Source: a virus (Duplodnaviria > Caudoviricetes). From it: DNA of 61,280 bases. Position 1 is the stretch's first letter, and the number at the start of each line of letters is the position of its first letter. This document shows positions 1 through 61,280 of this stretch, one piece after another. The stretch is from positions 1 to 61,280 of the IMG/VR virus record IMGVR_UViG_3300034121_000204; one strand, written 5' to 3'. The notes beneath the pieces were generated by a model. The model was not told the origin of the DNA and made no database searches. It saw nothing but the letters and a program-made list of their open reading frames with translations. Made by a program: the position numbers and the translations under genes.

Positions 1-127
1 AGGCTGTTGATTGTGAGGACTACGAGTTCGCAGCTAAACTTAGAGACTTATAGTTATGGAAAAGATGTATAGAAAATTACCGAGTGGTCGATATCAGTAT
101 ATCGGTTACTCAAGCATACCTGACATA
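1..127. repeat. Terminal direct repeat, left copy (identical to 61154-61280); circular assembly overlap
   Basis: Exact 127-nt identity of the two contig ends; ORF 60895..61206 and ORF 56..424 read across the junction. Confidence 0.95.
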
Positions 128-424
128 TCGGATGGTATATGGTTGGTACAGAATAATAAGTCAAGTCGTTCCACGACTAGCCTTGTATGGAAGGTCGGAG
201 ATTTAAAGCGACCAGTTGATATTGTAACGCACGCATCATTGCAGGCTATATCTGATGATCTTACCAAGTACTTAATGAAGCTAGGTAACGATCAGTCTGA
301 CGAGTTTAAAGAAGCTGTTGAGATAATGGGTGGATATATCAGAGGACCAGTACACTTCGCCAACATATCAGCACATGACATAGTTAGTTTATTAATCAGA
401 CAAATAGCCATTAGCCATGAATAG
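56..424 (+). CDS. hypothetical protein
   Basis: 122-aa ORF tightly coupled to the upstream ORF across the circular junction. Confidence 0.7.
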   Translation: MEKMYRKLPSGRYQYIGYSSIPDISDGIWLVQNNKSSRSTTSLVWKVGDLKRPVDIVTHASLQAISDDLTKYLMKLGNDQSDEFKEAVEIMGGYIRGPVHFANISAHDIVSLLIRQIAISHE

Positions 425-776
425 TTTATTAATAGTAACGGCAATAGGATTTGCCGTTGTAGCAGTCAGAGTATTTATCGAATCAACCAAAAAGCCATGA
501 GAAAGTATCACATTTGTTACACAATATCTGATGATTTATGCACAGGTATAACACTAGAGGCATCGAGTTATGAGGATGCGTTAATTCAATTTAATAATAC
601 AAGTAAAATTTTGTACATATGTTTATTATCTTAATCAGTCTTTTAATGCCAGCATTATTTTTCTTTATCATGACAACGGCAAGCTTACTTAACAACAAGA
701 TACTCAGAGTTGGTGGGGTATCAATAGGCTTTTCAGGAATGATGTTATCAGTTATCAATTTAATAGTACAAGTAAT

Positions 777-1166
777 ATGTTTAAGTTATTAGCAGTAGCT
801 GTGGTGACACTGGGTGTCAACATTGCGTTCGGACAACTAGCCTACATGAGAGGCTTCAAGAATCTAGGTGATGATTCGTATTTATTAACTTTAAAAGATC
901 CTGTTGAGGCGATACATAGGTACAACTATGTACTGGACATGAACGGCATGGATACTAGCAAGGTGTACGACATCACAAAGAACCCTATTGACTTTGGGTT
1001 CTACAAGAAAGATCCTAGCTCTGACAAGGTGATCATGTGTTTCTTCTTAAAGAAGAACGGCAAGTATGACCTATTGTTTGGTGAGATTGAGGATGAGAAC
1101 ACGTACTTCTTTGACGTTGTTGATGAGAACGGTGAGGTAACAGAGTTAAAATATGTTAAGGAATGA
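777..1166 (+). CDS. hypothetical protein with N-terminal signal peptide
   Basis: MFKLLAVAVVTLGVNIAFGQ resembles a Bacteroidota Sec signal; ATGA overlap with the MTase. Confidence 0.65.
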   Translation: MFKLLAVAVVTLGVNIAFGQLAYMRGFKNLGDDSYLLTLKDPVEAIHRYNYVLDMNGMDTSKVYDITKNPIDFGFYKKDPSSDKVIMCFFLKKNGKYDLLFGEIEDENTYFFDVVDENGEVTELKYVKE

Positions 1167-2194
1167 AAATATTAAGTTTATTTGACGGAATATCAGCTGG
1201 TCAGCTTGCACTACAGCGAGCTGGCGTTGCTGTAGATGCGTACTATGCTAGCGAGGTAGACAAGTACGCAATTAGCGTAACGCAAAATGCGTACCCAAAT
1301 ACTATTCAGTTGGGTGACGTAACAAAGTGGCGAGAGTGGGACATACCGTGGGGAGAGATTGACCTAGTGATAGGTGGTTCGCCATGTCAGGGATTCAGTT
1401 TTGCAGGTAAGCAGTTGAACTTTAATGATCCAAGGTCAGCGTTGTTTTTTGTGTTCGTTGACATCTGCCACAGAGTTGCTGACGACAACCCTAAGATGCG
1501 ATTCATGTTAGAGAACGTTCGGATGAAGAAGGAGTACCAAGATGTGATTACTGGATACTTTGGAGTTGAGCCAATTGCTATCAATAGTTCATTGGTGTCG
1601 GCACAGAACAGATACCGATTGTACTGGACAAACATTCCTAACGTCACTCAACCTGATGATAAGGGTATATTGTTTAATCACATAATACAAGATAATGTTG
1701 ATGAAAAGTATTATTATTCAAAAACTGTACTTGATAGAATAGATGTATCTGAAATAAACCACGTTGGTATGGTTGGTTATAAATCAAAAGGTAAAGAGGT
1801 TGATAAGTGTGGGACTTTGTTGGCTAGACATTACAAAGGAATGCAAAGTTTACCTTATCCAATTGTAAAAGAAAGTATATTAAAAGTTCCTGAAGCAACA
1901 AAAAAGGGATACGTTGAGGTACATCCAAATGAAGGAGTTGACTTAACATTTATCAATTCAAAGACTAGACGAGGTAGACTTATGAAAAACAAGTCAAATT
2001 GTTTAACAGCTACTAACTATGACTATTGTTGGTATGACGGATATATATGCCGCAAGCTAACACCAATCGAATGCGAACGTCTACAGACCTTTCCTGACAA
2101 TTGGACGGAAGGTATATCAGACACGCAGAGGTACAAGGCATTAGGTAACAGTTGGACAGTTGACGTAGTAGCACATATATTCAAGAACTTATGA
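1163..2194 (+). CDS. DNA (cytosine-5) methyltransferase
   Basis: Motif I LFDGISAG, motif IV GGSPCQGFS, motif VI ENV, motif VIII QNRYR, motifs IX/X LTPIECERLQTFP and GNSW. Confidence 0.95.
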   Translation: MKILSLFDGISAGQLALQRAGVAVDAYYASEVDKYAISVTQNAYPNTIQLGDVTKWREWDIPWGEIDLVIGGSPCQGFSFAGKQLNFNDPRSALFFVFVDICHRVADDNPKMRFMLENVRMKKEYQDVITGYFGVEPIAINSSLVSAQNRYRLYWTNIPNVTQPDDKGILFNHIIQDNVDEKYYYSKTVLDRIDVSEINHVGMVGYKSKGKEVDKCGTLLARHYKGMQSLPYPIVKESILKVPEATKKGYVEVHPNEGVDLTFINSKTRRGRLMKNKSNCLTATNYDYCWYDGYICRKLTPIECERLQTFPDNWTEGISDTQRYKALGNSWTVDVVAHIFKNL

Positions 2195-2586
2195 AAGCTT
2201 GGCACGACTTAGCAAATGATCCATACATCTCGCTCTATCAAACTAGAGTAAGTAAATGGTACATCGACATGGGAGTTAAGATAGAGCGATTTGACGAGGA
2301 TGGAAGGGTAGAGATCAAGAACACCATGACACCAACAGAGAGCTACAGAGATTTAACAGCAGAACAACTCAAGGTCTTTGATGACCTTGGTTGGTACGCT
2401 GGATGTATAAGCTTAAATGTTGACGTACTTGAGCAGAGGATTGAGTGGTTTGAGGAGTTGTTAGAGACTGGATGTGTAGATCCTGAGGGTATTGAAAAAA
2501 GATTAGAAAAAAATCGTGAAAGATTGTTGTATTATCAACAAAGATTAGTTAAATTTGTAACCCCTAAAATCAAATCAAATGAATAA
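2191..2586 (+). CDS. hypothetical protein
   Basis: 131-aa ORF overlapping both neighbours by a few bases. Confidence 0.7.
   Translation: MKAWHDLANDPYISLYQTRVSKWYIDMGVKIERFDEDGRVEIKNTMTPTESYRDLTAEQLKVFDDLGWYAGCISLNVDVLEQRIEWFEELLETGCVDPEGIEKRLEKNRERLLYYQQRLVKFVTPKIKSNE
2550..2557 (+). promoter_or_regulatory. Bacteroidota -7 promoter box TAAATTTG
   Basis: Matches TAnnTTTG 21 nt upstream of the 2579 start. Confidence 0.55.
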
Positions 2587-3073
2587 TCAAACGCATTGGC
2601 GTAATTTAATGGCAGACAACAAGTACTTGGGTGCTTGGGACTTGGAGGTCAACGGCAAGTATGAGCCGAGAGTAGTAACAATCGAGAAGGTATATCAAGA
2701 TGCTTTTGTTGGAGAGATGGGTAAGGAGCAGAAGGTATTTATAAAGCTGAAGGAGTTCCAGAAGCCAATGGTAACAAACAGGACAAACTTCAAGAGACTT
2801 GAGACATTCTTTAATTCGTTTAATCCTGACGACTATGTTGGTAAGCAGATAGTATTGGGAGCTGAGAAGGTAAAGAGTCCGCAAGGATTGGTTGAGGCGT
2901 TGCGATTCAGCACTAGACCATTACCTAAGAAGGAGTTACCATCGTTGCCAAGTGACAAGTTGCAAGCTGCTATTGACGCAATCAAGTCAAAGGCTACAAC
3001 AGTAGACAAGGTAAGCAAGCAGTACAAGTTAACTGACGAACAGCTAAAACAACTGCAAGATGCTGAGGCTTAG
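2579..3073 (+). CDS. conserved phage protein, candidate ssDNA-binding/annealing partner of the exonuclease
   Basis: THWRNL..KYLGAWDL N-terminus; sits directly upstream of exonuclease and SSB. Confidence 0.5.
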   Translation: MNNQTHWRNLMADNKYLGAWDLEVNGKYEPRVVTIEKVYQDAFVGEMGKEQKVFIKLKEFQKPMVTNRTNFKRLETFFNSFNPDDYVGKQIVLGAEKVKSPQGLVEALRFSTRPLPKKELPSLPSDKLQAAIDAIKSKATTVDKVSKQYKLTDEQLKQLQDAEA

Positions 3074-3827
3074 GGCATCGACAGCTAGCCCTATCTTCCT
3101 AGGTGATGATGGGTTGACAGCAAAGCAGCAAGAGATGCTAGATGAGCTGCTCGATAAGATAAAGTTAACTGAGAAGCAGGCTGAGAAGAGAGATGAATTA
3201 ATAGCCAAACGTGATGCTCCTGTTGAGCTATCGGCTGGTGCAAAAACATTAATAGAGGACTATGTTGACAGAAAGATTTATGACTATCACGAGAATTTTT
3301 CAAACGCAAAGACGGAGAAAGGTTGGCTTGTTGAAGAGGAAGCTATTGAGATCTATAATAAAGTTTATTTCACCGACTACTGTAAAGTGCCTGACGACCA
3401 CGCTTATTACCATCTCGAATATAATATCCTTGGCGGTCATCCTGACGTTGTTGATTGTGAGAAAAGGAAGGTAATTGACATCAAGTCATCTTGGTCGAAG
3501 AAGTCTTTCCCAAAGACACCTGAGAAGGCGTATGACACTGGGTATCAGTGGCAAGTTAAGTTATACTTGTACATGTTGACAAAGACAACAGGTGAGCAGT
3601 GGAGAGATGGTGAGGTAGTCCATGTGTTAGTATCAACACCAGAGGAGTTAAAGCCTGAGTGGGAGACAGAGAGTATGCACTACGTGCCTGACGACTTTCC
3701 TTTGAGCTTACGTACAACGAAGGTTGAGGTGGAGCTGACAGATGATGACATATTAAAGATTGAGAGAAGATTGAGAGCAGCTAGTGAGTACGCTGATGAG
3801 TATTACCAAAAACTAATTAATAAGTAA
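3060..3827 (+). CDS. PD-(D/E)XK exonuclease (lambda-exo/YqaJ-like)
   Basis: KGWLVEEEAI, GGHPD, VIDIKSSW and YQWQVKLYL motifs. Confidence 0.8.
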   Translation: MLRLRASTASPIFLGDDGLTAKQQEMLDELLDKIKLTEKQAEKRDELIAKRDAPVELSAGAKTLIEDYVDRKIYDYHENFSNAKTEKGWLVEEEAIEIYNKVYFTDYCKVPDDHAYYHLEYNILGGHPDVVDCEKRKVIDIKSSWSKKSFPKTPEKAYDTGYQWQVKLYLYMLTKTTGEQWRDGEVVHVLVSTPEELKPEWETESMHYVPDDFPLSLRTTKVEVELTDDDILKIERRLRAASEYADEYYQKLINK

Positions 3828-3844
3828 CCAATAAACAAATAAAT

Positions 3845-4186
3845 ATGAGTGCATTTAAGATGAAGGGTGTAGTTAAAGTGATTAAGCCTACACAACAAGT
3901 GTCAGACAAGTTTAGCAAGCGTGAGTTTGTAGTAACTGACAACAGTGATGATAAATTTTCACAGGACATAATGTTTGAGTTGACGCAAGACAAGACAGCG
4001 TTATTAGATAGTGTTATGGAAGGGCAAGAGGTAGAGGTATCTTTTAACTTACGTGGTCGTGAATGGAAATCTCCAACAGGAGAGGTTAAGTACTTCAATA
4101 CGTTAAATGCTTTCAAAGTTGAGTCAGATGGAGCAGCACCAGTAGCTGCTACAGTTGAGACTGACGATGAGGGATTACCTTTCTAA
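3845..4186 (+). CDS. single-stranded DNA-binding protein, DUF3127-type
   Basis: FSKREFVV, VSFNLRGREW, YFNTLNAF and acidic tail ending DDEGLPF. Confidence 0.85.
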   Translation: MSAFKMKGVVKVIKPTQQVSDKFSKREFVVTDNSDDKFSQDIMFELTQDKTALLDSVMEGQEVEVSFNLRGREWKSPTGEVKYFNTLNAFKVESDGAAPVAATVETDDEGLPF

Positions 4187-4510
4187 GCTATGGATTTTGT
4201 TATATTTTACGTGTTATTCTCTGGGTTCTTTACTTACGGAGTAACACATGCGGAGCATGACAACACGCTAGATGTGTTGATTAAATTATTTTTATCACTA
4301 ATCTTCGGATCAGTAATGATGCCTGTATTTTTAGGTAGCTGGTTTGATTTAAATAACAAGAAATGATTGATATAACAATTAAAATAAATGAGAACTGCTC
4401 GGCATCATTCAAAGTAATGAATGATGCTACAGTTTTTGAGGCTAGAGAGACAATACTGCATGCATTGCAGACAGCTGGCTACACTGAAAACTCAATAAAT
4501 GAGATATTAG

Positions 4511-4518
4511 TACCTTTG
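4511..4518 (+). promoter_or_regulatory. Bacteroidota -7 promoter box TACCTTTG
   Basis: TAnnTTTG match 18 nt upstream of ATG 4537 followed by an A-rich leader. Confidence 0.6.
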
Positions 4519-4536
4519 TGTTTAAAATAAATAAAT

Positions 4537-4884
4537 ATGGAGACAGCTAAATTTATCGGAACATTGTTCCAGTCGCGAGACATGATGCACTTGCAACATT
4601 TACAGACAACATCATTTGCAGAGCACAAGGCTTTGGGACATTATTATGATGAGATTCTTGAGCTAACAGACTCATTTACTGAGAAGTACTTTGGTCGTAA
4701 CAAACGAATTCCTATCACTATTCCTGAGTCAAAGGCTATGAATGCTACTGATCACTTGAAGTCAATGCAGAAATTGATTGAGGCTGAGGCTGACTCTGAG
4801 AACTACCCATGTGACTTAGAGAACATCTTAGATGAGATGTTAGGTCTTGTTAACAAGACGTTGTACTTGTTGACGTTAGTATAG
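4537..4884 (+). CDS. ferritin/Dps-like four-helix protein (DUF5856-like)
   Basis: HLQHLQTTSFAEHKALGHYYD...TDSFTEKYFG pattern and C-terminal NILDEMLGLVNKTLYLL. Confidence 0.75.
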   Translation: METAKFIGTLFQSRDMMHLQHLQTTSFAEHKALGHYYDEILELTDSFTEKYFGRNKRIPITIPESKAMNATDHLKSMQKLIEAEADSENYPCDLENILDEMLGLVNKTLYLLTLV

Positions 4885-5147
4885 TTCTTTACCTTTGGTA
4901 AGGAATATGTAAAGGCTTTTAGCATTGAGCCCAAATCAATGCTATTTAAAAAAAAAAACGCTGATGTTCGGCATCAAAGAGTGTACCTGCTAGCAACTCA
5001 ATAGGTTAAGCGTGTCCTACAGGTTATGGTAAGTTGATTCATACCATAACCACAAAAGTTCATGGTGGACAACAGTTATAGTTCTGTGGTTAACCCAACA
5101 TACTGGGAAAAACTATATGCCGATAGGTATGTCTAGTCGGCATTTTT
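4885..5147 (+). ncRNA. candidate structured non-coding RNA or leader
   Basis: Intergenic region packed with stems: 4920-4944 (9 bp perfect), 5022-5051 (10 bp perfect), 4962-4976, 5094-5107, and 5117-5143 followed by a T-run; TACCTTTG box at 4890-4897. Confidence 0.5.
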
Positions 5148-5167
5148 AAATTGTAATCTAATATAAT

Positions 5168-5533
5168 ATGCTAATAAAAGGTCAGAAAGTAAGAGTGACT
5201 ATTGATAATAGTTACTTTAATAAAGGTCAGATAGTTGAGGTGCATAAGCCTGACAAGTATGGTGCATGGTTGATTGGTAAAGATATAACAGGTAAGCATA
5301 CTGACTGGTATTTCGACTACAATAACTTTGAGGTTGTTGATTCAGTTGTCGAAAGTATAATAGATAAGTTTAGAGAAAGGTCTGATGTTGGTATTAAGAA
5401 GTATAATACTACGTTAGATAGGGTTGACTTAACAGAGACTGAGTGGAGAGAACATCTGCTCGAAGAATTAATGGATGCAATACTTTATTTACAAAAAATC
5501 AAGACTTATGAAGCTAAAACCAACAAAAAATAA
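5168..5533 (+). CDS. protein with C-terminal MazG-like (all-alpha NTP pyrophosphohydrolase) domain
   Basis: GIKKYNTTLDR...WREHLLEELMDAILY contains an EExxD motif. Confidence 0.55.
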   Translation: MLIKGQKVRVTIDNSYFNKGQIVEVHKPDKYGAWLIGKDITGKHTDWYFDYNNFEVVDSVVESIIDKFRERSDVGIKKYNTTLDRVDLTETEWREHLLEELMDAILYLQKIKTYEAKTNKK

Positions 5534-5969
5534 ATACTACCTAGGTAAAATTATACATGGCTGTCCGTACTATATGCCTTGGAACTTCAATCGAAATATA
5601 ATAAGCATACGAAAGAATAGTGTTCCGATGGTAAGACGTTCGAAAGATTGGATATTCAAGATACTTGGCAATAAGTATTGGATACAAGTAGGTTGGCCAA
5701 TAAAGATGACGTGGCATGATTTGGGGTGGAAAGATAAGTACGACACTCCAAGGTACGAGTGGTGTCCAGGTTTCTATATCTACTTCTTCCGTTGGCAGTT
5801 CTGCATATTTAAAGTATCACCTGTAGGTGACATCAGTCAGTACTACGAGCAGAAGATATGGCTAGAGGAGTACTCAGATGGTGACTACGATAAAGCAAAG
5901 AGTACATGGCCTTGGGTTGACGGCCAAACGAAAGAGTCAACATGGGATGACAAATTTTTTGAAGTATGA
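5508..5969 (+). CDS. hypothetical Trp-rich protein
   Basis: ORF track 5475..5969; the more likely start is MKLKP at 5508. Confidence 0.6.
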   Translation: MKLKPTKNKYYLGKIIHGCPYYMPWNFNRNIISIRKNSVPMVRRSKDWIFKILGNKYWIQVGWPIKMTWHDLGWKDKYDTPRYEWCPGFYIYFFRWQFCIFKVSPVGDISQYYEQKIWLEEYSDGDYDKAKSTWPWVDGQTKESTWDDKFFEV

Positions 5970-6346
5970 GACAGTTAGTTTATAATGCAGTTACTTGTGT
6001 TGATTGCTTGGATACGATAGTTAGCTACCACAGACATGACTATAAGACATGTAGATGCGAGAATCAGGCAATGGTTGATGGTGGTACTGATTACATCAGG
6101 TATGGTGGAAAGGACATGAAGAAGGTTGTGCACCATGCTGTATACGATGACGAGGACTTTTCAAAGGTAAGGCAGTACGCAAGTAGAGGTAGTCGTGGAA
6201 AGGATGGTTTAATGAAGTTGACATACATACCTATTAAGGATTTAGACGATGACTACCTACAATCAATACTAGAGTATGGTGGTGCTAATTGGCACTTAGA
6301 TTTAATTAAGAAAGAAATAAAATATAGAGAAGATGGAAAGATGTGA
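5966..6346 (+). CDS. putative zinc-binding phage protein
   Basis: CxxC...HRHDYKTCxC...VDGGTDY. Confidence 0.65.
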   Translation: MRQLVYNAVTCVDCLDTIVSYHRHDYKTCRCENQAMVDGGTDYIRYGGKDMKKVVHHAVYDDEDFSKVRQYASRGSRGKDGLMKLTYIPIKDLDDDYLQSILEYGGANWHLDLIKKEIKYREDGKM

Positions 6347-6653
6347 ATGCTGTGGATCAATCATTAAGATAGGTGACATATCCAATTTTTTAAAAATAAT
6401 CAATGATATAATAGAGCGTGATGATTTGAATACTAAATCAAGAAGCAGGCATAAGACTCATAAGAGATATTTCTTGTATAAAAAAATGCGAGAGAAGGGA
6501 TTATCATTTGAAGGGATTGGTAATTATTTCGGTAGAGATCATGCAACTGTAATGCATGGTATAAATAAACATGATTTATTTTCAGAACAAAAAGATACAG
6601 TTTACTTAAAAGATACCGAAGGATATGATAACTTATTTCAAATCAATCAATGA
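6333..6653 (+). CDS. DnaA C-terminal-like helix-turn-helix protein
   Basis: LSFEGIGNYFGRDHATVMHG matches the DnaA domain IV signature RDHxTVxH. Confidence 0.8.
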   Translation: MERCECCGSIIKIGDISNFLKIINDIIERDDLNTKSRSRHKTHKRYFLYKKMREKGLSFEGIGNYFGRDHATVMHGINKHDLFSEQKDTVYLKDTEGYDNLFQINQ

Positions 6654-8988
6654 CACATCAGCTCCTTATCATGTTGACGTAAGTGTTGCAATAGACAGAA
6701 TAAGAAATGGTAAGTCAAAAGAATTAGTTGAGGCTGTAAGGAATGAGACAGAGAAAGATAAAAGGAACGAAAAGAAGAAAAGACTTCCTGCTGTTTGTTT
6801 CTCAGGCACATTCTCACGCAGAGCTGACAATGCTATTATTGAGCATAGTGGGATTATATGCATAGACTTTGATGGATTCAGAGACGAGCAGCACTTATTC
6901 GCTAAACGTCAAGAGCTTGTTGACGATAACTACTCTTACTGTGTATTTACGTCACCATCTGGTGATGGTATTAAGGTGTTGGTAAGGATTCCAAAAGATC
7001 CTAAGAACCACAAGAAGTACTTTAATTCTTTGCAGAAGCACTACAACTGCGATGAGTTTGATGTTACTTGCAAGAACATTAGTCGTGTATGCTACGAGTC
7101 TTATGATCCTGACATTCATGTTAACGAGTTAGCATTGATATGGTCTGACATGGAAGGCTCTGATGATTATAAGCCAGCAGTTCGTCCGATGATAAAGGTT
7201 GACGACACCAACGAGATAACAAGACGTTTGACACTATGGTGGTGTAAGAACTACGGAATGATTCCTGGACATCGTAACAATAACTTGTATATACTTGCTT
7301 GTGCGTTTAATGAGTTTGGTGTTGACAAGCAGACAGCTAGGAGTATTATTGATGGTTACGACACTAACGGAGAGATGGCTAGAGAGATACCAACGTTGGT
7401 TGAAAGTGCGTACAAGAACACAGCTATACATAACACTAAGTTCTACGAGGACATTGACAAGACTGTCGCAATAAAGAACGACATAAAGGTTGGTGTACCT
7501 TTGGAGAATATACTAAAAGAATACACTAATGTACCTGCTGATGTTATTGAGCACATCAGTTCTGAGGAAGATCCGAATAGGTTCTGGACTAAATCATCTA
7601 AAGGTAAGATTGATCTAGTACCTCACTTGTTAAGAGACTACCTAAGTAACAATGGATTCTATAAGTACTACCCTGAGGGATCTAACAACTTTGTTTTTGT
7701 ACGTGTACATGACAATGTGATAAGCGACTCCAATGAGGAAATGATAAAGGACCACATACTGAGCTACTTGAATAACATCGGTGATATGTCAATCTATAAC
7801 TACTTTGCCATGAACACTAAGTTTTTTACAGAAAACTTTTTGAACTTTTTACCAAAGATTGACGCTAGGTTTATGACTGACAATTCAGAGACAGCATACC
7901 TATACTATAACAACTGCGCTGTAAAAGTAACGCGTAGAGGTGTTGAGAGTATTGACTACAAGGACTTGAATGGTATTGTGTGGGATGATCAAAAGATTAA
8001 ACGTGACTTTATTGAGTCATCATTTGTTGATTGTGAATTTAGAAAGTTCATAACAAACATTTCTGGTGATGACAAGGAACGTGTAAAATCAGTTGAGTCA
8101 ACGATTGGTTACTTGATGCATAGCCATAAGCCAGCAAGCTACTGTCCTGCTGTAATACTTAATGATGAGGTAATTAGCGATAACCCTGAGGGTGGAACTG
8201 GTAAGGGTATATTTGTTAAGTCTATCAGCCACATGAAGAAGATGGTTATAATTGATGGCAAGGGATTCAGCTTTCAGAAGTCGTTCCCATATCAGAGAGT
8301 TCAGGTAGACACTCAGGTACTTGTATTTGATGACGTTAGCAAGCACTTTGACTTCGAGAGGCTATTCTCTGTCATAACCGAGGGGATAACGCTTGAGAAG
8401 AAGAATAAAGACGAGATACATATCCCATTTGAGAGATCACCAAAGATTGTCATAACAACTAACTATGCTATCAAGGGAGCAGGTAACTCATTTGAGAGAC
8501 GTAAGTGGGACTTGGAGTTAAAGCAGTACTACAATAAATCATTCACACCTGAGACTGAGTTTGGTCACATGTTGTTCAGTGGATGGGATGAGTACGAGTG
8601 GAATAAGTTTGACAACTACATGATAAGTAACCTACAGTCTTACCTTAATAAAGGACTAGTGCGTAGTGAGTTCAAGAACTTAAAGACTCGTAAGTTTATT
8701 GCAGAGACAAGCTCTGACTTTTGGGAGTGGGCTGTATCAAATGATAACGTACATACCAAAGCTAAAATCAAGTCGCTAGGACAAGACTTATTTAATTCAT
8801 TTACGCAAGAGTATCCTGACTATGCTACTTATGGTAGGTTTAAAATATCACAGAACAAGTTCTATAGATGGATAGATAGCTACGGTGAGTTTGCATTTGG
8901 AACAAAGCCAGCTGTGTCAAGGACAGCACTAGGTAAGAACATTGAATTTATTGTAAAAGAGAACGAACAACTAAATCTTAAATTATGA
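6625..8988 (+). CDS. primase-helicase (VirE-N/BT4734-like primase, PriCT-like region, P-loop ATPase)
   Basis: KKRLPAVCFSG, IDFD, FTSPSGDGIK; GHRNNNLY; Walker A GGTGKG, Walker B LVFDD, ITTN. Confidence 0.85.
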   Translation: MITYFKSINDTSAPYHVDVSVAIDRIRNGKSKELVEAVRNETEKDKRNEKKKRLPAVCFSGTFSRRADNAIIEHSGIICIDFDGFRDEQHLFAKRQELVDDNYSYCVFTSPSGDGIKVLVRIPKDPKNHKKYFNSLQKHYNCDEFDVTCKNISRVCYESYDPDIHVNELALIWSDMEGSDDYKPAVRPMIKVDDTNEITRRLTLWWCKNYGMIPGHRNNNLYILACAFNEFGVDKQTARSIIDGYDTNGEMAREIPTLVESAYKNTAIHNTKFYEDIDKTVAIKNDIKVGVPLENILKEYTNVPADVIEHISSEEDPNRFWTKSSKGKIDLVPHLLRDYLSNNGFYKYYPEGSNNFVFVRVHDNVISDSNEEMIKDHILSYLNNIGDMSIYNYFAMNTKFFTENFLNFLPKIDARFMTDNSETAYLYYNNCAVKVTRRGVESIDYKDLNGIVWDDQKIKRDFIESSFVDCEFRKFITNISGDDKERVKSVESTIGYLMHSHKPASYCPAVILNDEVISDNPEGGTGKGIFVKSISHMKKMVIIDGKGFSFQKSFPYQRVQVDTQVLVFDDVSKHFDFERLFSVITEGITLEKKNKDEIHIPFERSPKIVITTNYAIKGAGNSFERRKWDLELKQYYNKSFTPETEFGHMLFSGWDEYEWNKFDNYMISNLQSYLNKGLVRSEFKNLKTRKFIAETSSDFWEWAVSNDNVHTKAKIKSLGQDLFNSFTQEYPDYATYGRFKISQNKFYRWIDSYGEFAFGTKPAVSRTALGKNIEFIVKENEQLNLKL

Positions 8989-9314
8989 AATACTGCGATG
9001 GATTAATTAAAAATAGGTTAGACTTTACCGAGAAGCTTCATGGATTCGCCAAGCATGGTACAAGAAGAAAAACTGAGCTTTCAAAGATGTGTAGAGACTA
9101 CAAGGAAGCTCATGACTATCTTACTGGTAAGATTGAAGCTGTATCTTTTGTTCCTGAGTATAGCATAAGAGAACTAAAGCGGCAGTTCCTTTGGTTGAAT
9201 TATGATCGAGAGCTTCACTCTGAAGCAATTGAGGAGATAGATTATTATGTAAATAAAATGAAAGAAGATGGAGCTAAGAGATTATCAGACGAGGATAGCC
9301 AATCAAGCAGTTGA
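8985..9314 (+). CDS. hypothetical protein
   Basis: 109-aa ORF coupled to the primase stop. Confidence 0.6.
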   Translation: MKYCDGLIKNRLDFTEKLHGFAKHGTRRKTELSKMCRDYKEAHDYLTGKIEAVSFVPEYSIRELKRQFLWLNYDRELHSEAIEEIDYYVNKMKEDGAKRLSDEDSQSSS

Positions 9315-10503
9315 CATACTTAAAAGACTTCATATTGTTTATATTGCAGCTATGGTACGTGTAGGAAAAACATTAATGGCTTTAGAAACAGCAAAACTAT
9401 ACGGAGCTAAACGAGTTTTATTCCTAACAAAAAAGAAAGCCATATCATCTATTACAAAAGATTATAATGAATTTGGTTATCAATTTGAATTGGTAGTAGT
9501 AAATGACGAGTCAATGCATAAGTTAGAAGATACTAACTATGACTTGGTTATACATGACGAGCATCACAGATTCGGATCATTTCCAAAACCAGGACTAGCA
9601 ACTAAGACATACAAGCAGATGTTTGGCAACAAGCCAATGATATTCTTGTCAGGTACAATGACACCAGAGTCATTCACCCAAGTGTACCATCAGTTCTGGG
9701 TATCACATCACAGCCCATTTAAACATTACGTCAACTTCTATAGATGGGCTGATGACTATGTAAATAAGTTTCAGAGAAATATTAACGGCTTCTTGGTAAA
9801 TGATTACTCTAAAGGAAATGAACTAAAAATAATGGTTGCTATTGCTCCTTATGTAATTACATTTACACAACAGCAAGCAGGCTTCTCTACTGAGATTGAG
9901 GAAGAGATATTGCATATCGCGATGAGCGATAAGACAAAGATGATTGTGAAGAAGTTGGAGAAGGACTTAGTTGTGGAAGGTAAGGATGAAGTTATATTGG
10001 CTGACACACCAGTTAAGCTTATGCAGAAGCTTCACCAGTTGTGGAGTGGTACTGTCAAGTTTGAGAGTGGCAACAGCATGGTTATCGACACTACTAAAGC
10101 TGAGTTCATAAAAGATAAGTGGCGCGACAATAAAATAGGCATATTCTATAAGTTTAAAGAAGAACTGAGCGCATTGAAGCAAGTGTTTGGTGACAGTCTA
10201 ACAACTGAGCTTGATAAGTTTGATAATGAAGGCTATCAGGTTATAGCCTTACAAATTATATCAGGTCGTGAGGGTATATCCTTAAAAAATGCTGAGTATT
10301 TGATTTTCTATAATATTGACTTTAGTGCAACTTCTTATTTTCAAGCGAGAGACCGTCTAAGTCACATGGGTAGGTTAAAAAATAAAATATATTGGTTGTT
10401 TAGTGAGGGTGGTATTGAGGATAAGATATATAAAGCTGTCAAGGAAAAAAAGAAATACACAGTAAATATATTTAAAAAAGATTATAAACACTTAAATATA
10501 TAA
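9268..10503 (+). CDS. SF2 (SNF2-like) helicase
   Basis: Q motif LRDYQ, VRVGKT, DEHH, LSGT, REGISL, QARDRL. Confidence 0.9.
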   Translation: MELRDYQTRIANQAVDILKRLHIVYIAAMVRVGKTLMALETAKLYGAKRVLFLTKKKAISSITKDYNEFGYQFELVVVNDESMHKLEDTNYDLVIHDEHHRFGSFPKPGLATKTYKQMFGNKPMIFLSGTMTPESFTQVYHQFWVSHHSPFKHYVNFYRWADDYVNKFQRNINGFLVNDYSKGNELKIMVAIAPYVITFTQQQAGFSTEIEEEILHIAMSDKTKMIVKKLEKDLVVEGKDEVILADTPVKLMQKLHQLWSGTVKFESGNSMVIDTTKAEFIKDKWRDNKIGIFYKFKEELSALKQVFGDSLTTELDKFDNEGYQVIALQIISGREGISLKNAEYLIFYNIDFSATSYFQARDRLSHMGRLKNKIYWLFSEGGIEDKIYKAVKEKKKYTVNIFKKDYKHLNI

Positions 10504-10508
10504 GAATT

Positions 10509-10712
10509 ATGAATAAAATACATAAACCTAAAGGATCACCAAGTCCTGAAGAAAGAGCGTATAGAATTATTACATATATAGGTCTCGATGCTGGTATTAA
10601 AGACGCAGTAAGAAACATAAGTGAAGTAATAAAAGAAGGCAATATAGAAAGGTCTCTTTATTATTATGAAGTTTTGTATCATTTAACAGTATTAAAAGTA
10701 GGAAAACAATAA
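10509..10712 (+). CDS. hypothetical protein
   Basis: 67-aa ORF; its TAA stop is the TAAC of attC-like site 1. Confidence 0.6.
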   Translation: MNKIHKPKGSPSPEERAYRIITYIGLDAGIKDAVRNISEVIKEGNIERSLYYYEVLYHLTVLKVGKQ

Positions 10713-10838
10713 CGTTTTGCGGCTTTGTGTCAGTGCCGTTTTTTAAACTGGTGTTTAATAATTAAAACAAAATAACAATGAAAACAGAAACTTCAAAAAT
10801 AGACAAAACTAAGGCATTGCATAAAGCCGATGTTAGGC
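10707..10838 (+). mobile_element. attC-like recombination site 1
   Basis: CAATAAC ... GTTAGGC ends; arms CGGCTTTGTGTCAGTGCC / GGCATTGCATAAAGCCG form an imperfect inverted repeat with an extrahelical base. Confidence 0.75.
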
Positions 10839-10987
10839 GTAGTGCCATCTTCAACTTAACAGATGTAGATAGATTAAAAAGGAGTGATAAACTTTGGAAG
10901 AAACTTTCAAAAGAACTTGATGTGTTACAAGACAATAACTATACAGCAAGGAAGTTGTTTGATTATGTGGAACGGCATTACGCCTAA
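10778..10987 (+). CDS. cassette-borne hypothetical protein
   Basis: 69 aa; starts in the loop of site 1 and stops in the TAAC of site 2. Confidence 0.65.
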   Translation: MKTETSKIDKTKALHKADVRRSAIFNLTDVDRLKRSDKLWKKLSKELDVLQDNNYTARKLFDYVERHYA

Positions 10988-11111
10988 CGGCAAAGCATTG
11001 GCGAAGGCGGGGATTTGTAGTACTACCGCTTGTTAATGCACAAATGATAAATTAAGTACTACCGTTGAGTAAAAGCACTTCTGCCCCGCTTTTGCCAATG
11101 CAATGTTATAG
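10982..11111 (+). mobile_element. attC-like recombination site 2
   Basis: GCCTAAC ... GTTATAG ends; arms GCATTGGCGAAGGCGGGG / CCCCGCTTTTGCCAATGC. Confidence 0.8.
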
Positions 11112-11122
11112 GGCGTTTATTT

Positions 11123-11377
11123 ATGTACGGATTTTTCAAATTACCAATATCAGATAAAAAAATGTCAAAGGTGATGTATGCACTTTTAAGGACACAAAGC
11201 AAATTAGTCAACTCATACAGCCATAGCATTAACCAATACGATAGAAAGCAAAGTAGTGGTTTCTTGGTTGATGTTGTTGTAGAAGTTGACGAGCATAAAA
11301 TAAAACAGTTTGAAGAATTGGCAGAAGTCAAACTACAAACGAGTGAGGATTTTCAGGGTAAAATGGTTGTTAACTAA
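11123..11377 (+). CDS. cassette-borne hypothetical protein
   Basis: 84 aa; fills the space between sites 2 and 3. Confidence 0.65.
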   Translation: MYGFFKLPISDKKMSKVMYALLRTQSKLVNSYSHSINQYDRKQSSGFLVDVVVEVDEHKIKQFEELAEVKLQTSEDFQGKMVVN

Positions 11378-11382
11378 ATGCC

Positions 11383-11434
11383 CTATAACAGTCGTACAGG
11401 CGATGGCTTTAGTCTCGCTTGTACTTTGTTATAT
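11383..11434 (+). mobile_element. attC-like recombination site 3 (short)
   Basis: CTATAAC ... GTTATAT ends; arms GTACAGGCGA / TCGCTTGTAC. Confidence 0.65.
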
Positions 11435-11441
11435 TTTTATT

Positions 11442-11449
11442 TACATTTG
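11442..11449 (+). promoter_or_regulatory. Bacteroidota -7 promoter box TACATTTG
   Basis: TAnnTTTG match just upstream of the VRR-NUC start. Confidence 0.55.
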
Positions 11450-11456
11450 TCAGTAA

Positions 11457-11726
11457 TTGGCAACAGAGCAGCAAATACAATCTAAATTAATCAAACAACT
11501 TGAGAAAGAAGGTTACTATGTGATCAAGCTCTCTGTCACCAATAAGACAGGTATACCAGACCTTTTAGCAATACCTAAGAACGCAGATGTGCACTTCATT
11601 GAGGTGAAGCGTCCTGGACAAAAGCCAAGACCTTTACAAGTATTCAGACTTAAAGAACTAAACAAGCATGGCGTTAAAGCAACAGTCTACGATGGTACAC
11701 AATTCTATAATGTTCCAGAAGAATAA
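11457..11726 (+). CDS. VRR-NUC domain nuclease (Holliday junction resolvase-like)
   Basis: EQQIQ, GIPDLL, FIEVKRPG, RPLQ. Confidence 0.9.
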   Translation: MATEQQIQSKLIKQLEKEGYYVIKLSVTNKTGIPDLLAIPKNADVHFIEVKRPGQKPRPLQVFRLKELNKHGVKATVYDGTQFYNVPEE

Positions 11727-12030
11727 GTATAGAATAAAAAAATTATGTGCCGAAGGGAAAACAATTAAACAAATAAGCTCGATAACAGGTGTCGCAGAAT
11801 ACATTGTTCAAAGAAACCTAAGAACAGCTATATCAACTCATTACGGAAACATAGAAATAGGTCATAAGGATGAGCCTTACTATGAAACCGAGGAAGAAAT
11901 GTTAAATGAAGTAGAATATAATTTTAATAATTTAAGCGATGGAGAAAAAGAGATCTATAACCAACGAGAAAAAGATGGTGAGCTTGGTAGGTATTTTACC
12001 AGTACTAATGGACTTTATGGAGGACATTAA
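11710..12030 (+). CDS. helix-turn-helix protein
   Basis: GKTIKQISSITGVAEYIVQRNL; likely start MFQKN at 11710 (track gives 11668). Confidence 0.55.
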   Translation: MFQKNKYRIKKLCAEGKTIKQISSITGVAEYIVQRNLRTAISTHYGNIEIGHKDEPYYETEEEMLNEVEYNFNNLSDGEKEIYNQREKDGELGRYFTSTNGLYGGH

Positions 12031-12220
12031 GGATGTGTATCCAAGAGTATACAGCAAGCAAATAAAGAAGGCAGGTAATGAATTTATTACCGAGGTATTG
12101 AAACACACCGATAATATTTACAAGAAAATGGAAATGGAAGATGATCAAGACTTGAGGGACTTCTATTACCAAGTAGATAGCTTTGGAATAGTATTTAGGA
12201 ACTGGTTAAAAGAATTGTAA
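11939..12220 (+). CDS. hypothetical protein
   Basis: 93-aa ORF in operon context. Confidence 0.55.
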   Translation: MEKKRSITNEKKMVSLVGILPVLMDFMEDIKDVYPRVYSKQIKKAGNEFITEVLKHTDNIYKKMEMEDDQDLRDFYYQVDSFGIVFRNWLKEL

Positions 12221-12221
12221 C

Positions 12222-12449
12222 ATGGGAAAGATAATTTTAGAATTCGATTCAGTCGAAGAACAAGATGACGCGCGAGATGCGTTAGATGGTTACAAATGGA
12301 AACTAGCTGTTTGGGATATTGATCAGCATCTTAGAAGTGAACTTAAATACAACGACAATATAAAGGATGATGTATATGATGCGCTTGAAAAAGTAAGGGA
12401 TGAAATTAGAGATATATTAGAAGGCTATGGAATCCAACTTGACCACTAG
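12222..12449 (+). CDS. hypothetical acidic phage protein
   Basis: 75-aa ORF in operon context. Confidence 0.65.
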   Translation: MGKIILEFDSVEEQDDARDALDGYKWKLAVWDIDQHLRSELKYNDNIKDDVYDALEKVRDEIRDILEGYGIQLDH

Positions 12450-12690
12450 AGGAGTTTATTGTGTGGATGTCATATTAAAGGCAATGCCTATCTCTATGAA
12501 CTCCAAACTGCCTAAAATTTTAAAGACATTAGAGAACATACCTATAGCCTTGGACGATAACTTAAAGCCATTGCATGAGAACTTCATAAAAAAAATGATA
12601 AAAAGAGAAAACGTCTGCAAATATAAGATAAATTATCAAATTATCATAAAAAAATACTTGTCTGGGCTATGTTATGATATAAATAAGTAA
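12427..12690 (+). CDS. hypothetical protein
   Basis: 87-aa ORF. Confidence 0.5.
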   Translation: MESNLTTRGVYCVDVILKAMPISMNSKLPKILKTLENIPIALDDNLKPLHENFIKKMIKRENVCKYKINYQIIIKKYLSGLCYDINK

Positions 12691-12706
12691 TATATTTGTG
12701 TTCATA

Positions 12707-12874
12707 ATGGAAAACATCAACTATGTAAATGCAATAATAACCGAGATTAATGATCTAACGGATTGCATATACGAGTCTTTAGTTGATGCAGACTATAAAG
12801 AAATGAAATCAAATATACAGAACTTAATAAGAGTTCTTAGAGACCTAGACAAAACACATGAAATCATATCGTGA
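12707..12874 (+). CDS. small hypothetical protein (55 aa, MENINYVN...HEIIS)
   Basis: Read manually; preceded by TATATTTG at 12691-12698. Confidence 0.55.
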   Translation: MENINYVNAIITEINDLTDCIYESLVDADYKEMKSNIQNLIRVLRDLDKTHEIIS

Positions 12875-13967
12875 TAGAGCTATACATCTTTACTTTGAAG
12901 AAAATAAAGGACCTAGAGAAATAGCTAGACAATTAACACAAGAGCTTAACCTTAATGAAAATATTAAATCAATTGAAAGAAACATATTCAATTGGACAAA
13001 AGATAAGGGGTTATATGAGGCTTGTGAAATAGCAGGTATAGACTATGAAAATGTAAGTCACTATTGGCACAAAGGTAAACACTTCAGTATCAATGTAAAG
13101 AAAGATAAGTCATTCAACCATGATGAATTTAAGAAGGACTTAATTAATGAAATATCTAACTGGAGTCCAAGCTATCCGAAGTTCAACAGAGAAAAAACAT
13201 CTGACGGACATTGCCTTATTTTTGATCCAGCTGACATACATATAGGTAAGATTTGCTCTAGCTTTGAGACAGGTGAAGACTACAATATGCAGGTAGCTGT
13301 ACAAAGAGTTCGTGAGGGCATGCATGGCATATTAAGTAAGTCAGCATCTTTTAATATTGACAAGATTATTTTTATAGCAGGTAACGACATCCTACATATT
13401 GACAACCCAAAGCGAACGACAACAAGTGGTACGCCACAGGATACTGATGGAATGTGGTACGATAACTTCCTTACTGCCAAGAAGTTACTAATTGAAATCA
13501 TAGAGACATTGATGACAGTAGCTGACGTTCATGTTGTATACAACCCAAGCAACCACGACTATATGTCTGGCTTTATGTTGTTGCAATGTGTTGAGGCTTG
13601 GTTTAGTAAGTGTGAGCAAGTTACATTTGACAATGACATGAAGCATAGAAAGTATGTTGCGTATGGTAAGAACTTAATTGGATCTACTCACATGGATGGT
13701 GCAAAGCAACAAGACTTACCGCTACTAATGGCTCACGAGTCTGGTTCACTATGGCATCAGTGTAGACATAGGTATATATACGGACACCACATACACCACA
13801 AAACTTCAAAAGACTATATGTCAGTATGCGTAGAGACATTACGTTCACCAAGTGGTACTGACAGCTGGCATCATCGTCAAGGATATCAACACGCACCAAA
13901 AGCTGTTGAGGGTTTTATACATCACCCTGAGCATGGACAAGTTGCCAGGTTAACACATTTATTTTAG
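12858..13967 (+). CDS. calcineurin-like metallophosphoesterase with N-terminal HTH
   Basis: DIHIG, GNDILH, SNHD, THMD, GHHIHH; N-terminal GPREIARQL. Confidence 0.85.
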   Translation: MKSYRDRAIHLYFEENKGPREIARQLTQELNLNENIKSIERNIFNWTKDKGLYEACEIAGIDYENVSHYWHKGKHFSINVKKDKSFNHDEFKKDLINEISNWSPSYPKFNREKTSDGHCLIFDPADIHIGKICSSFETGEDYNMQVAVQRVREGMHGILSKSASFNIDKIIFIAGNDILHIDNPKRTTTSGTPQDTDGMWYDNFLTAKKLLIEIIETLMTVADVHVVYNPSNHDYMSGFMLLQCVEAWFSKCEQVTFDNDMKHRKYVAYGKNLIGSTHMDGAKQQDLPLLMAHESGSLWHQCRHRYIYGHHIHHKTSKDYMSVCVETLRSPSGTDSWHHRQGYQHAPKAVEGFIHHPEHGQVARLTHLF

Positions 13968-13968
13968 C

Positions 13969-14133
13969 ATGATAACAGTTGAAGAAATGATAGCTGTAGT
14001 TGAGAACTACATCTACGACAAGAAAAAAGTAAGGGTGCGCATCGAATTACGATACCACCCTTTACTTATTCATTCAGACCTTAGCAAACTTAACTATTGT
14101 TATGGTGTTGCTTTAGATTACTTTAAAATCTGA
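13969..14133 (+). CDS. small hypothetical protein (54 aa)
   Basis: Read manually (MITVEEMI...DYFKI); converges on and overlaps the stop of the giant gene. Confidence 0.5.
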   Translation: MITVEEMIAVVENYIYDKKKVRVRIELRYHPLLIHSDLSKLNYCYGVALDYFKI

Positions 14134-17100
14134 TCGGCTGTTTGGCCATTCTTAATTTTTGTTAAATCAGAAACAGTAGGCTCACCTATAGCCTTCATTA
14201 ACTTTAGGTACTCTCTCCCTTGACGTTCTGTCAGACCGCCATTCCTTTCTATGAACTTGATTTCATCAATGGCTGTTTCGGATTCTTTCTTAGCTTTTAC
14301 CATATCAATCTCCCAAGATTTTAGATTACGTCCAAGATCTTTCTGTACAGTCTCGTATCTGTCGTATTGCTTCTCAGTGACAGCTTTCTTTTTGATTCTT
14401 TTTATGTAATCTCTAGATATTGCTCCTACATCTTTTGGTAACAATCCAGTAGAATATAAAAGTGTAGGAAACACAGCTAATCCTACATCTTTACGATCAG
14501 CTTCTAAAAGTTTTTTTGGAGTCTCTCTTCCTTGATAATCATCAATAAATTCTCCAGTTGCATATAGCTTACTTATCTCACCTAGTTCTTTGTATGTATC
14601 CCCAGCAATACCAATCATTCCATACTTTCTATCGTTATCATCACTTATGTATAACTGATATGTTGCTTCTTTCTTGATCTTTTCAATATAATCAGCTTTA
14701 GCTTTATCATCCATTGGATCTTCACCTTTTAACTCTAGCACTTTATTTCTGCTATTAACAGCATCTTTTATTTCTTTATCGTCCATCCAAGGGTACTGCC
14801 CTAATCCTAAATTCAATCCCATAGTTACTATATCATCTAGCATTGGAAGTGGAGAAATAATATCATTTAAAACACTTTTTATTGGGTTCTTAGTAGCATT
14901 GATAATTTTCTTTTTCTTTGTTTCTTCATCATCTTCATCACCAAGTAACCAAGCTGCAATTTGATCATATAGAAGTTTAATTCCGTATCCAAGTAATTGG
15001 TATGTAGCTAATTCAGCACCAAGTCCACGAAGTGATCTCCACGCTATTGCTTTATCTTCATTAGTTGCAGTACCGCTTGAAACAGTAATTAAATCATTAT
15101 ACATCCTAGCCTTTTGGTTAATTATAAATGACGCAAATGGAAGGAAAATTTTTCTAGTCATTTGAACATAAGGATTCTCGCTTGCTAAGAATTCACCTGC
15201 TAGCATTGGATCAGATATATTCTGCTGTCTATCAACCATAATCTGAGCATATTCAGCAGCTTCTTTATCCATCTTATGATTCTTCCAATCAATGTCAGTG
15301 TTTATTCCTCTACGATTTAAATTTTGCAAGTAGTAAGACTTAAATGATGACCTAGCAACCCATACATCTGGCTTAACGAGTAATTGTTTCAACCACCACT
15401 GATTTATATCAGCAATCTTTTTAAACACTTGATCTGTTGTTTGACCTTTCGCTTCTAATTGTCTATCAATTGAATCAATTGTTGATTGTGATTCAAAGCC
15501 ACGATTTGAAATTGGCATACCTGTTTCATCAAGCCACGCATTAAAATCAGCATTTACAAAATCTAATCGACCAGCATTCATAAATGTATTTACAAGTACT
15601 GGAGTTGTCTGCATTAATGTCTGATTGACACCAGCTAGTGCCTTACCAACACCTAGTGATGTTACGTAATTGACAAATTTATTTAGGTACTCTATTGTAT
15701 CTCTTGGAACTACATTTTTACCTTTAGCTCTTTTAATGTAAGTGCTTATTCTTCTTTCAAGTATTGTTCTATCATCAGATTCAGGAACTAATTTTTTGAA
15801 TTCTTTTGAGCTAAGGAATCCATCTACTTGTCTAATTGCAGATGCTGTATTAATATCAGTTAATGCAGATTTAAGTGCCTTTGAGTTATTGGTATCAAAA
15901 TCAAGACTAATATATCCATTTGTAGGTCTTGTTCTTGTTGTTTCCATTAATACACCTGACTTATTCTTATCAACATTATTAATAGATACATTGAAAGATC
16001 CATTCTGATTAGTTAAACTTTCATCAAGTCCTGTATCTTTAGAAGATAAATTTTTTATTGAACGTGGTGTATAGCTTAAATCACTAGTAAGCATAGTGTT
16101 GTATACAGATAAACTCACATCAAATAATTCTGGTTTATATTTTGACCATTCGTTAATCCACCAATCAACAGCCTCTAAATTATTTTTGGATGCGTTAGCA
16201 TTAATTACATCCATATCCATTGAGTCTACATTAAGCTTATCATATACCTCTTTATATAGCTCACCCATTTTCTTTTCTTTAGAGTTTCCATCTTCAATTA
16301 GTAAATCAATTGATTCTTTTAATATCTTAACTCTATTTTGAAATTCAGCTTGCGTTTCAGACTCAGTACCAATAATGTTTCTTTTTAGCTCAGCAAGCAT
16401 TCCCCTTTCATATACGTTCTTAGCATCCATGAAATCTTTTCCTTTAGCAAATAATTGTTTTGAGTATTTGTCAATTATTTGGTTATGCTGTCTAATCGCT
16501 TTATTAACTCCGTTAATTACATTTAGCAACCCCATCTTTCTCATTATATCCATTGAGTTGGAAACACCACCAAACATCTTCTCCATTAAGTTTGGAAGTG
16601 AATATAATTGATCGCTATAAACTTTACCTATTGTTTTAATTCCAAATAATCTTAATGCTCTAGCGACCTTACCTCTATTAACAAGTGATTTAACATTTAA
16701 AGCTCCCTCATAAGAACTAGCTGCTGCCTCAAGACCACTTGTTATTTGGTTAGTTATAAAGTTATCTACTCCTTCAACAATCTTAATTGATTCTCTAGTT
16801 GACATCTCATTCAAGTCAATCTTTAGAACTCTTTTCATTAAGTCCTTCTGACTGTCTTCGAATATAATCTCCTCTCCAGTCATAGGATCAACACCTGTCT
16901 TGAACATTGTCTCTAATGTAGATTTCATTCCATTCATTCTTGACACTAAGAACTCTTTTGCTTTTGATTCTTTGTCAACAGTTTCGTCTGGATTTTCTTT
17001 TAATGAATTAATTATTTTTTGAATTTCATTAAATGACATATCTTTTGATAGTCCTTCAATATCTTCATAAGTAGCAATTAGTTCATCTATCTTTATTTGT

Positions 17101-20100
17101 TCTTGACGATCAATTTCATTCTTAGAAAATTCAGATATATCAGCTATGTTTGCTGCTTGTTTCATCACATACTCTTCATCTTTTCTACGTGATGGCTTAA
17201 CGGCATTCTTAACTTTCTCAGCTATCTCCATGTAAGCATCAATATCCTCAACAAGTGATGGATCAATCTTGGTAAACTCTTTAGCCATACCAACTACCTC
17301 AGCTTGGTTGTCAGTCTTTAAATCCTTACGAATGCTTTTTCTTAATGCAAATGCCTTGCTTAATCTATCTTGATAGTCAGCTCTTTGAAATACTCTCTCA
17401 GCATAATTTGTAAATCGCTCAACCATGACAGGATTGTCAAGATTTAAATAACTTATACGTTTTATTAATACGCCTGCTTGTGGAGTTTTAATTTTACCAA
17501 GTTTAACCATATTACTGATGGCATCACTAAGCATCTTTCTCTTAATATTTAAGTCAGCCTTAGCATCACGAGCAGCACGAGCTTCCATTCTAATCTGATC
17601 TTTTAATGCCGTATACTCGTTGACAGTTACCTTTTTTGCTTTTGGCTTACCTAATACTTTAGCAACAGATGGAGCTTTAACTTGCGCTTTAAAAGCATCT
17701 TTTATTTCCTCTTCACTAAATCCTTCTTCATTTAAATATTGTTTGATTGCAGCATCAGATATACCATTATCCCTTGCTATTACGAGAATATCTACTGCTT
17801 TTTTTGGTCGTCCTTTAGAAAATAATACATCAATATTTTTTATTTCTTTTGATGTTATTTCTTTACCACCTAAAAGAGAAGCAAGTGATCCATCAATAAA
17901 TTCATTAAGATTGATATTTTGAAATTGCTCAGGAGTTAATTTATCAAATGCCTTGAACTTAGATTTAACATAACTAAATACAGCGTTTAGCCAATTCTTA
18001 AATTTAGATTTTTTACCTGCTTCAATTAATGTTTCACCTTTATTAGCAATAAGTTCAGCTAGTGCTTCTTCTCTTGCTAGTTCAACATCTCCTAACTCAG
18101 CTATTTTTCTTTTCAATACTTCAGTTCCTTCTAAAAGATTATATCCTTTGTCAAGTAATTTAGGATTATTTTCTTTTAGGAATCCCATCCAAACATGTGC
18201 GAATTCATGTATAGCTGTATTTGAATTTGCTTTTTCAGGGTTCAAAAATACCTTTCCATCTTTTGTAAATCCATAAACTATCTCGCCATCTTTAACAAAT
18301 TTTTTAACTTCTGGATTCTCAAGTGCTTTATTAAATTCTTCTTGTGTTTCAACTACAGTAACTGAAGGAAATGCAAGTCTAAGTTTCCCTAAAAGTTTTT
18401 GAAGTTCAGTCATTTTAGTTGAAATCTTAGCACCTCTAAATGCTTTTATTCCTGCTATTGGACCACTTGCTGCTACTGCTTGATCTATTGCCTTATTAGG
18501 AGATGGTAACTTACCTGCCTTATCTTCTTTATTTAAGTAGAATGATTTACCATACATCTCTGGAAATATATCAGCTGCATGCACAGGAGATTCTAAAATA
18601 CCAATCAACCCACCTTTTACACCATATGGATAGTTTCTGTGTTTTGGATTTGTTATTCCAGGGTTTAATACATCAACACCAGTAATGCCAATAATATGAT
18701 TAGAAGGTATTTCTTTTGTTGATTCATCTTGTATTGCATTATTTATTGTTTGAAGATGTATATACTTATAGTAAGATGCATCCTTATTACCAACTAAAGC
18801 TAGTGCTGATTTACTTCTAGGTTTCCCTGGTTTTGTTTCTTTATTTAATTGAATCCCACCTGTAAATAAAAATCTAGTAACATTTGCTCTTTCACCAATA
18901 GGCTTTAAGTTATTCATGTTATCAAGAAGTTCATCTATAGTTTTATAGTTATTTTCTTTTATAAATGATATAACTTTACTATCTGGATTAACAGCTGATA
19001 TATCTTCAATTAAACCATTTAATGAGTTAACTCTTTCTGCTTTATTAAATTTTTTCTTTATTGTATCAGAAGCAAATCTAAATAACGCTTCATTTGTTTG
19101 AATAGAATCTTGTCCCATTTTAACAATGGCCATAGGTACTTGTCCTTGCGGAAGTTTTCCTTCAGACCAAAGTCTATCAAATAAATCTTTATTTTTAGAG
19201 TATACCTCTTGTGCTCTTGAAAGCATTCCTTCAGCTTCTTTTTTATCAGTGTTAGCCCAAGCACTATTCTCATTTCCTTCCGTAAGATTAAATCCTATAC
19301 CACCATTTACATCAATTGTATTTCCTGTAAATTCATTCTTTACATTTCCAGATGTCAACTGATCAGATATAGTAAATATCATTGGTATACCATTATAATC
19401 TGATATATCTTTTATTATACCTCCTTTAAATGCTGCCTTTAATTTATCTCCAAATCTTTTAACTAAAGAGCCTATATTTACTTTACTCTTAGTAGTTAAA
19501 TTAGAAGGAACGTCAAAATTAGCTATATCTTCAGACATAGCATTCATTTCTTCAACTACTGAGTCAACTTCTGGAGCTTGTGTAGCTAAATTAGGATTAA
19601 ATACTATTATATTTTGTATATCTTGTTTTTGAGTTTTAAGGTTAGTATCTGTAAATCTAATAGCTCCAAAACCTTGATTTTCTAACTCATCATAAACTTT
19701 ATTTATATCTTCATCAGATAATGATGTTTCAAATCTAGGATCTAATAATTCGAATAAATTTAAATCATTAACATCCCATCCTTCTTCTTTAGATTTTAGC
19801 CCTAATTTATTTATTACATCAAATGCTTGTTCTTCTTCTGCAATTATATTTTCATCTATATCAAATTCAGATACAACTCCTTCATTTTCTTTTGTATATT
19901 CTTCAGCTTGACCTTTATCTTCACTCACAAACAAAGGGGTTTCTTTATTTACATTTGTTAAGTCACTAACATTTCCACCATGATAAACCTTTATAGTTTG
20001 TTTTCCTTTTTGGAATTTAGGTTGTCCACCAAATAATCCACGTAATTTATTTACTTCTTCTTGGACACCCCTGCCTTCGATAGGGCGATTGCCAAGATCT

Positions 20101-22748
20101 GTTTCTGGCTTCTCGGTTTCCCCGATTGGCCCTTCTCCTTCCCTGATTTCAGGTTGTCCTTGTTCAGTTCCCTGATATTGAACGCCACCGCCTTCTGCTG
20201 CGACTTCTTCGACTGGTTTTGTGCTTTCTTTAACGGCATTTTCTGATATTGTTTTTAGTTCATTATTAATCTCGTTAACCCTATTTGAAATTGGAGTAAC
20301 AAGAGCAGGATCTTTTCCTTCCATCTGCTTACGCAAATTTTCTCTCTCATTTATTAATTTAAATGATGTGTATTTATCATCGCTATTTAAATTATCAGGT
20401 ATTTGTCTTAGAATTCCTTCCGATTCTTTTAGTGAATTTAATTCTGCTTGACCTTGATCTTTTGTAATTTCACCAGATAAAATTCTGTCTTTTATATTAA
20501 GAACAAATAATTCTTTAACGTCTTTACTATTTATTGCATTCTCAATATTCTGTAGTTGATACTTATCAAGCTGTTGTTTAGCTGTTAAAGTTGCTTGAGT
20601 TAATGACTGCATACCAGCACCACCTAATAAACCAAGCATACCTGCTTTATTAGCCCTTTGAAAAACCTCACCCCAAGTTTTAGGATTCTCAAAATATTTT
20701 TTACCCTTAGCTTGATTTAGTAATTCTTTAGCTCCTATCTCTGTTAATTCTTGAGCTGCCTCGGTTGAATACTCAATTAAACCAGCCCCAGAAATTTTTA
20801 ATACTTTATTTGCAATAAGCCCCTTTAATTGTTTTTCTACAGAATTTTCAATCATTTCAGCCGTAGCATTTTCTGGCAATTCTTTTAGTGATTTAGAAAA
20901 AATATAATTAACTACTTTACTATTTACAGGTGATTTACTAAACGCTTTAGTTAAACCATATTTCTCAAGTAAAGATGTAACAGCACCAACTGAACCAGCT
21001 AATAATATTTTTTGATATTCAGGAACATCTTTAAACTCTGGGCTATTCATTTGGTCTCTAAAATTAGTATATGAAGCACCAAATAAACCCATAGTAGCAC
21101 CAACAGGTGAACCAGTCATAGCACCAGCTAAAGCAGATCCACCAGAATTTGCTAAACCAAAAACAACTTGTTCAAAAGCATTTCTATTTTCTGATGACAA
21201 ATATTCCTCACTGAACGACTCAGGTGCAAATTGAGATGTCAACACGCCCTTTGCTGATCCTCTTGCATATTCACCTCCTTCAATAACTGCTCTTGCAGCT
21301 TGCTCCATACCTTGAACAAAAGAGAATGCAGTTCCAGACAAAATGTTACCTCTTTCTGATTCAACGACAAAAGCATTTCCAGCTATATTCTTTATATCTG
21401 ATTGCTCATTTGATATGTTTCTATAGTCATTCTTTAACAACTTTACATTGTTATCAATGTCATATTTGCGTTGATTTATTTTTGGAAGATAGTTAGTATT
21501 GTAATCTTCTTCTGTAATTAATCCCTTTTTAAATGATTCATTAACTGTTTTTTCATATTCATTAAGCTCAGATACCTCTTTTTTAATATCTTCTTTCTTT
21601 AAAATAGTCTTAGTAATGTTGTCATTTATTCTCTCTATCTCATATTTATCGAAAGCAGCAGCTGATCTATATTTGTCTTTGGACATATAGTCTAACTTCT
21701 TTTCTCTTTCTTTATCTAATTGAGGAAGTAATTCGTCTAATTCTTTTTGCAAGAAAACTACATTATATGGATTTGTTTTCTTCTCTACCTCTATACGATC
21801 TCTTAAATCATTTATTTGTTTTTGTTTTCTTATATATTCGTCATTAGCGATATTTACTTCTAAAAATCCTTTAAGTAATTTTGATTCTTCATTATCTCTA
21901 TCAGTTGTCCAGTTGTCAAGATTTATGAACTTACTTTCTCCAGTAATACTATTTTTAATTTCAATACCATCGTATCCATATCCAGCAGGGCCAACTTGTA
22001 AATAATCGTATTTCTTTAATTTGCCTTGTAATTTAGATACAACATCATCTTCATTTGATCCAATTAAATCTGAATCTATTGATGATAGAACATCATTTAA
22101 GTCGTTTTCTTTTTGAACAGCATTAACATCTTTTTCGTATCTTCCACTTTTAACGTATTCAATATATTTCTGATCATATTCCTTCTTTTGAGTTTCATCA
22201 GCTATATTAAATAATTTACCATCAACTATTCCTGGAGTAAATGCTTTTTCTTCAGGTGCTTTTTTAGCTAATTCCGCTTGTCTTTTTTTCTCTTCCTTTT
22301 GTAATTTATCAGCTGTTAAATTATAAGTCTCTTTTACTTTCTTTTGATCTTGTAAATCATAAGATATTTCAACTGGATTACCTTTTAAGTCAGCTATTTT
22401 AGTAGCATTTTTATTAAGGTAGTCATATCTTTCTTTTAAATCTCCAGACTTTAACTCTTTATAATCACCTGATCCTGTAATATCTTTATACCATTTGCCA
22501 GCAGATCTTTTATAGTTTTCGTTATTCCAAGGATTTACATAAATACCGTCATCTTGTGATGAAGATTCCGAACGCTGTTTTCGAGCCGTTTCTTGCGTAA
22601 CCAATAAAGCACGACCATCCTTTTCCGTTGATTGTGAAACCTCTTTTTTTTTTACTTTGTTGATTCCATCATCAGCAACAATAACAGGCTTGATAGATCT
22701 ATTGATTCCATCGTCAGCTACAATAACAGGTTTAATTTCGTTTGGCAT
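14118..22748 (-). CDS. giant virion/ejection polyvalent protein (2876 aa) with ART-like and zincin-like domains
   Basis: VYHGG...LFVS...AEEY...IIVFNP (ART-PolyVal-like); VYGF...VFLNP...AIHEFAHVW...EEALA (HExxH zincin); last gene of the podovirus ejection-protein block. Confidence 0.8.
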   Translation of the reverse strand: MPNEIKPVIVADDGINRSIKPVIVADDGINKVKKKEVSQSTEKDGRALLVTQETARKQRSESSSQDDGIYVNPWNNENYKRSAGKWYKDITGSGDYKELKSGDLKERYDYLNKNATKIADLKGNPVEISYDLQDQKKVKETYNLTADKLQKEEKKRQAELAKKAPEEKAFTPGIVDGKLFNIADETQKKEYDQKYIEYVKSGRYEKDVNAVQKENDLNDVLSSIDSDLIGSNEDDVVSKLQGKLKKYDYLQVGPAGYGYDGIEIKNSITGESKFINLDNWTTDRDNEESKLLKGFLEVNIANDEYIRKQKQINDLRDRIEVEKKTNPYNVVFLQKELDELLPQLDKEREKKLDYMSKDKYRSAAAFDKYEIERINDNITKTILKKEDIKKEVSELNEYEKTVNESFKKGLITEEDYNTNYLPKINQRKYDIDNNVKLLKNDYRNISNEQSDIKNIAGNAFVVESERGNILSGTAFSFVQGMEQAARAVIEGGEYARGSAKGVLTSQFAPESFSEEYLSSENRNAFEQVVFGLANSGGSALAGAMTGSPVGATMGLFGASYTNFRDQMNSPEFKDVPEYQKILLAGSVGAVTSLLEKYGLTKAFSKSPVNSKVVNYIFSKSLKELPENATAEMIENSVEKQLKGLIANKVLKISGAGLIEYSTEAAQELTEIGAKELLNQAKGKKYFENPKTWGEVFQRANKAGMLGLLGGAGMQSLTQATLTAKQQLDKYQLQNIENAINSKDVKELFVLNIKDRILSGEITKDQGQAELNSLKESEGILRQIPDNLNSDDKYTSFKLINERENLRKQMEGKDPALVTPISNRVNEINNELKTISENAVKESTKPVEEVAAEGGGVQYQGTEQGQPEIREGEGPIGETEKPETDLGNRPIEGRGVQEEVNKLRGLFGGQPKFQKGKQTIKVYHGGNVSDLTNVNKETPLFVSEDKGQAEEYTKENEGVVSEFDIDENIIAEEEQAFDVINKLGLKSKEEGWDVNDLNLFELLDPRFETSLSDEDINKVYDELENQGFGAIRFTDTNLKTQKQDIQNIIVFNPNLATQAPEVDSVVEEMNAMSEDIANFDVPSNLTTKSKVNIGSLVKRFGDKLKAAFKGGIIKDISDYNGIPMIFTISDQLTSGNVKNEFTGNTIDVNGGIGFNLTEGNENSAWANTDKKEAEGMLSRAQEVYSKNKDLFDRLWSEGKLPQGQVPMAIVKMGQDSIQTNEALFRFASDTIKKKFNKAERVNSLNGLIEDISAVNPDSKVISFIKENNYKTIDELLDNMNNLKPIGERANVTRFLFTGGIQLNKETKPGKPRSKSALALVGNKDASYYKYIHLQTINNAIQDESTKEIPSNHIIGITGVDVLNPGITNPKHRNYPYGVKGGLIGILESPVHAADIFPEMYGKSFYLNKEDKAGKLPSPNKAIDQAVAASGPIAGIKAFRGAKISTKMTELQKLLGKLRLAFPSVTVVETQEEFNKALENPEVKKFVKDGEIVYGFTKDGKVFLNPEKANSNTAIHEFAHVWMGFLKENNPKLLDKGYNLLEGTEVLKRKIAELGDVELAREEALAELIANKGETLIEAGKKSKFKNWLNAVFSYVKSKFKAFDKLTPEQFQNINLNEFIDGSLASLLGGKEITSKEIKNIDVLFSKGRPKKAVDILVIARDNGISDAAIKQYLNEEGFSEEEIKDAFKAQVKAPSVAKVLGKPKAKKVTVNEYTALKDQIRMEARAARDAKADLNIKRKMLSDAISNMVKLGKIKTPQAGVLIKRISYLNLDNPVMVERFTNYAERVFQRADYQDRLSKAFALRKSIRKDLKTDNQAEVVGMAKEFTKIDPSLVEDIDAYMEIAEKVKNAVKPSRRKDEEYVMKQAANIADISEFSKNEIDRQEQIKIDELIATYEDIEGLSKDMSFNEIQKIINSLKENPDETVDKESKAKEFLVSRMNGMKSTLETMFKTGVDPMTGEEIIFEDSQKDLMKRVLKIDLNEMSTRESIKIVEGVDNFITNQITSGLEAAASSYEGALNVKSLVNRGKVARALRLFGIKTIGKVYSDQLYSLPNLMEKMFGGVSNSMDIMRKMGLLNVINGVNKAIRQHNQIIDKYSKQLFAKGKDFMDAKNVYERGMLAELKRNIIGTESETQAEFQNRVKILKESIDLLIEDGNSKEKKMGELYKEVYDKLNVDSMDMDVINANASKNNLEAVDWWINEWSKYKPELFDVSLSVYNTMLTSDLSYTPRSIKNLSSKDTGLDESLTNQNGSFNVSINNVDKNKSGVLMETTRTRPTNGYISLDFDTNNSKALKSALTDINTASAIRQVDGFLSSKEFKKLVPESDDRTILERRISTYIKRAKGKNVVPRDTIEYLNKFVNYVTSLGVGKALAGVNQTLMQTTPVLVNTFMNAGRLDFVNADFNAWLDETGMPISNRGFESQSTIDSIDRQLEAKGQTTDQVFKKIADINQWWLKQLLVKPDVWVARSSFKSYYLQNLNRRGINTDIDWKNHKMDKEAAEYAQIMVDRQQNISDPMLAGEFLASENPYVQMTRKIFLPFASFIINQKARMYNDLITVSSGTATNEDKAIAWRSLRGLGAELATYQLLGYGIKLLYDQIAAWLLGDEDDEETKKKKIINATKNPIKSVLNDIISPLPMLDDIVTMGLNLGLGQYPWMDDKEIKDAVNSRNKVLELKGEDPMDDKAKADYIEKIKKEATYQLYISDDNDRKYGMIGIAGDTYKELGEISKLYATGEFIDDYQGRETPKKLLEADRKDVGLAVFPTLLYSTGLLPKDVGAISRDYIKRIKKKAVTEKQYDRYETVQKDLGRNLKSWEIDMVKAKKESETAIDEIKFIERNGGLTERQGREYLKLMKAIGEPTVSDLTKIKNGQTADQILK
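20051..20239 (-). CDS. nested (+1 frame) small basic protein, MPLKK...QILAIALSKAG type
   Basis: Resembles stand-alone phage basic proteins of the MPLKKG...NIRE...QAVAIAL type; A-rich leader before its ATG. Confidence 0.65.
   Translation of the reverse strand: MPLKKAQNQSKKSQQKAVAFNIRELNKDNLKSGKEKGQSGKPRSQKQILAIALSKAGVSKKK
22660..22736 (-). repeat. 42-nt-period tandem duplication encoding IKPVIVADDGIN twice
   Basis: Protein starts MPNEIKPVIVADDGINRSIKPVIVADDGINK; the two DNA copies differ at synonymous positions. Confidence 0.85.
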
Positions 22749-22760
22749 ATTTTAAATTTA

Positions 22761-24254
22761 TTATTTATAACCTAATGCTTTAATTACCTCAGCTCTTGTT
22801 GCGCCTGGGTTTTTTTCTAAAGTTGCTTTTATGTTGGCCTCTTGAGCTGATGAGTATGTTTGTAATCCACCTACTCCTTGCTTACCTTCTTTTACCCATT
22901 TGTCTGGATTGTATCCAAAGTAATCAGATAAGTATTTAGGATTTGTAATTGGTGTTGAATTTATCTTTTCTAATTCTCCTTTAGAATTTTTTTTGTAAAC
23001 ATTCAATCCACCATCTTCCCATTTAAAAGAGTATTTCCCTCCAGATGCTTGACTCATTATTCTTTGTGATTCAGCAGCTCCTAAAGACTCAACATTATCC
23101 CATGCGCTATATACTTGCCCTGGTATTCCTGAAGTTACTTTCTCTTCTTTTTCTTTAGAGCCACCGCCACCGCCACCGCGATATGGTTCGTCCATTTCAA
23201 CTTTTCTACCAAGCCTTGCGTCAATAGCATCTAATGCTGTTTGTTTAGCTTGTTTGATTTGATTCTCAGTTAAATTCGGTTGATAAACTCCTTGATCATC
23301 TTGAGATAACAAAATGAATTTATTTTGTTGAGATTCAATGAATTTATTTAAAGCGTCACCACTTAATGCTGGTTTACCTAGTTGTTTATTAAGTTCATTT
23401 TCTTTAGCTATTCTATCTTGAATTTTATTCCTTAAATTTTCTCCACTATAATAAAAATCATAGTCACCATCAGTATTATCAACTAAAACACTAGTCATAG
23501 CTCTTGGATTACTTAAAATTCCATCAGCTAAATTAAGTCTAGCTCTTTGAATAGCAGGATTTTGTAATGCATCTGTAATAGTAGTAGCACCAGATTCAAT
23601 TGTCCATTCTTCCCATCCTTCTGTACCTTCATCAACTATTTTTGATAGGTTAACTCTGTTGTCAGTTATATTACCTGGCTTACCTAATGACCTAGTGTCT
23701 ATAATGCTTGTTGGATCAAACAATCCATTTTGATCTAGTTGACCAATAACAAAATTACCATTATTAGGATCTACCTGTGTTTTTTTGTTTCTTAAATCAC
23801 CAAGCTGAGATATTCTTTCATTTAATTCTAACTCTAATCCAGAACCAGGAATAAATCCATTCTCGTCAGCATTTTGTCTTTTTAATGCTTCTTGCATTTG
23901 TTGATCATAAGTTTTTGCAGTGTTAGCAAATGTAGACCAACTATCCATTAAGTTATTTATTCTATTTCGATATTCAACTGGACTTATTTCTCCAGCCTTC
24001 AATTGTCGATTCCATTGCATCATTGCATCACGACCATCATTAGATCCAGACAAAATCAATTGATTGAAATTTTGACTTTTACCTAGCTCTGCGTTTTGTA
24101 ATATCTTTGAGTTATCTGACTGAAGTTTATCAAGAGCTAATTTTTCAGCTTCTCTTTCAGCACCAATTCCTTGAACAGTTTTAACTAATCCACTTGTAAG
24201 TTTTCCCCAATCTAGTGGAGCAACTGCTTGGTATCCTATATATTCGTTTGCCAT
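22761..24254 (-). CDS. internal virion/ejection protein
   Basis: Helical Q/N-rich protein between the pilot-like and giant genes; probable start MANEY (track gives 24281). Confidence 0.65.
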   Translation of the reverse strand: MANEYIGYQAVAPLDWGKLTSGLVKTVQGIGAEREAEKLALDKLQSDNSKILQNAELGKSQNFNQLILSGSNDGRDAMMQWNRQLKAGEISPVEYRNRINNLMDSWSTFANTAKTYDQQMQEALKRQNADENGFIPGSGLELELNERISQLGDLRNKKTQVDPNNGNFVIGQLDQNGLFDPTSIIDTRSLGKPGNITDNRVNLSKIVDEGTEGWEEWTIESGATTITDALQNPAIQRARLNLADGILSNPRAMTSVLVDNTDGDYDFYYSGENLRNKIQDRIAKENELNKQLGKPALSGDALNKFIESQQNKFILLSQDDQGVYQPNLTENQIKQAKQTALDAIDARLGRKVEMDEPYRGGGGGGSKEKEEKVTSGIPGQVYSAWDNVESLGAAESQRIMSQASGGKYSFKWEDGGLNVYKKNSKGELEKINSTPITNPKYLSDYFGYNPDKWVKEGKQGVGGLQTYSSAQEANIKATLEKNPGATRAEVIKALGYK

Positions 24255-24267
24255 TTTATTTATAATA

Positions 24268-24870
24268 TTAAGCCATGCCACCTAATGCGCCAGATCCTAT
24301 AGCTCCTAGATTTTTAGATTTCTTATACATAGGAATTAACTCAGCACCACTAGTTAAAGCTCCACCAACTGAACTGAACATTCCTTCAATAGCAGCGTTC
24401 TTTCTTTCCTCAGCTGCTGCTCTAGCTTCTTGAGCACCTTGCACTTCCCATAAACCTCCTTTAAAATCACGCTCTTGTTTTCTAGCTTGAATTCCTTGCT
24501 CTGCCTCAGCTTGAGCCATATCTCTTTGTGCTTGTGCTTGTTGTGCTTGAGCAGCTAACTGTAAGTTTTGCTCACCAGTTGCTTGTAATACATTACCAAC
24601 TCCACCAATAACTCCTTCAGCTCCAGCACCTTGTAATGACTGCACTGCTTGTGTTGCTGCTTGAGCTTGAGATTGTTGAGCTAACTCAAATCCCAAAGTT
24701 GGAACTTGAACTTGTTTAAATGCGTTAAATTCTTTAATGTTTTTCAACTCACCTGCTGCCTTTTGTGCCGCCTGTGATGCTTGCTTCATATCTTTATTGG
24801 CTTTAATTGCTTGAGCCGCACTCAACCCTAAACCACCTAAAGCTACTATCGTACCTGTTACTGCTGCCAT
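24268..24870 (-). CDS. internal virion (pilot/ejection) protein, Ala/Gln/Gly-rich
   Basis: MAAVTGTIVALGGLGLSAAQA N-terminus and coiled-coil body; position equivalent to T7 gp14. Confidence 0.7.
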   Translation of the reverse strand: MAAVTGTIVALGGLGLSAAQAIKANKDMKQASQAAQKAAGELKNIKEFNAFKQVQVPTLGFELAQQSQAQAATQAVQSLQGAGAEGVIGGVGNVLQATGEQNLQLAAQAQQAQAQRDMAQAEAEQGIQARKQERDFKGGLWEVQGAQEARAAAEERKNAAIEGMFSSVGGALTSGAELIPMYKKSKNLGAIGSGALGGMA

Positions 24871-24871
24871 G

Positions 24872-25267
24872 TTATAATATTTTAACCATTTCTTGACAAT
24901 TTCGATCTCCCTTCTGAAAACCACAATTGGCATATATATCAATCAAACTTTTGCTCTTTAGTGATGCATAAATATATTTAGAATTTTCTTTAGCTAATTC
25001 AATTAATACATTCACAAGAAATTCAAGAGCTTCTCGTCTGTCATTCTCTCTATAATGGAAGTCTGAAACTATAAATTCAATCCAAGCTGTTTTTGAGTTA
25101 GTAAAGTAAATAAATCCAGCGCATATATCAACACCATCTTTAGATACCATTACTCCTCCTTTGCCATCGTCAGGCAACATATCAGCTGGGGGAGGTGTCC
25201 ATCTCCAATCTTTCCACCATGATGATAATGTATCATAATCACCATCGTTTAAAAATCGAACTTCCAT
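24872..25267 (-). CDS. GNAT-fold acetyltransferase-like virion assembly protein
   Basis: ICAGFIY...AWIEFIVSD...LIDIYANCGF; position equivalent to T7 gp13; likely start MEVRF. Confidence 0.7.
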   Translation of the reverse strand: MEVRFLNDGDYDTLSSWWKDWRWTPPPADMLPDDGKGGVMVSKDGVDICAGFIYFTNSKTAWIEFIVSDFHYRENDRREALEFLVNVLIELAKENSKYIYASLKSKSLIDIYANCGFQKGDRNCQEMVKIL

Positions 25268-25275
25268 ACACAAAT

Positions 25276-26292
25276 TTACAGAAAACTTTTGAATACTGAA
25301 GTGCCTACTGCAAACAATTTGACTTGCTCGATAGAATCGTTATATAAATAAACATTCATGTAGTAACCCCTAGCTCCAAACGACTCAGCTTGGCTATTTT
25401 TAACACAAATTAAGAAATCAGTAAGTAATGGAGTACTACCAACTACTGTGTTGACAGTAATTGAGTTTGCCGATAAGTTAGTTATTGTTCCAACTAGAAC
25501 TAAATTACCACCAAAATTCTTATATAAACTATCTCCAATGCTTATACTTGAGTCAATATTAAATGAGAATGTAAGCAACACAGCTGATGGATTTGCAATA
25601 TTCCTAGTAGTAGGCAAACCAACACCTTGAGTGGATAGTGCCTTTACGTCAATTGTATCGTCAAATCTTCTGATGTAAGCGTACCATTGGTTCTCTTTCT
25701 CAACGAAATACGTGTAGTCAATTGAACCAGCACTTATGTTTGTATACACATCAGCAGTCCAAGGATGCGAACTGTTTAATGACAAAGTGTTAAACACCTT
25801 TACAGTTAATGGATCGTTGTTGAAAATAGTTCTTACGCTAGATTGGTATGGTTGGCCATAAAAGTTATTTCTTGTTGTATTGACATTGTGTCTCCACAGC
25901 TCTCCATCCTTGAATGTATAAAAAATACTATTCATCTCAGTCATCCAGTCTGGCTGGTAAGACCAAAATGAACTCCATCCCTCAGCTACTTTTGAGTAGG
26001 TTACTGTCCTTCTAGGAGTGCATTCCTCAGCACTAAATCCTGAGAAGTATGTTGCATCGCTATCATTAGTAAATTCAGCAGTTGGACACTCTAAATCTTC
26101 AGCTAACACCCACAGCTTTATTTCATCAGCTGAAAGAATCCACTTTGTACCATCCCAATAAATTGAAAAAGTAGTTCCATCATAAATAAATTCATAATAG
26201 TTCTTTTCATTTACAAGTCCTGTAGATACAACTTCTATTGATACAGGCTCTTCACCTATTGGAATGTAATTTATTTTTATACAGTCACACAT
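25276..26292 (-). CDS. tail nozzle/stabilization protein, C-terminal part
   Basis: TVTYSKVAEGWSSFWSY, FYTFKDGELWRHN, FVEKENQWYAYI, ARGYYM resemble the C-terminus of crAss-type muzzle proteins. Confidence 0.65.
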   Translation of the reverse strand: MCDCIKINYIPIGEEPVSIEVVSTGLVNEKNYYEFIYDGTTFSIYWDGTKWILSADEIKLWVLAEDLECPTAEFTNDSDATYFSGFSAEECTPRRTVTYSKVAEGWSSFWSYQPDWMTEMNSIFYTFKDGELWRHNVNTTRNNFYGQPYQSSVRTIFNNDPLTVKVFNTLSLNSSHPWTADVYTNISAGSIDYTYFVEKENQWYAYIRRFDDTIDVKALSTQGVGLPTTRNIANPSAVLLTFSFNIDSSISIGDSLYKNFGGNLVLVGTITNLSANSITVNTVVGSTPLLTDFLICVKNSQAESFGARGYYMNVYLYNDSIEQVKLFAVGTSVFKSFL

Positions 26293-26294
26293 AA

Positions 26295-29200
26295 TTAAAA
26301 ACTTTGATTACTGAATGATAATACATACGTGTTGTTATATGGATCATACATACCTAACTTTTGAGTATTTGGGTTATCCTTCATCTCATCTCTAAAGTAG
26401 TTCTGCATGCCATTTGCTGATATTTCAATAACTTGATCTCCAGACATCTGTAGTACAGCACCTCTTCTTGAATCAGTAAAGAACATCACGTTTGAATATA
26501 TCGCAAAGCTCTCTGGATTGTTGCTAATACCATACTCTGATGGGTGAACAATCTGATTACCAAGTACTTCAGGAACAGACGCTACTTGACCACCTCCAAC
26601 AGCATCAACTAACAAGTTCTTTCCATAAAGAACTGACGTTATTTTGTCCTGCTGTAATACCATTAGGTTGGTATCCATAGCGTACAACTTCTGTATAGGT
26701 CCGTACTTAATATCTAAATTCTTGAAGTTCGCTTGAGATAAATTAAAAGAGTTAAGTCTGTTGGTTGATGTGTCACCTTTATAGATACCACTATAACAAA
26801 GAGCAGCGAATTTATTTTGCTGTTGATAGTCCTCAATAACACTTGTTGCTCTTGGACTGTACTTCATTGTAGGTCTCAAGAAGTTGTCATATATTCTGTA
26901 TGACTCAACACCATTACCAAATGCAAAGGCATTGAAGTCTGAATTATGTGACGTTACATTATTAAGTTCAACTATTAAAGGAGTAACACCATTTTGATCT
27001 TGTTCCCAGTCTTGGTAGAACACACTACCTGTTGCAGAACCAGAAGGCAATGTTGGTAAATCGATTACAATAGCATATTCATTTATAACCCAAAGTATAT
27101 CATAATAAGCACTAGGAGGGCCAAATGCTGCTAAAGGATCATCATTTTTAACATATACTCTTTCGCCAGCATTGAATGAATGCTTCATATCGTTGGCTGT
27201 ATCACCAAATGGTGTAGATGGCCCTAATACTGTTTTATTTAAGTAAGCGGTTGGTACAGATCCTACTGGCCATGCACCACCATAAGTATAGTCATTCCAT
27301 CTCCATGATACCTTATGATTACCACTTTCTATTCGATATGTATTACGCATCTCATAGAATATATCAAGATCTGATGCCAATGGAACTGTTTCAGCTGTTA
27401 ACTGAACTGTTGGAGTTTGAGATATTGTTAACTGAGTTGATATTTCATTTCTACTACATCCATCATTAACACCAACTCCTCTTATAAGCATACATAATAA
27501 TCCTGTATTTACATTTGAATCTTCAGCTATATAATTAGTAGAATAAGCACCTAAAGTATTTTCAACTCCACTTGAATTTGATCTTCTAAATGATACATTT
27601 ACAGCAGATGTAACTAAGGTATCAGATTGATTTTTATATTTAAATGTTTTATAAGCTCCAGATTTCCAAAACCATTCTTCTAAATTTCTGTAATAGTTAT
27701 CACTTGTCCAACTATTATTTTGTGATCTAATTGGATCAGAACTTAATGGTGCTCTATCTCTTAATATATTTATATTTATAGTTGCTCCTTGATATATTGG
27801 ACCATTATATAATAATATTGAATGACCTCCATAATCAGCAGGATCTAAACCATCCATTGTATCATCTGAATTGGTTGGAATACCACCCTTTTGAGAAATA
27901 GTTAATCCTGAATATCCATTTATAACAGTTTTTAATAAATCTCCATTTATTAAGTTTGCTCTTACATTAAATACATATATATCTCCAGGCATATAAGTAT
28001 CTTGAGCAAAAGTCAATATTATTGGGCCTTCTGGGCTTGATATAGTAGAAGTAAATGGAGATGATGTAGGTATTAGTATTTCAGCACTTAATCCAATGTT
28101 TATATCTGGATTATACGTATATTTAAAATGAGTTGGTGTTGCATTTGGATCTCCTGCTACTGGCATAATTATAATAGAAAATCTTTCATCTTTATCTCTA
28201 GTAGCAATACCTGAAGCTGCATTAATATCAGGAGCACCATTTTGAAATGGATATATTAACGTGTTATCTCCATTACTAGCGTAATATGCTTTTTCAAATT
28301 GAACCAATGAGGATCTTAATGTTACAGGGCTTTTAGTTTCTGGATCACCCAAACAACCACTATCTCTTGGACCTCTTCCGTTGTTGGAAGATGATATATT
28401 CTGAGCAATAGGACCATTTAAAAAAGTATCACTTAAATCAGCTTTAATTTTGAAATACAATCCTTCAATAACAAATGGAGAACTAGCTTGTTTGTACTCA
28501 AGCTCAAGTATTTTAAATTGTTTATTTGAATGAGTTGCTACACCATTTGATGTCTTGAATATAATATATCCACCAACAGTAATCTTATCTCTATCTGACT
28601 CATTTATTAAAAAATACCTAAATACGCCATCAACAACAAAAGTATATGGAAATATATTATAGTAGTCACCTTGAGACTGCTTAATTGCAAACCTATAGTT
28701 AGTGGCCCACACAGGTGGCTCGTTAGTAAGATTTACTCTTATTGAGTTAGCTGTGTCAGAATTTATAGGGGGTATATATAGTGTATTTGACTTACTTGTT
28801 AAAGCAGTTGTCATTCTTCCATAATCATCAGTATATATAATACCAATCTCATAATCACGATCACTTCTAAATGTTTTTTTAGGAAGTGTAGTTATAGCCT
28901 CATTTTCTAGCGATAATGTATAAGAAGGTACAATTTTATCACCATCTCCATTGACAATATCTCTAAACTGAACATAGTTACCATAGATTAACCTATTGCC
29001 AATTATCTCTTGAGCTTTTGCGCTTAATGGAACATTATCGAATAGTCTTGTTACCTCGCTAGACTCAATAGGCGTGTATATCTTATTTGCACTAAAATCT
29101 ATAGTATATACAGAATTATTAGCAATTGATAAATCAGCTTTATCGTAGTTCTCTACAATATATACATTAAGTGCATTCGTGTCATAATAAAGTACTTGTA

Positions 29201-30005
29201 TTTCTTCAACAAATTGATCACCAGTCTCAAATTTTATAGCTATTTTGTTATACTTATTAAGCATACCTTTATTATCGCCTGTATTGTAATCATAAGAAAA
29301 TCCACTTGCGTGAAAAGCTACAGATGAGAATGGTGACAATGAGCTATACTGATTGTCCTTGTACTTGTACCTATATGAAAAGTAGATAAATTTTTCTCTA
29401 ATATTATTAGAGGCATTGACAGATGTATCAAAAGACAAATTAATCTTTGGACTATTTAATGGAGGTCTTAGTATTACGTTTATATCCTCCGATATTCTTA
29501 CGTCATCAACAGAGTAAGTCTTTGCTCTTGCGATATTTATTCGTCTTGGTGGATTTAAACCATCAGTCCAATATAAAAAAGGGCCTTCATCATTTATAAC
29601 TGGTAGGTAATTTATACCAGTAACAGGATATTCCTTGTTGAAGTTAAGTTGTTGTTCAGTACATAACAATACGATTGATGTTGCACCACTTATCTCATCG
29701 TACTCAAATATCCCATCAAATGTACTACTAGTTACCAACCAATATATAGTATTATTAGCCTCAAATGTAACAGCACCTATAGTCTTTGGATTTGATCCAG
29801 TATATGTAATACCTTCATCCTCAACTAGTTCTTGAATATTACTAACTAATGAATTTCCTAATGAATTAGAAACAGAACCTATATTTGATCCACTAGATGA
29901 ATCTATAGTTACATTTAAAGCATCAATATATTCGCCATCAGGAACAAGTCTCTCATCAAGATCTTTGTTCATTTTACCAGCAATAAAAGTCTTTTTTAAT
30001 TCCAT
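26295..30005 (-). CDS. tail nozzle/muzzle (stabilization) protein
   Basis: TFIAGKMNKDLDERLVPDGEYIDALN start; LYWTDGLNPPRRIN; NRLIYGNY; YGISNNPESFA. Confidence 0.8.
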   Translation of the reverse strand: MELKKTFIAGKMNKDLDERLVPDGEYIDALNVTIDSSSGSNIGSVSNSLGNSLVSNIQELVEDEGITYTGSNPKTIGAVTFEANNTIYWLVTSSTFDGIFEYDEISGATSIVLLCTEQQLNFNKEYPVTGINYLPVINDEGPFLYWTDGLNPPRRINIARAKTYSVDDVRISEDINVILRPPLNSPKINLSFDTSVNASNNIREKFIYFSYRYKYKDNQYSSLSPFSSVAFHASGFSYDYNTGDNKGMLNKYNKIAIKFETGDQFVEEIQVLYYDTNALNVYIVENYDKADLSIANNSVYTIDFSANKIYTPIESSEVTRLFDNVPLSAKAQEIIGNRLIYGNYVQFRDIVNGDGDKIVPSYTLSLENEAITTLPKKTFRSDRDYEIGIIYTDDYGRMTTALTSKSNTLYIPPINSDTANSIRVNLTNEPPVWATNYRFAIKQSQGDYYNIFPYTFVVDGVFRYFLINESDRDKITVGGYIIFKTSNGVATHSNKQFKILELEYKQASSPFVIEGLYFKIKADLSDTFLNGPIAQNISSSNNGRGPRDSGCLGDPETKSPVTLRSSLVQFEKAYYASNGDNTLIYPFQNGAPDINAASGIATRDKDERFSIIIMPVAGDPNATPTHFKYTYNPDINIGLSAEILIPTSSPFTSTISSPEGPIILTFAQDTYMPGDIYVFNVRANLINGDLLKTVINGYSGLTISQKGGIPTNSDDTMDGLDPADYGGHSILLYNGPIYQGATININILRDRAPLSSDPIRSQNNSWTSDNYYRNLEEWFWKSGAYKTFKYKNQSDTLVTSAVNVSFRRSNSSGVENTLGAYSTNYIAEDSNVNTGLLCMLIRGVGVNDGCSRNEISTQLTISQTPTVQLTAETVPLASDLDIFYEMRNTYRIESGNHKVSWRWNDYTYGGAWPVGSVPTAYLNKTVLGPSTPFGDTANDMKHSFNAGERVYVKNDDPLAAFGPPSAYYDILWVINEYAIVIDLPTLPSGSATGSVFYQDWEQDQNGVTPLIVELNNVTSHNSDFNAFAFGNGVESYRIYDNFLRPTMKYSPRATSVIEDYQQQNKFAALCYSGIYKGDTSTNRLNSFNLSQANFKNLDIKYGPIQKLYAMDTNLMVLQQDKITSVLYGKNLLVDAVGGGQVASVPEVLGNQIVHPSEYGISNNPESFAIYSNVMFFTDSRRGAVLQMSGDQVIEISANGMQNYFRDEMKDNPNTQKLGMYDPYNNTYVLSFSNQSF

Positions 30006-30913
30006 TATTTTATAATTTTATCACGACCTCTTAAAGACATAAGTAGTCTTGATGGATGTAAATTGCTTAGTCGTATCTTTGTGTTTCGTAAAGAAGCTGT
30101 CTTGGCTTTTTGAACTCTACTCACAATATATTCTTGAACTCCTGTCTTGTTACTCAACACAGCCCACTTTAAATAATTATAAAGGTACTCCTCTGCTAGT
30201 TTGTTGATTGTGATAAGAGAATCGTCACCATTTTCCATCCCATCAGAAATGTACTCAAGTACAATATATCCATCCTCAACACCAGTTGAAAAGTCAATTA
30301 CACCAGCAGCTTTGTTGATAGTAAACTTAGGATTCCTATTTGCTTCATCAGTAGCCATACCATAACGTCCACCGATAGCATATCCAAAGTACCAATCACC
30401 ATTGTAAGCCCATCCGTAAGAACCATTGTAAGGACCTGGACCTGTGTATAATTGAGCGTCTTGACGCATTATATCAAGCTTTGATGTGCCTGTTACAATT
30501 TCGCCATTTAAGTCAAATATTATGTCATGGTTATTATCTTGCAAGTATGCTGTTGCAGACATTACAGTTCTGTTCTCAGTCAACTGAAACAGTACACCAT
30601 TTCTAAGTAATGATATTCTAACATAGTTTACATAGTCAGGTGGTAGAACCATCTTCAATTGCTGACTTAGCTGTAGCTCAATAACTTTAATATTTCTTAG
30701 TGCGTCATAGTTAAGCTCTTGAATAGCTCTCTTTGCATGAAACAACACAGTATATCTGTCAACATTATTAACTAACTTATCGTTGCCTACATACATAAGC
30801 ATGAAATTGTTAACTATGTCTGCAAGGCTAACATATTGATATGAACCCCAGTTAGTATCTTCAGGTATTACACCATTGTTGGTATAATATTGATAGTTAG
30901 TAATATATGCCAT
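30005..30913 (-). CDS. head-tail adaptor/ring protein
   Basis: Position; LPPDYVNYVRIS and IVLEYISDG motifs. Confidence 0.65.
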   Translation of the reverse strand: MAYITNYQYYTNNGVIPEDTNWGSYQYVSLADIVNNFMLMYVGNDKLVNNVDRYTVLFHAKRAIQELNYDALRNIKVIELQLSQQLKMVLPPDYVNYVRISLLRNGVLFQLTENRTVMSATAYLQDNNHDIIFDLNGEIVTGTSKLDIMRQDAQLYTGPGPYNGSYGWAYNGDWYFGYAIGGRYGMATDEANRNPKFTINKAAGVIDFSTGVEDGYIVLEYISDGMENGDDSLITINKLAEEYLYNYLKWAVLSNKTGVQEYIVSRVQKAKTASLRNTKIRLSNLHPSRLLMSLRGRDKIIK

Positions 30914-30916
30914 TTA

Positions 30917-31624
30917 TTATTGTTTTTGTTGTATTTCTTGTAACTCCTCAGCCTTTGCTGCCGCCATAACCTCTTGTTCTCTAATAGAGACACCAGCGTA
31001 CTGTAATATCTTAACAACCAAGTCAGAGAAGTCACTCAAAGGCATCTCAAAATCTTGGTAGTCATTAGCCGATTGATTAAATAAAGGATCACCACCAACA
31101 GAAGTATATGTCCACTTCGGTTCTTTTGGATATCTTAGATAATGAGCTTTAACATTTGAAGTTATAGTGCTAGGATAAACTGTGAAGTTAGCTCTAACTG
31201 GAGTAGCACCATCACTCAATGTATATGCTGGATAAGCAACAGACGGAGCAGTTAGGTTAGATGATAACAACATTAATATTTTCTGATGACTAACTTTCTC
31301 TATTTCTTTGTTGTCATTTAATACCAACTTTTGAATGAAATAGCTATCTGTTGGTGCTATAAAATTTGGTGCTGTATAGGTTAATGTACCAACCTTATGG
31401 AAGGTATCCAAAACCTCAGATAATTTCTTAGGAACATCAGCGTAGCCTTCACCATGTGCTCTTTGATTTTGCTTGATAATAGCGTTGCTATACAAGTAGA
31501 TATAACGCTCAAACACCTCCAACTGTGCCTGCTTGGCATATAGATTGAATTCAAATGGTGTGATGTATCCTCGATTGTCTTTTGCTAATATAGACAGGAC
31601 AGTATTTCTAACTTCGTTTATCAT
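30917..31624 (-). CDS. tail tubular/ring protein
   Basis: GYITPFEFNLYAKQAQLE and YLRYPKEPKW, typical of crAss-type ring proteins. Confidence 0.7.
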   Translation of the reverse strand: MINEVRNTVLSILAKDNRGYITPFEFNLYAKQAQLEVFERYIYLYSNAIIKQNQRAHGEGYADVPKKLSEVLDTFHKVGTLTYTAPNFIAPTDSYFIQKLVLNDNKEIEKVSHQKILMLLSSNLTAPSVAYPAYTLSDGATPVRANFTVYPSTITSNVKAHYLRYPKEPKWTYTSVGGDPLFNQSANDYQDFEMPLSDFSDLVVKILQYAGVSIREQEVMAAAKAEELQEIQQKQ

Positions 31625-31640
31625 ACTTACAAAGATAAAT

Positions 31641-31667
31641 AAAAAAAGGCACTTGTTATAAGTGCCT
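31641..31667 (-). terminator. intrinsic terminator
   Basis: AGGCACTT-GTTAT-AAGTGCCT stem with a T-run on the - strand. Confidence 0.8.
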
Positions 31668-31691
31668 CTTCCTTTCTAGATTAATTGCTTA

Positions 31692-32006
31692 TTAATTCAA
31701 AGCTGCGCTTGCAATAGTAATACCAGTAGGTAATGCAGGAACAATAAATGAATCTGGGTTGCTTGATGCTCTATTAGCTAATTCAACAGCAGCGTAGATA
31801 GCATCTCTAAATGCAACTTGTTCAGCAGCAGTAGCAGTAGCAGATGATGTGATACGAATAGTATCAGAACCAGCAGTAGCTCCACCAGCAGCATACAAAA
31901 CATCTACCAATGTAGGGTTAGCCAATGTAGTTGCAACAAACTGAATGCTAGAAGCATTAAGAAGTGTAACATTAGATCCAGCAGTCAATTTTAAAAACTT
32001 TTCCAT
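31692..32006 (-). CDS. hypothetical structural protein (Ala/Thr-rich)
   Basis: 104 aa, own TATATTTG box (32037-32044) and terminator. Confidence 0.65.
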   Translation of the reverse strand: MEKFLKLTAGSNVTLLNASSIQFVATTLANPTLVDVLYAAGGATAGSDTIRITSSATATAAEQVAFRDAIYAAVELANRASSNPDSFIVPALPTGITIASAALN

Positions 32007-32044
32007 ATTCTAAATGATTAATTATTAATAACGATGCAAATATA

Positions 32045-32824
32045 CTAATTATTTGATAACTTATCATCTAAGAACTGATACAGCTCAATACCTTCATCTG
32101 ACTGTAGATATGAAGCCAAAACAGATGTAGCGTTATCGCCAAATGGTATAGTGACAAGTTTCTTTTTGTTCTCTTTTAGGTTGAAATACAAATCTTTACC
32201 ATTATTTCTTAAACTTAAATAACCATCAGATAATGCTCTAGCAGCTATATTGTTAATTTTAAGTGATGGATCATTTGCAGCTTCCAAGAAATCTTGAGGG
32301 TATCTTTTAGCGTAAAGCATCATATCTCTCTTAACTTCAGAGCTACTCATTTTATCAACTCGTCCACCAAGTAATATTCTAGCTATTGCCTCTAACGTAT
32401 TAAAGTCATTTGCTGCTAAATCTCTTGCTGATAACTGAGCATCTAATTCAGAGTACATTGATGCGATATCCTCTTCAGCATCTCTTTCATTATCAAACTC
32501 ATAAAACTCACTTCCGTTACCTGGATGGTAGTGAAGGAATTGCTGTAATGTTGGATTATTTTTTGGTACTGTTAGTACGCCATCTTCAAATACAATTGGC
32601 TCAACAATAACATTTTGATCCTGTTCTTCTTGAAAAGGGCTATTTGAGTTTCTAGCGTAACGAAGTGGGTGATTTGTATTTGTCTCTTCATTATAATAAA
32701 GCAGACGTTTTCTAGGTGTATCCTTTGATGCTATGTAATAAGCTAAAGGTGATTTTTCATTCTTTAAAAGATATGTACGATCTTTAGGTTCGAGGGATAT
32801 CCTCTTAATTGCTATTTTTTCCAT
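32045..32824 (-). CDS. conserved hypothetical protein downstream of the capsid gene
   Basis: 259-aa ORF in the head module. Confidence 0.7.
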   Translation of the reverse strand: MEKIAIKRISLEPKDRTYLLKNEKSPLAYYIASKDTPRKRLLYYNEETNTNHPLRYARNSNSPFQEEQDQNVIVEPIVFEDGVLTVPKNNPTLQQFLHYHPGNGSEFYEFDNERDAEEDIASMYSELDAQLSARDLAANDFNTLEAIARILLGGRVDKMSSSEVKRDMMLYAKRYPQDFLEAANDPSLKINNIAARALSDGYLSLRNNGKDLYFNLKENKKKLVTIPFGDNATSVLASYLQSDEGIELYQFLDDKLSNN

Positions 32825-32846
32825 TTTATATAATTTAAATTTTACT

Positions 32847-32883
32847 AAAAAAATAACAGAGTGTCACTGATGACACTCTGTTA
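32847..32883 (-). terminator. intrinsic terminator after the major capsid gene
   Basis: Perfect 13-bp stem TAACAGAGTGTCA-CTGA-TGACACTCTGTTA plus a T-run on the - strand. Confidence 0.85.
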
Positions 32884-32893
32884 ATATTTATTC

Positions 32894-34321
32894 TTATCCT
32901 TTGAAGATAAAGAAGTTGTTTGCACCAAGTGTACAAAGAGCTCTTTCAGACAAGAAGTTAACCTCCATTGCATCAAGATCGCTAGTTGCAGCACCACCAG
33001 CAGAACCAGTCATCCAAGTTTTGTAACGTCTGTTTTCAGCTTCAGAAGCTCTATAACGAACGTGTAAGAATGGACGTTTTGCGTTTTTACCAAGAACTTG
33101 GTCATAAACTGTAGTTGTACCAGCAGGAACTAATACACCATTTACAAGACCACCAACAAGACCACCACGAAGCGTAGCATCGTTAAGGTATTTCCAATCA
33201 GTTTTGTAGAATTCATAACCTCTACGGAAACCTGTAAATCCTAAGTTTAATGCCATTTGCTCGCTATTGTCAAACAATCCGTAAGATGTTCCACCAACTC
33301 CGTAAGAGTTTTGAGCAGCTAACATATCATCAATATCAAAAGACATTTGACGATTGATAAATAAAGCATTCTCAGCGATAGCTCCTTGTTTGTCAAGACG
33401 TTGTACGATTGTATCGATGTCAGTCAATGAAGATGGTGTACCACCAGACCAAACATTACCTCTTGATTCAATAGTATCAAATAAACCTTGAGTACCAGCA
33501 GCAGCATCAGTTGATGGAGAAGCATAAGAAGGAGCAACTAAATATGAAGCAGCTCCTGAGTTTTGTTCAGCAGGAACACCTTCTACCATTGCCATTTCAA
33601 GATAATCTTCAAAACGTAAACGAGTTTCGTGCTCTGATTTCATATACCACAAATAACCTGTAGCTCCGTTCTCAGTTGTTACTTCAACCCATCCGATTTG
33701 TGCCATATCAGAACCAGATACAACATACTTATCTTTGATGATGATTGGTTTACACTCAAAGAAGTCATCTTGTGCTTCTAATGAACCTACCATACCATTT
33801 TCACCTTTTCTGAATTCAGAACCGTAAACGAATGCTGTAAATGTAGCACTTGTATCTCCTGTAGCAATACCACTAGCATTGTAAAAAGCAAGTGTAAAGC
33901 GAGTATTATCTCCACCTGGAGCTACTGCTGTAACAATACCTTTATAAGAAGAACTACCTCCATTATTAGATAAAAATACAGTTTGATTTTGTCTAAAGTT
34001 ACAAGCAGCTGATCCAATATCAAAAGTTACAGAATCATCACCTGCTGTAGCTGATACAGGTGTAACAGTAGTGTATTTAGTATGCAAACGACCTTGCTCT
34101 GCCCATTTAATTAAGTCAGAGTTAGAAGGAAGTTCAGCACCTACCATACGCAAGAAAGATGCGATAGAACGGTTACCGTAACGCTCGAATTCTTTTTCGT
34201 AAGTATCAGGAAGATACTGATTCAAGAAGTCAAAATTTGTAATGTAGTTTGTAGGCAATGTTGCCTTTACTGCGCTAGGTGTAATTGATACACCTGGGCT
34301 TGATGCTAATGTTCCAGACAT
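32894..34321 (-). CDS. major capsid protein
   Basis: 475 aa after portal and scaffold, followed by a strong terminator; WAEQGRLH and IIIKDKY motifs of Bacteroidota podophage capsids. Confidence 0.85.
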   Translation of the reverse strand: MSGTLASSPGVSITPSAVKATLPTNYITNFDFLNQYLPDTYEKEFERYGNRSIASFLRMVGAELPSNSDLIKWAEQGRLHTKYTTVTPVSATAGDDSVTFDIGSAACNFRQNQTVFLSNNGGSSSYKGIVTAVAPGGDNTRFTLAFYNASGIATGDTSATFTAFVYGSEFRKGENGMVGSLEAQDDFFECKPIIIKDKYVVSGSDMAQIGWVEVTTENGATGYLWYMKSEHETRLRFEDYLEMAMVEGVPAEQNSGAASYLVAPSYASPSTDAAAGTQGLFDTIESRGNVWSGGTPSSLTDIDTIVQRLDKQGAIAENALFINRQMSFDIDDMLAAQNSYGVGGTSYGLFDNSEQMALNLGFTGFRRGYEFYKTDWKYLNDATLRGGLVGGLVNGVLVPAGTTTVYDQVLGKNAKRPFLHVRYRASEAENRRYKTWMTGSAGGAATSDLDAMEVNFLSERALCTLGANNFFIFKG

Positions 34322-34335
34322 TTTGTTTTTGTTTT

Positions 34336-35445
34336 TTAGTTTTTACTTTTAATTACTAGTCTACCATTACGACCATCATCTAAAGCTGTAACTTTAATTC
34401 CTGGAGTTGGGGTTACTTGTGTAGCTTGACGAGTCATGTCAATATTCTTAGACTCTTTAGCAACATTACCAACCGCATCTGCCGCACCTTTTTCATAAAA
34501 GAATTTGGCAAACTTCTCTGGGTTTGAAGCCACTGCGATAGCCTTATGAAAAGCTTCAGCGTCTCTCAAGTAACCTTCATCATTCAAGAACTTCGATACG
34601 AAGTTATGTAGATTAGATTGCTCTTGTAACAAAGTCGTAGGTTCTGCTGGCTTGTAAACTACTTTCTTGTTTTCATCAATATTAAATCCGAAACCTTCGA
34701 ACTTATCAGAAAACAACTCAGATGTTTTGTCGGCAAAGTACTTAGACTTTTTCGTCTGCTCTTCTTCAGTTTGAGTCGCAACTTGTTTATAATTCTTGTA
34801 AGCTTCGTAAGCATCTCGCTCTTCATTTGGAACAAAAGATTCTCTTGACTCAAGAGGAACTTTGTACTGTTCTTTCAATCCGTTAAAGTACTCCTTAGCT
34901 TTAGCAAGCTCTTTTTTCTTAGCTAATTGTTTTTTCTTAATCTCCTTTTCATCATCATAATCTGAATCAAATCCAAATTGATTTTCGAGATCAAATTTAA
35001 TATCGTCAGTGTCAAGATCTTTATCTTTATTCTTACGATACTCAAACAATAGCTGATCTTGGTCCATTGAATCATAGTCTTTATTTAACTTCATAAAGTC
35101 CTCGATTCCACGGCCAGTTTCTTTTTTATATTTCAAATAGGTAGCAACCTCTGGATCTAAATCATCATTGCTTGTTCTTTGTTCAAACAATTCGTCAAGA
35201 TTGCTAATCTCTTTGTTATATCTTTTACCAATATATGAAAGAACTCTGTTGTCATCTATCTCAATCTCTTGAGGTTCGATTGTTGGCTCTTCTGTAGCAG
35301 GTGTATCAACTACAACTGTTTCAGTAGTAGGTTCTTCAGTAACCGTACCTGTCTTTTCCGCATGCTCATCAAGCAATTGTTGTTCTACTTCAGCAACAGA
35401 CTTTTCTTCGAAATCTACTGCTCTTACTTTAAATTCACCTTCCAT
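34336..35445 (-). CDS. capsid scaffolding-type protein
   Basis: Acidic coiled-coil protein between portal and capsid. Confidence 0.7.
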   Translation of the reverse strand: MEGEFKVRAVDFEEKSVAEVEQQLLDEHAEKTGTVTEEPTTETVVVDTPATEEPTIEPQEIEIDDNRVLSYIGKRYNKEISNLDELFEQRTSNDDLDPEVATYLKYKKETGRGIEDFMKLNKDYDSMDQDQLLFEYRKNKDKDLDTDDIKFDLENQFGFDSDYDDEKEIKKKQLAKKKELAKAKEYFNGLKEQYKVPLESRESFVPNEERDAYEAYKNYKQVATQTEEEQTKKSKYFADKTSELFSDKFEGFGFNIDENKKVVYKPAEPTTLLQEQSNLHNFVSKFLNDEGYLRDAEAFHKAIAVASNPEKFAKFFYEKGAADAVGNVAKESKNIDMTRQATQVTPTPGIKVTALDDGRNGRLVIKSKN

Positions 35446-35562
35446 TTTATTAAATTTATTTACAAATATAATAATTATATTTTAAAGCATATAGAATCAG
35501 CATTATAGCTAATATATTATGCAAAAGCATATAAAAATGGCTAAAATATCTAATATATTAGT

Positions 35563-37992
35563 CTACTTAGGACTAAATGATTCTAAATCGAAACCATCCA
35601 AAGAATCCTCTGTACTCTCAAAATTAACTGGAGGTAAGTTATTCTTTCTTTGGTTAATTAGCTCAGACTGTCTGCTTGCTTGTAAGTCAACACGTTTGTC
35701 TTTAGCCTCTTCTTTACTTTTCTCACGCTTCATTAAGTTATCTGTTTCGATACCTTTAAGTTGCATGTTGTACTCAAACTCTTTTTCCATTAGTTGAGCT
35801 TTGATAGCAGCCTCAGCTTGCATTTGCTGAACAGCAAAATTCATCTCTGCTTCTCTTAATTGTATTTTAGATTGAGCTTCAAGTTGAAGTAGTTGAGCTT
35901 TAGACTCAGCAGCAGCTTGTTGAGATTGAATGTTACTTTGCATCTGCATTTGGAACTGCATTTCTTGATCCTTTTGCTTCTGCTCAGTTCTTTTCTTTCT
36001 CTTTAATTTAAGCATCTCATTAGCTAGCTTGATATTGTTTATCATTCTAATATCAATAGCATCTTCTAAGTCAATAGTTTGTTGCTGTAAGGATATTTGA
36101 ATATTAGCCTCAAGCATCTGTTTTTGCTCTTCATCTGGAGCTATCTCAATGAATATACCAAAGTCATGTAAATAAAGGTCTTTAATGTCATCAAGGATAG
36201 CAACATTGTACTTACCTATCTGCATTGCAAACTCTTCAGCAAAGTCAGCGTATTCTAATATATCAGCAACACGAATAGAAAGACATTCAGCTAATTGTTT
36301 TGTCATCTGTAGACCACCTTCTAATATATGTCTTGTAGCTGTATTCGAACTTAAAGCAGCTAATTTCTGTACACCAACTAAAGCGTCAGGATTTGGAGTA
36401 GATCCATCCCTTACCTCATTAATACCAGTAACGTCACGTATCATGTTTAGATAGTGATTATAGTTACCTATCAATGCAGCCATTTTAGATTGGCCACTAT
36501 TTGAGTTAAGTTCTTGAATAGGAACTCTAGCATTATTGAAATCACCGTCTTGCGTATAACTACGTCCAATAACACTACCAGTCTGGAAGTACATTTTTAA
36601 TGCATCCTCTGGATTATATGCTGCGCCTGTACCTAAGTCAACTTCATTAATACCATCAGCATCAATGAATACACCATCAGGAACAACGCGTGCCATTACT
36701 TGTTGTAATTTAAGGTGCGTTAATTGTATCTGATCGGCAAAAGGAATCATACGTCTAACTAATGACTCATTGTTTCCTTTATACATTCTAGGAGCAAATA
36801 CCACATAGTTAGGAAGAGCTTTCTGTGTTGCTGATTTAGGACGTACCATGTTTTTCATCATGTCCCACTTCAGAATAATATTAGATCCGCCAACTATAAT
36901 ACCCTCGTACCAAACATCCTTAACTGTCTCTATTTTTTCAAACATCATTCCTTCCTCTGTAGGAGGGTTAAATGACTCATCTTTTCTTATTACTCGCTCA
37001 CCACCATTCTCAAGTAATTTCTTTTTCCAAACAAACTTCTTGCTTGTCTTATAGTTAAAGTAAAGTAATGTAACTACTTCATTTAGAAATGCGCTATCTT
37101 GATAATTACGGATAATAGGGAAATAGTCATACCACGCTGAAGCAGCGTTACGTATCTCATTTAGCTGCTCATCAGTAAGATTTGGATCTATTTTTAATAG
37201 CTCAGTGTAATGAACTTGCTTAACCTCACCAAAATAATAGCAGTCTGAAAAGTCTGGCTTCTCAGTGTAGCTATGAATAAGATTAGAAGGATCAACGTAA
37301 TCAATTTTCAATCCATCATTTACTAAAAATGTATGTCTTATCGCTGCTTTTCCTAAAACAGTTAAATCGTAGTCAACTAACTTCTTTACCTTAGGAAAGT
37401 CATTCATTTTAAGAATTGTGTCAATAGCAACTTCCTCAGCAATCTCTATAGATGGCTTGTATTTAAGTTGCATATATAATGACAGCTCTTCATCATTCTC
37501 AGGTAGCTCCTCAGGGTTAACATTGAACGCATCAATACCAAACTGATCTTTTGTTAGTTGTAAGAAATCCTTAGCAACCATGTCAGCTTCAATCATATCC
37601 TGGAATATGTTTTTCTTTTCAGCAGACATTACATCTTGAGATTCGGCTTTGATTGTGAAAAGCCTATCGTTCATTCCATTTACGACAATATCAACGAACT
37701 TTGGGATAATAGGAATTGGAGTCCAATCAAGATTAAGCATGGACATATCTCCATTTGTAGATAGCTCATCTTTATATTTTTGAATAGGCTGTTCACCTCT
37801 TGCGTATAACCTTAAGCGATGGAATTCACCCCACTGATCATAGAAACGACATGTGTTAGCTTTTCTCTTGAACCACTCACCTTCAACCGCCTTTGCTACT
37901 CTTAAACCATATTCCATTGTGGCCTTTTCCTCATCAGTAGCCATTTGGTTAGGAAAGGGTGATTGATAAATTACAACTGATAATTTCTCCAT
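35563..37992 (-). CDS. portal protein
   Basis: 809 aa after terminase; PIIPKFVDIVVNG, IRDVTGINEVRDG; Q-rich C-terminal barrel. Confidence 0.9.
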   Translation of the reverse strand: MEKLSVVIYQSPFPNQMATDEEKATMEYGLRVAKAVEGEWFKRKANTCRFYDQWGEFHRLRLYARGEQPIQKYKDELSTNGDMSMLNLDWTPIPIIPKFVDIVVNGMNDRLFTIKAESQDVMSAEKKNIFQDMIEADMVAKDFLQLTKDQFGIDAFNVNPEELPENDEELSLYMQLKYKPSIEIAEEVAIDTILKMNDFPKVKKLVDYDLTVLGKAAIRHTFLVNDGLKIDYVDPSNLIHSYTEKPDFSDCYYFGEVKQVHYTELLKIDPNLTDEQLNEIRNAASAWYDYFPIIRNYQDSAFLNEVVTLLYFNYKTSKKFVWKKKLLENGGERVIRKDESFNPPTEEGMMFEKIETVKDVWYEGIIVGGSNIILKWDMMKNMVRPKSATQKALPNYVVFAPRMYKGNNESLVRRMIPFADQIQLTHLKLQQVMARVVPDGVFIDADGINEVDLGTGAAYNPEDALKMYFQTGSVIGRSYTQDGDFNNARVPIQELNSNSGQSKMAALIGNYNHYLNMIRDVTGINEVRDGSTPNPDALVGVQKLAALSSNTATRHILEGGLQMTKQLAECLSIRVADILEYADFAEEFAMQIGKYNVAILDDIKDLYLHDFGIFIEIAPDEEQKQMLEANIQISLQQQTIDLEDAIDIRMINNIKLANEMLKLKRKKRTEQKQKDQEMQFQMQMQSNIQSQQAAAESKAQLLQLEAQSKIQLREAEMNFAVQQMQAEAAIKAQLMEKEFEYNMQLKGIETDNLMKREKSKEEAKDKRVDLQASRQSELINQRKNNLPPVNFESTEDSLDGFDLESFSPK

Positions 37993-40211
37993 TATTTTAT
38001 TATTTCGCTTCTAGTTCCACGATTGTCGTATCTTACAAATTTAATACTTATTTTCGATTCTTTTTTCTCTGTTTCAAATAAATGCTTACGTGTAGCCATA
38101 ATTGCTAAACCAGAACTAATCGAGGCATCATGTTTAGTCCTATTATTTGGATCAAATTTAGCCCAATCTTCCAAAGTCTTAGTAAAGTACATTGATCCCA
38201 TACAGTCAGGATCTCTGTAAGTTCCCTCAGTATCAAGCCCTACATACTCCTCGATATATGTCTCAATTGATGAGGCGTGAGCTTGCCTAACATCCTCAGA
38301 TGAGTTAGGTATCCCACCTATCTCTATCTCGGTCTTAGATAGCTTTGTTTTATGCTTATCTGGCCTATTCATTGAGTAAGCTCTGTACCCTCTGTTCTTG
38401 AAGTGATATAGTAGTCTAGCCTTGTTATTCTCTGCCAACACTGGCATACCATAAAACACACAAGCCATTAACACATCCTCAAAAAATATCTCAGCAGTCT
38501 GAGGTCTTGCTATGTACTCTAAGAAGAACTCATTTGTTGGAGCGTTAGCCATGTGATACTTAGTCATGCCATGCAACGCACCATTAGATCCACCGCCTCC
38601 AACAACACCAGATATATCGTATGGATCGCATCCAAACGCACCTAAGTGCTCATTACCTGGATACTTCTTACCACCTCTAGTTATTACATTATTTCGCATC
38701 TTATGCTCTGGAATCCAAGAAACCAAGAACCTACCATTCTTATCTGGAGTCCAAATAACCTCGCTATCTAGCTTACCATTCTTCCAATGGAAGTACCCTC
38801 GTGTAATTACATGCTCCTTAATCAATGAGTCATTGTAGTCAATCTGTTGGTAAATCTTTGTCAAGTTGAATACTGACTGCTTAGATTCATCTCTAAAAGC
38901 ATGAGATTCAGTCCTTGGGAACTGACGGTAAAATTCATTCAATGCATCAGAGTCACTTTTCAATGCGGCTACCTCATTGTTCCACCAAGTAATAACGCCT
39001 TGCGTTATCATCTCTCCATCAATACCTTTAACTGGCTTACTAGGATCTTCAAATACAGGCCAACCGAACTCATCAATATATCCCTCAATATTCCACTCCA
39101 TTGGAATGAATAACGAATACAGACCACTCTTTGTCTGACCATTTGCAGACCTTACCTTTGGATCACTGTCGTTGTATAACTTCTTGAAATTCTCACCACC
39201 TTTATTTAATGCATTTGATGTCGAACCCATCATACACTTACCAACAATCTTACTACCTAACCTAAGACAAGTCTTTGTTACTCGCCAGTTATTTAATATG
39301 TTCTCAGGCTTCTCCCATTTACCAGACTCGTCATGTACAAGCATAAGTAACTTCTCACCATCGTAACTGTTGTCAGCTGTGTTCTTCCAGTCAATTGTTG
39401 TGTCAAGTCCATCAATCTCATCTTGATTTTCTTGATCCATGTTCTTACGTGTAATCTTACTAGCAGGAACACGAAAGGCAAGTTCAGTCTTTGGATTATC
39501 CATACCATCTTGGATAGGCTTGAAGAAGAATGGATAGTTCCTTACAATTGGAACAACTTTATCGGTAAACATCTTCTTAGCATCAGATCCAGTCTTAGAT
39601 AGTATACCAATCCTAGAGTCTCTTACTATTGTTCCAGTGTTACTTATTTCAGCACTAGACATGAATGAGAACCCAGAACGTCTGTTCTTTAAGTAGTCCA
39701 TACCAAACGACCTGTTGTCAGCTTTGCATGCTTCCCAATAGATATAGAATATTCTGTTTGATTCTCTGAAGTCAGGCAGACCAATGTCAATCTTCGTCCA
39801 TTGAAGATACATATAGTGCGTACCTGTTATATACGTTGGCTTGCTGTTATTTATAAACCAATAACCATTATCTCGCCTATCAAATTCGCCTTCAATAAAG
39901 TCAACGTACTTTGACTTAAATACGTTATCTCTTCTATTCCAATCAAATATTGTCTTGATCTTTTGAAGCTCAGATGAGTACTCTTGCGCTTGCCACTTAT
40001 TGTTAGTATTTGCTACGTTGTCAGGCCTTGATGGTAGTGCTACCTTTATACCATTTATGTCGTATATCTCTCCAATCATACCATCCTTAGATATGACAAC
40101 AACATCATAATCTTTATTGTACCCATACTCCCAAGACTTATGTCTGTTTTTGGTTATCAATACATTCTTAGGAATGTAATCATCAAGTATAATGTAAAGA
40201 TTATTTTCCAT
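37992..40211 (-). CDS. terL: terminase large subunit
   Basis: KNRRSGFS Walker A variant, LVHDESGKW Walker B, MGST, FGCDPYD nuclease motif. Confidence 0.92.
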   Translation of the reverse strand: MENNLYIILDDYIPKNVLITKNRHKSWEYGYNKDYDVVVISKDGMIGEIYDINGIKVALPSRPDNVANTNNKWQAQEYSSELQKIKTIFDWNRRDNVFKSKYVDFIEGEFDRRDNGYWFINNSKPTYITGTHYMYLQWTKIDIGLPDFRESNRIFYIYWEACKADNRSFGMDYLKNRRSGFSFMSSAEISNTGTIVRDSRIGILSKTGSDAKKMFTDKVVPIVRNYPFFFKPIQDGMDNPKTELAFRVPASKITRKNMDQENQDEIDGLDTTIDWKNTADNSYDGEKLLMLVHDESGKWEKPENILNNWRVTKTCLRLGSKIVGKCMMGSTSNALNKGGENFKKLYNDSDPKVRSANGQTKSGLYSLFIPMEWNIEGYIDEFGWPVFEDPSKPVKGIDGEMITQGVITWWNNEVAALKSDSDALNEFYRQFPRTESHAFRDESKQSVFNLTKIYQQIDYNDSLIKEHVITRGYFHWKNGKLDSEVIWTPDKNGRFLVSWIPEHKMRNNVITRGGKKYPGNEHLGAFGCDPYDISGVVGGGGSNGALHGMTKYHMANAPTNEFFLEYIARPQTAEIFFEDVLMACVFYGMPVLAENNKARLLYHFKNRGYRAYSMNRPDKHKTKLSKTEIEIGGIPNSSEDVRQAHASSIETYIEEYVGLDTEGTYRDPDCMGSMYFTKTLEDWAKFDPNNRTKHDASISSGLAIMATRKHLFETEKKESKISIKFVRYDNRGTRSEIIK

Positions 40212-40480
40212 TACTTCTTCTTTGCTCTACCTTCAGCAAATCCACCATTTCCTACAACTACTGTAGGTACAATGTTATTACTTTTATTCTCTTCATCCTC
40301 AATCTTCTGCAACATATTCAGAGCATCCTCAAATGCTAATCTCTTAGCAGACGCAGCATTCTTTAATTTGTCAGCTGATATGTCATCTTCTGAACGAGTA
40401 ATAATAGGCTCTTTTAGTACCTTTATCAACTCATCAATAGCTACCTTTGCTGCTTCTAGTATTTCTATTTTCTTAGACAT
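40211..40480 (-). CDS. probable terminase small subunit
   Basis: Small helical protein immediately upstream of terL. Confidence 0.45.
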   Translation of the reverse strand: MSKKIEILEAAKVAIDELIKVLKEPIITRSEDDISADKLKNAASAKRLAFEDALNMLQKIEDEENKSNNIVPTVVVGNGGFAEGRAKKK

Positions 40481-41025
40481 ATATTCCGATTATACATTCT
40501 GTAAAGAATCTCATCATTTATTCTGAATTCATACTCACTATCTGGGGTAAATGATACGATGTCTCCAACATTAACTTCTTCTAAATCATCATTCTTAAAT
40601 ACCAACTTACCCCAAAGCTCTTCAAGTCCAGATATAGGGCTGAATATTTTATCTTCAGAAGGTATTGGCTTAATGAAAACAAATGGAGATAGTGCATGCC
40701 AAGAATCTTTATTCTTGGAATACAGATAGACTTGCTCTGGCTCTACAATAAAGTAGTCATCAAACAAATGATGCCAGCTACTCTTTTGTCTGCCCCTCAT
40801 GTCATAGTAAAACTTAAAAACATTATGGTGAACTACCACAACATCGCCTTGTGTTATAGGACCTTCATAATAGATAGGAACAGAAATAACTTCAGCAAAT
40901 CTATTTGATACAGTGTGATCTTCTTGGGAGGCACTTATAATTAACTCACTATCTCCGTAAGTCCTTATGTTGTCGTACCGCCTCCCATCAATCGGCTTGA
41001 TGATAAAGCAGTATGGGGATTTCAT
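40465..41025 (-). CDS. GroES-like (tandem) domain protein
   Basis: Two repeats of F(I)IKP...V...GD.V pattern: FIIKP..AEVISVP..GDVVVV and VFIKP..GKLVF..VGDIVSF..YRM. Confidence 0.55.
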   Translation of the reverse strand: MKSPYCFIIKPIDGRRYDNIRTYGDSELIISASQEDHTVSNRFAEVISVPIYYEGPITQGDVVVVHHNVFKFYYDMRGRQKSSWHHLFDDYFIVEPEQVYLYSKNKDSWHALSPFVFIKPIPSEDKIFSPISGLEELWGKLVFKNDDLEEVNVGDIVSFTPDSEYEFRINDEILYRMYNRNICLRK

Positions 41026-41243
41026 TAGAAATTTATATTAAATTCAATTGATACAGGAACTGTGCTTGAGAATTCCTTCCACAAAACAATCTCGTCCTCT
41101 TTAATAATATAGAGTTTTATTCCATCCTCATTCCTAATGATTTGATAGATGGAATAACTCTTATCAAGTACTTCCTGACCTACAGTGTAGTTCATACACT
41201 TCATGTAGTCAGGACCTACTGATATTTTTCTAATTATATTCAC
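41025..41243 (-). CDS. hypothetical protein
   Basis: 72-aa ORF, translationally coupled. Confidence 0.65.
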   Translation of the reverse strand: MNIIRKISVGPDYMKCMNYTVGQEVLDKSYSIYQIIRNEDGIKLYIIKEDEIVLWKEFSSTVPVSIEFNINF

Positions 41244-41466
41244 CAGTTTGTAGATTTATGGTGATGTCACCATATTTTGCGATTACCTCTTCTTGATACT
41301 TAGCTAAGTCATGTACTGCTACTTCTAAGTTAGCAATAGTTGCTTTCTTTTGGTTTTTAAGTCTTTCGAATGAAAGCTCAATATCTGCAACTTGGAATTT
41401 AAGATCTCTAAAGTTTCTGTTTAACTCTGTCAATTTAGACAGCTCGTCTTGTTCTATTTTTTTCAT
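41230..41466 (-). CDS. small coiled-coil protein
   Basis: 78 aa ending KYGDITINLQTGEY; TATATTTG box at 41484-41491. Confidence 0.7.
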   Translation of the reverse strand: MKKIEQDELSKLTELNRNFRDLKFQVADIELSFERLKNQKKATIANLEVAVHDLAKYQEEVIAKYGDITINLQTGEYN

Positions 41467-41498
41467 TTTATTTAATTTTGCAACAAATATAATGAAAA

Positions 41499-41924
41499 TT
41501 AGTTATAAACCCTAACCTCAAGAGCACAATCAGTTAATATTCCGTCAGTTAAAATACCAGAAGCATTATATGTATTTATAATTAATATATTAGCATCATC
41601 TCTATATACTTCTGCTCTTGCTTTCCCAGGAGGTTGGTTTATTACAATCCAAGTCTTATTATTTACAAATGCACCAGTAAGTGTAGCGTAATATATTCCA
41701 GTAGATTCTTCATCTTTTGTAAATACAATGTTACCAATCGTATTTTCTAAAATATCAGGAATTGGTGCTCCAGTTGTTCTTTGAGTCAATAAAGCTGCAT
41801 ATACTTTATAAATCGTAGTGCCAAAATTTGACATTTCAAATTGCGCTTGATCTCCATTTGAATCACTACCAAATAACCTATCACCAGCTTCAGGCGTTTT
41901 AACTGCGTAATTATTTACTTTCAT
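41499..41924 (-). CDS. hypothetical structural protein
   Basis: 141-aa beta-rich ORF. Confidence 0.6.
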   Translation of the reverse strand: MKVNNYAVKTPEAGDRLFGSDSNGDQAQFEMSNFGTTIYKVYAALLTQRTTGAPIPDILENTIGNIVFTKDEESTGIYYATLTGAFVNNKTWIVINQPPGKARAEVYRDDANILIINTYNASGILTDGILTDCALEVRVYN

Positions 41925-42058
41925 CTCCCTTGTCCTTTATATGTTTTTTTATAATTCTTACTAGATTTAGACTTAGACGTTTTAGTTTTAGAATGAACGC
42001 CAGGTCTTGAAACCTTTGGGCTAGCTAAAAATGATGATGCGTCTTTTTGCTTTTTCAT
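41921..42058 (-). CDS. small basic protein (45 aa, ends KTYKGQGR)
   Basis: Read manually; ATGA overlap with the next gene; TAACTTTG box at 42063-42070. Confidence 0.6.
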   Translation of the reverse strand: MKKQKDASSFLASPKVSRPGVHSKTKTSKSKSSKNYKKTYKGQGR

Positions 42059-42067
42059 ATCACAAAG

Positions 42068-42715
42068 TTACAAATTTTTAAGCATCTCAATTACACGAGG
42101 ACATGGATACATGTCAGACTTGTCCTTACGTACAGAATTATGAGTATAGATACCATCCTCACCCTTCATTGCTCTCTTACATAGATCCCAAATATCATCG
42201 TCATAATCTTTTGATATGTCATACGTCTCACATAGATACACAACTAACTGACGCAAGCTCTCAATCTGCTTGTCAGTGTACTTGTGCCAATGGTAGTGCC
42301 CTTTAAATGGTTTGTCAAGTTTAGTAACTTCACTTATATCCATTGGCCTACCAACATAGTTATAAAACTTACCACCTTTCTCTGTCAAAGGCCCCCAGTT
42401 ACATACCTCAATACCAACTGAAAACTTATCTAGCGGCTTATAAGGAACACCAACATTTGAGAATGCGGCATTCTTTAATCCCAAGTGATAAGACCACTCC
42501 CTAGATGAGAAGCACTGAACAATAGTACCATTCGCACCAATTATAAATGCAGTAGCAACCCTTTCTTTTGTTCCGTCCCAATATCTTGCAACAGCAACAG
42601 GATCACCGCTACCAGCAGTGTGGTGTAAATAAATCTGATTCTTTGGAGTTTCCTCTTGGAAATATTGAGTAGTTTTCAATCTACTCTGAACTATTTTTGT
42701 TATATCTAACTTCAT
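42068..42715 (-). CDS. endolysin, N-acetylmuramoyl-L-alanine amidase (Amidase_2)
   Basis: IYLHHTAG, SVGIEVCN, YTDKQIESL, THNSVRKDKSD. Confidence 0.9.
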   Translation of the reverse strand: MKLDITKIVQSRLKTTQYFQEETPKNQIYLHHTAGSGDPVAVARYWDGTKERVATAFIIGANGTIVQCFSSREWSYHLGLKNAAFSNVGVPYKPLDKFSVGIEVCNWGPLTEKGGKFYNYVGRPMDISEVTKLDKPFKGHYHWHKYTDKQIESLRQLVVYLCETYDISKDYDDDIWDLCKRAMKGEDGIYTHNSVRKDKSDMYPCPRVIEMLKNL

Positions 42716-43137
42716 GCTAATTTTTCTGCTTCTTCTTTTGCTCTAGTTATAAACTCTCTTAGAGATTTTAATATATTCTTGCCAGTAACTGACTCATAAC
42801 TCTCATTTATTGATTTTACCTCAACAGCAACACAGAAGAATGCTACCATCTTTGTCATTACAAGGTCAATAGATATGAATTTAGCTATTAAATCAGATGC
42901 TATGTACTTCTCTATCAAAAATGAAAATAAGATAGCTCCTGAGTAAAGTAATGACTTACTTATAACGTGTGATAATCTTCTGCTTCTAATGGACTTCCAT
43001 CCGCTTTTCTTTACGCTACGCCAAATACCGAATCCAGTATCTAACATGATTGCCAATATGGCAATATATACCATAGGCTTAACTGGTGAAATAACTGCTA
43101 AAAACGATGTAGCTAAGAGTGTTAAGTTTGCTTTCAA
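42712..43137 (-). CDS. holin
   Basis: Three hydrophobic segments; LDTGFGIW and EVKSINES motifs; adjacent to the endolysin. Confidence 0.8.
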   Translation of the reverse strand: MKANLTLLATSFLAVISPVKPMVYIAILAIMLDTGFGIWRSVKKSGWKSIRSRRLSHVISKSLLYSGAILFSFLIEKYIASDLIAKFISIDLVMTKMVAFFCVAVEVKSINESYESVTGKNILKSLREFITRAKEEAEKLA

Positions 43138-43583
43138 AATAAGTAAAATTTTATAATTCTGTATGTAACATATATCACTAACAAAATTAATAAAATTCCT
43201 ATAATATTATTTAGCAAGGTTTTATACCAAGGAGTCTTTTCATATATCTTAATAGGGATCTTTCTGTAGACCACTCTCTCTATAGGTTTCTCGATATATA
43301 TAGTGTCACATTTACCGCTGATATATACCTTATCTTTCACTCTCCATACCTTTACTTTAATACGATCCTTGTATAATGTAATCGTATCATAAAGCTTGTA
43401 AGCATCAACAACTGTATCAATCTCAACCTCTGGGACTGTTATGCGAATTGTATCACGTATAGTATCCTTCACTATAAGCGTGTCACTAGTTAAAAGATAT
43501 GGATACTTCTTAACTAACCTATTAAACCTTCGTTGAGGTGTGCAAGCTGCTAAAGCAAATAAAAATATTATTAAATATTTCAT
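43134..43583 (-). CDS. putative unimolecular spanin (lipoprotein with C-terminal TM)
   Basis: Lipobox LAAC at residue 14; C-terminal IIGILLILLVIYVTY; in the lysis cassette. Confidence 0.65.
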   Translation of the reverse strand: MKYLIIFLFALAACTPQRRFNRLVKKYPYLLTSDTLIVKDTIRDTIRITVPEVEIDTVVDAYKLYDTITLYKDRIKVKVWRVKDKVYISGKCDTIYIEKPIERVVYRKIPIKIYEKTPWYKTLLNNIIGILLILLVIYVTYRIIKFYLF

Positions 43584-43801
43584 TCAAAAGGTGGTGGTGT
43601 TGGTTTTGGTTCAAAAGGACTTAATGGTATATCTAATAAATAAGCGTATTGAGTTGGTGCAATGTCCGCTTCATCTTGCTCACTTAAAAATAAAAAATAT
43701 ACATCGTTAATATCTTGAACGAAATTAAAAAATGTATCAGCATCAAAGAATACACCTTGTAAATCTTCCGCTGTTTGGTTTGTTACTATTCTACCTTCCA
43801 T
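43580..43801 (-). CDS. small fibre-associated protein
   Basis: 73 aa with FNFVQDIND and Pro-rich tail, coupled to the fibre gene. Confidence 0.6.
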   Translation of the reverse strand: MEGRIVTNQTAEDLQGVFFDADTFFNFVQDINDVYFLFLSEQDEADIAPTQYAYLLDIPLSPFEPKPTPPPFE

Positions 43802-46026
43802 TATATGTAACGTGTTTTTTGATTATTATAATTATTAAGTATTTGCGTAGCACTTAAATTTGTTGTATAAGCCTGTATTTGTGGCATTCTACCATTTAAA
43901 TAACCACTAAATCCATTTGCTAAAAATGTAGTTGCAGCAGTGTTAGCTCCTGTTCCACCAACATAAGTAGTTATTTCCTCAATGCCATTAGTGTAAAACT
44001 TAACTGTTGTTCCGTCGTAAGTTATTGCTAAATTATACCATGTATTTGTTGTTATTGTTTGAGTAATTTGATACCCACCATTAACATACCAACGTATTGT
44101 AGTAGGGTTTTGTCTTTGTAGCAATAACCAAGGATTTGCCGAACTTGTTCCATCTGCCATTTGGAAAACTCCTACACTCGATTGAGAGCCACTTATATAT
44201 ACCCAAAATTGAATAGTCCATTTTCCAGTTACATTAGCTAAAGCGTTTTTACTTAATGGAATTGATACATAATCATCAACCCCATCATATACTAAAACAC
44301 CTCCATTTGATGTGCTATAAGCAACACCGCCATTTAAAGTTCCATTATATCCATTTGAACTACTTATGTCAGTCCAAACTGTACCAGTTCCAGGATATGA
44401 CAATGAATTACCAGCATCTAAATTTAATATTTGATTTTCAATCATTTCCCTTCCTAAAGTTGTTTGAAATGCTTGTACTGCTGTGTAAAAGTTAGCTGCT
44501 TCGGTGTCAGTTAAACCGTCTCCTATTGAGGCAAAGGCACATTGTTTATTTGAGTAAAAATCTACGCTATTAGGAAGTACTTTTCTGGCACCTAAATAAA
44601 TATTTCCGTTTGGTAAATTATTGGTGTCATTAACAGTTATTGTATTTTGAGAAGCACCATTAAAATATAACTCTCTATCATTGCTACTTCTTTTTGTACC
44701 TAACCAAAAACCACGAGCATCTGTTGTTGTTGTAAATGCGCCGCCTCCAGTACTTCCAGCATAGTAATTAGATGCTGTTCTTATTTGATTATAAATTGAG
44801 CTACCGTCAAATACACCTATTTCAACTTGTGAACCAACTGTGAGTGTTCTTGAATAATAAGATAGATGATTTGTAGTATTGACAACTGTTTGTGCATTTA
44901 AAAAAGTATCAGCATAAGCATTTAATGGTGTCATTCCATTTGCTGAATGAGTCCACCCAGTTGCAAAAGTCAAGTTATAAGTACCTGGAGTCTTAAGATT
45001 GACAGCATGGCTAGAAGCCGTTCCCCCAACTATTGGGTATATAGCTTTGAACTTTGTCCAAATGTTATACCCTTTTAAGTCAGTTACCAAAGTATTAATG
45101 GCACTTTTTTGAGTGTTATCAGTTATTCCAGCAGCATCAATAAATGCTTGTGCATCTGGATCTGATACATATATTGAATAATAAGTGTTAATTTCTGTTT
45201 GAATTCCAGCTCTATCAGAGGCTCTATTAGTTGTGTAAATAATAGCTTCTTGTATTGTACCATTAAAATATGTATGAGTTAATTGACTATTATCATTTGC
45301 AATTGCTCTTACTATTAAATTATTTCTTCCAGCTGTACCAGTCACTAATGTACCATTTATAGCTTGACCTGCTGCTGTAGATGAACCATAAGCAAATTGT
45401 AAGTATTGAGTATTAATTACAGCCGAACCAGCTGCGCCCAATATTTCAAGTGATGCATTATTCTCATAATAAAATGAAGATCGACCAATCCTTGCGCCTA
45501 AACCAGCATCTTGAACAGAACCTGAACTATATGCTGTAATGGTTGTTGAACCATCCCAAGGACTTCCCCCACTACTAATTACATCATATTTATTAACTGA
45601 AATCAAAGTTAAACCAGTTGAACCAGTTATTTGTGTAAATCCTAATCTATCATTTGTACCATCAAAATCTAATGAAACCTTACCATTTGTTGTAATTAAA
45701 CTTCCACTTGAAACTATTTGTGGCTGTGCTGTTGCAGTTGCATTGGTAGCGTTTCTCGCATTTCCTGATTGGTCATACCACGTTGTAACAAAACCATTTC
45801 CAGCCCCACAAAATGTAAGCAAAGAAGCTGTATCTAAAACATTATTAACAAAACCAATATCTTGTACTGCATCATCAATTGACCTTCTTACTTGAATACA
45901 ATTACCTGTGTACGCAGAACGAAGTTTGCGTAATGAATAAGCTGCTGCTGCACCTGAATAAGTGTCAAGTAATAAAGATCCAACAGGTGCTTTCGGCATT
46001 AAAGAAATTAGACTGTAGTAGCTCAT
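43801..46026 (-). CDS. multi-domain lectin/LamG-type fibre or spike protein
   Basis: AAYSLRKL..WYDQSGN..FDGTND; DPDAQAFIDAAG module; LDAGN..SYPGTGT..DGVDDY..WYNLAITYDG LamG domain. Confidence 0.8.
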   Translation of the reverse strand: MSYYSLISLMPKAPVGSLLLDTYSGAAAAYSLRKLRSAYTGNCIQVRRSIDDAVQDIGFVNNVLDTASLLTFCGAGNGFVTTWYDQSGNARNATNATATAQPQIVSSGSLITTNGKVSLDFDGTNDRLGFTQITGSTGLTLISVNKYDVISSGGSPWDGSTTITAYSSGSVQDAGLGARIGRSSFYYENNASLEILGAAGSAVINTQYLQFAYGSSTAAGQAINGTLVTGTAGRNNLIVRAIANDNSQLTHTYFNGTIQEAIIYTTNRASDRAGIQTEINTYYSIYVSDPDAQAFIDAAGITDNTQKSAINTLVTDLKGYNIWTKFKAIYPIVGGTASSHAVNLKTPGTYNLTFATGWTHSANGMTPLNAYADTFLNAQTVVNTTNHLSYYSRTLTVGSQVEIGVFDGSSIYNQIRTASNYYAGSTGGGAFTTTTDARGFWLGTKRSSNDRELYFNGASQNTITVNDTNNLPNGNIYLGARKVLPNSVDFYSNKQCAFASIGDGLTDTEAANFYTAVQAFQTTLGREMIENQILNLDAGNSLSYPGTGTVWTDISSSNGYNGTLNGGVAYSTSNGGVLVYDGVDDYVSIPLSKNALANVTGKWTIQFWVYISGSQSSVGVFQMADGTSSANPWLLLQRQNPTTIRWYVNGGYQITQTITTNTWYNLAITYDGTTVKFYTNGIEEITTYVGGTGANTAATTFLANGFSGYLNGRMPQIQAYTTNLSATQILNNYNNQKTRYI

Positions 46027-46027
46027 A

Positions 46028-47941
46028 TTATACTTCTGTTGTTACACCAATTGCATCCCATCTACTATCTGTTGAATTGTAAATTAATCCAACATAAGTT
46101 GTCTTGCTTATTACTGTTGTTGTAGGCAAAGTAACTCCAATTGCTCTATATCCTCCAGCACCAGATGTCCAAGTGATTCCTCTTGCAGTGCCATCATCTT
46201 TAATTCTTATCATTAATGCTTGACCTTGAACAGGACTTCCTGTAGGAGCTGCTAATGTTAATGCTGCTGCTTGCGCTGTTATAACTACTAAATCATTAGC
46301 TGATGTAGGTGTAACTGTTGCTGAACTTGTAACTGATTGAACATTTGGAGCTGCCGATAAAGTCCCCCCTGACAAAGTTAATCCAGTTCCTACACTAATT
46401 TCTTCCATTACTCCAGTTCCAGCAGTGCTTCTACCAATTAACTTATTAGTAGCCATTGAAGTGGATATAGTAGGAGAAACTCCTCCTGAAGAAGTTATTG
46501 GTCCTGTTGCACCAACCGAAGTTACTGTTCCTACATTCCAAGTCCTATCTACTGATAAATCTTGTGTTGTTCCATTTATTGTTAAGTTTCTTGAAGTAGG
46601 TACACCACCTAATCCGCTTAATGTTTGATCGCCTGTATTTGTACCAGATAATGTTATTCCGCTGTCTTTGATTATCTTACCAGTAGTGCCATCAAAAAAT
46701 GCTACATTATTGTTAGTTGAACTAGCAGGTCCAGTTACAGCCCCTACAATATTTTTCTGTATTGCATTCCAATAAGAACCAACTGTTGCTTGATTACCAC
46801 TTACTGTTCCATCAGTATTACAGATAAGCATATCTCCTACCTCAACATCAATACCTGATGCGCCACCTATTTTACCAGCAACACTTACAATATACATCCA
46901 TCCTGCATCAGCAGCAGGATAGTTAGGATTTGCAGAACAATCAATTACACCTTTATAAACAAGAGCGTTTGCATTTCCTAAAATATTATCAGCATAAGTC
47001 TTAACAGCATTCTGAGTAGGGTATAATGTATCGCTTGTGCCTAAAGATGTATTTGTAGATTTATTAGACACATTCTCAGGAGTATATCCTAATGCAGTTG
47101 CAATAGTTTTATTCTTCCATAGTTGAGTTGAACTCTCATAGATTAATGCGTCATTATTTGCCAATGTAGCTGGGTTAATGTACACGTTATGAAGCTCGTC
47201 AAGCTCCCATCCGTTCATTATCTTAACGTAAATCTTACCATTGTTAACGTGAGCATACTCAACATATCCTATTATGACAATATGACCTGTTGCACCTGTT
47301 GGCTTAACTTTAGTAATAGCACCTGGTATTGTTGGTGATAAATATAACACATCACCATCAGCCCAAGTTTCACCTTGCAAACTTCCAGTTGTGTTTATAT
47401 TTTCAATCTGACCAACTGTCATTATAAATCCTTCTTGATTTGTAGGTATCGTCTCAATAACAAGACCTAACGTGTCAGCTGAATTGTTGTCATTATTAGC
47501 TTGAGCATAAGCAACAGCCAATCTTTGACCTTGAGCACCTGATACTTTAACAACAGGATATGTAGCCTTTGTTAGTGTCGTATTCGGAGTAACCTTATTA
47601 ACTATTCTTGCTACTAAGTCAACACCGTTCTTCAGTATAACTGAACCACCTTTTAAGGTAGTTTCTGAACTTCCTAATGTATTATTCCATCTAGTAGTTC
47701 CTACTGCTGCTGTACCTGTTGGTAATACGTCTAAAGTTAATTGACCAGCCTTTAATTCGTATTCACCTAAATCAACATTTGTAGTAGCTCCTGTGTAGGG
47801 TACTCTATTTCCAACTAACTCAGCTCCAGTTATCTTTTTGCTTACATACGTAAGTCCACTAACTTCACTAACTTCAAGCAAATCAGTAGCTGCTACATTG
47901 GCCGCTTTTGCAGGTAATTGACTTATTTTTATTTGTGCCAT
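46028..47941 (-). CDS. fibre protein
   Basis: KISQLP N-terminus, ELDELHNV, TNTGDQ and G/T/S-rich fibre repeats. Confidence 0.8.
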   Translation of the reverse strand: MAQIKISQLPAKAANVAATDLLEVSEVSGLTYVSKKITGAELVGNRVPYTGATTNVDLGEYELKAGQLTLDVLPTGTAAVGTTRWNNTLGSSETTLKGGSVILKNGVDLVARIVNKVTPNTTLTKATYPVVKVSGAQGQRLAVAYAQANNDNNSADTLGLVIETIPTNQEGFIMTVGQIENINTTGSLQGETWADGDVLYLSPTIPGAITKVKPTGATGHIVIIGYVEYAHVNNGKIYVKIMNGWELDELHNVYINPATLANNDALIYESSTQLWKNKTIATALGYTPENVSNKSTNTSLGTSDTLYPTQNAVKTYADNILGNANALVYKGVIDCSANPNYPAADAGWMYIVSVAGKIGGASGIDVEVGDMLICNTDGTVSGNQATVGSYWNAIQKNIVGAVTGPASSTNNNVAFFDGTTGKIIKDSGITLSGTNTGDQTLSGLGGVPTSRNLTINGTTQDLSVDRTWNVGTVTSVGATGPITSSGGVSPTISTSMATNKLIGRSTAGTGVMEEISVGTGLTLSGGTLSAAPNVQSVTSSATVTPTSANDLVVITAQAAALTLAAPTGSPVQGQALMIRIKDDGTARGITWTSGAGGYRAIGVTLPTTTVISKTTYVGLIYNSTDSRWDAIGVTTEV

Positions 47942-47945
47942 CTTA

Positions 47946-48074
47946 TTATTCTATTTCTCTGTAATCACCATTTTCAGTAACTCTGTAATCACCATTCTCT
48001 GTAACTCTTAAAAAAAAGTTAACAAGGCTTTTACCAACTCCTTTTATAACATTATTTATTGCTATCTGTATCAT
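47946..48074 (-). CDS. small protein (42 aa) with RVTENGDY tandem repeat
   Basis: Read manually: MIQIAINNVIKGVGKSLVNFFLRVTENGDYRVTENGDYREIE; 24-nt tandem repeat at about 47957-48008. Confidence 0.6.
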   Translation of the reverse strand: MIQIAINNVIKGVGKSLVNFFLRVTENGDYRVTENGDYREIE

Positions 48075-48075
48075 A

Positions 48076-48339
48076 TTACCATATTGCTACAATATTGTCA
48101 GCATCAGTTCCAGTATCAAAAACTCTAATAACTTGCACTGGAAACCATGTACCATCTTGTACATTAAAAAATGTTACGTCATCACCAGCCTCTGTCAATA
48201 CTCTAATATCACCTCCAGTACCAATGTAAAGAACGCAAGGCCATACTTGATTCTCTTGACCTCCAACGAAATAGATATTGTTAGTATCACTAGGTGTAAC
48301 AGCTTGTGCTCTGTGCCCTTGTAATTTTAAATTTGCCAT
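48076..48339 (-). CDS. head spike-base-like protein (RcGTA Rcc01079-like)
   Basis: AVTPSD...LYIGTGGDI...VTFFNV..GTWFPVQVIRV..TGT.A..IVAIW. Confidence 0.7.
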   Translation of the reverse strand: MANLKLQGHRAQAVTPSDTNNIYFVGGQENQVWPCVLYIGTGGDIRVLTEAGDDVTFFNVQDGTWFPVQVIRVFDTGTDADNIVAIW

Positions 48340-48341
48340 TA

Positions 48342-48605
48342 TTAACTTTTTTTAGTGCTTTTACCATTTGCTCCATTACGACCTCTATTAGTCGATGGAT
48401 TTTCTTTTACAAATTTACCATTTTTTTTCTTACTCATGTCAGGGCCGCCCTTTCCATACAAATCAGCCTCTCTTCTTACCTTCACGTGTTCAGCTCTGTA
48501 CTTCTTTCGCTCAGGAGTAGCGTTCAACTCTCTCTGATATTCACGCCTCTTCTCAGCAGCCTTTGGATTCTCTGCGTAGTATTTTGATGTCTTACTGTTT
48601 CCCAT
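48342..48605 (-). CDS. basic hypothetical protein, possibly a degenerate HNH-like
   Basis: K/R-rich; GPDMSKK..GKFVKENPSTNR resembles an HNH remnant lacking the His. Confidence 0.6.
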   Translation of the reverse strand: MGNSKTSKYYAENPKAAEKRREYQRELNATPERKKYRAEHVKVRREADLYGKGGPDMSKKKNGKFVKENPSTNRGRNGANGKSTKKS

Positions 48606-48984
48606 ATCTTGATGTTTTCTTAGCTATCTTCTTAGGCTGCGGAACAACCGATCCTACACCACCACCCTCACGTTTTGCTCTTGTGGTAGCTGCGTACTCT
48701 GCGTTACTTAACGCTGAAATCGCCTTCTTAGGTAAGTACCTTTCACCAGTCTCCTTGCTCGGCTTACCACTTTTCGTGCCCCACTCTTGCTTTGTCCATT
48801 TGGACAGGCTGTTGTCAGAGGACTTCTTGCCTGAGTATTTACCACCTGCCTCTTTATACTTAGCGACAGCCAATTGTGCCTTCCTAGCTGACCACTGGCC
48901 TGCGTCACCACCCTTTGTGCCTGACTTAACGCTAGACACAATGCGACTCCATAAAGCTGGATTGGATTTTTTAGCGGTTTGCAT
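48592..48984 (-). CDS. conserved basic phage protein (DUF5872-like)
   Basis: GGDAGQWSARKAQLA..YKEAGGKY, LSKWTKQEW, RYLPKKA. Confidence 0.7.
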   Translation of the reverse strand: MQTAKKSNPALWSRIVSSVKSGTKGGDAGQWSARKAQLAVAKYKEAGGKYSGKKSSDNSLSKWTKQEWGTKSGKPSKETGERYLPKKAISALSNAEYAATTRAKREGGGVGSVVPQPKKIAKKTSRYGKQ

Positions 48985-49480
48985 TTTTAGATAATTTTAT
49001 ACCTTTCTCTATGTTTCTTTCAGTTCTTTTGTTTACTCTTTCAGATACTATAGGATTGGTTAATTCTCTGTTTGATTTTTCTTTATACTTCCAATTTTTA
49101 CCTCTTGAAACTAATTTTGTTTTTTCTCTAAATCCTTGTAATTCTGGATTGCTTTTATATTCTTCAAGTTCTTTATATGTTGAACTATGACTTTTTCGCT
49201 TATAAAACTTACCTGTCTTTTCACTAACGCTTACACCATGATATAAAGACTTATTTAATTCTGGCTCATAAGTTTCATAAAACATAGGATTTTCTTTATT
49301 CTGAGCTTCATTAAAATCTTTTGGTTTTCCAGAATCTTTCCAATACCTCTTCATCGCATATTCTTTCTCATTAGTTTGAGATAGATTAGGAGGTAATGAT
49401 TCTTTAAAATTTTTATATCTCTTCTTACCAAAGAAGTCTATATCATTATTCTTGAATGGTATTTTATCGTAATTATTCAT
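48971..49480 (-). CDS. hypothetical Lys-rich protein
   Basis: 169-aa ORF, visibly more AT-rich than its neighbours. Confidence 0.6.
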   Translation of the reverse strand: MNNYDKIPFKNNDIDFFGKKRYKNFKESLPPNLSQTNEKEYAMKRYWKDSGKPKDFNEAQNKENPMFYETYEPELNKSLYHGVSVSEKTGKFYKRKSHSSTYKELEEYKSNPELQGFREKTKLVSRGKNWKYKEKSNRELTNPIVSERVNKRTERNIEKGIKLSKNANR

Positions 49481-49482
49481 AA

Positions 49483-49785
49483 CTAGCTTCCTTTAATCCA
49501 TTTCTTACTAGGTGATGCTGTTTTAGATGGACTCCACTTAACCTTGTCAGCCCAATATGCAGCAGACATCTTACCCTTATCGATATTCTTTGCGTGACGG
49601 CTCTTGAAAGCCTCACGTTGGCCGACTGTCTGGTTGGTCTTTACACCTTGCTGACCAAAACGTATCGTCTTAATCTGATCACCTTCCTTAGCCACAACAA
49701 TATGACTCTTGGTCGGATGACTAGGAGTTCGCTTGGGCTTATTAAATCCCTCAACACCAGCTCGTTCTAATCGAGAGTCTTTCAT
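49483..49785 (-). CDS. conserved basic phage protein
   Basis: KTIRFGQQG...FKSRHAKN..KMSAAYWA...W. Confidence 0.7.
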   Translation of the reverse strand: MKDSRLERAGVEGFNKPKRTPSHPTKSHIVVAKEGDQIKTIRFGQQGVKTNQTVGQREAFKSRHAKNIDKGKMSAAYWADKVKWSPSKTASPSKKWIKGS

Positions 49786-49925
49786 TTCATCTTTTTAACT
49801 GCTGGAGTCTTCTTCTTACCGTACTCTTTCAAACGCTCTTGCATTGATTCAGATTTCTCATGCTTAGCTTTTGCCATCTTTGATGGATAAACCTCTTTGG
49901 TTTTCTTTTCTACGATCTTTTTCAT
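49782..49925 (-). CDS. small basic protein (47 aa)
   Basis: Read manually (MKKIVEKK...KKMK); ATGA overlap; TATATTTG box at 49939-49946. Confidence 0.6.
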   Translation of the reverse strand: MKKIVEKKTKEVYPSKMAKAKHEKSESMQERLKEYGKKKTPAVKKMK

Positions 49926-49951
49926 AATTTTGTTTTTACAAATATAATAAA

Positions 49952-50464
49952 ATGATTCCTAAAGTTAAAAAGAAATTAAGGCCAAGAAAAGAAAAGACAT
50001 ACGACAGAAGATTCACAGAGTATGACTTCTTGAAGAACTGGACTATTATAAGAAAGTGGGCTATAATCAATTACGAACTCAAGTCACTTGCAGAGCTAGA
50101 AACAATACTGTTCTTGTACTCAGAGAAACTATTCACACGTACTCAATTTAAAGAGCACTCAAATTACATGTCTTGGGATAAGAACAGATTCAATAAACTG
50201 CTTAAAGAAGGTTGGATTTATATTTGGAGACACAGAAGTACTCACGAGACACACCTATACGAAGTGTCGTTTAAAGGAAAGAAGATGGTGAACACCATCT
50301 ATAAAAAATTGCTAGGGCTAGAACCTATCCCTGAATCACCAAGGAGAAATAAGGTATTTAAAAATAACGCACCATTCTCTCATAAGACGCTAGCCATAGC
50401 AATTAAAAAACATAATCAAGAACTTAAAGAACGCAAACTACGTCCTTCTCTTGAATTACAGTAA
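49952..50464 (+). CDS. winged-helix (MarR-like) DNA-binding protein
   Basis: LSLAELETILFL...FNKLLKEGWI...YEVSFKGK; the only credible + strand gene inside the late arm. Confidence 0.65.
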   Translation: MIPKVKKKLRPRKEKTYDRRFTEYDFLKNWTIIRKWAIINYELKSLAELETILFLYSEKLFTRTQFKEHSNYMSWDKNRFNKLLKEGWIYIWRHRSTHETHLYEVSFKGKKMVNTIYKKLLGLEPIPESPRRNKVFKNNAPFSHKTLAIAIKKHNQELKERKLRPSLELQ

Positions 50465-50681
50465 AGCGAGTATCACCTATCAATACGTCATGACCTGCCG
50501 CCTTGTCAAAGTATACTACGCTATCCTCAGTCATGCCCTGAACTAGTGGACCTGCCTTTACAACTTTAGCTTTATGATACCTTAGCTCACGCTTGTCATC
50601 CATAGTCATTATCAGACCTAATTTATTCTCTGCCTTATCAGCTATACGCTCGATAATAATGAACTTATTTAGAACCTTCAT
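50424..50681 (-). CDS. groES: co-chaperonin GroES
   Basis: MKVLNKFIII..LGLIM..AKVVKAGP..VYFDK..G...VIQEKDV; adjacent to groEL. Confidence 0.8.
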   Translation of the reverse strand: MKVLNKFIIIERIADKAENKLGLIMTMDDKRELRYHKAKVVKAGPLVQGMTEDSVVYFDKAAGHDVLIGDTRFTVIQEKDVVCVL

Positions 50682-52221
50682 AATCTCTTACGTTTGTTAT
50701 AATAGCGTTAGTACTCATAATTGTTGTAGCAACTGATACAGCGTTCAATAGTGCGTTCTTAGTGACTTTCGTTGGATCGATGATGCCAAGCTTTATCATG
50801 TCACCGTACTGCTCTCCTTTTACGTCATACCCACATCCATGAGGCCTAGCATCTAGTATCTCGTCACTATTCTTGCCGGCATTTGTGACAATTTGCCTAA
50901 ATGGTGCTTGTAACGCATCAATCATTATATCATTTGCCGCATTAGTTCTAGCTAGGTCGTAACTAGCATCCAACAACGCTACACCACCACCAGGCAATAT
51001 ACCATCCTCTAACGCAGCTTGAACAGCACACACAGCATCGTCAATTCTGTCCTTCTTCTCCTTCTGCTCAATGTCACTCAATGCGCCAACATAGATGACA
51101 CCAACACCACCAGATAGATTTGCAATTCGCTCGTTCAAGAAGTTCTTCTCATCGTCACTTGTAGACTCTCCACGCATCTCCTTCAATTCATCAACCCTGT
51201 TACTAATAGCATCTTCTCTTGAAGCCATGTGCATGAATACCGTCATACCCTTGCTAACAATAACCTTTGACGCTCTACCCAAATGGTCTAAGTCAATTAA
51301 CGATAAGTCATCACCAGTGTCCTCAGAGTAATACACACCACCTAGAGCGACAGCCAAGTCCTCCAACAAGTCTTTCTTTCTGTAACCAAATGACGGAGGC
51401 ATAATGGCACATGCCTTAATCTTACCTGCCGCAACGTTCGCATTCAATGTGTTCAACGCATTCTGACCTAACTCGCCAATGATCAACAACGACTTCTGCT
51501 GCGTTACTATTGGTATTAATATACGCTCTAAGTTCTGGATGTTGTTTATCTCGTGGTCAGTTATCAAGATATATGGATTGTCTAACACACACTCTTGCTT
51601 CTTATGGTCATTGATGAATAGCCTTGAGGAATATCCCCTGTCTATCTTCATTCCCTTAATTATCTCAACATACGTTGATGTCGTCATGCTATTCTCAACT
51701 GTAACCATGTCAACCTCACTGAAAGCATCAGCAATCATCTTACCAACCTCCTTGTCGTTGTTAGCACTGATAGTAGCTACGTCAACAAGCTTCTTGCCGC
51801 TTAACTTCTTTGATTTTTTGTCAAGTTTACCAACAATGTTGTTGGTAATTTTGTTAATCTCACGAATCACCTCAGTTATATTTTCGTTTTCAGATAAGTA
51901 CTTATCTGAAGCGTCAATAATAGCCTCAGCTAACACAATACTTGTCGTTGTACCATCACCTGCAACAGTAGCAGTACGCTCTGCCGCCTGACGCATCATC
52001 ATTACTGCCAAATTTTCAGTCGGATCGTACAAATTGATCGACTTAGCAACAGTAACACCGTCCTTCGTAACAGTTAAACCACCAATATGCTGCTCTGATT
52101 CAATTAAGACTGTACGCCCTCTAGCTCCTAACGTACTTTTTACTGCTCCAGCTATCTTCTTGATGCCTTTCTTGAGCTTTTTTTGGCCATTATCGCCAAA
52201 ATGGATCTCTTTTACTATCAT
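50665..52221 (-). CDS. groEL: chaperonin GroEL (phage-type, about 518 aa)
   Basis: STLGARGR, TKDGVTVAK, AGDGTTT, ERIANLSGG, EKKDRIDDA, PGGG, GIIDP; likely start MIVKE at 52221. Confidence 0.95.
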   Translation of the reverse strand: MIVKEIHFGDNGQKKLKKGIKKIAGAVKSTLGARGRTVLIESEQHIGGLTVTKDGVTVAKSINLYDPTENLAVMMMRQAAERTATVAGDGTTTSIVLAEAIIDASDKYLSENENITEVIREINKITNNIVGKLDKKSKKLSGKKLVDVATISANNDKEVGKMIADAFSEVDMVTVENSMTTSTYVEIIKGMKIDRGYSSRLFINDHKKQECVLDNPYILITDHEINNIQNLERILIPIVTQQKSLLIIGELGQNALNTLNANVAAGKIKACAIMPPSFGYRKKDLLEDLAVALGGVYYSEDTGDDLSLIDLDHLGRASKVIVSKGMTVFMHMASREDAISNRVDELKEMRGESTSDDEKNFLNERIANLSGGVGVIYVGALSDIEQKEKKDRIDDAVCAVQAALEDGILPGGGVALLDASYDLARTNAANDIMIDALQAPFRQIVTNAGKNSDEILDARPHGCGYDVKGEQYGDMIKLGIIDPTKVTKNALLNAVSVATTIMSTNAIITNVRDYEGSK

Positions 52222-52230
52222 TTTATTGTA

Positions 52231-52255
52231 TTTTGTCACAAATATAGTGACAAAA
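52231..52255. promoter_or_regulatory. 9-7-9 inverted repeat overlapping the groEL -7 box
   Basis: TTTTGTCAC-AAATATA-GTGACAAAA; TATATTTG on the - strand at 52239-52246. Confidence 0.6.
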
Positions 52256-52258
52256 AAC

Positions 52259-52280
52259 AAAAAACCCTCCGATTGGAGGG
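52259..52280 (-). terminator. intrinsic terminator
   Basis: CCCTCC-GATT-GGAGGG stem plus T-run, just after the stop at 52287. Confidence 0.75.
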
Positions 52281-52286
52281 CTTATT

Positions 52287-53588
52287 TTATGAATTTTTGA
52301 TTTTTCTGCCAAATGTTGAGTTCCTATTGGCTGGATTGTCAGTTGATTTTCTGATTTGTTGGTCTTTACTAAACTCAGAGTACTTGCTTCCCAACTCTGA
52401 ACCTCTGTAAGGATTGTTTCCAGCGTTAGGCTTCTCTACCAAAATAACCTCTTCTTTACCGCCTGGATAAACACTTCTGGCCTCAATGTTTTTGCTAGCA
52501 TATTTCTCAGCTTGTTTCGTTGCCTTAATGTCTTTCCTAACATTTCTTAATTCAGATCTTAACTCAGACTTTGAAACAGCTCCACCTTTTTTAATGTCAG
52601 CTCTCAACTCTTTCTTTACACCTTTCAAGCTCTCTCTTTCTTGAGCTATGTCAGATGCTGTCATGCTAGATCTGTCAGAACCAGAAATACTAGATGGTGC
52701 TCCGTAGTATGCCTTGAATTCTTTAGCTTGCTTACCTGTCTTACCTTGGAATAATCTAGCTTTACCTTCTGTTTTATTTAATTTTGGAGTTAATGCATTA
52801 TCTTTTCCAATTGCTTCAGCCTTAGCTTTTACAAATCTACCCAAGTTAACTGCTACTCCTGATAATGTTTTATTTCCTCTGCTTGTAGTTTGAGGCAATG
52901 AATATTTAGTTCTTTTTTTAATACCACCTCCTGGCTCTTCAAATGTAGCTGCTTCTTGTTCTTGCTTTGGAGAGATAGCTATTTTTTTGTTTTTAGGCTC
53001 AAGTTTTGGTTTTCTTAATTCCATCTTAGGAAGAGGTATTCTATTTACATCTATCTTATCCTCTTTCTCGTAAGCTTCTTCAACTGGTTTTGTTGGGTTA
53101 TCTAACCAAGTATGATAAGCACCCTTATATCCTTGATATGATCCTCTTTCATTAGAAAAAGCACCCTTTTCAACATCTTCCTTTCCGTACCCTTTAGATA
53201 CATATACTTTTGATGCTTTTAATCCAGCTTGCTCAGATGCAGCTCCACTTTCTTCTTGTTCCTTATTAAATTTCTCTAATTCAGAACCGCTTAAATATCT
53301 ACCTCCTCCTTGGAAAAACGTACTCATATCCCTATTCTTTGGCTGATTAGTATAAGCTTTCATTTGCTTATTATAAGTCTCTACGTCAGACTCATACTTC
53401 TTCCTCTTAGATAAATTCCTAGCTTTTATTTCTTCATTTCTAGAAACATCGTCCCAAGTGTATTGCTTTGGTTGAGGCTCTCCTGGTCTCTTTGCAGTTA
53501 CCTTTACCTCCGACTGAGCTTTTGTAGGCTCAACGCCCTTCTTCTTTGTAGGATCTTCACCCTTCCTACTTGTTCTCATTAGTGCCAT
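52287..53588 (-). CDS. Lys/Glu-rich low-complexity protein (433 aa)
   Basis: Long ORF, highly charged, no recognisable motif. Confidence 0.7.
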   Translation of the reverse strand: MALMRTSRKGEDPTKKKGVEPTKAQSEVKVTAKRPGEPQPKQYTWDDVSRNEEIKARNLSKRKKYESDVETYNKQMKAYTNQPKNRDMSTFFQGGGRYLSGSELEKFNKEQEESGAASEQAGLKASKVYVSKGYGKEDVEKGAFSNERGSYQGYKGAYHTWLDNPTKPVEEAYEKEDKIDVNRIPLPKMELRKPKLEPKNKKIAISPKQEQEAATFEEPGGGIKKRTKYSLPQTTSRGNKTLSGVAVNLGRFVKAKAEAIGKDNALTPKLNKTEGKARLFQGKTGKQAKEFKAYYGAPSSISGSDRSSMTASDIAQERESLKGVKKELRADIKKGGAVSKSELRSELRNVRKDIKATKQAEKYASKNIEARSVYPGGKEEVILVEKPNAGNNPYRGSELGSKYSEFSKDQQIRKSTDNPANRNSTFGRKIKNS

Positions 53589-53716
53589 GTGAATGTCAAT
53601 CTTATAATTAATAAATTAAGCTGTAACTCATAGTAGTCAAACTCCTCGTCAGCATTGTAATACTCAAAACCAACCAGTAGACCAATCGGTAACAAACTCT
53701 CTACAAATATACTCAT
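53579..53716 (-). CDS. small hypothetical protein (45 aa)
   Basis: Read manually (MSIFVESLLPIG...TFTWH); overlaps both neighbours. Confidence 0.55.
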   Translation of the reverse strand: MSIFVESLLPIGLLVGFEYYNADEEFDYYELQLNLLIIRLTFTWH

Positions 53717-54081
53717 ATTTTTTTCAATCGCGCCTTAGCAATTAGACCAGCCTTCTTAGTAACTGTCTCACCATTAGCCTTAGTGACAGTCTTCTTAACA
53801 ACACCATCCTCGCTACTCAACGACACCTTCTTCTTTAACTCGCCAGCCTTGTTGTACTTGCTTACCGATAACTCCTTGTAGTCTTTAAATTTACCCTTAT
53901 CCATTACATTCCAAGCCGATGCCTCAACATTCTTCTTGACCTTACCATCTTTCTTGATTGTAGTCTCCTTTGTAATTGACTTCTCACCCTTCGCAAAGTG
54001 AGGAGATCTTACATTCTTACCTACAGATGGATCGTAAATCATTGACCGATCTGTCACCTTAACCGTCTTTTCTCTTGGCAT
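53713..54081 (-). CDS. Lys-rich hypothetical protein, first gene of the - strand arm
   Basis: 122 aa; TATATTTG box at 54095-54102. Confidence 0.65.
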   Translation of the reverse strand: MPREKTVKVTDRSMIYDPSVGKNVRSPHFAKGEKSITKETTIKKDGKVKKNVEASAWNVMDKGKFKDYKELSVSKYNKAGELKKKVSLSSEDGVVKKTVTKANGETVTKKAGLIAKARLKKI

Positions 54082-54109
54082 AATTATTTTTTGTCAAATA
54101 TACTGAATT

Positions 54110-54660
54110 TTTGGGTAATACCCCCATTCCGCGCAAAAGTTCGCTCGGGGAAAGTGATCTGAAATTTGGGTGGGGGGTGTGCATTTTGACTTTTTGGCTA
54201 GGATTTTCTAGCTTTTTGGCTAGCCGATAGGCTGACATGCGCTCCTATCTTTCGCGCGCTCTGTCCGTCTGTCTGTCTGTCGCTATGGGCATGGCGCGCG
54301 TTAATGTTTGTCTGTCTGTCTGCCTTGCTGTCGTTATTGATACCAAACAAACAAACCTTTGTAATATAAATTCCATTATGTTAAATAGAAATTGAAACCA
54401 ACCAACCAACAGAACGAACAGCTGAACGGCTAACCAATCGAACTACCTACCAAATCGCCGTTAATGTTTTGCTACGTGTTGAGCGTTCGGAAAGGTGGGG
54501 TTAAGTCTAACATACATCTAACAATCTCAAATCAATTTAACACCAATTTATTATAATATCCTTAACTATCTGTTTACTAATAACTTAACCTATTTTTATT
54601 CATGTTCGAACGTGTCGAACTACGTAGTTACACTTAGATTGATCTACGTAGTTTCACGTA
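54110..54660. repeat. non-coding divergence region with short tandem repeats
   Basis: (GTCT)n near 54267 and 54310, (CAAA)n near 54344, (AACC)n near 54396, duplicated TTTTTGGCTAG, CGTTAATGTTT and CTACGTAGTT. Confidence 0.7.
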
Positions 54661-54687
54661 TTTTGCTAACCTTTCAACAAAAAACTA

Positions 54688-54864
54688 TTGACAATCTCAA
54701 TTATCTACCTACCTTTGTTATAAGCAAACGAGCTAAAGAATACAAATCCTTACTAGCAATGTTCAAGACTTAAGATGTACGATAGACGATATTAGATTGC
54801 TTAAGTAACTTCAACAAAAATTTGTTAAAAAGTTTGGAAATGTAAAAAATAGTTTAGACCTTTG
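54688..54864 (+). promoter_or_regulatory. tandem early promoters
   Basis: TTG(54688)...TACCTTTG(54710-54717) and TTTG(54833)...GACCTTTG(54857-54864), each preceded by TTCAACAAAAA. Confidence 0.6.
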
Positions 54865-54869
54865 TAGAA

Positions 54870-55150
54870 GAATAAACGTTCTTTGTTTCTTGTAAAGACT
54901 CACGATGTCAAAAAAATTGTTTCGTAGGTAAGTTCGGTTGTAGGTTATGCGATGACATAAACAAATTGAATGGAAGTAACTAACAATGTAATGATGACAA
55001 GACAAAAAATATGGTGGGAGCAGTTCAGAGATAGCCCATGCCAATAAAACAAAACAAAACTTGTGGTAGTTCGATTCTACCTATATAAATGTGGTGCAAG
55101 TTTAAATATAGCCTTGTTGAACGTAGTGAATATTTCAACAAGGCACTAAC
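54870..55150 (+). ncRNA. candidate structured early leader RNA with T-loop hairpin
   Basis: GGTAG-TTCGATT-CTACC (55065-55081) enclosed by AAACTTG/CAAGTTT; 11-bp stem 55111-55144; further stems 54905-54958 and 55012-55043. Confidence 0.45.
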
Positions 55151-55167
55151 CAATAAATAAATTAGCC

Positions 55168-55350
55168 ATGAAAACAATATTAATTGCTTTTACAATTCTC
55201 AGCGGATTAACAAGCTTTACTACACCAATCGTATGTTTTAATGACGAATACATAATGACTCACTACGAAAGTTATGTCGCTATCCTTTTCTATGGTGGTG
55301 GATTTCTCGCAATGGTATTAAGTATGATATTATCAACACAAAAAAACTAG
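55168..55350 (+). CDS. small membrane protein
   Basis: Two hydrophobic segments; AGCCATG start. Confidence 0.6.
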   Translation: MKTILIAFTILSGLTSFTTPIVCFNDEYIMTHYESYVAILFYGGGFLAMVLSMILSTQKN

Positions 55351-55355
55351 AAATC

Positions 55356-55523
55356 ATGAAAGAATTAATAAACAGAATCAAACACGACATCAAACAAGCT
55401 GAAATAAGAAGAGATGCGTTTGAAATAGGTACAAAAGAATACTCATTTAATCAAGCTACAATTATAGCATTAAAAACAGTTTTATTTGACATTAAAGAAT
55501 TAAGGTTAACTGACGAGGATTAA
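55356..55523 (+). CDS. small hypothetical protein (55 aa) ending inside the ribozyme
   Basis: Read manually (MKELINRIK...LRLTDED). Confidence 0.6.
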   Translation: MKELINRIKHDIKQAEIRRDAFEIGTKEYSFNQATIIALKTVLFDIKELRLTDED

Positions 55524-55558
55524 GTATCCGAAACGGCTATTTATTAGCCGTCTTAACC
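55504..55558 (+). ncRNA. type I hammerhead ribozyme
   Basis: GGTTAA-CTGACGA-GGAT(TAAGT)ATCC-GAAA-CGGCTA(TTTAT)TAGCCG-TC-TTAACC: complete core and three perfect stems. Confidence 0.93.
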
Positions 55559-55903
55559 AATTAAATTAAAAGCCATGTCAACAAAAATTTTAAAAATCGA
55601 AGGACGTTTCGAAATATGGGGATTCTTTTTAAACGGAACGTTAATTAAGACAAGAAAAGTAGTTATTCCATTTCAAAACAGATAGCCATGTTAGGGACAA
55701 TAGTATATGTATCAATGCTGTATTCGGTAGGATTAGTCATTAAATTAATATCAATTAAAAAATGAAAGCTACACTAGAATTTTACTCGCTAAACTATAGC
55801 AAGTTAGTAGTAATGCATAAGCAATTTAACGATATCAACCACATGAATAATTTCATTAGTTATGTCACAAAAAAATTCAATTACACATTAAACGAAATAT
55901 ATC

Positions 55904-56158
55904 ATGAAAGCAATTAACGTAAGAAAATTCTTAGATAAAAGATATCGAAGAGTAACTCAATATAGTTCAGCGAATTGGGGAGGAAATAACGTATGGAATA
56001 TAGATAGTGATGGACAAACAGAGGGAAGATTCATATTTGAAGATGATGAACAGAACTTCATATTGTTAGACAGAACAGAAGAGAACGAAGAAACACAAAT
56101 CGAAGATTTATTTATATACACTATTGGTAGTGGTGAAATTAAAAACTTATTAGTATGA
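55904..56158 (+). CDS. hypothetical acidic early protein
   Basis: 84-aa ORF. Confidence 0.6.
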   Translation: MKAINVRKFLDKRYRRVTQYSSANWGGNNVWNIDSDGQTEGRFIFEDDEQNFILLDRTEENEETQIEDLFIYTIGSGEIKNLLV

Positions 56159-56862
56159 AATTAATATTCAGAATTGGTGATACATTGCAAGTAATAAGCA
56201 AGTCAACCACAAGTAACGACAAGATAGAATCCAACAAGAAAAGAAAGATTGTTCAAACGTACACATTCAGCAGAAAACAGTACGAATTGATTGCAAACGG
56301 AACGAACGATGGTATGAAGACTTTCTTTAATAACGCTGACAAAAATTGTTTAGATTGTCCATTCAATGAATTCGGCAAATGTTATACGCACAAATTCAAT
56401 CAGTATGTTGGTTTTATTAGCATGCTAAAAAGCATCGCGAAAGATCACCCAACATTCGATGACATCCCTACATTCAAGTACGATATGATTCTCCAAGCAA
56501 GACAAATGGCACAAGATACATTCGTTAGATTTGGTACATATGGTGAGCCATCATTGCATCCAATTAAAATGATTGAAGAGATGGCAAATGTAGCAGACAA
56601 TTGGACTGGATATACGCACCAATGGATGCGTAATGACTTGAGTAAATTCTTCATGGCATCTACACATGACATCGATGGTGAAATTGTCGCTAGAAAGCAA
56701 GGATATAGAAGTTACATTGCTACGGAATCAAAGCTAGAAGGAATTGTAAATTGTCCCGCAAGCAAGGAAGCTGGATTCAAATCTACATGCAGTAAATGTG
56801 GATTGTGTAGTGGTACACTAGGAACGAAATCAAATAAATCTATTTACATTTTAAATCATTAA
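56155..56862 (+). CDS. Cys-rich putative Fe-S protein (gp88-like/radical-SAM-related)
   Basis: CLDCPF..GKCY, VRFGTYGEP, WTGYTHQW, FMAS, CPAS...CSKCGLC. Confidence 0.6.
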   Translation: MKLIFRIGDTLQVISKSTTSNDKIESNKKRKIVQTYTFSRKQYELIANGTNDGMKTFFNNADKNCLDCPFNEFGKCYTHKFNQYVGFISMLKSIAKDHPTFDDIPTFKYDMILQARQMAQDTFVRFGTYGEPSLHPIKMIEEMANVADNWTGYTHQWMRNDLSKFFMASTHDIDGEIVARKQGYRSYIATESKLEGIVNCPASKEAGFKSTCSKCGLCSGTLGTKSNKSIYILNH

Positions 56863-56864
56863 CC

Positions 56865-57377
56865 ATGAACGTAAAACACCAAGAGATTATTAACTCATTT
56901 ATTAATGAGTTAAATCGCATCGAAGATTCAAGAAATCAAAACAAAGGATTCAATCTAATCAACATTGATTCATTGAACGAAAAGACAAATGAGATTCAAA
57001 GATTCAAGGAAGAAGCGATTGCAAACAAGCAAGCTTGGGATGATATTGCTAATGAAGAAGCAATTAGGTTAGTTAAATTATTCCAAGAAGATTTACCAAA
57101 TGCATGTGTGCAAAAATATGGAAAGGATACTGGGCATTATGACTTGCCATCCTTAATGATAAGAAGGAATGAGAATTCATCCAAACACTATCAAGATTGC
57201 GTAAGTATAGAAGTTAAAATTTTAACCGAAACAATTAGAGATTCGTTTGGTAATCCTTATTCAAAAGGTCTTAGTTTAGCATATAGATTTAACTATGACA
57301 GAAATGAATTCAATACCATTGAAGAATTAGTTAAGGACAGTACATTTTTAGAATCAATTAGAACACGTGTACTATGA
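56865..57377 (+). CDS. hypothetical protein
   Basis: 170-aa ORF. Confidence 0.65.
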   Translation: MNVKHQEIINSFINELNRIEDSRNQNKGFNLINIDSLNEKTNEIQRFKEEAIANKQAWDDIANEEAIRLVKLFQEDLPNACVQKYGKDTGHYDLPSLMIRRNENSSKHYQDCVSIEVKILTETIRDSFGNPYSKGLSLAYRFNYDRNEFNTIEELVKDSTFLESIRTRVL

Positions 57378-57940
57378 AAGCACAAACATACCTACCACTA
57401 TTCAGTGGTTTCTACAATTCGCATTGGGATGATATTGATTTCTATGATGAGTTAGATCTATTCAATATTCCAAGCGACATGACAATAGATGACTTTGTAG
57501 ATTGGGATAAGTATCACAATCATATCGCTAAGGAAATGTGTAATGAAGTACAGTATCTCTTATCAGATTTTGTATCAGACATTAAATTCGAAAAGATAGT
57601 CAGTCCAAGGTACTACAACTTTGAGAATGACTCAATAGATTGCGAGATTGATTTCAATGAAGAAAAGGTAATGGAATACTTAAACGAAAATCAATATGCA
57701 TTTTCAGTCTATATAAGAGAGCGATACACATCAAGAGATGGATTCATATCAAGCTACGAGAATAATGCATCAGAATGGCTACATGAATGGCAGAATGATA
57801 GTCACAAAGTAGGATCAATCCTACAGTTCATTTGTGCGAACGAAGGATTCGAAGAGCCATGGGATTTAAATGATACTCATATCTCATTATTTTATAACCA
57901 ACAAATATATCAATATGAAAGAGAAAATTCTAGCAACTAA
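57374..57940 (+). CDS. acidic conserved early phage protein
   Basis: LPLFSGFYNS, SPRYYNFEND, YTSRDGFIS motifs. Confidence 0.65.
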   Translation: MKAQTYLPLFSGFYNSHWDDIDFYDELDLFNIPSDMTIDDFVDWDKYHNHIAKEMCNEVQYLLSDFVSDIKFEKIVSPRYYNFENDSIDCEIDFNEEKVMEYLNENQYAFSVYIRERYTSRDGFISSYENNASEWLHEWQNDSHKVGSILQFICANEGFEEPWDLNDTHISLFYNQQIYQYERENSSN

Positions 57941-58139
57941 CGGAAGATTCTTCTCTGTATCCTTCGTGAAGAAGGATGGCACTGAAAGAAGAATGGTAGC
58001 ACGACTGGGCGTAAAGAAGAACATCAAAGGAGTTGGACTGAAGTTCAACCCATCTGACCACAACTTAATGGTTGTGTACGATGTTCATAAGCGAGCATAC
58101 AGAATGATTAACCTATTAACAATTTTTAAATTCAAATAG
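57915..58139 (+). CDS. SH3-fold (WYL-like) protein
   Basis: GRFFSVSFVKKDGTERRM...VVYDV..AYRMIN; likely start MKEKI. Confidence 0.65.
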   Translation: MKEKILATNGRFFSVSFVKKDGTERRMVARLGVKKNIKGVGLKFNPSDHNLMVVYDVHKRAYRMINLLTIFKFK

Positions 58140-58388
58140 CCATGAGAACAATAAACTTTGAAACAGAAATGGGTAGCGGACAAATTGAGTATACTCATAG
58201 AGATGACACATTCAAAAATGATACGTTTGAAATTTACGTACATGAGACTTACAGACCATACACCGAGGAAGATGTAATATACGACATTGAAAGAAACATT
58301 TATAAATACATATAGCCGTGAGAGACGATGATGAAATAAACGACCTAATAAAAGAGTGGTTGGACTGGAATTAAAAAAAAAAGAAATC

Positions 58389-58598
58389 ATGACAATAGCA
58401 GAAGCAAAACAAGTACTACGAGATAACGGTTATTTTGTAGACAACCTATGGCACATTCACGATGTGTATAACGTCGCTGATGGCAACATACAGAAAGACC
58501 AAGCAATGCAAGTGTTAAGCATGGCGTTGACGAATGAAGCTACCATGGAACAAATATGGCAAGCAATAAAAATGGCAACCGAAATATTAACCGAATAA
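58389..58598 (+). CDS. hypothetical protein
   Basis: Likely start MTIAEAK; LWHIHDV motif. Confidence 0.6.
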   Translation: MTIAEAKQVLRDNGYFVDNLWHIHDVYNVADGNIQKDQAMQVLSMALTNEATMEQIWQAIKMATEILTE

Positions 58599-58610
58599 AA
58601 ATAAATAACC

Positions 58611-58796
58611 ATGACTAGATACGATGCAACAATCAAATGGTTGGACAATGGAAACATTGAAGATGTAATCATTAAGGTAGGAGATATTGAGGAAGATGAC
58701 GATGATATATTCTTCTACCTGGAATCAGAGGAAGAAATAGAGCACTACAAACAAGAAGGAGTACATGACTGGGTGATACTTGAAGTATTACTTTAA
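58611..58796 (+). CDS. small highly acidic protein
   Basis: 61 aa with IEEDDDDIFFYLESEEEIE. Confidence 0.6.
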   Translation: MTRYDATIKWLDNGNIEDVIIKVGDIEEDDDDIFFYLESEEEIEHYKQEGVHDWVILEVLL

Positions 58797-58799
58797 GTA

Positions 58800-59130
58800 T
58801 GTTATGTTTATATCTCACAATCAACAAGTTATGTTAAGCGATGTTGATTTAGTGGTAAGGAAGTTTTTTATAACTTATTGATTTACAGCGAGAAACATGA
58901 AAAAAATGTCAAAGTGTCAACTTAATACATACACTATCGGAATATATTTTATAGAGGGGGTGGGGAGATTTACTATACTACCCCCTTACTCTTTTCTATA
59001 TATATTTATTTTTTTCTCTTAGATATAAATAGTAGTTCCTTAAAATTAACATAACTAACTAATAATCAATAAATTAAAAAACATTTAGATAACATTTTTC
59101 AACACTATTTGGAAAAATCAACACTAATTA
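58800..59130. other. AT-rich non-coding region with three IHF-consensus sites; candidate origin
   Basis: WATCAANNNNTTR matches at 58819-58831 (+), 58871-58883 (-) and 59064-59076 (+). Confidence 0.45.
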
Positions 59131-59131
59131 A

Positions 59132-59227
59132 TATATTTGTACTTCCTCACAAACATATTAAAAACATTTACAATCCCTTTGTAATGATATAGGAGTGAGG
59201 AACTATTGATTTGCGAGGGGATTTTTG
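59132..59227 (+). promoter_or_regulatory. promoter plus hairpin/pseudoknot leader of the HNH gene
   Basis: TATATTTG 59132-59139; stem 59172-59184/59211-59223 with T-run; loop GTGAGGAA complementary to TTCCTCAC at 59143-59150. Confidence 0.6.
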
Positions 59228-59231
59228 TATT

Positions 59232-59861
59232 ATGAAGGAATGTAAAAAGTGCGGTCAATTGACAGACCGCTATTATTCAAAGAAGCACAAGAAGTGCGTA
59301 GACTGTTTTAACATAGTAACCAAAAGAAAGGTAAAGGACGAATTCAAGCCAATAGTTCGGAGAGGTAGGTATGAAACATTAAAGTTCATATTATCCAACC
59401 CGAAGGATGAGATGGCAATTAATGAATTGTTAGGTTGTCATCACAAAAAAATAAGAAATCATATTGAGAAGCAGTTTCAGAGGGGAATGACATGGGATAA
59501 TCATGGATCATGGCATATTGATCATATAAGACCGTTTAGTTCGGCAAAAACGATGAGAGAATTAAAGATGTTATTCAGATGGCAAAACATCCAGCCATTG
59601 TGGGCTGAGGTAAATTTGAGAAAGGGTAAAGATTCAATAGGTCAATCAAAGATTGATGAGATTAACAAAAAGATGTCAGACAGATATGACTCTCATCTTG
59701 AGAGATTATCAAGTGATATAGTAAAGACCAAGACAATCAAGCAAATGTTTGAAACGTTAAGTGATTTTGGAGTAGTAAGCATGAGTGATTTAGAGAAGTA
59801 TGCAGGTAGCATAGGTTACGATAGAGAAGGTGATTTATTTATTAAAAAAAGGAAGTTATGA
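59232..59861 (+). CDS. HNH/endonuclease VII-like protein
   Basis: N-terminal CxxC...CxxC; MTWDNHG-WHIDHIRP...NIQPLWAEVNLRKG; likely start MKECK. Confidence 0.8.
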   Translation: MKECKKCGQLTDRYYSKKHKKCVDCFNIVTKRKVKDEFKPIVRRGRYETLKFILSNPKDEMAINELLGCHHKKIRNHIEKQFQRGMTWDNHGSWHIDHIRPFSSAKTMRELKMLFRWQNIQPLWAEVNLRKGKDSIGQSKIDEINKKMSDRYDSHLERLSSDIVKTKTIKQMFETLSDFGVVSMSDLEKYAGSIGYDREGDLFIKKRKL

Positions 59862-60115
59862 AAGCAATAATTAACCCGATCACAAGATCGGTACAACTAG
59901 AGAAGGACAAGGAGATCGTTGACATATTCTTCGAAGACTTGGACGAGTGGCAGGAAGTTGAGATAGGTGGGAAGATATTAGACGTACACTTTGACTACAT
60001 GCCGAGGGACAACTTTGGCAGTCAGCGTGACTGGTTGCATGGGATACTGAGGGCGTTTGACAAGTCGAGCGAGTTTGAGGAGGATTTAATTGAGCACATA
60101 ACATTGGAGCTATGA
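59858..60115 (+). CDS. hypothetical acidic protein
   Basis: 85-aa ORF with ATGA overlaps. Confidence 0.6.
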   Translation: MKAIINPITRSVQLEKDKEIVDIFFEDLDEWQEVEIGGKILDVHFDYMPRDNFGSQRDWLHGILRAFDKSSEFEEDLIEHITLEL

Positions 60116-60345
60116 AACAGACAGCAGTAGAATGGTTCGCAAAAGAACTAAATAAATGGAGAATAAAAGAGTTTGGATTAAATGCCGTAATTGGAATACC
60201 AACTGAAGTATTTGAACAAGCCAAACAATTAGAAAAGCAACAAATCATCCAGGCGCACGAGGATGCGTACATGGACTGTGGATTTGAGTACAGCGCATCG
60301 GACTGCGCTAATAATTATTATAAAGAGAGATATGATAAAATATGA
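60112..60345 (+). CDS. MKQTAVEW-type small phage protein
   Basis: MKQTAVEW...FEQAKQLEKQQII...YYKERY. Confidence 0.65.
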   Translation: MKQTAVEWFAKELNKWRIKEFGLNAVIGIPTEVFEQAKQLEKQQIIQAHEDAYMDCGFEYSASDCANNYYKERYDKI

Positions 60346-60529
60346 AGTAAGTTTAAACGGTAAGCATTTCGTTATATCGTTAGACAAGAAGGAACTAAAA
60401 AAAGATTACGCGGTATTATGTAAGACGTATGACATGGCAGGTATGTATGACATTAAGCCAAGCATCTTGAAGTATGTAAGGTACAGGATACATAGTATAT
60501 TAATGAATCATTTAACAGTAGAATTATGA
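60332..60529 (+). CDS. hypothetical protein
   Basis: Likely start MIKYEV. Confidence 0.5.
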   Translation: MIKYEVSLNGKHFVISLDKKELKKDYAVLCKTYDMAGMYDIKPSILKYVRYRIHSILMNHLTVEL

Positions 60530-60712
60530 TAACAATTTTCATTTGCTCGTTCGTTGCATCGGGCGTAACGCTAGGTCTACTAATGAGATCATCGTATAAG
60601 CACTACGAGAAGGAGAGAGAAGAGAAGTTTCAACGACTAATTAAAAAGCCATGAGAACAGCAATTATAGTAGCATTAGCTATACCTTTAACATTAACATT
60701 AATACTTATATC

Positions 60713-60898
60713 ATGACACTAGACTTAGTAGACAACATATTGGATAGGTTGACTGACTTACCTGACGATATACAGAAGAGTTCATTACAGAACGCAAAGG
60801 TCATCATGGAGAACTGGGTGGAGATAAGCGAGTCATTAACCAACAGAGCGATTGAGCGCGAGTTCTATGAGCTCTGTGCAATACTTAGGGACATATGA
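60713..60898 (+). CDS. small protein with UVR-like C-terminus
   Basis: AIEREFYELCAILRD resembles the UvrB/C coiled-coil motif. Confidence 0.55.
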   Translation: MTLDLVDNILDRLTDLPDDIQKSSLQNAKVIMENWVEISESLTNRAIEREFYELCAILRDI

Positions 60899-61206
60899 AA
60901 GTAGGAGATAAAGTAATTGCGTTAAGCAATTCACCTGACGACAACTGTCAGTTCAGGCGCAAGGGAAGTGTATACATGGTAAACTCAATAACGTACTGTG
61001 TTATGTGCATGAAGACATTGATCAACATCGGTCAGCGTTCACAGCACAAGGGTGTTATATGTAAGTGTGGGATGTTGATGGATACAGGTGGATTTATGTG
61101 GACACCGAAGGATGAGTTTGTCTTGCTTGCTGACAAGCAGGATGCAATCGACAAGGCTGTTGATTGTGAGGACTACGAGTTCGCAGCTAAACTTAGAGAC
61201 TTATAG
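60895..61206 (+). CDS. Zn-ribbon plus UVR-motif protein
   Basis: CxxC, CxC and AVDCEDYEFAAKLRD. Confidence 0.6.
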   Translation: MKVGDKVIALSNSPDDNCQFRRKGSVYMVNSITYCVMCMKTLINIGQRSQHKGVICKCGMLMDTGGFMWTPKDEFVLLADKQDAIDKAVDCEDYEFAAKLRDL

Positions 61207-61280
61207 TTATGGAAAAGATGTATAGAAAATTACCGAGTGGTCGATATCAGTATATCGGTTACTCAAGCATACCTGACATA
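61154..61280. repeat. Terminal direct repeat, right copy (identical to 1-127)
   Basis: Exact sequence identity. Confidence 0.95.

Follow-up and report, generated by a model that had tools for sequence, protein, structure and literature searches.

Between two replication genes of a lake-water phage: a probable integron-like array of two gene cassettes

How does a phage that carries no integrase come by what looks like an array of gene cassettes? This question is raised by a lake-water phage genome, analysed here as a single stretch of 61,280 nucleotides (the window). Between two of its replication genes, positions 10710-11431 hold three hairpins and two cassettes. The segment is probably an array of two cassettes from a recombination system that is integron-like and structure-specific and is common to Flavobacteriaceae and their phages. 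As a type, it is a true integron-like cassette array and a distinct variant, in which a hairpin moves together with the gene next downstream, and TAAC is the edge at which exchange takes place.

An earlier note on this DNA had proposed a cassette array built on integron logic. Its interpretation is supported in part. The array itself stands, with hairpins of variable sequence and conserved structure, AAC/GTT cores and cassette ends that would restore a single hairpin once circularised; the mobile unit, the crossover edge and the class of enzyme had to be corrected.

The locus and its hairpins

The left backbone gene encodes a helicase of the SNF2/ResIII type (9268..10503, + strand; Pfam ResIII, Helicase_C and SNF2-rel; PHROG 62, DNA helicase) and is kept in 32 related loci. 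The right backbone gene encodes a VRR-NUC, or Holliday-junction-resolvase-like, nuclease (11457..11726, + strand; Pfam VRR_NUC and Hjc; PHROG 93, 5702 and 6591), and adjoins the helicase gene in 29 of those 32 loci. The interval between the two genes is hypervariable among the relatives, and includes junctions without hairpins. When positions 9000-13000 were compared as DNA with 50,697 phage records, only the helicase matched. An Rfam search of 9500-12500 at E<=10 gave no related match, and no tRNA genes were found.

Three small ORFs lie in the interval, all on the + strand. The first, o67 (67 aa, 10509..10712), belongs to no known family in Pfam or PHROG, has no relatives by tblastn in the 32 related loci and is without a cassette-type upstream boundary. 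Its stop codon (10710-10712) is the TAA of the first TAAC core, and the stop of o69 (10985-10987) also falls in a TAAC, as had been pointed out before. The second ORF, o69 (69 aa, 10778..10987), is chimeric: its first ~20 residues come from the loop and 3' arm of site 1, and the remainder is cassette cargo. Its N-terminus resembles a site-encoded leader in the unrelated phage contig L035 (50% over 30 aa). A non-cassette ORF in L034 matches residues 27-69 (74%), and the homology stops at TAAC. The third, o84 (84 aa, 11123..11377), is the cargo of cassette 2, a conserved protein with 46 homologues at 57-96% identity and with no function, Pfam family or PHROG family assigned. Elsewhere its homologues occur in some cases as a cassette and in others as a plain gene; a pattern method found no relatives in viral contigs.

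The three hairpins described by the earlier note are present, no more than 3 nt from where it had placed them. Each opens with TAAC and closes with GTTA, and so contains the AAC/GTT triplets of the attC R box. Site 1 (10710-10835, + strand) is an attC-like hairpin that consists of TAAC, a 5' bulge, a variable helix, a loop of ~70 nt in which the ATG of o69 sits, and GTTA. It is 80% identical to a site of L035 (2933-3058). Site 2 (10985-11108, + strand) is also attC-like. Its arms form an inverted repeat (10980-11012 / 11084-11116, 33 nt, 73%), and its folding energy is -25.4 kcal/mol on the + strand vs -21.9 kcal/mol on the - strand. Site 3 (11386-11431, + strand) is a short resident hairpin beside the VRR-NUC gene, with TAAC, a 10-bp stem, an 11-nt loop and GTTA, followed by a T-rich run. 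From TATAAC onward it is kept in L004, L005, L007 and L015 despite differing upstream genes, with one compensatory pair in its stem among these four.

Across the whole genome, 259 pairs of TAAC and GTTA are spaced 24-150 nt apart. Site 2 ranks first among them (arm score 14) and site 1 second (11); the arm score of site 3, 8, equals the background maximum and is tied with four other pairs. Folding as single-stranded DNA, taken alone, sets the sites just modestly apart from shuffles, which fold less well (z -1.6 to -2.7). Among viral contigs, 12 contain an 18-mer of site 2, of which 11 are chance matches in unrelated DNA (GC 0.45-0.72) and L040 alone is related, and a 19-mer of site 1 found only a contig already known.

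Conserved pairing, cassette ends and exchange

Sites of this kind share structure more than sequence, and are described here by a covariance model, R1, built from 35 sites that all come from other phages and none from the window. Degenerate patterns for the whole site recovered just 1-6 of these 35. Searched against the 61,280-base genome at E<=10, the model, which is the strong test against chance, gives exactly two matches, site 1 (84 bits, E 1.4e-15, full length) and site 2 (38 bits, E 1e-5), and none to site 3. The earlier count of three attC-like sites holds for sites 1 and 2; site 3 falls outside the R1 family, though it is a recombination partner (see below). The 32 related loci contain no R1 match.

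Column identity among the 35 sites averages 48%, with the cores alone invariant; core invariance in this alignment (A1) is by construction, because the scan that supplied the training sites demanded TAAC and GTTA. Pairing is kept throughout: 90% of 723 cells are paired, compared with 67.5% in shuffles, and none of 500 shuffles reaches 90%. In the variable helix, 15 of 16 pairs show changes on both sides, and the covariation score is 0.551, against 0.16 for shuffled and at most 0.17 for slid alignments. The modelled strand carries 64 G.T vs 5 A.C cells, a count that depends on a structure predicted with G.U allowed. Integron bottom strands are described as having a like G.T bias (PMC5027507). 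The kept pairing and the covariation indicate that the hairpin structure is under selection. On the AAC arm, the R1 consensus is predicted to carry a 5-nt bulge plus one more unpaired base.

The two ends of each cassette are complementary to each other, and both pairs of ends listed in the earlier note were recovered. For cassette 1, they form an inverted repeat of 15 nt (10832-10846 / 10974-10988; 14/15, 93%), whose lone mismatch is G.T on the + strand. For cassette 2, the repeat spans 20 nt (11104-11123 / 11371-11390; 18/20, 90%). The same property can be found more widely. Taking the 12 nt that follow one site and the 12 nt that precede its neighbour, pairing reaches 10 or more of 12 positions in 56 of 74 adjacent intervals from 10 arrays, compared with 7 of 74 flanks of a single site and 37 of 656 non-adjacent sites. 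Both cassettes of the window (2/2) behave in this way. It had also been stated that the outer ends within one site do not match; this is only partly right, since the minimum-energy fold of site 2 pairs part of its outer flanks (CGCCTA / TAGGGCG).

Each mobile unit has one hairpin. Unit 1, as defined from the junctions, is 10714..10988 (+ strand): the hairpin body of site 1, GTTA with the arm X, the cargo, and the complementary arm X' with TAAC, the limits being ambiguous by 4 shared letters. Unit 2 is 10989..11389 (+ strand, 401 nt): the hairpin body of site 2, o84 and X'-TAAC. It is present in some lake samples and absent from others. The circle proposed before (10833-10988 plus arms to 11105) is the wrong unit. 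Because exchange takes place at the left core, TAAC, a unit is a hairpin plus the gene after it, not a gene plus the hairpin after it. R1 units form co-oriented tandem arrays in which neighbours share one copy of the core.

Traces of natural exchange can be seen in two settings. The first is the lineage of the phage itself, for which lake samples were compared on Logan contigs. In run X4, another lake sample, a contig joins 10984 to 11386. It is without exactly site 2 and o84 (10985-11385, 401 nt), and the four letters TAAC are common to both sides. The right-hand junction of this deletion is the TAAC of site 3, hence site 3 is a recombination partner; it acts as an insertion or partner site next to VRR-NUC. 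Runs X2, X3 and X5 have no joint at the cassettes, and the remaining joints from the contig search, which have short sides (20-24 letters), were left out.

The second setting is that of cultured Flavobacterium phages that, otherwise identical, differ by one moved, one deleted and one replaced cassette, every junction being in TAAC. Between lillamy9-1 and 9-7, a 439-nt unit lies on the opposite side of a 3.6-kb block, with flanks that are 100% identical and all three junctions in ATAAC(G) or TTATAAC. Elsewhere, one unit is deleted between two copies of TAACGTT, and in lillamy9-6 one unit is replaced. The precise gain and loss at the core that had been predicted is thus seen both in the window's own lineage and in cultured phages, at TAAC rather than at the G/TT of that prediction. 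Seven junction sets fall within 4-7 shared letters containing TAAC, a resolution short of a single phosphate. As in attC, the crossover would then lie within AAC on the strand that recombines, the bottom one.

Older comparisons add a second kind of break. Site 1 and L035 have the hairpin in common and not X; L137 and the window share X-o84-X', with a different hairpin body. Hairpin bodies have thus been uncoupled from the downstream arm, and TAAC is therefore not the sole breakpoint over long times.

A probable mechanism is as follows. On the + strand, the mobile unit reads hairpin body, GTTA, short arm X, cargo, complementary arm X' and TAAC. Exchange would fall within TAAC, at the 5' edge of the hairpin; its counterpart on the attC bottom strand is the AAC of the R' box. 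A circularised unit would have a single long hairpin that is paired throughout (X'-TAAC-body-GTTA-X). A hairpin in the array has on its two sides arms that come from different cassettes. Cassettes probably entered at site 3, the resident site beside VRR-NUC. The substrate may be the folded + strand and the intermediate a circle, with a host recombinase acting in trans on phage DNA during infection. Sites in phages probably double as expression elements, the loop of site 1 giving the start codon and leader of o69.

Flavobacteriaceae chromosomes and the integron comparison

The earlier note's statement that the phage has no integrase was borne out by Pfam searches of its 55 ORFs and by a six-frame PF00589 search of the genome, a search that was positive in 14 of 14 control genomes. 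The same six-frame search found no tyrosine recombinase in 10 phage records. An all-against-all comparison of proteins gave no candidate enzyme common to the four phage groups, in which a DnaA-type HTH protein alone is common.

R1 sites can also be found in Flavobacteriaceae chromosomes. Matches are present in 20 of 61 sampled genomes of the family, and independent R1 matches in chromosomes keep (T/C)AAC...GTT(A/G). The arrays have 13-16 scored sites and lie in chromosomal context (uvrB, histidine kinases, rhomboid). Since like sites occur both in Flavobacteriaceae arrays and in other phages, this phage group seems to trade genes in an integron-like manner. No cargo is common to the phage cassettes and eight chromosomal array loci.

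In the window and all phage arrays, the hairpin precedes its gene and the ORFs are co-oriented with the R1 strand. In all four annotated chromosomal arrays, the ORFs lie on the strand opposite to the R1 strand; the sites are antisense to the genes, yet the G.T bias stays on the same strand. A site 3' of a promoterless ORF, as for attC, is present in these four arrays (4/4) and absent from the phage arrays. By the integron convention, then, the genes of the phages run inverted.

The arrays next to a tyrosine recombinase that the earlier note had suggested looking for in Flavobacteriaceae do exist. Of 30 loci, 16 have R1 sites downstream of an IntI-related tyrosine recombinase and on the other strand, compared with 1 of 19 control regions. 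The recombinase is co-directional with the array; in 11 of these 16 loci, the array begins 436-750 nt past the recombinase stop. Its closest solved relative is the Vibrio integron integrase 2A3V. Neighbourhood of this kind suggests that recombinase and sites belong together, and we infer that such an enzyme carries out the exchange. Across the 61 genomes, having the recombinase family and having R1 show no association (14 of 20 R1-positive and 23 of 41 R1-negative genomes carry the family). For most of the chromosomal arrays examined, the contig carries no recombinase.

A first alternative is a canonical CALIN, with ordinary attC sites recombined by a classical host IntI, as in the CALINs of other virulent phages. 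The AAC/GTT cores, the hairpin logic and the G.T bias are as in attC. Qi et al. 2023 report 17 phage CALINs, including one from a phage of Polaribacter (Flavobacteriaceae), and recombination by IntI1 of five out of six phage attC sites (PMC9892861). This alternative is nevertheless unlikely, and the terms 'IntI' and 'CALIN' of the earlier note do not apply in the strict sense. The array-side recombinase falls below the IntI family cut-offs (TIGR02249, 206.8 bits vs 265; NF011946, 138.6 vs 435), and in the alignment with 2A3V it has no counterpart of the IntI-specific insertion (VchIntIA residues ~214-246). An IntI above the cut-off was found in none of four array-bearing genomes. The unpaired bulge predicted on the AAC arm and the inverted phage genes also stand against it. 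Phage P12002L has no R1 match, and its sole site resembling the R1 family by eye is the one reported as failing with IntI1 (PMC9892861). Where it deals with Bacteroidetes, the IntegronFinder 2.0 paper lists only In0 and one Salinibacter integron (PMC9024848).

The proposed integron-like system can thus be set beside integrons proper (PMC9892861; Nivina et al. 2016, PMC5027507). Shared with attC are imperfect hairpins of variable sequence and kept pairing, AAC/GTT cores, exchange in AAC at the 5' edge of the better-folding strand, and G.T pairs enriched on that strand. Circle-reforming cassette ends, co-oriented arrays, integrase-free phage arrays and, in host chromosomes, the order of an ORF and then its site are shared as well. 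In contrast, the paired region outside the R1 core is longer (~12-15 nt, including a T:G wobble that is fixed and a triplet that is specific to each cassette), and the R1 bulge is predicted to lie on the AAC arm; in attC, the extrahelical bases are on the other arm, facing the AAC triplet. The neighbouring recombinase differs in its missing insertion, its scores and its direction, and phage cargo is inverted, with a site that precedes the gene and can supply its start codon.

Sedentary chromosomal integrons of the Vibrio and Xanthomonas type also resemble the host arrays, which have their 13-16 sites in 10-20 kb, cassettes of ~400-900 nt, cargo mostly of no known function and sites closely similar within a genome. 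Unlike them, the arrays of one Flavobacterium MAG are on many contigs, mostly without a recombinase on the contig, and the cassettes of one array lie within a split Bacteroidetes-type integrase gene.

Other mobile systems and the wider picture

PeSLs are sequence-conserved motifs of promoter plus stem-loop at gene borders, and are thought to act by homologous recombination. The hairpins might be regulatory stem-loops of this type (terminator plus promoter modules), with homologous or microhomology recombination between short cores and no dedicated recombinase. Such a reading would accommodate the hypervariable interval with its hairpin-free junctions, the T-rich run after site 3, the start codons within site loops, and the lack of a recombinase in any phage tested or of a candidate enzyme common to the phage groups. 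Shuffling mediated by PeSLs is published (PMC2839356, PMC4122927). The T4-type elements are similar in that stem-loops border small genes in a hyperplastic part of the genome of a lytic phage, single genes are present or absent among close relatives, and the elements have a role in expression.

It is quite improbable all the same. Junctions share just 4-7 nt and stems covary, whereas the sequence-conserved motif of a PeSL is lacking in R1 sites, given their 48% mean column identity and a sigma-70-type promoter scan at shuffle level (6 found vs 5.6 expected). Complementary ends are useless for repeat-mediated recombination, yet they bound 56 of 74 intervals. Chromosomal sites keep their G.T bias while antisense to genes, and they are linked to a tyrosine recombinase. 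A consensus scan of 10300-11800 found 0 terminator-like sites, with a loop limit of 8 that would leave out site 3.

IS200/IS605 elements are defined by a HUH (Y1) transposase and by subterminal hairpins at both ends. That the cassettes are MITE-like or IS200/IS605-like units, moved by a transposase acting on single-stranded hairpins with TAAC as target, is hardly credible: inverted repeats of 15-20 nt do bound each gene, the 4-nt junction is fixed and units are dispersed over many contigs of one MAG, but no transposase or HUH domain was found by Pfam among the 55 window ORFs, each unit has a single hairpin rather than one per end, and the units form co-oriented tandem arrays with a shared core, tied to a tyrosine recombinase, rather than scattered insertions with target duplications.

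For the preferred reading, that of an integron-like array served by a host enzyme, a further parallel exists. In systems of the CTX-phi type, host XerCD integrates folded single-stranded phage DNA. Here, too, a host tyrosine recombinase of the Xer/IntI branch would act in trans on a phage hairpin of one strand. CTX-phi, unlike the R1 system, integrates its whole genome at dif; the R1 system moves single genes within and between genomes.

A wider proposal has, in our estimate, an even chance of being correct. Flavobacteriaceae and their lytic phages would share an integron analogue missed by standard detectors, with attC-like hairpins that form a class of their own, a recombinase related to IntI but without the insertion that reads extrahelical bases, and arrays that occur in chromosomes as well as in three or more unrelated lineages of phages. 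The phages would have reversed the system, so that the site comes before the gene and provides promoter, start codon and leader. While infecting, lytic phages would rely on the enzyme of the host to exchange small accessory genes and DNA-methyltransferase genes on a scale of days to years.

Integrons are described as almost confined to Proteobacteria and near-absent from Bacteroidetes (PMC9024848). If the proposal is true, a common aquatic bacterial family has its own version of the integron, possibly missed by standard tools. Strictly lytic phages would then hold working arrays, a concrete mechanism for the single-gene mosaicism of hyperplastic regions.

Many cassettes of the cultured Flavobacterium phages encode DNA methyltransferases, whose presence is reported to be linked to plating efficiency on a second host (PMC7077304); cassette exchange would therefore be a fast route of escape from restriction. 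The system is directly testable, as phages and hosts are in culture and natural one-cassette variants exist.

A hairpin cassette array between helicase and nuclease

The interval between the helicase gene (9268-10503, left neighbour) and the VRR-NUC nuclease gene (11457-11726, right neighbour) contains three small ORFs and three TAAC...GTTA hairpins. It is an integron-like cassette array in a variant form, neither a canonical integron nor a CALIN (a cluster of attC sites without an integron integrase). The earlier note's observation of an integron-like array stood.

An inverted-repeat search of the window recovered hairpin and cassette-end features that the note had described: the arms of site 2 (10980-11012 / 11084-11116) and the complementary ends of cassette 1 (10832-10846 / 10974-10988; 15 nt, 93%) and cassette 2 (11104-11123 / 11371-11390; 20 nt, 90%). 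When all 259 suitably spaced TAAC..GTTA pairs of the genome were ranked, site 2 came first and site 1 second, and site 3 equalled the background maximum. Compared with shuffles, the folding energies of the sites (z -1.6 to -2.7) are weak evidence taken alone.

Alignment A1 comprises thirty-five distinct sites, all taken from other phages, and yielded a predicted consensus structure. In A1, 90% of cells are paired versus 67.5% in shuffles, changes occur on both sides in 15 of 16 variable-helix pairs, and the covariation score is 0.551 (slid controls at most 0.17). Searching the window with the covariance model built from A1 (R1) at E<=10 gave two matches, both on the + strand: site 1 at 10710-10835 (84 bits) and site 2 at 10985-11108 (38 bits). 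Site 3 (11386-11431) had no match in that search; 32 related loci and Polaribacter phage P12002L likewise gave no R1 match.

The cassette ends follow a rule. Across 10 arrays, the 12-nt flank after one site forms at least 10 of 12 pairs with the flank before the next in 56 of 74 adjacent intervals, against 7/74 when both flanks belong to one site and 37/656 when the sites are non-adjacent. Failing intervals are mostly long and probably hold an unscored site. The commonest mismatch is a T in X' (the arm at the cassette end) facing a G in X (the arm at its start), at a fixed distance from the core. The modelled strand has 64 G.T and 5 A.C cells, a count somewhat biased by structure prediction with G.U allowed. 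In integrons, according to passages of PMC5027507, the bottom strand is G:T-enriched and bears AAC, the exchange point, in R' at the 5' end. In the window, the counterpart of this G:T-rich AAC exchange strand is the + strand.

The window has direct terminal repeats, and its 61,280 bp are a complete phage genome. The phage is a podovirus whose muzzle proteins are crAss-type and whose primase is BT4734-type, and it looks like a small crAss-related podovirus of lake water. Crassvirus muzzle domains (PF25729, PF25731) and a 2876-aa ORF without a Pfam match are found at 25276-30005 and 14118-22748 (- strand).

Gain, loss and movement of cassettes

Examples of cassette exchange can be found in cultured Flavobacterium phages, where 47 records show at least 95% identity to the hattifnatt9-1 array region. 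Between lillamy9-1 and lillamy9-7, a 439-nt unit lies before a 3.6-kb block in one and behind it in the other; the flanks match at 100%, and each of the three junctions is in ATAAC(G) or TTATAAC. Additionally, lillamy9-7 is without one unit, missing exactly between two TAACGTT, and a different unit in lillamy9-6 is placed between TTATAACGTTT and TAACGT. From these junctions, the exchange unit consists of hairpin body, GTTA-X, cargo and X'-TAAC, and the hairpin travels with its downstream gene. Hattifnatt, lillamy and snusmum share identical hairpins with different upstream and identical downstream flanks, in agreement with a unit of hairpin plus following gene.

In the window lineage, parts of the stretch occur in 20 public runs, all as contigs. 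Run X4, from a sample and study other than the window's likely source, has a contig (1752 nt, depth 8.9) in which 10984 is followed directly by 11386. The contig lacks 401 nt, with four letters fitting either side, and has no mismatch on the 61-nt left piece and one on the right. The missing stretch is predicted unit 2 (10989-11389), lost between the TAAC cores of sites 2 and 3. Parts of unit 2 are present in contigs of runs X2, X3 and X5.

The cargo of cassette 2, o84, has 46 homologues, none of known family. Of nine metagenome loci with o84, four have it as a cassette and five as a plain gene. One such cassette (L137) has the same arms as the window and a different hairpin body, and in L139-L141 the sites are short and their cores CAAC/GTTG, as judged by eye. 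The small ORF o69 is chimeric, with a leader encoded by the site joined to cassette cargo.

The helicase is encoded by 32 viral contigs, and VRR-NUC follows in 29 of them after a gap of 2 nt to ~1.5 kb; o67, o69 and o84 have no counterpart in any of the 32. Site 3 is kept from TATAAC onward in L004, L005, L007 and L015, whose upstream genes differ, and one stem pair is altered on both sides among these relatives. In L007, a methyltransferase gene starts GTTATACACAA, behind another TATAAC...GTTATA hairpin, and stops TTGTGTATAAC, before the conserved site-3-type hairpin, the same grammar as in the window cassettes.

Relative to L004, L005 has ~82 nt extra (6703-6785). This segment has ATAAC/GTTAT cores and a small palindrome, and it repeats the right arm of the site-3-type hairpin. 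It looks like a remnant of half-sites from earlier exchanges. In L026 (6123-6184) the helicase passes almost straight into the VRR-NUC leader; the junction comes after a TATAAC in the 3' end of the helicase, whose match is split in two. Directly upstream of VRR-NUC, TACATTTG (11444-11451) is kept in the aligned relatives and fits TAnnTTTG, the -7 box of Bacteroidetes promoters.

Related arrays in phages and chromosomes

Part of the o69 sequence led to an unrelated phage of 42.5 kb (contig L035) with eight co-oriented sites in 3.5 kb (scores 11-18, background at most 9) and complementary ends in 7/7 cassettes. Among these eight, one shares 80% identity with window site 1 and also has the loop ATG and a leader peptide in common with it. 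This array as query led to hattifnatt9-1, with at least 10 such sites. P12002L carries a 58-nt TAAC...GTTA hairpin (L053 38879-38936, - strand) with a TTGC-NNN-TAAC flank, adjoining a methyltransferase gene; it is family-like by eye and is not scored by R1. In the first ~9 kb of the vB_FspS phages (L055, L056-L060), many cassettes are DNA methyltransferases. Host-range data in passages of PMC7077304 tie poor plating on a second host to the absence of one methyltransferase.

A cassette methyltransferase as query led to MAG contigs bearing R1 sites. At least 59 R1 matches come from one Flavobacterium MAG (150 of 5739 candidates scored). Five of its contigs give 51 matches, co-oriented inside each, and two of the five have chromosomal gene content (uvrB, histidine kinases, rhomboid). 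The complementary-end rule is also valid there. ORFs lie on the strand opposite R1 in 4/4 annotated chromosomal arrays, giving an ORF followed by its own site, as in integrons, whereas in phage arrays ORFs share the R1 strand. R1 matches at E<=1e-6 occur in 20 of 61 sampled Flavobacteriaceae genomes. On one Flavobacteriaceae chromosome (L132), Arm-DNA-bind_5 and Phage_integrase ORFs (6828-7418, 10180-10809) are separated by 2.8 kb that hold R1 sites and cassettes, as if cassettes had inserted into a Bacteroidetes-type integrase gene.

A literature search of limited coverage found no prior description of this hairpin-cassette system. Qi et al. 2023 (PMC9892861) report 17 CALINs in a set of 10,705 phage genomes, and that IntI1 was active on 5/6 phage sites; 'Flavobacterium' is absent from one supplementary file, and Table S1 may list more. 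Passages of the IntegronFinder 2.0 paper (PMC9024848) give In0 and one Salinibacter integron as the only Bacteroidetes integrons. The words hairpin, cassette and variable region were not found in passages of Nilsson et al. 2020 (PMC7077304).

A candidate recombinase

We infer a recombinase acting on the array and a single-stranded intermediate. A 363-aa tyrosine recombinase lies ~570 nt upstream of an R1 site truncated by a contig end. Its best NCBIfam match is XerA/integron integrase (207 bits, below the cut-off of 220); integron integrase TIGR02249 gives 206.8 (below 265), and the XerC and XerD models rank behind both. The closest solved relative is VchIntIA 2A3V (143.8 bits), above XerA and XerD. 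Nothing in the recombinase aligns with 2A3V chain residues ~214-246, the IntI-specific insertion that contacts extrahelical bases. Passages of Smyshlyaev et al. 2021 describe an 'integron-like' subgroup with an incompletely conserved insertion.

Relatives 34-55% identical occur in 37 of 61 Flavobacteriaceae genomes. At least one R1 match (at least 20 bits) lies downstream on the opposite strand in 16/30 recombinase loci (20 such matches in total), versus 1/19 control regions 50 kb away (Fisher 6e-4). The first site is 436-750 nt past the stop codon in 11 loci, and one additional locus has an upstream match. Two results count against the link: genome-wide, recombinase family and R1 presence show no association, and the majority of arrays examined have no recombinase on their own contig. 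A PF00589 search had no match in 10/10 phage records and was positive in 14/14 control genomes; the four phage groups have no candidate enzyme in common.

A small DnaA-C-type HTH protein, probably a replication protein, alone matches among all four site-bearing phage groups (window-hattifnatt, G001-hattifnatt, G001-P12002L). It is encoded at window 6333-6653, hattifnatt 8321-8677, G001 20933-21319 and P12002L 34903-35382. In L118 (2320-2890), the recombinase stop and the first R1 site are separated by ~570 nt with many short repeats (GAAACG, CCGAA) and no long ORF, possibly an attI-like binding region.

Follow-up and report, generated by a model that had tools for sequence, protein, structure and literature searches.

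Could a recombination site write the beginning of the protein whose gene it accompanies? Integron-type sites are usually treated as non-coding punctuation behind genes. At the phage locus described here, the only ATG of a small ORF lies inside the loop of a hairpin that resembles such a site. We analyzed the whole of the virus record IMGVR_UViG_3300034121_000204 (the window), which is a complete record of 61,280 bp with direct terminal repeats and a G+C content of ~35%.

A hypervariable stretch of small ORFs and hairpins

Between an SNF2-type helicase gene (9268–10503) and a VRR-NUC nuclease gene (11457–11726), the window contains a short hypervariable stretch, which consists of three small ORFs and the three imperfect hairpins that separate them, each opened by TAAC and closed by GTTA (Table 1). 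None of the three ORFs could be assigned to a known family in Pfam or PHROG, and the two neighbors of the central 69-aa ORF (10509–10712 and 11123–11377) had no relatives in the viral contigs. Among cultured phages, those of Flavobacterium and Cellulophaga come closest, with matches limited to single cassette genes. In Cellulophaga phage phi19:3, the homologue is flanked by tightly packed genes that leave no space for hairpins. In the RNA runs, the share of sampled words was 0.06–0.11.

We also observed a second kind of mosaic junction, free of hairpins, directly after the helicase gene. There, the window (10495–10515) and two other loci (L005:6225–6245 and L002:6515–6530) have differing first ORFs, which are joined at a common ..AATTATGAA.. 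around the start codons.

Table 1. Features of the hairpin-bearing stretch, in window positions.
Feature	Position	Strand	Details
TAAC, 5' (AAC-side) core of site 1	10710–10713	+	Overlaps the stop codon of ORF 10509–10712; left homology border with L035 and L036
5' arm of hairpin 1	10720–10737	+	18 nt; one bulged T; supplies the G of two G.T wobbles; found with the stem aligner
Loop of hairpin 1	10738–10812	+	75 nt; A-rich leader 10760–10777, ATG 10778, codons 1–12
3' arm of hairpin 1	10813–10829	+	17 nt, coding: codons 13–18 (ALHKAD) with the 2-nt spacer 10830–10831
GTTA core (10832–10835) and extension	10832–10846	+	Codons 19–23, VRRSA; GTT 10832–10834 is codon 19, extension is RRSA (codons 20–23)
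69-aa ORF, B69 family	10778–10987	+	Stop 10985–10987 inside the TAAC of site 2; codons 24–69 are the conserved body; 36 homologues
Extended AAC-side box of site 2	10974–10988	+	Encodes the last residues HYA and the stop; right homology border in all B69 contexts
Site 2 hairpin	10986–11107	+	18-nt arms, two G.T wobbles
Unit of hairpin 2 and ORF 11123–11377	10989–11389	+	401 nt, missing from a run X4 contig; equivalently 10985–11385, junction inside TAAC/TAAC
Short hairpin of site 3, resident ahead of the VRR-NUC gene	11387–11430	+	Common to L002, L003, L005 and L007

The hairpin of site 1

A first-pass annotation, made from the letters of this DNA, had placed an A-rich leader and ATG 10778 in the loop of site 1 and had read the ORF from this single Met through the right arm and the GTT. 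The sequence and the ORF list agree with this description. The leader before the ATG contains no Shine-Dalgarno motif. Spacers of 6 nt (between TAAC and the 5' arm) and 2 nt (between the 3' arm and GTTA) set the stem apart from the two cores. The GTT-side segment 10832–10846 is complementary to 10974–10988 at 14 of 15 positions, and the start/end complementarity in the window also reaches 18/20.

The folding energy of site 1 taken alone was not significant (z = −1.56; 15 of 200 shuffles folded equally well), and that of site 2 gave z = −2.0. We also used an ad hoc scanner for the arrangement AAC-spacer-stem-loop-stem-spacer-GTT. At a cut-off score of at least 14, it returned two matches in the 61-kb genome, site 1 (10711–10834) and site 2 (10986–11107), which lie 150 nt apart, and none in each of 20 shuffled genomes. 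The site class is thus local and exceeds what chance would give. Furthermore, in an alignment of only five homologous sites, 84.5% of the cells of the site 1 stem were paired, compared with 30–43% when the partners were slid, and six pairs were altered on both sides, a number that was reached in 2 of 500 shuffles. The pairing is thus maintained despite the 3' arm being coding. These comparisons indicate that the stem of the hairpin is kept by compensatory changes.

Across 12 stems of the site class, the mismatches on the strand of the gene comprised 15 G.T but only 1 C.A. Counting one stem per hairpin family, our own reading of the rows gave about 10 G.T and 0 C.A. This excess suggests that a single strand folds, either as DNA or as RNA.

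In three of the seven DNA contexts of the 69-aa gene (L037, L039 and L040), the hairpin is weak or missing. In two of these, L040 and L039, the leader peptide is retained despite the lack of a proper hairpin, and therefore the peptide itself may face some constraint. The site hairpins matched no Rfam family at E ≤ 1. A search for terminator-like sites gave none, and promoter-like sites were no more frequent than expected by chance.

A small gene that probably starts in the loop

The ORF at 10778–10987 contains one Met only, which is the start at 10778. Near the 5' end, a TTG at codon 14 is the sole other in-frame start; it is not conserved (TTA in L038), and the alignment of the homologues contains no conserved alternative start downstream of the loop ATG. 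The predicted protein has 36 homologues with a strongly conserved C-terminal core of ~40 aa. In all six DNA homologues, the frame is open from the loop ATG. The rates of change in these six differ along the ORF: the loop codons 2–12 are neutral (pN/pS 1.06), codons 13–23 of the arm, box and extension have a pN/pS of 0.41 with lowered synonymous divergence (0.26 vs. 0.58 in the body), and the body codons are under purifying selection (pN/pS 0.13). The AlphaFold model consists of two helices of moderate confidence, with low confidence for residues 1–20.

Among the 36 N-termini, as we read the alignment, about 22 carry a leader of the same type as that of hairpin 1 (H1), 3 have another N-terminus joined just before ADV, and 11 diverge further in. 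With profile A1, the genome contigs gave a single weak match in an archaeal MAG, which we regard as uninformative, and the viral contigs gave one relative without a hairpin. Separately, at L037:2350–2650, the 69-aa body stands on a different N-terminus of ~45 aa, with the junction 9–10 nt before the GTT and the hairpin absent; this fused gene sits directly upstream of a helicase homologue.

Taken as a whole, these observations are probably best explained by a real small phage gene at 10778–10987, whose 5' third is written in an attC-like hairpin and whose translation is predicted. The reading frame also bears out the statement of the first-pass annotation that the site encodes the start codon and the N-terminal residues, about 18–23 of them.

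One leader on unrelated bodies

The first-pass annotation had predicted leaders that end in ADV, together with the hairpin arm, on unrelated C-termini. In an exact search of the viral contigs with the 3' arm plus GTT, we obtained one match, L047, which bears an array of eight sites. At site C of this array, the arms are the same, the loop and leader (ending in ..KALHKADV) are homologous, and the sequence beyond the GTTA runs on into an unrelated protein of 113 aa, joined at GTT(A) as anticipated. Similarly, a search with residues 1–40 retrieved P0050, in which the first 15 residues are identical to the leader of the window and the rest is a third unrelated body; here the prediction holds at the protein level. 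The point of divergence lies at the GTTA box in L047, as read from DNA, and past the corresponding Val in P0050, as read from protein only. No relative of P0050 was found in the viral contigs.

The same bodies also occur without this leader. Of the 14 sequences in the family of the 113-aa body (B113), 3 have the H1 leader, 3 have other 19-aa leaders that also end in ADV, and 3 are leaderless with their own Met just before the conserved core; the remainder comprises 1 short sequence that begins within the core and 4 with other or longer N-termini. Relatives of the P0050 body (B57), including P0051, vary at the front: the leader is similar, different or missing, or the body is part of a large fusion. 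Leaderless bodies with their own ATG are P0044, P0045, P0047 and P0054.

Furthermore, a second hairpin allele precedes two different bodies, namely the 69-aa body in L038 and, at site s5 of L049, a membrane protein. The hairpin module of the window is 76% identical to that of L047, which has a different body, but only 53% identical to that of L038, which has the same body, although the L038 and window bodies are 76% identical over the next 40 columns. Hairpin and body identities are incongruent, and therefore the two have been re-assorted, with the break at or a few bases from the GTT(A). These alignments indicate that the leader-bearing hairpin is a separable module that heads at least three unrelated bodies, and that each of the three body families also has relatives with other leaders or with their own ATG. 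What such swaps produce is more modest than the new proteins that the first-pass annotation had expected from shuffling: the products differ only in the leader of ~20 aa, which is neutral (pN/pS 1.06).

Gain and loss on the AAC side

On which side of the hairpin do the exchanges occur? We compared contigs from four lake or freshwater DNA runs with window positions 9900–12100. One contig from run X4 (1752 nt, depth 8.9, 0–1 differences) joins 10984 to 11386, with the four letters of TAAC fitting both sides; this junction was seen in one contig from one of the four runs. Similarly, L007 differs from L002, L003 and L005 by an inserted hairpin plus DNA methyltransferase gene, which has TATAAC at its end and is placed directly behind a TATAAC. 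Both indels cut at the 5' TAAC, and therefore the hairpin and the gene downstream of it move as one unit. The resident hairpin remains beside the VRR-NUC gene under three different upstream neighbors, including the second ORF (ORF2) in the window.

The borders of homology around the 69-aa gene agree with this. Homology with L035 spans 10711–10990 and with L036 10709–10988, in both cases between the TAAC cores of sites 1 and 2, with different flanking genes on both sides. The genes upstream of the hairpin differ among the window, L035, L036, L038, L039 and L047, and the hairpins downstream of the 69-aa body are different in all four contexts that have one. Judged from these borders, the 69-aa gene appears to be a self-contained unit of roughly 275 nt (10714–10988), and in the recent events the hairpin seems normally to travel with the gene that it heads, in a mirror image of the integron cassette known from textbooks. 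However, L035–L040 were retrieved through homology to the 69-aa protein, so the linkage between hairpin and body is inflated by selection and yields no rates for the two kinds of event.

Events exist on both the AAC side and the GTT side; of the indels, the two that look most recent belong to the former. Leader swapping at the GTT looks rarer than AAC-side exchange in these comparisons. Because the motifs that hold borders of both kinds are short and conserved, recombination of the ordinary kind at microhomology is possible. The first-pass annotation had proposed that start-less modules are expressed as fusions to a peptide from the site, and had treated that site as an attC, which in the canonical reading would make hairpin 1 the 3' site of the upstream cassette. 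The first of these views stands in part, in that one leader does occur on unrelated bodies, but the AAC-side indels keep the hairpin with its gene. The second does not fit the events described above, as those in X4 and L007 cut at the TAAC 5' of the hairpin and the VRR-NUC hairpin is constant under its three upstream neighbors.

Several further observations concern the same stretch. In a contig from run X5, both arms of site 2 are present and the 66-nt loop (11012–11079) is exchanged for 30 other letters; the loop of site 2 appears to behave as a freely replaceable part. The X5 junction 10486→11384 is weak, its shorter side having only 24 letters. The 37 extra letters in it resemble a segment at L002:6690–6760, which is a nearly palindromic, ORF-free GTTAT...ATAAC of ~40 nt that looks like an empty body between two site remnants. 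A motif of ~16 nt (ACCCGATnnGGTATAA-like) occurs as two direct copies ~45 nt apart before the resident hairpin in L002 (~6770–6840), L003, L005 and L007, and a similar pair follows a hairpin-less relative of the 69-aa gene in L034 (~800–850).

At the other end of the cassettes, two unrelated proteins (L039:3245–3466 and the 69-aa protein, window 10974–10988) have near-identical DNA ends, ..GGCATT(A/G)C(G/A)(C/G)CTAAC, which yield ..RHCS* and ..RHYA*. Therefore, the AAC-side box sets the C-terminal residues and the stop codon too.

Other sites of the class

We collected 24 TAAC/GTTA sites from the window and six loci. At 12 of the 24, an ATG between the cores opens an ORF of at least 90 nt past the GTT, compared with 1 of 24 on the opposite strand. 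Two of the 12 were discounted: L047 4720, which overlaps a better ORF, and the start in L007, since a conventional start of the methyltransferase lies further along. The credible loop starts thus amount to about 10 sites in about 8 distinct combinations of gene and hairpin. The starts are confined to one size class: 10 of the 13 long sites (87–120 nt between the cores) carry a start, whereas none of the 11 short sites (at most 85 nt) has a credible one. Two frames relative to the GTT are used, and different proteins may read one and the same type of box in either of them.

The inverse core of attC sites is RYYYAAC. The core itself is given as GTTRRRY in PMC9892861. In our set, the boxes follow the 12-nt consensus (A/C)TTGCnnnTAAC and GTTAnnnGYWGT (24 sites), while the two canonical cores are found in 5 of 24 sites per side and on both sides in 1 of 24. 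Site 1 is itself mixed, as its GTTAGGC fits GTTRRRY and the CAATAAC on its AAC side misses RYYYAAC. Complementarity between the start of a cassette and its own end was also present in L038, L039 and L047, with 9–20 nt per body.

Some GTT boxes read GTTATG (L049:2952–2960, L049:4895–4903 and site H of L047, on the minus strand), which puts an ATG at the very beginning of the body, so that translation of these bodies could begin either there or in an upstream leader. Short hairpins with wholly different stems at L007:2735–2780, L035:~2634–2680 and L049:4256–4302 have the same 11-nt loop motif ending in ATG, and the L007 methyltransferase frame is open back to the ATG of that motif.

Search for a recombinase

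Searches of the phage genome, which included PF00589 and PF01797, revealed neither a tyrosine recombinase nor a resolvase or Y1 transposase, and PF00589 had no match in seven related or array-bearing records. As no recombinase gene was found in the phage, the enzyme presumably acts in trans. At L049:1294–1760, the cassette array is directly preceded by a gene for a Y1 transposase of the IS200/IS605 type (PF01797, E 2.4e-33), which has a GC-rich terminal hairpin of its own. This gene apparently stands before an 88-aa cassette ORF, for which an intact leader hairpin was not found. We considered and rejected an IS200/IS605-type mechanism because the TnpA hairpin of L049 is of another kind and because neither the window nor the L047 record nor three relatives contain the Y1 gene. 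In addition, IS200/IS605 elements have subterminal hairpins at both ends, and the units described here have one hairpin each.

Discussion

How does this arrangement compare with known systems? Integrase-less attC clusters (CALINs) have been described in virulent phages, including a Polaribacter phage, together with several methyltransferase cassettes, by Qi et al. (2023, PMC9892861). As in attC arrays and CALINs, imperfect AAC...GTT hairpins divide single-gene cassettes at our locus, the cassette ends are complementary, and an integrase was not found in the phage. Likewise, the structure is conserved while the sequence varies (five sequences), as in attC sites, and the cassettes include one for a DNA methyltransferase (L007), like the phage cassettes of PMC9892861. 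On the other hand, the hairpin here appears to lie 5' of its own gene and the recent indels cut the AAC side, with GTT-side junctions also existing. Canonical cores are limited to 5 of 24 sites per side, and a 12-nt box with a variable central triplet is found instead. Finally, the long loops hold a start codon and the arms are predicted to be translated.

Coding within integron sites has precedents. ORF-11, ORF-17 and ORF-18 in attI1 span the crossover point, and short ORFs lie inside attC sites, according to a review (PMC8876359). Like them, the hairpin would provide a site-borne translation-initiation region whose frame crosses the crossover and which helps to express the cassette behind it; in attI1, the peptide ends in or just past the core and acts by translational coupling (PMC8876359). 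In contrast, the frame here runs for 50 more codons in phase into a conserved body, with the site-coded residues as the predicted N-terminus, and the site is an attC-like hairpin. A second precedent from the same review is aac(6')-Ib, whose cassette bodies carry borrowed N-termini set by the upstream context (PMC8876359); the bodies described here similarly have N-terminal residues that vary with what lies upstream. Unlike aac(6')-Ib, with its sporadic fusions to neighboring genes or attI, the leaders at about 10 of the 24 sites here come from hairpin loops that form a family dedicated to this role.

Promoter-early stem-loops (PeSLs) mediate modular shuffling in T4-type phages. They resemble the present elements in that small accessory genes of a hyperplastic phage region are each headed by a stem-loop regulatory module that mediates shuffling. 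Unlike in PeSLs, the promoter signal here is not above chance, and the stems vary between sites while the cores are constant. Differing stems with constant cores suggest an exchange that is structure-specific rather than driven by homology. In the literature that we searched, we found no description of attC-type hairpin loops that give cassette genes an in-frame start and leader, nor of the same site-coded leader on unrelated bodies.

What kind of system could account for these features? As a tentative proposal, which we hold to be possible, phages of the Flavobacteriia type may run a hairpin-cassette system distinct from integrons, with 12-nt boxes peculiar to it, a hairpin placed 5' of each gene, exchange on both sides of the hairpin, and one class of hairpins that are portable modules of start codon plus leader. 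Whether or not the system is distinct from integrons, the sites would probably act as folded single-stranded DNA of the + strand, like integron attC sites, and the host or a related phage would provide the recombinase in trans. The usual event would be an exchange at AA↓C; a rarer exchange at G↓TT would re-attach a leader hairpin to another body. Long-loop hairpins would double as portable translation-initiation regions, from which a start-less body could be expressed if the frame fits.

Could the hairpins instead be mainly RNA elements of 5' regions, serving in translation control or processing, with the modules swapped by ordinary homologous or illegitimate phage recombination at short conserved flanks rather than by a site-specific enzyme? 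The wobbles compatible with G.U on the sense strand only, the start codons inside the loops, the recombinase gene that was not found in the phage or in the seven related or array-bearing records, and the position of the borders in conserved motifs (the 12-nt box consensus) would all be expected from it. However, the complementarity between the first and last 9–20 nt of a body has no obvious RNA role and is predicted by a circular cassette intermediate. Moreover, the X4 junction shares 4 nt only, exactly within two site cores, neither an Rfam family nor a terminator-like site was found, and the same flanks occur on short hairpins without any ORF start. We therefore consider the RNA-element explanation unlikely.

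The canonical integron explanation would assign hairpin 1 to the upstream cassette as its 3' attC, restrict crossover to G↓TT and have a start-less 69-aa body borrow the upstream leader; it appears very unlikely to us. It would account for the leader/body junctions at GTT(A) in L047, L049 s5 and P0050, for the complementarity of the start of each body to its own end, and for the canonical core GTTAGGC, but it is at odds with the behavior of the hairpins. Hairpin 1 is linked to no upstream gene in the six contexts compared (the window, L035, L036, L038, L039 and L047), the cuts of the X4 deletion and of the L007 insertion fall on the AAC side, the VRR-NUC gene keeps the resident hairpin in front of it beside three upstream neighbors, and the hairpins that follow the 69-aa body differ in 4 of 4 contexts having one. 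Finally, chance or mis-annotation, with a fortuitous hairpin and the true start elsewhere, has a near-negligible probability: the folding z-score of only −1.56 and the low-confidence N-terminus of the model are compatible with it, but the covariation of the stem, the scanner result of 0 in each of 20 shuffles, the frame open from the loop ATG in 6/6 DNA homologues, and the conserved VRRSAI.. upstream of any other conserved start codon argue against it.

On the reading that we favor, the site would be at once a recombination hairpin, a translation-initiation region and, with translation as predicted, the first fifth to third of a protein. Such a role for the start in the loop would explain why there are long (87–120 nt) and short (at most 85 nt) hairpin classes. 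It also offers a concrete mechanism for the expression of genes captured without a start, and it makes the strand and the side of the crossover in these phage arrays directly testable. For annotation, it carries a warning that N-termini common to small phage proteins can reflect the site and not protein homology. If the proposal of a distinct hairpin-cassette system is true, a portable start-plus-leader module could turn a captured start-less fragment into an expressed protein, which would give phages a route to new cassettes and to N-terminally re-headed proteins.

Follow-up and report, generated by a model that had tools for sequence, protein, structure and literature searches.

The window, that is, the whole stretch of DNA that we analysed, is a complete phage genome of 61,280 bp. 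Its minus strand carries a giant gene (positions 14118–22748, 2876 aa) that is the final gene of the late structural operon; its upstream neighbors on the same strand are the terminase, the portal and virion structural proteins. The giant protein contains an HExxH motif, and no Pfam family matches it at E ≤ 1. Within this gene, also on the minus strand, lies a second ORF (P0001, 20051–20239) of 62 codons plus a stop, with an ATG start located 2509 nt downstream of the giant gene's ATG, which places the ORF at a +1 offset. The initial annotation had quoted a peptide from the alternative frame, and that peptide is the exact translation of P0001, stop included. The same holds for its view of the main frame as an acidic stretch: the bases at 20049–20240 give the Glu-rich reading that had been quoted, a linker of 64 residues (giant residues 837–900) rich in Glu, Gly, Gln, Pro and Val (22% Glu and 17% Gly) and devoid of Phe, Trp, Met, Cys and His, which joins the N-terminal module of the giant protein to its next domain. 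That domain (19524–20036, minus strand) had been called ART-like. It does directly follow the linker, but the label itself is weakly backed: the AlphaFold2 model (pLDDT 78.7) has a fold that weakly resembles ADP-ribosyltransferase-fold proteins, and Foldseek found no match in the PDB at E ≤ 0.001, the best rows being AcrIF11 (E 0.029), RES, the MbcT and ParT toxins, diphtheria toxin and PARP2. Two other ORFs of at least 35 aa begin with ATG in an alternative frame of the giant gene on the same strand (21239–21376, 45 aa, and 19058–19273, 71 aa); neither is a lysine-rich reading of a linker.

The P0001 peptide had been likened to stand-alone phage proteins with MPLKK, NIRE and AIALS motifs, with DUF6496-like homologs expected, and profile searches bear this out. 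P0001 matches Pfam PF20106 (DUF6496) with 29.1 bits against a gathering cut-off of 24 (E 1.3e-6), the alignment spanning its residues 12–56 and positions 4–47 of the 58 in the model. When the genome was searched in all six frames, the stop-free nested ORF was the sole match (28 bits, above the cut-off). A search of 5.8 billion proteins returned 132 homologs at E ≤ 1e-3, mostly of 50–70 aa and carrying these motifs, and those that are not near-identical reach E values as low as 7e-14. Excluding near-identical proteins, P0001 is 58–72% identical to members of the family, and it has all 15 invariant columns and 8 nearly invariant ones of a 29-sequence alignment (A1). The match of P0001 alone to phrog_2423 has an E value of 0.0059 (17.6 bits), and 23 of the 29 aligned members match that family, the best at E 2.9e-12. 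The Atlas clusters closest to P0001 are 86–100% viral. AlphaFold2 predicts helices at residues 11–29 and 45–55 with a Gly/Lys loop between them (pLDDT 87.2); with this model Foldseek found nothing in the PDB at E ≤ 0.001 and only uncharacterized small phage proteins in BFVD. Neither P0001 nor P0065 nor P0003 (the last from a second nested family described below) has a match in NCBIfam, and searches of GenBank phages with the region (blastn) or with P0001, P0097 and P0021 (tblastn) were also without a match. The exact P0001 protein has no copy in a collection of 15 billion proteins, implying that the gene was never called.

The nested arrangement recurs in other phages. Among 72 viral loci that encode a relative, 20 have the complete small gene nested in a giant ORF, again at +1; the open stretch of these host ORFs ranges from 760 to more than 2800 aa. 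One of the 72 has a truncated remnant, and two further nested copies lie on MAG contigs. The initial annotation had proposed looking for an open +1 frame in homologous giant genes: it is open in all 20 that carry the nested ORF, and none of these 20 has a giant-frame stop within the small gene. (The tree was built without L160 and L162, for which no Met-Pro-Leu start was found; L159, which is nested, carried the label "alone".) The modules that flank the nested ORF vary between loci, and these changing neighbors would argue against P0001 being a partner specific to the adjacent domain. As for the stand-alone copies, PHROGs and Pfam gave no family for 8 of 10 neighboring proteins and then for another 8 of 10; one copy (L054) lies immediately after an ORF of more than 1595 aa with the Pfam domain LPD38. 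A split of the giant protein into the two ORFs that border a stand-alone copy was considered and rejected, there being no tblastn matches and one weak local match, between a 1263-aa ORF of L070 and giant residues 1740–1830 (25% identity over 91 aa).

Selection on the two frames was compared for the window plus the 20 loci (21 sequences); L072, which has only a remnant of the small ORF, was excluded from all selection counts. The small frame has a dN/dS of 0.22 and 73% amino acid identity, whereas over the same bases the giant frame has a dN/dS of 1.5 and 51% identity. Nucleotide differences at giant-frame codon positions 1, 2 and 3 are 0.387, 0.229 and 0.194, an inverted pattern in which the synonymous sites of the giant frame, where constraint had been suggested as a check on the nested gene, are the least variable positions rather than the most. 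In the 120 codons upstream, which served as a control, the third position is the most variable, dN/dS is 0.42, and the +1 frame contains 8–20 stops per locus (10 in the window); this control leaves out L012, L020, L022, L023, L024 and L035, whose upstream module differs. Since the all-pairs dN/dS values reuse related sequences, independence is provided only by a test on 10 disjoint pairs, and in 10 of 10 the third position of the small frame had changed more often than that of the giant frame (149 versus 51 changes in total; sign test p 0.001). In a randomization that preserved the giant protein and sampled synonymous codons at the frequencies used by its gene, the +1 frame of the window was open in 1.3% of 5000 draws (probability 0.013), and the geometric mean over the 21 sequences was 0.022. 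It is the small frame on which purifying selection acts; in the giant frame these bases specify a Glu/Gly-rich linker that is under loose constraint and lies where exchangeable modules meet.

The initial annotation had also pointed to DNA more GC-rich than its flanks, as dual coding predicts, and comparison with the stand-alone copies agrees with that explanation. The GC content is 0.51 at 20050–20199 compared with about 0.25–0.35 in the flanks, and 0.50 for the nested ORF compared with 0.32 for the whole giant gene. Nested copies in general have a GC content of 0.47–0.56, whereas stand-alone copies in equally AT-rich phages have 0.31–0.37; the stand-alone copies have 3–8 stops in the frame equivalent to the giant one. 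At the wobble positions of the nested copies, T makes up 2% in the window and 1% over the 21 sequences, and G makes up 56% and 53%, respectively; the third positions of the giant gene itself have 39% T and 11% G. Relative to the stand-alone copies, the nested copies are thus recoded, with wobble T avoided and G favored. Because the wobble base of the small frame is the first base of a giant codon, this choice yields no stops in the giant frame and mostly codons for Glu, Gly, Ala, Val or Asp, and it also accounts for the GC peak.

A second family of nested genes shows a similar pattern. These proteins (P0003 type, 41–52 aa, with the start Met-Pro-Phe-Lys-Ser-Lys) are encoded within giant ORFs at an equal +1 offset and a like junction in 80 of the 80 loci kept, and their wobble composition (2% T, 55% G) matches that of the nested DUF6496 copies. 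Here dN/dS is 0.06 for the small frame and 3.2 for the giant frame. In three close relatives of this phage (L001–L003), a P0003-type gene sits at the exact junction held by the DUF6496 gene in the window. The P0003 type has no Pfam family, and it too has free-standing relatives. A relationship between the two nested families was rejected (hhalign probability 0.7%).

The leader of P0001 (20240–20269, minus strand) lies inside the giant coding sequence and is A-rich and unstructured, with an A at −3 and no Shine-Dalgarno (SD) sequence. Its A-richness, remarked on in the initial annotation, amounts to 13 A in positions −20 to −1, and 3.3% of the 211 internal ATGs have at least that many; the −30 to +30 region around the nested ATG has a folding energy of 0.0 kcal/mol against a mean of −7.0, equalled by no other of the 211. 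An A is found at −3 in 19 of the 20 related loci, and in 18 of 20 the nested start is among the least-structured 5%. The sequence TAnnTTTG is a promoter-like box of Bacteroidia type; it does not occur on the minus strand in 20240–23749, although a single 8-mer is a crude test for an internal promoter. The genes of the window are without SD sequences. In Bacteroidetes, which lack them as well, initiation is described as being tuned by mRNA structure and by an A at −3 (Baez et al., 2019, PMC6847099), and the A-rich, least-folded nested start would fit such SD-less initiation. Judging from the leaders only, we infer a host that is probably of Bacteroidota type; the genome matches (6 loci, every one in MAGs and from unrelated phyla) indicate no host. 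A ribosome initiating at the nested ATG would have to compete with those elongating along the giant ORF, which counts against separate translation.

We consider it likely that the nested ORF genuinely encodes a protein of the DUF6496/phrog_2423 family and is embedded whole at +1 in a giant virion-protein gene. That a real nested gene precedes the next domain had been proposed at the outset, and the family match, the homologs, the open +1 frame and the selection results all speak in its favor. Given the many stand-alone relatives, the small gene is probably the older reading, and the giant ORF would have grown over it. Translation of the small gene would be separate, beginning on the long late mRNA at the conserved ATG, presumably by SD-independent initiation at the A-rich unfolded site, as in Bacteroidia. 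Its predicted product is a lysine-rich two-helix protein of ~7 kDa that would be made along with the virion proteins. What this protein does is the weakest step of our model: a nucleic-acid-binding or virion-internal accessory protein seems most likely.

The small ORF might alternatively be reached by programmed +1 (or −2) frameshifting, whose product would be the 836-aa N-terminal module with the DUF6496 peptide at its end; no free 62-aa protein would be made. The two ORFs do share a strand and a transcript, and a 1075-aa database protein of the second family (P0125) has its small ORF in frame at the C-terminal end (residues 1034–1074, 88% identity), which leaves room for fused products, although an indel in the metagenome contig may have produced P0125. 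Against a fusion, which would have no need of them, the ATG and the Met-Pro-Leu N-terminus are kept in 21 of 21 sequences, and they equal the initiator end of the stand-alone proteins. Moreover, the small ORF persists in L020, L022, L024 and L035 despite wholly different upstream sequence, and the distance from the ATG back to a small-frame stop is 5 codons in the window and 2–20 codons elsewhere, which leaves a tiny stretch in which a shift could occur. No fused form of P0001 was found at E ≤ 0.001 among proteins of 110–2000 aa, which is weak evidence. On balance we regard frameshifting as improbable.

It is highly improbable, in our view, that the small gene is a silent captured relic, its DNA being kept as a linker or as a recombination joint for module swaps and its open frame being a by-product. 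Such a relic would agree with the differing modules on either side and with the finding that nucleotide homology between loci breaks off no more than 40 nt from the stop codon of the small ORF in 135 of 162 aligning pairs (the short loci L017 and L022 were excluded from this count). The L072 remnant, in which the last 21 codons of the small ORF are kept as a linker, indicates that such DNA can serve the giant frame even where the small gene is no longer intact. Conservation of the DNA or of the linker would not, however, place the changes at small-frame wobble sites in ten of ten pairs; nor does it explain the dN/dS values of the two frames, and it would not preserve 15 invariant residues, the ATG, the stop and the unfolded A-rich start seen in 18 of 20 loci. 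The possibility that the frame is open by chance (a Glu-rich linker of GAA/GAG codons read one base later is Lys/Arg-rich and stop-poor, so a basic +1 frame is expected, and in some loci up to 22% of redraws left it open, compared with the 1.3% for the window) is negligible, being refuted by the above-threshold Pfam score, the homologs, the dN/dS values and the ten-pair test, and disfavored by the confident structure model as well.

Returning to a real and presumably expressed nested gene, we can extend the interpretation to both families, albeit only tentatively and as a doubtful generalization: linkers of giant virion genes might be a general shelter for old small phage genes, the conserved island serving as a module-swap joint. 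At least two unrelated small basic families may have been swallowed at +1 under a single wobble rule (no T, mostly G). A swallowed gene held constant by selection would create an island of nucleotide identity that ends exactly at its stop, and that island could act as a homologous joint for exchanging downstream effector modules. Production of the small proteins may be coordinated with that of the giant protein, and they may accompany it in the capsid. If the island is an exchange joint, this would bear on domain shuffling in polyvalent proteins and on linker similarity between otherwise unrelated genes. Because gene callers forbid nested genes on the same strand, relatives nested in other giant genes are equally invisible to annotation. 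The locus provides a quantitative case of same-strand dual coding in a dsDNA phage, with an explicit rule (wobble positions T-free and G-rich) that can be used to scan for further nested genes. In addition, mutations that are silent in one frame separate the two products, making the DUF6496/phrog_2423 family testable in a defined genetic setting.

P0001 shares with DUF6496/phrog_2423 proteins the Met-Pro-Leu start, the NIRE-type helix, the Gly/Lys loop and the AIALS-type helix, and its 62 residues suit the 50–100-aa range of DUF6496; the arrangement differs in that the gene lies wholly inside another. Database members of the family are free-standing genes, whereas the copy described here is nested, recoded to a GC content of 0.50 and unannotated. 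Proteins of this family are small and basic, come mostly from phages and have no function attached to them, and the word DUF6496 appeared in no paper of the literature searched. A familiar embedded phage gene is Rz1 of lambda, which overlaps Rz in the +1 frame and encodes a lipoprotein that forms the spanin with Rz. The present locus resembles it in having a small complete gene with its own start inside a larger gene on the same strand, at +1, with both frames maintained and, here, a putative independent translation. The functional tie to the host gene that links Rz1 to Rz is only putative for P0001. An Rz1-like spanin was considered and rejected: the translation contains no cysteine, hence no lipobox, and has no hydrophobic N-terminus.

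The host gene for its part recalls the polyvalent proteins (Iyer et al., 2017, PMC5512222): it is a giant late gene that comprises several modules and adjoins the virion genes, its product has an HExxH motif as well as a domain of weakly ART-like fold, and the LPD38-containing giant ORF beside a relative's stand-alone copy adds to this likeness; in contrast to the polyvalent proteins, the window's giant protein lacks any Pfam family. A search of the text of PMC5512222 found none of the words "overlapping", "frameshift" and "linker", which appears to place nested genes outside the published polyvalent description, and our literature search found no paper on small genes nested in giant phage genes in this manner. 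Finally, compared with overprinting in its classical direction, as reviewed in PMC8227390, the order of events appears to be reversed here: the embedded gene would be the older of the two, and the novelty would be the linker of its host gene.

This complete phage genome (the window, 61,280 bp) carries direct terminal repeats. Genes for the terminase large subunit (37992-40211) and the portal (35563-37992) open its minus-strand late operon, members of several "virion structural protein" families follow, and a giant ORF of 2876 codons (14118-22748) comes last. Nested in the giant ORF on the same strand, with its ATG 2509 nt past the giant ATG and hence at a +1 offset, is an ATG-initiated ORF of 62 codons plus stop (20239→20051). 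Its translation, P0001, is exactly the peptide quoted in the initial annotation, and the GC rise described there is real as well: 0.50 for the nested ORF vs 0.32 for the whole giant gene. Across the same bases the giant frame reads 64 residues, 22% Glu and 17% Gly, with no aromatic or sulphur residues except one Tyr. The domain that follows this linker (19524-20036, minus strand; model pLDDT 78.7) has weak PDB neighbours, nearly all of the ADP-ribosyltransferase (ART) fold (AcrIF11, RES, MbcT, ParT, diphtheria toxin, PARP2), with no match reaching E 0.001. The giant gene contains two additional same-strand (minus) ATG ORFs in the +1 frame, of 71 codons (19058-19273) and 45 codons (21239-21376), and no ATG ORF of ≥35 codons was found in its +2 frame.

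P0001 belongs to a real protein family. As had been expected of its stand-alone homologues, it is DUF6496-like, scoring 29.1 bits on the Pfam model (PF20106; cut-off 24), and it is the sole match to that model within the genome. A search of 5.8 billion proteins returned 132 homologues at E≤1e-3, nearly all 50-70 aa long and 55-70% identical across 90-100% of the query. All 15 invariant columns of a 29-sequence alignment are present in P0001, and 23 of the 29 aligned relatives match phrog_2423, a PHROG without assigned function (best E 2.9e-12; P0001 itself matches weakly, E 0.0059). With that alignment as input, AlphaFold2 gives a confident model (pLDDT 87.2) of two helices, 11-29 and 45-55, with a Gly/Lys loop between them. 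Comparison of this model with the PDB and BFVD yielded no informative structural neighbour; its closest clusters in the ESM Atlas have a viral share of 86-100%, and the word DUF6496 was absent from the literature searched.

Our scan of IMG/VR found 72 loci encoding a P0001 relative. Twenty of these (L007-L017, L019-L025, L035, L037) carry an intact small ORF at the identical +1 offset, within host ORFs open for 760 to >2800 codons, so the open +1 frame anticipated in homologous giant genes was found at every locus with an intact copy. One locus, L072, retains only the last 21 codons of the DUF6496 ORF, and in the remaining 51 the small gene lies outside any long same-strand ORF. Some free-standing copies come after a terminase gene and a probable portal gene (L029), and others are flanked by ORFs of 433 aa and ~980-1260 aa (L067-L073). 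In L054 the small gene (~4975-5150) lies immediately downstream of a >1595-aa ORF (2-4789) with the polyvalent-protein domain LPD38 (Pfam; large polyvalent protein associated domain 38), a layout that resembles the arrangement before engulfment. Among 185,579 species genomes there were only six hits (L159-L164), all on short MAG contigs labelled Woesearchaeota, Omnitrophota, Saccharibacteria, Bathyarchaeia or Gammaproteobacteria. In two of the six the small gene is nested within a long ORF, and all are probably phage contigs misbinned into MAGs of unlikely phyla. In a 54-row tree, built from 69 columns and resolving little beyond the intermixing of nested and free-standing copies, a single starred set of 27 rows contains all 21 nested ones. 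Free-standing rows (L018, L067-L073) are interspersed with these, which requires the state to have changed at least twice.

Selection acts very differently on the two frames. In a codon alignment of the window and the 20 intact loci, dN/dS (JC) across the nested region is 0.22 for the small frame (mean amino-acid identity 73%) and 1.5 for the giant frame (51%); for the giant frame of the 120 codons upstream, restricted to the 15 loci having that module in common, it is 0.42 (38%). Differences per site at giant-frame positions 1, 2 and 3 of the nested region are 0.387, 0.229 and 0.194: the synonymous-site constraint that the initial annotation proposed to test for is there, with the giant frame's "silent" position the most conserved and the small frame's wobble site the most variable. 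The upstream codons of the 15 loci are normal, with the third position most variable, and their +1 frame is interrupted by 8-20 stops at each locus. Because all-pairs counts reuse related sequences, we added a test on 10 disjoint nearest-neighbour pairs, in all of which small-frame position 3 changes exceeded giant-frame position 3 changes (sums 149 vs 51; sign test p 0.001). When codons were redrawn synonymously with the giant protein held fixed, the +1 frame was still open in 1.3% of redraws for the window and in 0.16-22% across the 21 sequences (geometric mean 2.2%). Both readings are preserved: in the small frame what is kept is the sequence itself, and in the giant frame an open, hydrophilic stretch.

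Each small-frame wobble base doubles as position 1 of a giant-frame codon, and nested copies are recoded at this site. NNT codons are nearly absent, with GGT, AGT, CGT, CTT and ATT at 0% and GCT and TCT at 1%, and AAG, CAG, GGG, GCG and TCG dominate; T occupies 2% of wobble sites in the window and 1% in the set of 21 nested copies, and G 56% and 53%, vs 39% T and 11% G at the giant gene's own third positions. A wobble without T leaves the giant frame free of stops and of Phe, Tyr, Cys, Trp, Leu (TTR) and Ser (TCN) codons, and one that is mostly G makes it mostly Glu, Gly, Ala, Val and Asp. This one rule therefore explains why the linker has its composition, why the giant frame stays open and why GC peaks here. 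Free-standing copies in equally AT-rich phages have a GC content of 0.31-0.37, matching their own genomes, and ten low-GC copies have 3-8 stops in the giant-equivalent frame.

The same rule is followed by a second small family. Three close relatives of the window (L001-L003), whose N-terminal module is 78-82% identical to the window's, have at the DUF6496 junction another linker and another +1 ORF of 43-46 codons (products P0003 and P0004; L001:3833-3973, L002:3833-3964, L003:3833-3964), with further loci at L079-L158. A corresponding IMG/VR scan gave 355 related stretches, and in all 80 loci kept the ORF, which is small (41-52 codons) and basic, sits at the +1 offset inside ORFs of 762 to 2705 open codons. 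Over 68 distinct sequences dN/dS is 0.06 for the small frame and 3.2 for the giant frame, and the wobble is 2% T and 55% G. Free-standing relatives of 43-70 aa number 52 representatives at E≤1e-3, and no Pfam family was matched. A common origin with DUF6496 was rejected (hhalign probability 0.7%). The two families meet on one viral contig, where a single giant gene contains an intact P0003-type nested ORF (L104:4001-4135) and, ~190 nt on, the 21-codon DUF6496 remnant (L072:5001-5066) reused as linker; as this decayed copy demonstrates, such DNA can stay in the giant frame when no intact small gene is left.

Leaders of the phage's long ORFs are A/T-rich and lack a Shine-Dalgarno sequence. According to Baez et al. 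(2019, PMC6847099), Bacteroidia have such leaders, and initiation relies on weak mRNA structure and an A at -3. The 20 bases preceding the nested ATG include 13 A, a count reached by 3.3% of 211 giant-gene internal ATGs, and the -30 to +30 fold is 0.0 kcal/mol vs a mean of -7.0 (SD 2.9), unmatched among the 211. An A at -3 is present in 19 of the 20 related loci, in 18 the nested start ranks within the least-structured 5% of internal ATGs in the same giant gene (median 0.65%), and the unfolded A-rich start persists despite an unrelated upstream module (L020, L024, L035). We propose that the small gene is probably translated by Shine-Dalgarno-independent initiation at this ATG. Entry into the small frame by frameshifting from the giant frame appears very improbable, because the nested ATG and Met-Pro-Leu end are invariant and a stop closes the small frame 2-20 codons before the ATG; we retain it because P0125, a 1075-aa protein of the second family, ends with the small ORF as its last 41 residues, in frame with a giant-protein-like N-terminal region. 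This protein, from the representative library, may be a naturally occurring fusion, a sign of frameshifting or the product of an indel in a metagenome contig. For transcription, no minus-strand copy of TAnnTTTG, the Bacteroidota -7 promoter motif, occurs between the nested start and 23749, and the small gene is therefore most likely read from the long late transcript. Throughout the window the motif occurs 104 times vs 80.3 ± 8.8 expected (0 of 100 shuffles reach 104), an excess that, with the leaders, would fit a Bacteroidota-type host.

The module after the linker varies by locus: it is the weakly ART-fold-like domain in the window and L015, one also carried by L001 in L007, another common to L013 and L023, and yet another in L012 and L014, with more variants at other loci. 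The upstream side is also different in four loci. When ±1500 nt around the ORF were compared by blastn for 19 loci (171 pairs), 162 pairs aligned over the nested gene; 135 of these alignments terminate no more than 40 nt from the stop codon of the small gene, 25 break off within the ORF and 2 extend >200 nt further. It follows that the nested gene forms an island of nucleotide identity with its 3′ edge at the module boundary. It is speculation that it also serves as a recombination joint; selection on the small gene, plus module exchange anywhere in the adjacent unconstrained DNA, would alone yield this pattern.

P0001 has a basic two-helix build and a late-operon setting, and its family is repeatedly associated with giant virion or polyvalent genes (20 nested loci, plus the adjacent copy in L054). 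From this we suggest, tentatively, that it may be a small accessory protein, produced along with the virion proteins, that binds nucleic acid or resides inside the capsid. Because the neighbouring modules vary, it is unlikely to be a partner specific to the domain next to it.

In the available text of the 2017 polyvalent-protein survey (PMC5512222), "overlapping", "frameshift" and "linker" have 0 occurrences each. Our literature searches found nothing on such a nested arrangement in giant genes. Same-strand embedding is itself already known in phages, as in lambda, where Rz1 lies inside Rz, and the kind is thus not new. What differs from known embedded genes is that here the embedded gene is probably ancestral and the host gene's linker the secondary reading, that an explicit wobble rule reconciles the two, and that small families with no relationship to each other show the arrangement repeatedly at giant-gene module junctions.

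What the first reader, a model, noticed from the sequence alone, without database searches (positions are those of the whole stretch)
55504..55558. Perfect type I hammerhead ribozyme in the early operon, overlapping a stop codon
Seen: stem I GGTTAA/TTAACC, core CTGACGA, stem II GGAT/ATCC, GAAA, stem III CGGCTA/TAGCCG and a GTC triplet, predicting cleavage after C55552. The upstream 55-aa ORF reads through the core (LRLTDED) and stops in loop II; the next ATG (55575) is 22 nt after the cut. Known: this is the canonical hammerhead consensus. Inference: it processes the early polycistronic mRNA, possibly coupled to translation termination.
Basis: partly seen in the sequence, partly recalled or inferred. 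Interest (0 to 1): 0.8.

Follow-up and report, generated by a model that had tools for sequence, protein, structure and literature searches.

The report
Genuine hammerhead ribozyme between phage genes
A small self-cutting RNA (a hammerhead ribozyme) really does sit between two tiny genes of this freshwater phage, and it belongs to a very large, uniform group of phage hammerheads, so it is a good but ordinary example of something known since 2011.

Summary
Window 55504-55558 (+) has every hammerhead core nucleotide and three stems of 6, 4 and 7 bp, and its lowest-energy fold is the three-way junction. No shuffle of 2000 reached these stems.

Comparison settles it. Close relatives keep the core and stem I but change stems II and III by compensatory pairs. 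Across 129 distinct IMG/VR homologues, 98.5% of cells pair, against 73.7% when shuffled, and 540 cells changed on both sides.

It belongs to a large phage class. Stem I is exactly 6 bp, closed by G-C and flanked by A and A. Loop II is fixed. The cut lies mostly about 19-26 nt before the next ATG.

The stop codon inside the ribozyme is also a class habit. In about half of members the upstream ORF ends on a stop inside the hammerhead.

Rfam does not score it above threshold. The nearest family is RAGATH-1-hammerhead, 21.5 bits against 56.3.

The most likely role is cutting the replication-side transcript after C55552, as Perreault et al. (2011) proposed for phage hammerheads. Cleavage and transcription are untested, and no RNA data were available.

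This scan has noted phage hammerheads many times on other DNA. Verdict: new member of a known kind.

The parts
55503..55559 (+). Type I hammerhead ribozyme including the class-invariant flanking A residues. Hammerhead proper is 55504-55558.
   Evidence: CM R1 scores 71.2 bits. Flanking A found in 99/100 and 100/100 class members.
55504..55509 (+). Stem I, 5' strand GGUUAA. Holds TAA in one reading frame.
   Evidence: Pairs with 55553-55558. Stem I is exactly 6 bp in 100/100 class members.
55510..55516 (+). Core CUGACGA (C3-A9, N7 = C). Holds TGA in a second reading frame.
   Evidence: Invariant apart from N7 in alignment A1.
55517..55529 (+). Stem II GGAU/AUCC with loop UAAGU. The loop holds the TAA stop (55521-55523) of the upstream ORF.
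   Evidence: Stem II covaries.
55530..55532 (+). Core G12 A13 A14.
   Evidence: Invariant in A1.
55533..55551 (+). Stem III: A15.1-U16.1 plus CGGCUA/UAGCCG, loop UUUAU.
   Evidence: A15.1-U16.1 in 129/129. Six of seven pairs covary.
55552..55553 (+). Predicted cleavage site, between C17 (55552) and U1.1 (55553).
   Evidence: Position follows from the hammerhead consensus (established knowledge). Cleavage itself is untested.
55553..55574 (+). Predicted 22-nt 5'-OH leader of the 3' product: stem I 3' strand UUAACC plus an A/U-rich leader ending AGCC before the ATG.
   Evidence: The leader is conserved in L002, L004 and L005.
55356..55523 (+). Upstream 55-aa ORF. Its last residues (R)LTDED and its stop are encoded by the hammerhead.
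   Evidence: Homologues L311 and L312 keep the ORF-hammerhead overlap; L313 lacks the hammerhead and has a different C-terminus.
55575..55685 (+). Downstream 36-aa ORF (MSTKILKIEG...), first gene on the 3' cleavage product.
   Evidence: Conserved after the hammerhead in L002, L004 and L005, and after a hammerhead in L311.
55168..55350 (+). 60-aa hydrophobic ORF, apparently the first gene of the + strand unit.
   Evidence: Homologues directly precede the hammerhead in L002, L004 and L005, and follow it in L001.
54082..55167 (.). About 1.1 kb of non-coding divergent region between the virion genes (- strand) and the small-ORF/replication genes (+ strand). Presumed to hold the promoter(s).
   Evidence: TAnnTTTG-like boxes seen by eye. 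The promoter scans were not significant.

Best explanation
Window 55504-55558 (+) encodes a functional type I hammerhead ribozyme of a widespread phage class. When the + strand unit is transcribed, the RNA folds into the three-way junction and cleaves itself between C55552 and U55553.

The 5' product carries the 60-aa and 55-aa ORFs, complete with the stop codon. It ends in the two ribozyme hairpins with a 2',3'-cyclic phosphate.

The 3' product starts with a 5'-OH. It has a 22-nt unstructured A/U-rich leader before the 36-aa ORF and the genes behind it. The ribozyme thus separates cistrons of one transcript and gives the downstream message a defined 5' end.

Shown here: the motif, its fold, its conservation by covariation, and its fixed placement relative to stop and start codons across the class.

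Inferred: transcription of this strand, cleavage itself, and its effect on stability or translation.
For: Motif and fold:
- Every core nucleotide is present, with stems of 6, 4 and 7 bp.
- The lowest-energy fold is the hammerhead in both 76 nt (z = -3.0) and 221 nt of context.
- 0 of 2000 shuffles match these stems.

Close relatives:
- Eight hammerheads from this phage clade share core and stem I. Stems II and III differ by compensatory changes. RNAalifold recovers the same structure, with 9 of 17 pairs changed on both sides.

Wider set:
- CM search found 141 matches, 129 distinct.
- 98.5% of cells are paired against 73.7% shuffled. 540 cells changed on both sides against 138. 0 of 500 shuffles reach this. 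Slid controls pair 26-42%.
- A15.1-U16.1 holds in 129/129 and G10.1-C11.1 in 122/129.

Class uniformity with stem I left free (100 unique members):
- stem I exactly 6 bp in 100/100
- A before it in 99/100 and A after it in 100/100
- H17 is C in 90 and A in 10

Placement:
- The cut lies mostly about 19-26 nt before the first ATG; here it is 22 nt.
- Upstream ORFs end on stops inside the hammerhead, before the cut, in 58 of 59 and 53 of 54 cases where a frame of at least 40 codons runs in.

Context: same-strand small ORFs followed by replication genes.

Precedent: Perreault 2011 (PMC3088659; passages read) showed in vitro and in vivo cleavage of clustered prophage hammerheads. That paper also noted a halovirus hammerhead 13 nt before an early gene's ATG, with a mapped 5' end nearby.
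Against: - There is no RNA evidence. All 20 listed runs that hold the stretch or a part of it are DNA, so transcription and cleavage are untested.
- No Rfam hammerhead model reaches its gathering score. There was no hit at gathering and none at E<=10 on 301 nt. On 106 nt the only hammerhead hit is RF03152 at 21.5 bits against 56.3, and RF00163 does not appear.
- The tertiary contact needed for fast cleavage at physiological Mg2+ is only inferred from the conserved loop II and the flanking A residues.
- The upstream ORF is translated through stem I, the core and stem II. Ribosomes would unfold the ribozyme, which could limit cleavage in vivo.
- This phage has a single hammerhead, whereas relatives have up to two. 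A hammerhead at any one junction is therefore dispensable.
- More distant relatives (47-70% identity on the neighbouring 235-aa protein, L007-L016) show none in the fetched flanks.
Confidence: 0.85

Rival explanations
1. The hammerhead is a portable junction module. It bundles stops in the reading frames, a cut site and a standard leader. Its main evolutionary role would be at the DNA level: the conserved roughly 14-nt 5' part and the TTAACCAA 3' part serve as shared homology at which phages exchange small gene cassettes. RNA cleavage would come along as a second function. This is not exclusive of the best explanation.
For: Homology between the window and L002, L004 and L005 starts at 55503, 55498 and 55502, within 6 nt of hammerhead nt 1 (alignment).

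Homology with L311 and L312 covers the 55-aa ORF, the hammerhead and the leader, then stops at 55568 and 55577, before a different downstream gene in L312.

L313 has the ORF without the hammerhead, and homology ends at 55509.

At a second site, L002 and L005 carry a hammerhead that the window lacks. Homology resumes 1-7 nt after its 3' end.

The hammerhead sits before, after or two genes away from the same hydrophobic-ORF gene in different relatives.
Against: Mosaic junctions in phages fall at gene boundaries anyway, and hammerheads sit at gene boundaries. The coincidence is therefore confounded.

The junctions come from a handful of related genomes and are not independent.

The shared stretches are short.

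Stems II and III differ between the copies, which argues against recent exchange across the whole element.
Confidence: 0.15
2. Cleavage is gated by translation. The upstream ORF terminates inside the ribozyme, so a translating or terminating ribosome unfolds stem I, the core and stem II. Cleavage would then happen only when the upstream ORF is not being translated, or only in a co-transcriptional window. This would couple downstream message fate to upstream translation.
For: The stop codon 55521-55523 lies in loop II, and the ORF reads through stem I and the core.

The same ORF-ribozyme overlap is kept in L311 and L312, where stem II changes and the stop becomes TGA.

Across the class, 58 of 59 and 53 of 54 incoming frames of at least 40 codons stop inside the hammerhead.

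Against: The overlap can be explained by genome compaction alone. The invariant hammerhead letters contain TGA, and common stem I sequences contain TAA, so any abutting ORF is stopped there automatically.

The codon at nt 18-20 is a stop in only 64 of 109 GGTTAA-type members. That is close to what the U-N-A loop pattern gives.

About half of the members have no long frame running in.

No experiment bears on it.
Confidence: 0.12
3. The motif is a chance match, or a decayed and inactive hammerhead or plain hairpin that does not cleave.
For: No Rfam model reaches threshold. Minimal hammerheads without tertiary contacts are slow at low Mg2+ (Perreault 2011 introduction). One close relative copy (L001 3932) has A-C mismatches at the base of stem II, so decay does occur.
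Against: 0 of 2000 shuffles match. There is extensive covariation. Every core position is intact in the window copy. Loop II and the flanking A residues are conserved across the class. No T-run follows stem III, and no terminator-like site was reported at the hammerhead (the one found lies at 54196-54213).
Confidence: 0.04
4. A single ribozyme cuts many sites. The one complete hammerhead would also cut matching substrate half-sites before other genes in trans, as proposed for other phages in earlier notes of this scan.
For: Only the lead from earlier notes (e1-3293241, e1-6200246, e1-6237059, e1-6240230), plus the fact that this phage has just one full hammerhead.
Against: The substrate half (stem III 3' strand, UC and stem I 3' strand) occurs only once in the window even with 3 mismatches allowed. 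The stem I 3' strand plus leader motif is not enriched: 3 matches against 1.67 expected. A type I hammerhead has stem III closed, so it is built for cis cleavage.
Confidence: 0.01

Closest known systems
Clustered hammerhead ribozymes flanking genes in prophages and phages (Perreault et al. 2011, PLoS Comput Biol, PMC3088659; passages read)
   Same: A consensus hammerhead lies between genes of one transcription unit in a phage, with the proposed role of cutting long transcripts into gene-length mRNAs. A halovirus example sits 13 nt before an early gene's ATG. Close relatives of this phage carry two per unit, and other class members carry up to five in 1.7 kb (L096).
   Different: This phage has a single copy. 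The read passages of that paper do not mention three points seen here: upstream ORFs ending on stop codons inside the ribozyme, the fixed 6-bp stem I flanked by A/A, and the typical 19-26 nt spacing to the ATG ('stop codon' has 0 occurrences in its main text). Its supplementary alignments could not be seen and may contain members of this class.
Rfam RF03152, RAGATH-1 hammerhead ribozyme
   Same: Best Rfam match. It is a type I layout with a short stem I, the same core, a similar stem II/loop II and a long stem III. The hammerhead part aligns throughout (relatives score 25-30 bits).
   Different: The score is 21.5 bits against a gathering score of 56.3. The family's 5' hairpin is absent, and that stretch is coding sequence here. 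The paper describing RAGATH-1 could not be fetched, so what I say of it beyond the Rfam name is recalled.
Rfam RF00163, Hammerhead ribozyme type I (clan CL00010)
   Same: Same topology (stem I open, stems II and III capped) and the same core. Two class members reach 19.9-22.7 bits. From recall, the Schistosoma type I hammerhead has a similar stem II and A-rich loop II that docks on stem I about 6 bp from the core.
   Different: The window copy gives no RF00163 hit at all, against a gathering score of 34. Stem I is not continued beyond 6 bp by an internal loop and a further helix. It ends in an A/A mismatch.
Type I hammerheads in 5' UTRs of RNA mycoviruses that enable translation initiation (Lopez-Galiano et al. 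2026, NAR, PMC13725137; abstract read)
   Same: A type I hammerhead lies shortly upstream of an ORF, and self-cleavage creates the 5' end from which the downstream ORF is expressed.
   Different: Those are eukaryotic RNA viruses with cap-independent translation. This is a DNA phage with bacterial translation. No functional test exists for the phage case.

Membership tests
Hammerhead ribozyme (class) | Core nucleotides C3 U4 G5 A6 N7 G8 A9, G12 A13 A14, the A15.1-U16.1 pair, and H17 (not G) at the cleavage site | tested here: met
   CUGACGA, GAA, A55533-U55551 and C55552. The core letters were fixed by the search pattern in the class set. Independently, A15.1-U16.1 holds in 129/129.
Hammerhead ribozyme (class) | Three helices radiating from the core, supported by compensatory changes | tested here: met
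   98.5% of cells paired, 12 of 17 pairs with changes on both sides, 540 such cells, 0/500 shuffles; an independent RNAalifold run gives the same structure.
Hammerhead ribozyme (class) | Tertiary contact between stem I and loop II that gives fast cleavage at physiological Mg2+ | tested here: inconclusive
   Stem I is exactly 6 bp, with flanking A in 99/100 and 100/100 members that share one loop II pattern. This suggests a contact. No structure or kinetics are available.
Hammerhead ribozyme (class) | Site-specific self-cleavage giving 2',3'-cyclic phosphate and 5'-OH ends | not testable with these tools
   No RNA run holds the sequence. A bench assay is needed.
Type I topology | Stem I open, stems II and III closed by loops, cleavage site near the 3' end of the motif | tested here: met
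Rfam RF00163 Hammerhead_1 | Score at or above the gathering score (34 bits) | tested here: not met
   No hit. Class members reach 19.9-22.7 bits.
Rfam RF03152 RAGATH-1-hammerhead | Score at or above the gathering score (56.3 bits), including the 5' hairpin of the model | tested here: not met
   21.5 bits, with the 5' hairpin positions deleted in the alignment.
Clustered phage/prophage hammerheads (Perreault 2011) | Located between same-strand genes of a phage transcription unit | tested here: met
Clustered phage/prophage hammerheads (Perreault 2011) | Several hammerheads flanking single genes or short gene blocks | tested here: not met
   One copy in the whole 61,280-bp record. Relatives G001, G002 and G004 have two each.

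The most novel reading that the evidence does not exclude
The hammerhead is a universal gene-junction adaptor. One 57-nt element terminates an upstream ORF arriving in any of the three frames: TAA in stem I, TGA in the core, and TAA or TGA in loop II. It then cuts the RNA downstream of that stop and hands the next gene a standard short leader.

Because the same conserved ends recur at many junctions, the element would also act as the homology at which phages swap small early-gene cassettes. Because ribosomes terminate inside it, cleavage would be tuned by upstream translation.

All three frames are in fact used by the four closest relatives. Homology breakpoints abut the element on both sides.
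Probability: 0.2. Interest if true: 0.6.

Novelty: new member of a known kind. Interest (0 to 1): 0.3.

Why it matters
What self-cleaving ribozymes do in bacteria and phages is still described as largely elusive (review PMC6765202, passages read).

This copy adds nothing in kind. The class it belongs to is abundant and unusually uniform: a 6-bp stem I with A/A flanks, a fixed loop II, stops embedded in the ribozyme, and a cut typically 19-26 nt before the next start codon.

That uniformity makes it a convenient system for two questions. One is whether cleavage sets mRNA stability or translation of small phage genes. The other is whether such elements help to shuffle gene cassettes.

It also shows that the current Rfam hammerhead models score this class below their gathering scores: the window copy and the members in three related loci.

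Tried and rejected
- **Rfam.** No match at gathering threshold in the whole window. At E<=10 on 301 nt there were only chance-level snoR160 and tmRNA_permuted hits. On 106 nt, RF03152 scored 21.5 bits.
- **Plain-pattern scan without stems.** 23 matches against 14 expected, so uninformative. I replaced it with a stem-aware descriptor.
- **Cultured phages.** No DNA match for 54400-57400. Protein matches of the 235-aa and 636-aa products were all below 60-65% identity to phages of unrelated hosts, so no host could be named.
- **Pfam.** Nothing found for ten neighbouring products.
- **RNA evidence.** No RNA holder was listed for 54900-57400, and the 20 rows that hold it or a part of it are DNA runs from lake, freshwater, aquatic and plankton metagenomes. 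I did not use read laying, because DNA contigs cannot show a cut.
- **Promoters.** The sigma-70-type scan gave fewer sites than shuffles. A TTTG...TAnnTTTG pattern gave 3 matches against 4.3 expected, none upstream of the hammerhead. The promoter is therefore not located.
- **One-ribozyme, many-sites idea.** No further substrate half-sites were found. Rejected.
- **Selection for a stop in loop II.** The codon at nt 18-20 is a stop in 64 of 109 GGTTAA-type members. That is not clearly more than the loop pattern gives, so I make no such claim.
- **Stem I as a universal sequence.** Rejected. With stem I left free, GGTTAA/TTAACC makes up only 15 of 89, and the other stem I sequences covary. One search was a badly designed scan: I left TTAA in the 3' part, which biases stem I. 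I did not use it for counts.
- **Host from bacterial genomes.** The GGTTAA pattern hit 49 stretches. By my own rough arithmetic, about that many chance hits are expected in 596 Gb. Only 14 loci have CM matches of at least 39 bits. Seven of those 14 carry Bacteroidota names, including a complete Paraflavitalea chromosome and long Niabella and Agriterribacter contigs. The rest are small MAG contigs of mixed labels. This is a hint of a Bacteroidota host range for the subclass, not an assignment for this phage.
- **Papers.** The paper behind RAGATH-1 could not be fetched under two ids that I recalled. PMC11702757 mentions only RAGATH-18. Searches for print on stop codons inside phage hammerheads listed nothing relevant. 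Supplements are closed, so the Perreault 2011 alignments may hold members of this class.

Full report
**What is there.** The window is a complete 61,280-bp virus record with direct terminal repeats. The DNA runs that hold it come from lake and freshwater metagenomes. Large virion genes occupy the - strand from about 14 to 54 kb. A non-coding stretch of about 1.1 kb follows. From 55168 a run of small + strand ORFs leads, across the record's ends, into genes for a DNA methyltransferase, exonucleases, a primase/helicase and a helicase. The finding lies between the second and third small ORFs.

**Check of the observation.**
- GGTTAA 55504-55509
- CTGACGA 55510-55516
- GGAT-TAAGT-ATCC 55517-55529
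- GAAA 55530-55533
- A-CGGCTA-TTTAT-TAGCCG-T 55533-55551
- C17 at 55552
- TTAACC 55553-55558

In hammerhead numbering, all invariant positions are met (C3, U4, G5, A6, G8, A9, G12, A13, A14, A15.1-U16.1, H17). The topology is type I.

The 55-aa ORF (55356-55523) reads through stem I, the core and stem II as ...LRLTDED and stops on TAA in loop II. The next ATG is 22 nt after the predicted cut. The lowest-energy fold of 76 nt is exactly the three-way junction (z = -3.0), and it persists within 221 nt of context.

A stem-aware descriptor of my own finds this one site on both strands. In 2000 dinucleotide-preserving shuffles of the window, 10 gave any type I hammerhead with stems of at least 4/3/4 bp, and none gave 6/4/7. 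In a scan of about 250,000 windows such odds would still allow a few chance hits, so I relied on comparison.

**Comparative evidence.** I used the neighbouring 235-aa product as a handle and fetched 16 related IMG/VR loci.
- The five close relatives that have upstream flank (about 90% identity; L001-L005; L006 begins 2 nt before the gene) carry hammerheads with the same core and stem I. Their stems II and III differ: GGAT/ATCC, TCC/GGA, GATT/AATC and GTCT/AGAC for stem II, and CGGCTA, CGGCAA, CGACAT, CGTGAC and TGCCGTA for stem III. RNAalifold recovers the hammerhead structure from these eight sequences on its own.
- A covariance model built from them (R1) finds one copy in this phage. In five related records it finds two copies in each of three and one strong match in each of the other two. 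It finds none in the fetched flanks of the more distant relatives L007-L016.
- The model then aligned 141 matches, 129 of them distinct. On these, 98.5% of cells form standard pairs (73.7% after shuffling; 26-42% when the partner is slid). Twelve of 17 pairs change on both sides, in 540 cells. No shuffle of 500 reaches the score. A15.1-U16.1 holds in 129/129 and G10.1-C11.1 in 122/129.

The pattern did not constrain stems II and III, so this is a fair test. The alignment was fitted to the model, which favours it somewhat. The hammerhead is real and maintained by selection.

- In the 80 listed loci, 89 of 90 unique core matches complete a type I hammerhead. Stem I is 6 bp in 88 of 89. GGTTAA/TTAACC is merely the commonest stem I (15 of 89), and the others covary, for example GTCAAA/TTTGAC and GTCTAA/TTAGAC.
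- In 100 unique members from the new loci alone, stem I is exactly six contiguous pairs in 100/100. It is closed by G (94) and C (94). It is preceded by A in 99/100 and followed by A in 100/100.
- The window copy fits this pattern (A55503, A55559). The fixed length, the A/A flanks and the shared loop II suggest the tertiary contact that natural hammerheads need. That is an inference.
- The first ATG after the cut lies mostly 19-26 nt downstream.

**Stop codons inside the ribozyme.**
- Among 113 unique members with stem I free, a frame of at least 40 codons runs into the hammerhead in 59. In 58 of these it stops before the cut, mostly at nt 8 (the core TGA, 28 cases), nt 4 (14) and nt 18 (7).
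- Among 119 members of the GGTTAA set the figures are 54 and 53, with stops at nt 4 (26), nt 8 (20) and nt 18 (6).
- The four closest relatives use all three frames: TAA in stem I (L004, L005), TGA in the core (L002) and TAA in loop II (the window). The window's frame is the minority one.
- The 55-aa ORF has three homologues. Two end ...RLTDE[DS] inside a hammerhead, where stem II has covaried and the stop has become TGA. The third has no hammerhead and a different C-terminus. The last residues of this protein are therefore ribozyme sequence.
- With a type I layout the cut lies 3' of these stops, so the upstream message keeps its stop codon.
- I do not claim that the loop II stop is selected. 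It occurs in 64 of 109 members, close to what the U-N-A loop pattern gives.

**Junctions.**
- Homology between this phage and L002, L004 and L005 begins within 6 nt of hammerhead nt 1.
- Homology with L311 and L312 covers the ORF, the hammerhead and the leader, and ends at 55568 and 55577.
- At a second site, relatives have a hammerhead that this phage lacks, and homology resumes just after it.
- In L001 the hammerhead lies before, not after, the hydrophobic-ORF gene.

The element thus sits at mosaic junctions. Gene boundaries are where such junctions fall anyway, and the genomes are related, so an active role in recombination remains a minority reading.

**How it most likely works.** On transcription of the + strand the RNA folds and cleaves after C55552.
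- The 5' piece carries the first two ORFs, a stop codon and two terminal hairpins.
- The 3' piece starts with a 5'-OH and a 22-nt A/U-rich leader ending AGCC-AUG.

This matches the role proposed for phage hammerheads by Perreault et al. 2011, who showed cleavage of clustered prophage hammerheads in vitro and in E. coli. They also noted a halovirus hammerhead 13 nt before an early gene's ATG (PMC3088659, passages read). A 2019 review still calls the bacterial roles largely elusive (PMC6765202). Whether cleavage changes stability or translation is not known. A eukaryotic-virus parallel for translation exists (PMC13725137, abstract).

**Against this reading, and what is missing.**
- There is no RNA evidence.
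- No Rfam model reaches threshold. The nearest is RF03152 at 21.5 bits against 56.3, and it lacks that family's 5' hairpin.
- Ribosomes on the upstream ORF would unfold the ribozyme.
- The hammerhead is dispensable at individual junctions among relatives.
- A one-ribozyme, many-sites arrangement, suggested by earlier notes of this scan, is not present.

**Verdict.** This is a new member of a known kind. This scan has noted phage hammerheads many times on other DNA, including look-alikes of this very element. Interest is modest. It comes from the uniform class features rather than from this copy.

Noticed in passing
window 54255-54330 and 54395-54445: The divergent non-coding region holds runs of short repeats (GTCT/GTCTGTCT-like units, then AACC/GAAC-like units). 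They may belong to an origin or a regulatory region.
   Followed up: no
window 55163-55170, 55570-55577, 55684-55691: Three successive small genes start in the same context, (T)AGCCATG, after an A/T-rich stretch with no Shine-Dalgarno-like sequence. A 25-codon hydrophobic ORF (ATG 55689, read by eye) lies below the ORF-list cut-off and overlaps the next start.
   Followed up: no
L096 1258-2955; L097; L105 3733-5226: Other IMG/VR phages carry four or five hammerheads of this class within 1.5-1.7 kb, one before each small gene. L097 gives eight matches with the covariance model.
   Followed up: partly
L001 3932-3986 and L002 3308-3361: Two relatives' copies have a weakened base of stem II: A-C mismatches in L001 and a U-U at 10.1-11.1 in L002. 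These may be decaying or slow variants.
   Followed up: no
L355 3832-3898 and 3995-4073: Two hammerheads of the GGTTAA subclass lie 100 nt apart in the complete chromosome of Paraflavitalea speifideaquila BL16E. This is presumably a prophage, and a possible culturable system for the class.
   Followed up: no
window 56155-56859: The 235-aa product downstream has a Cys-rich motif. It matches only an unknown-function PHROG and hypothetical proteins of Mycobacterium and Gordonia phages at about 30-37% identity.
   Followed up: partly
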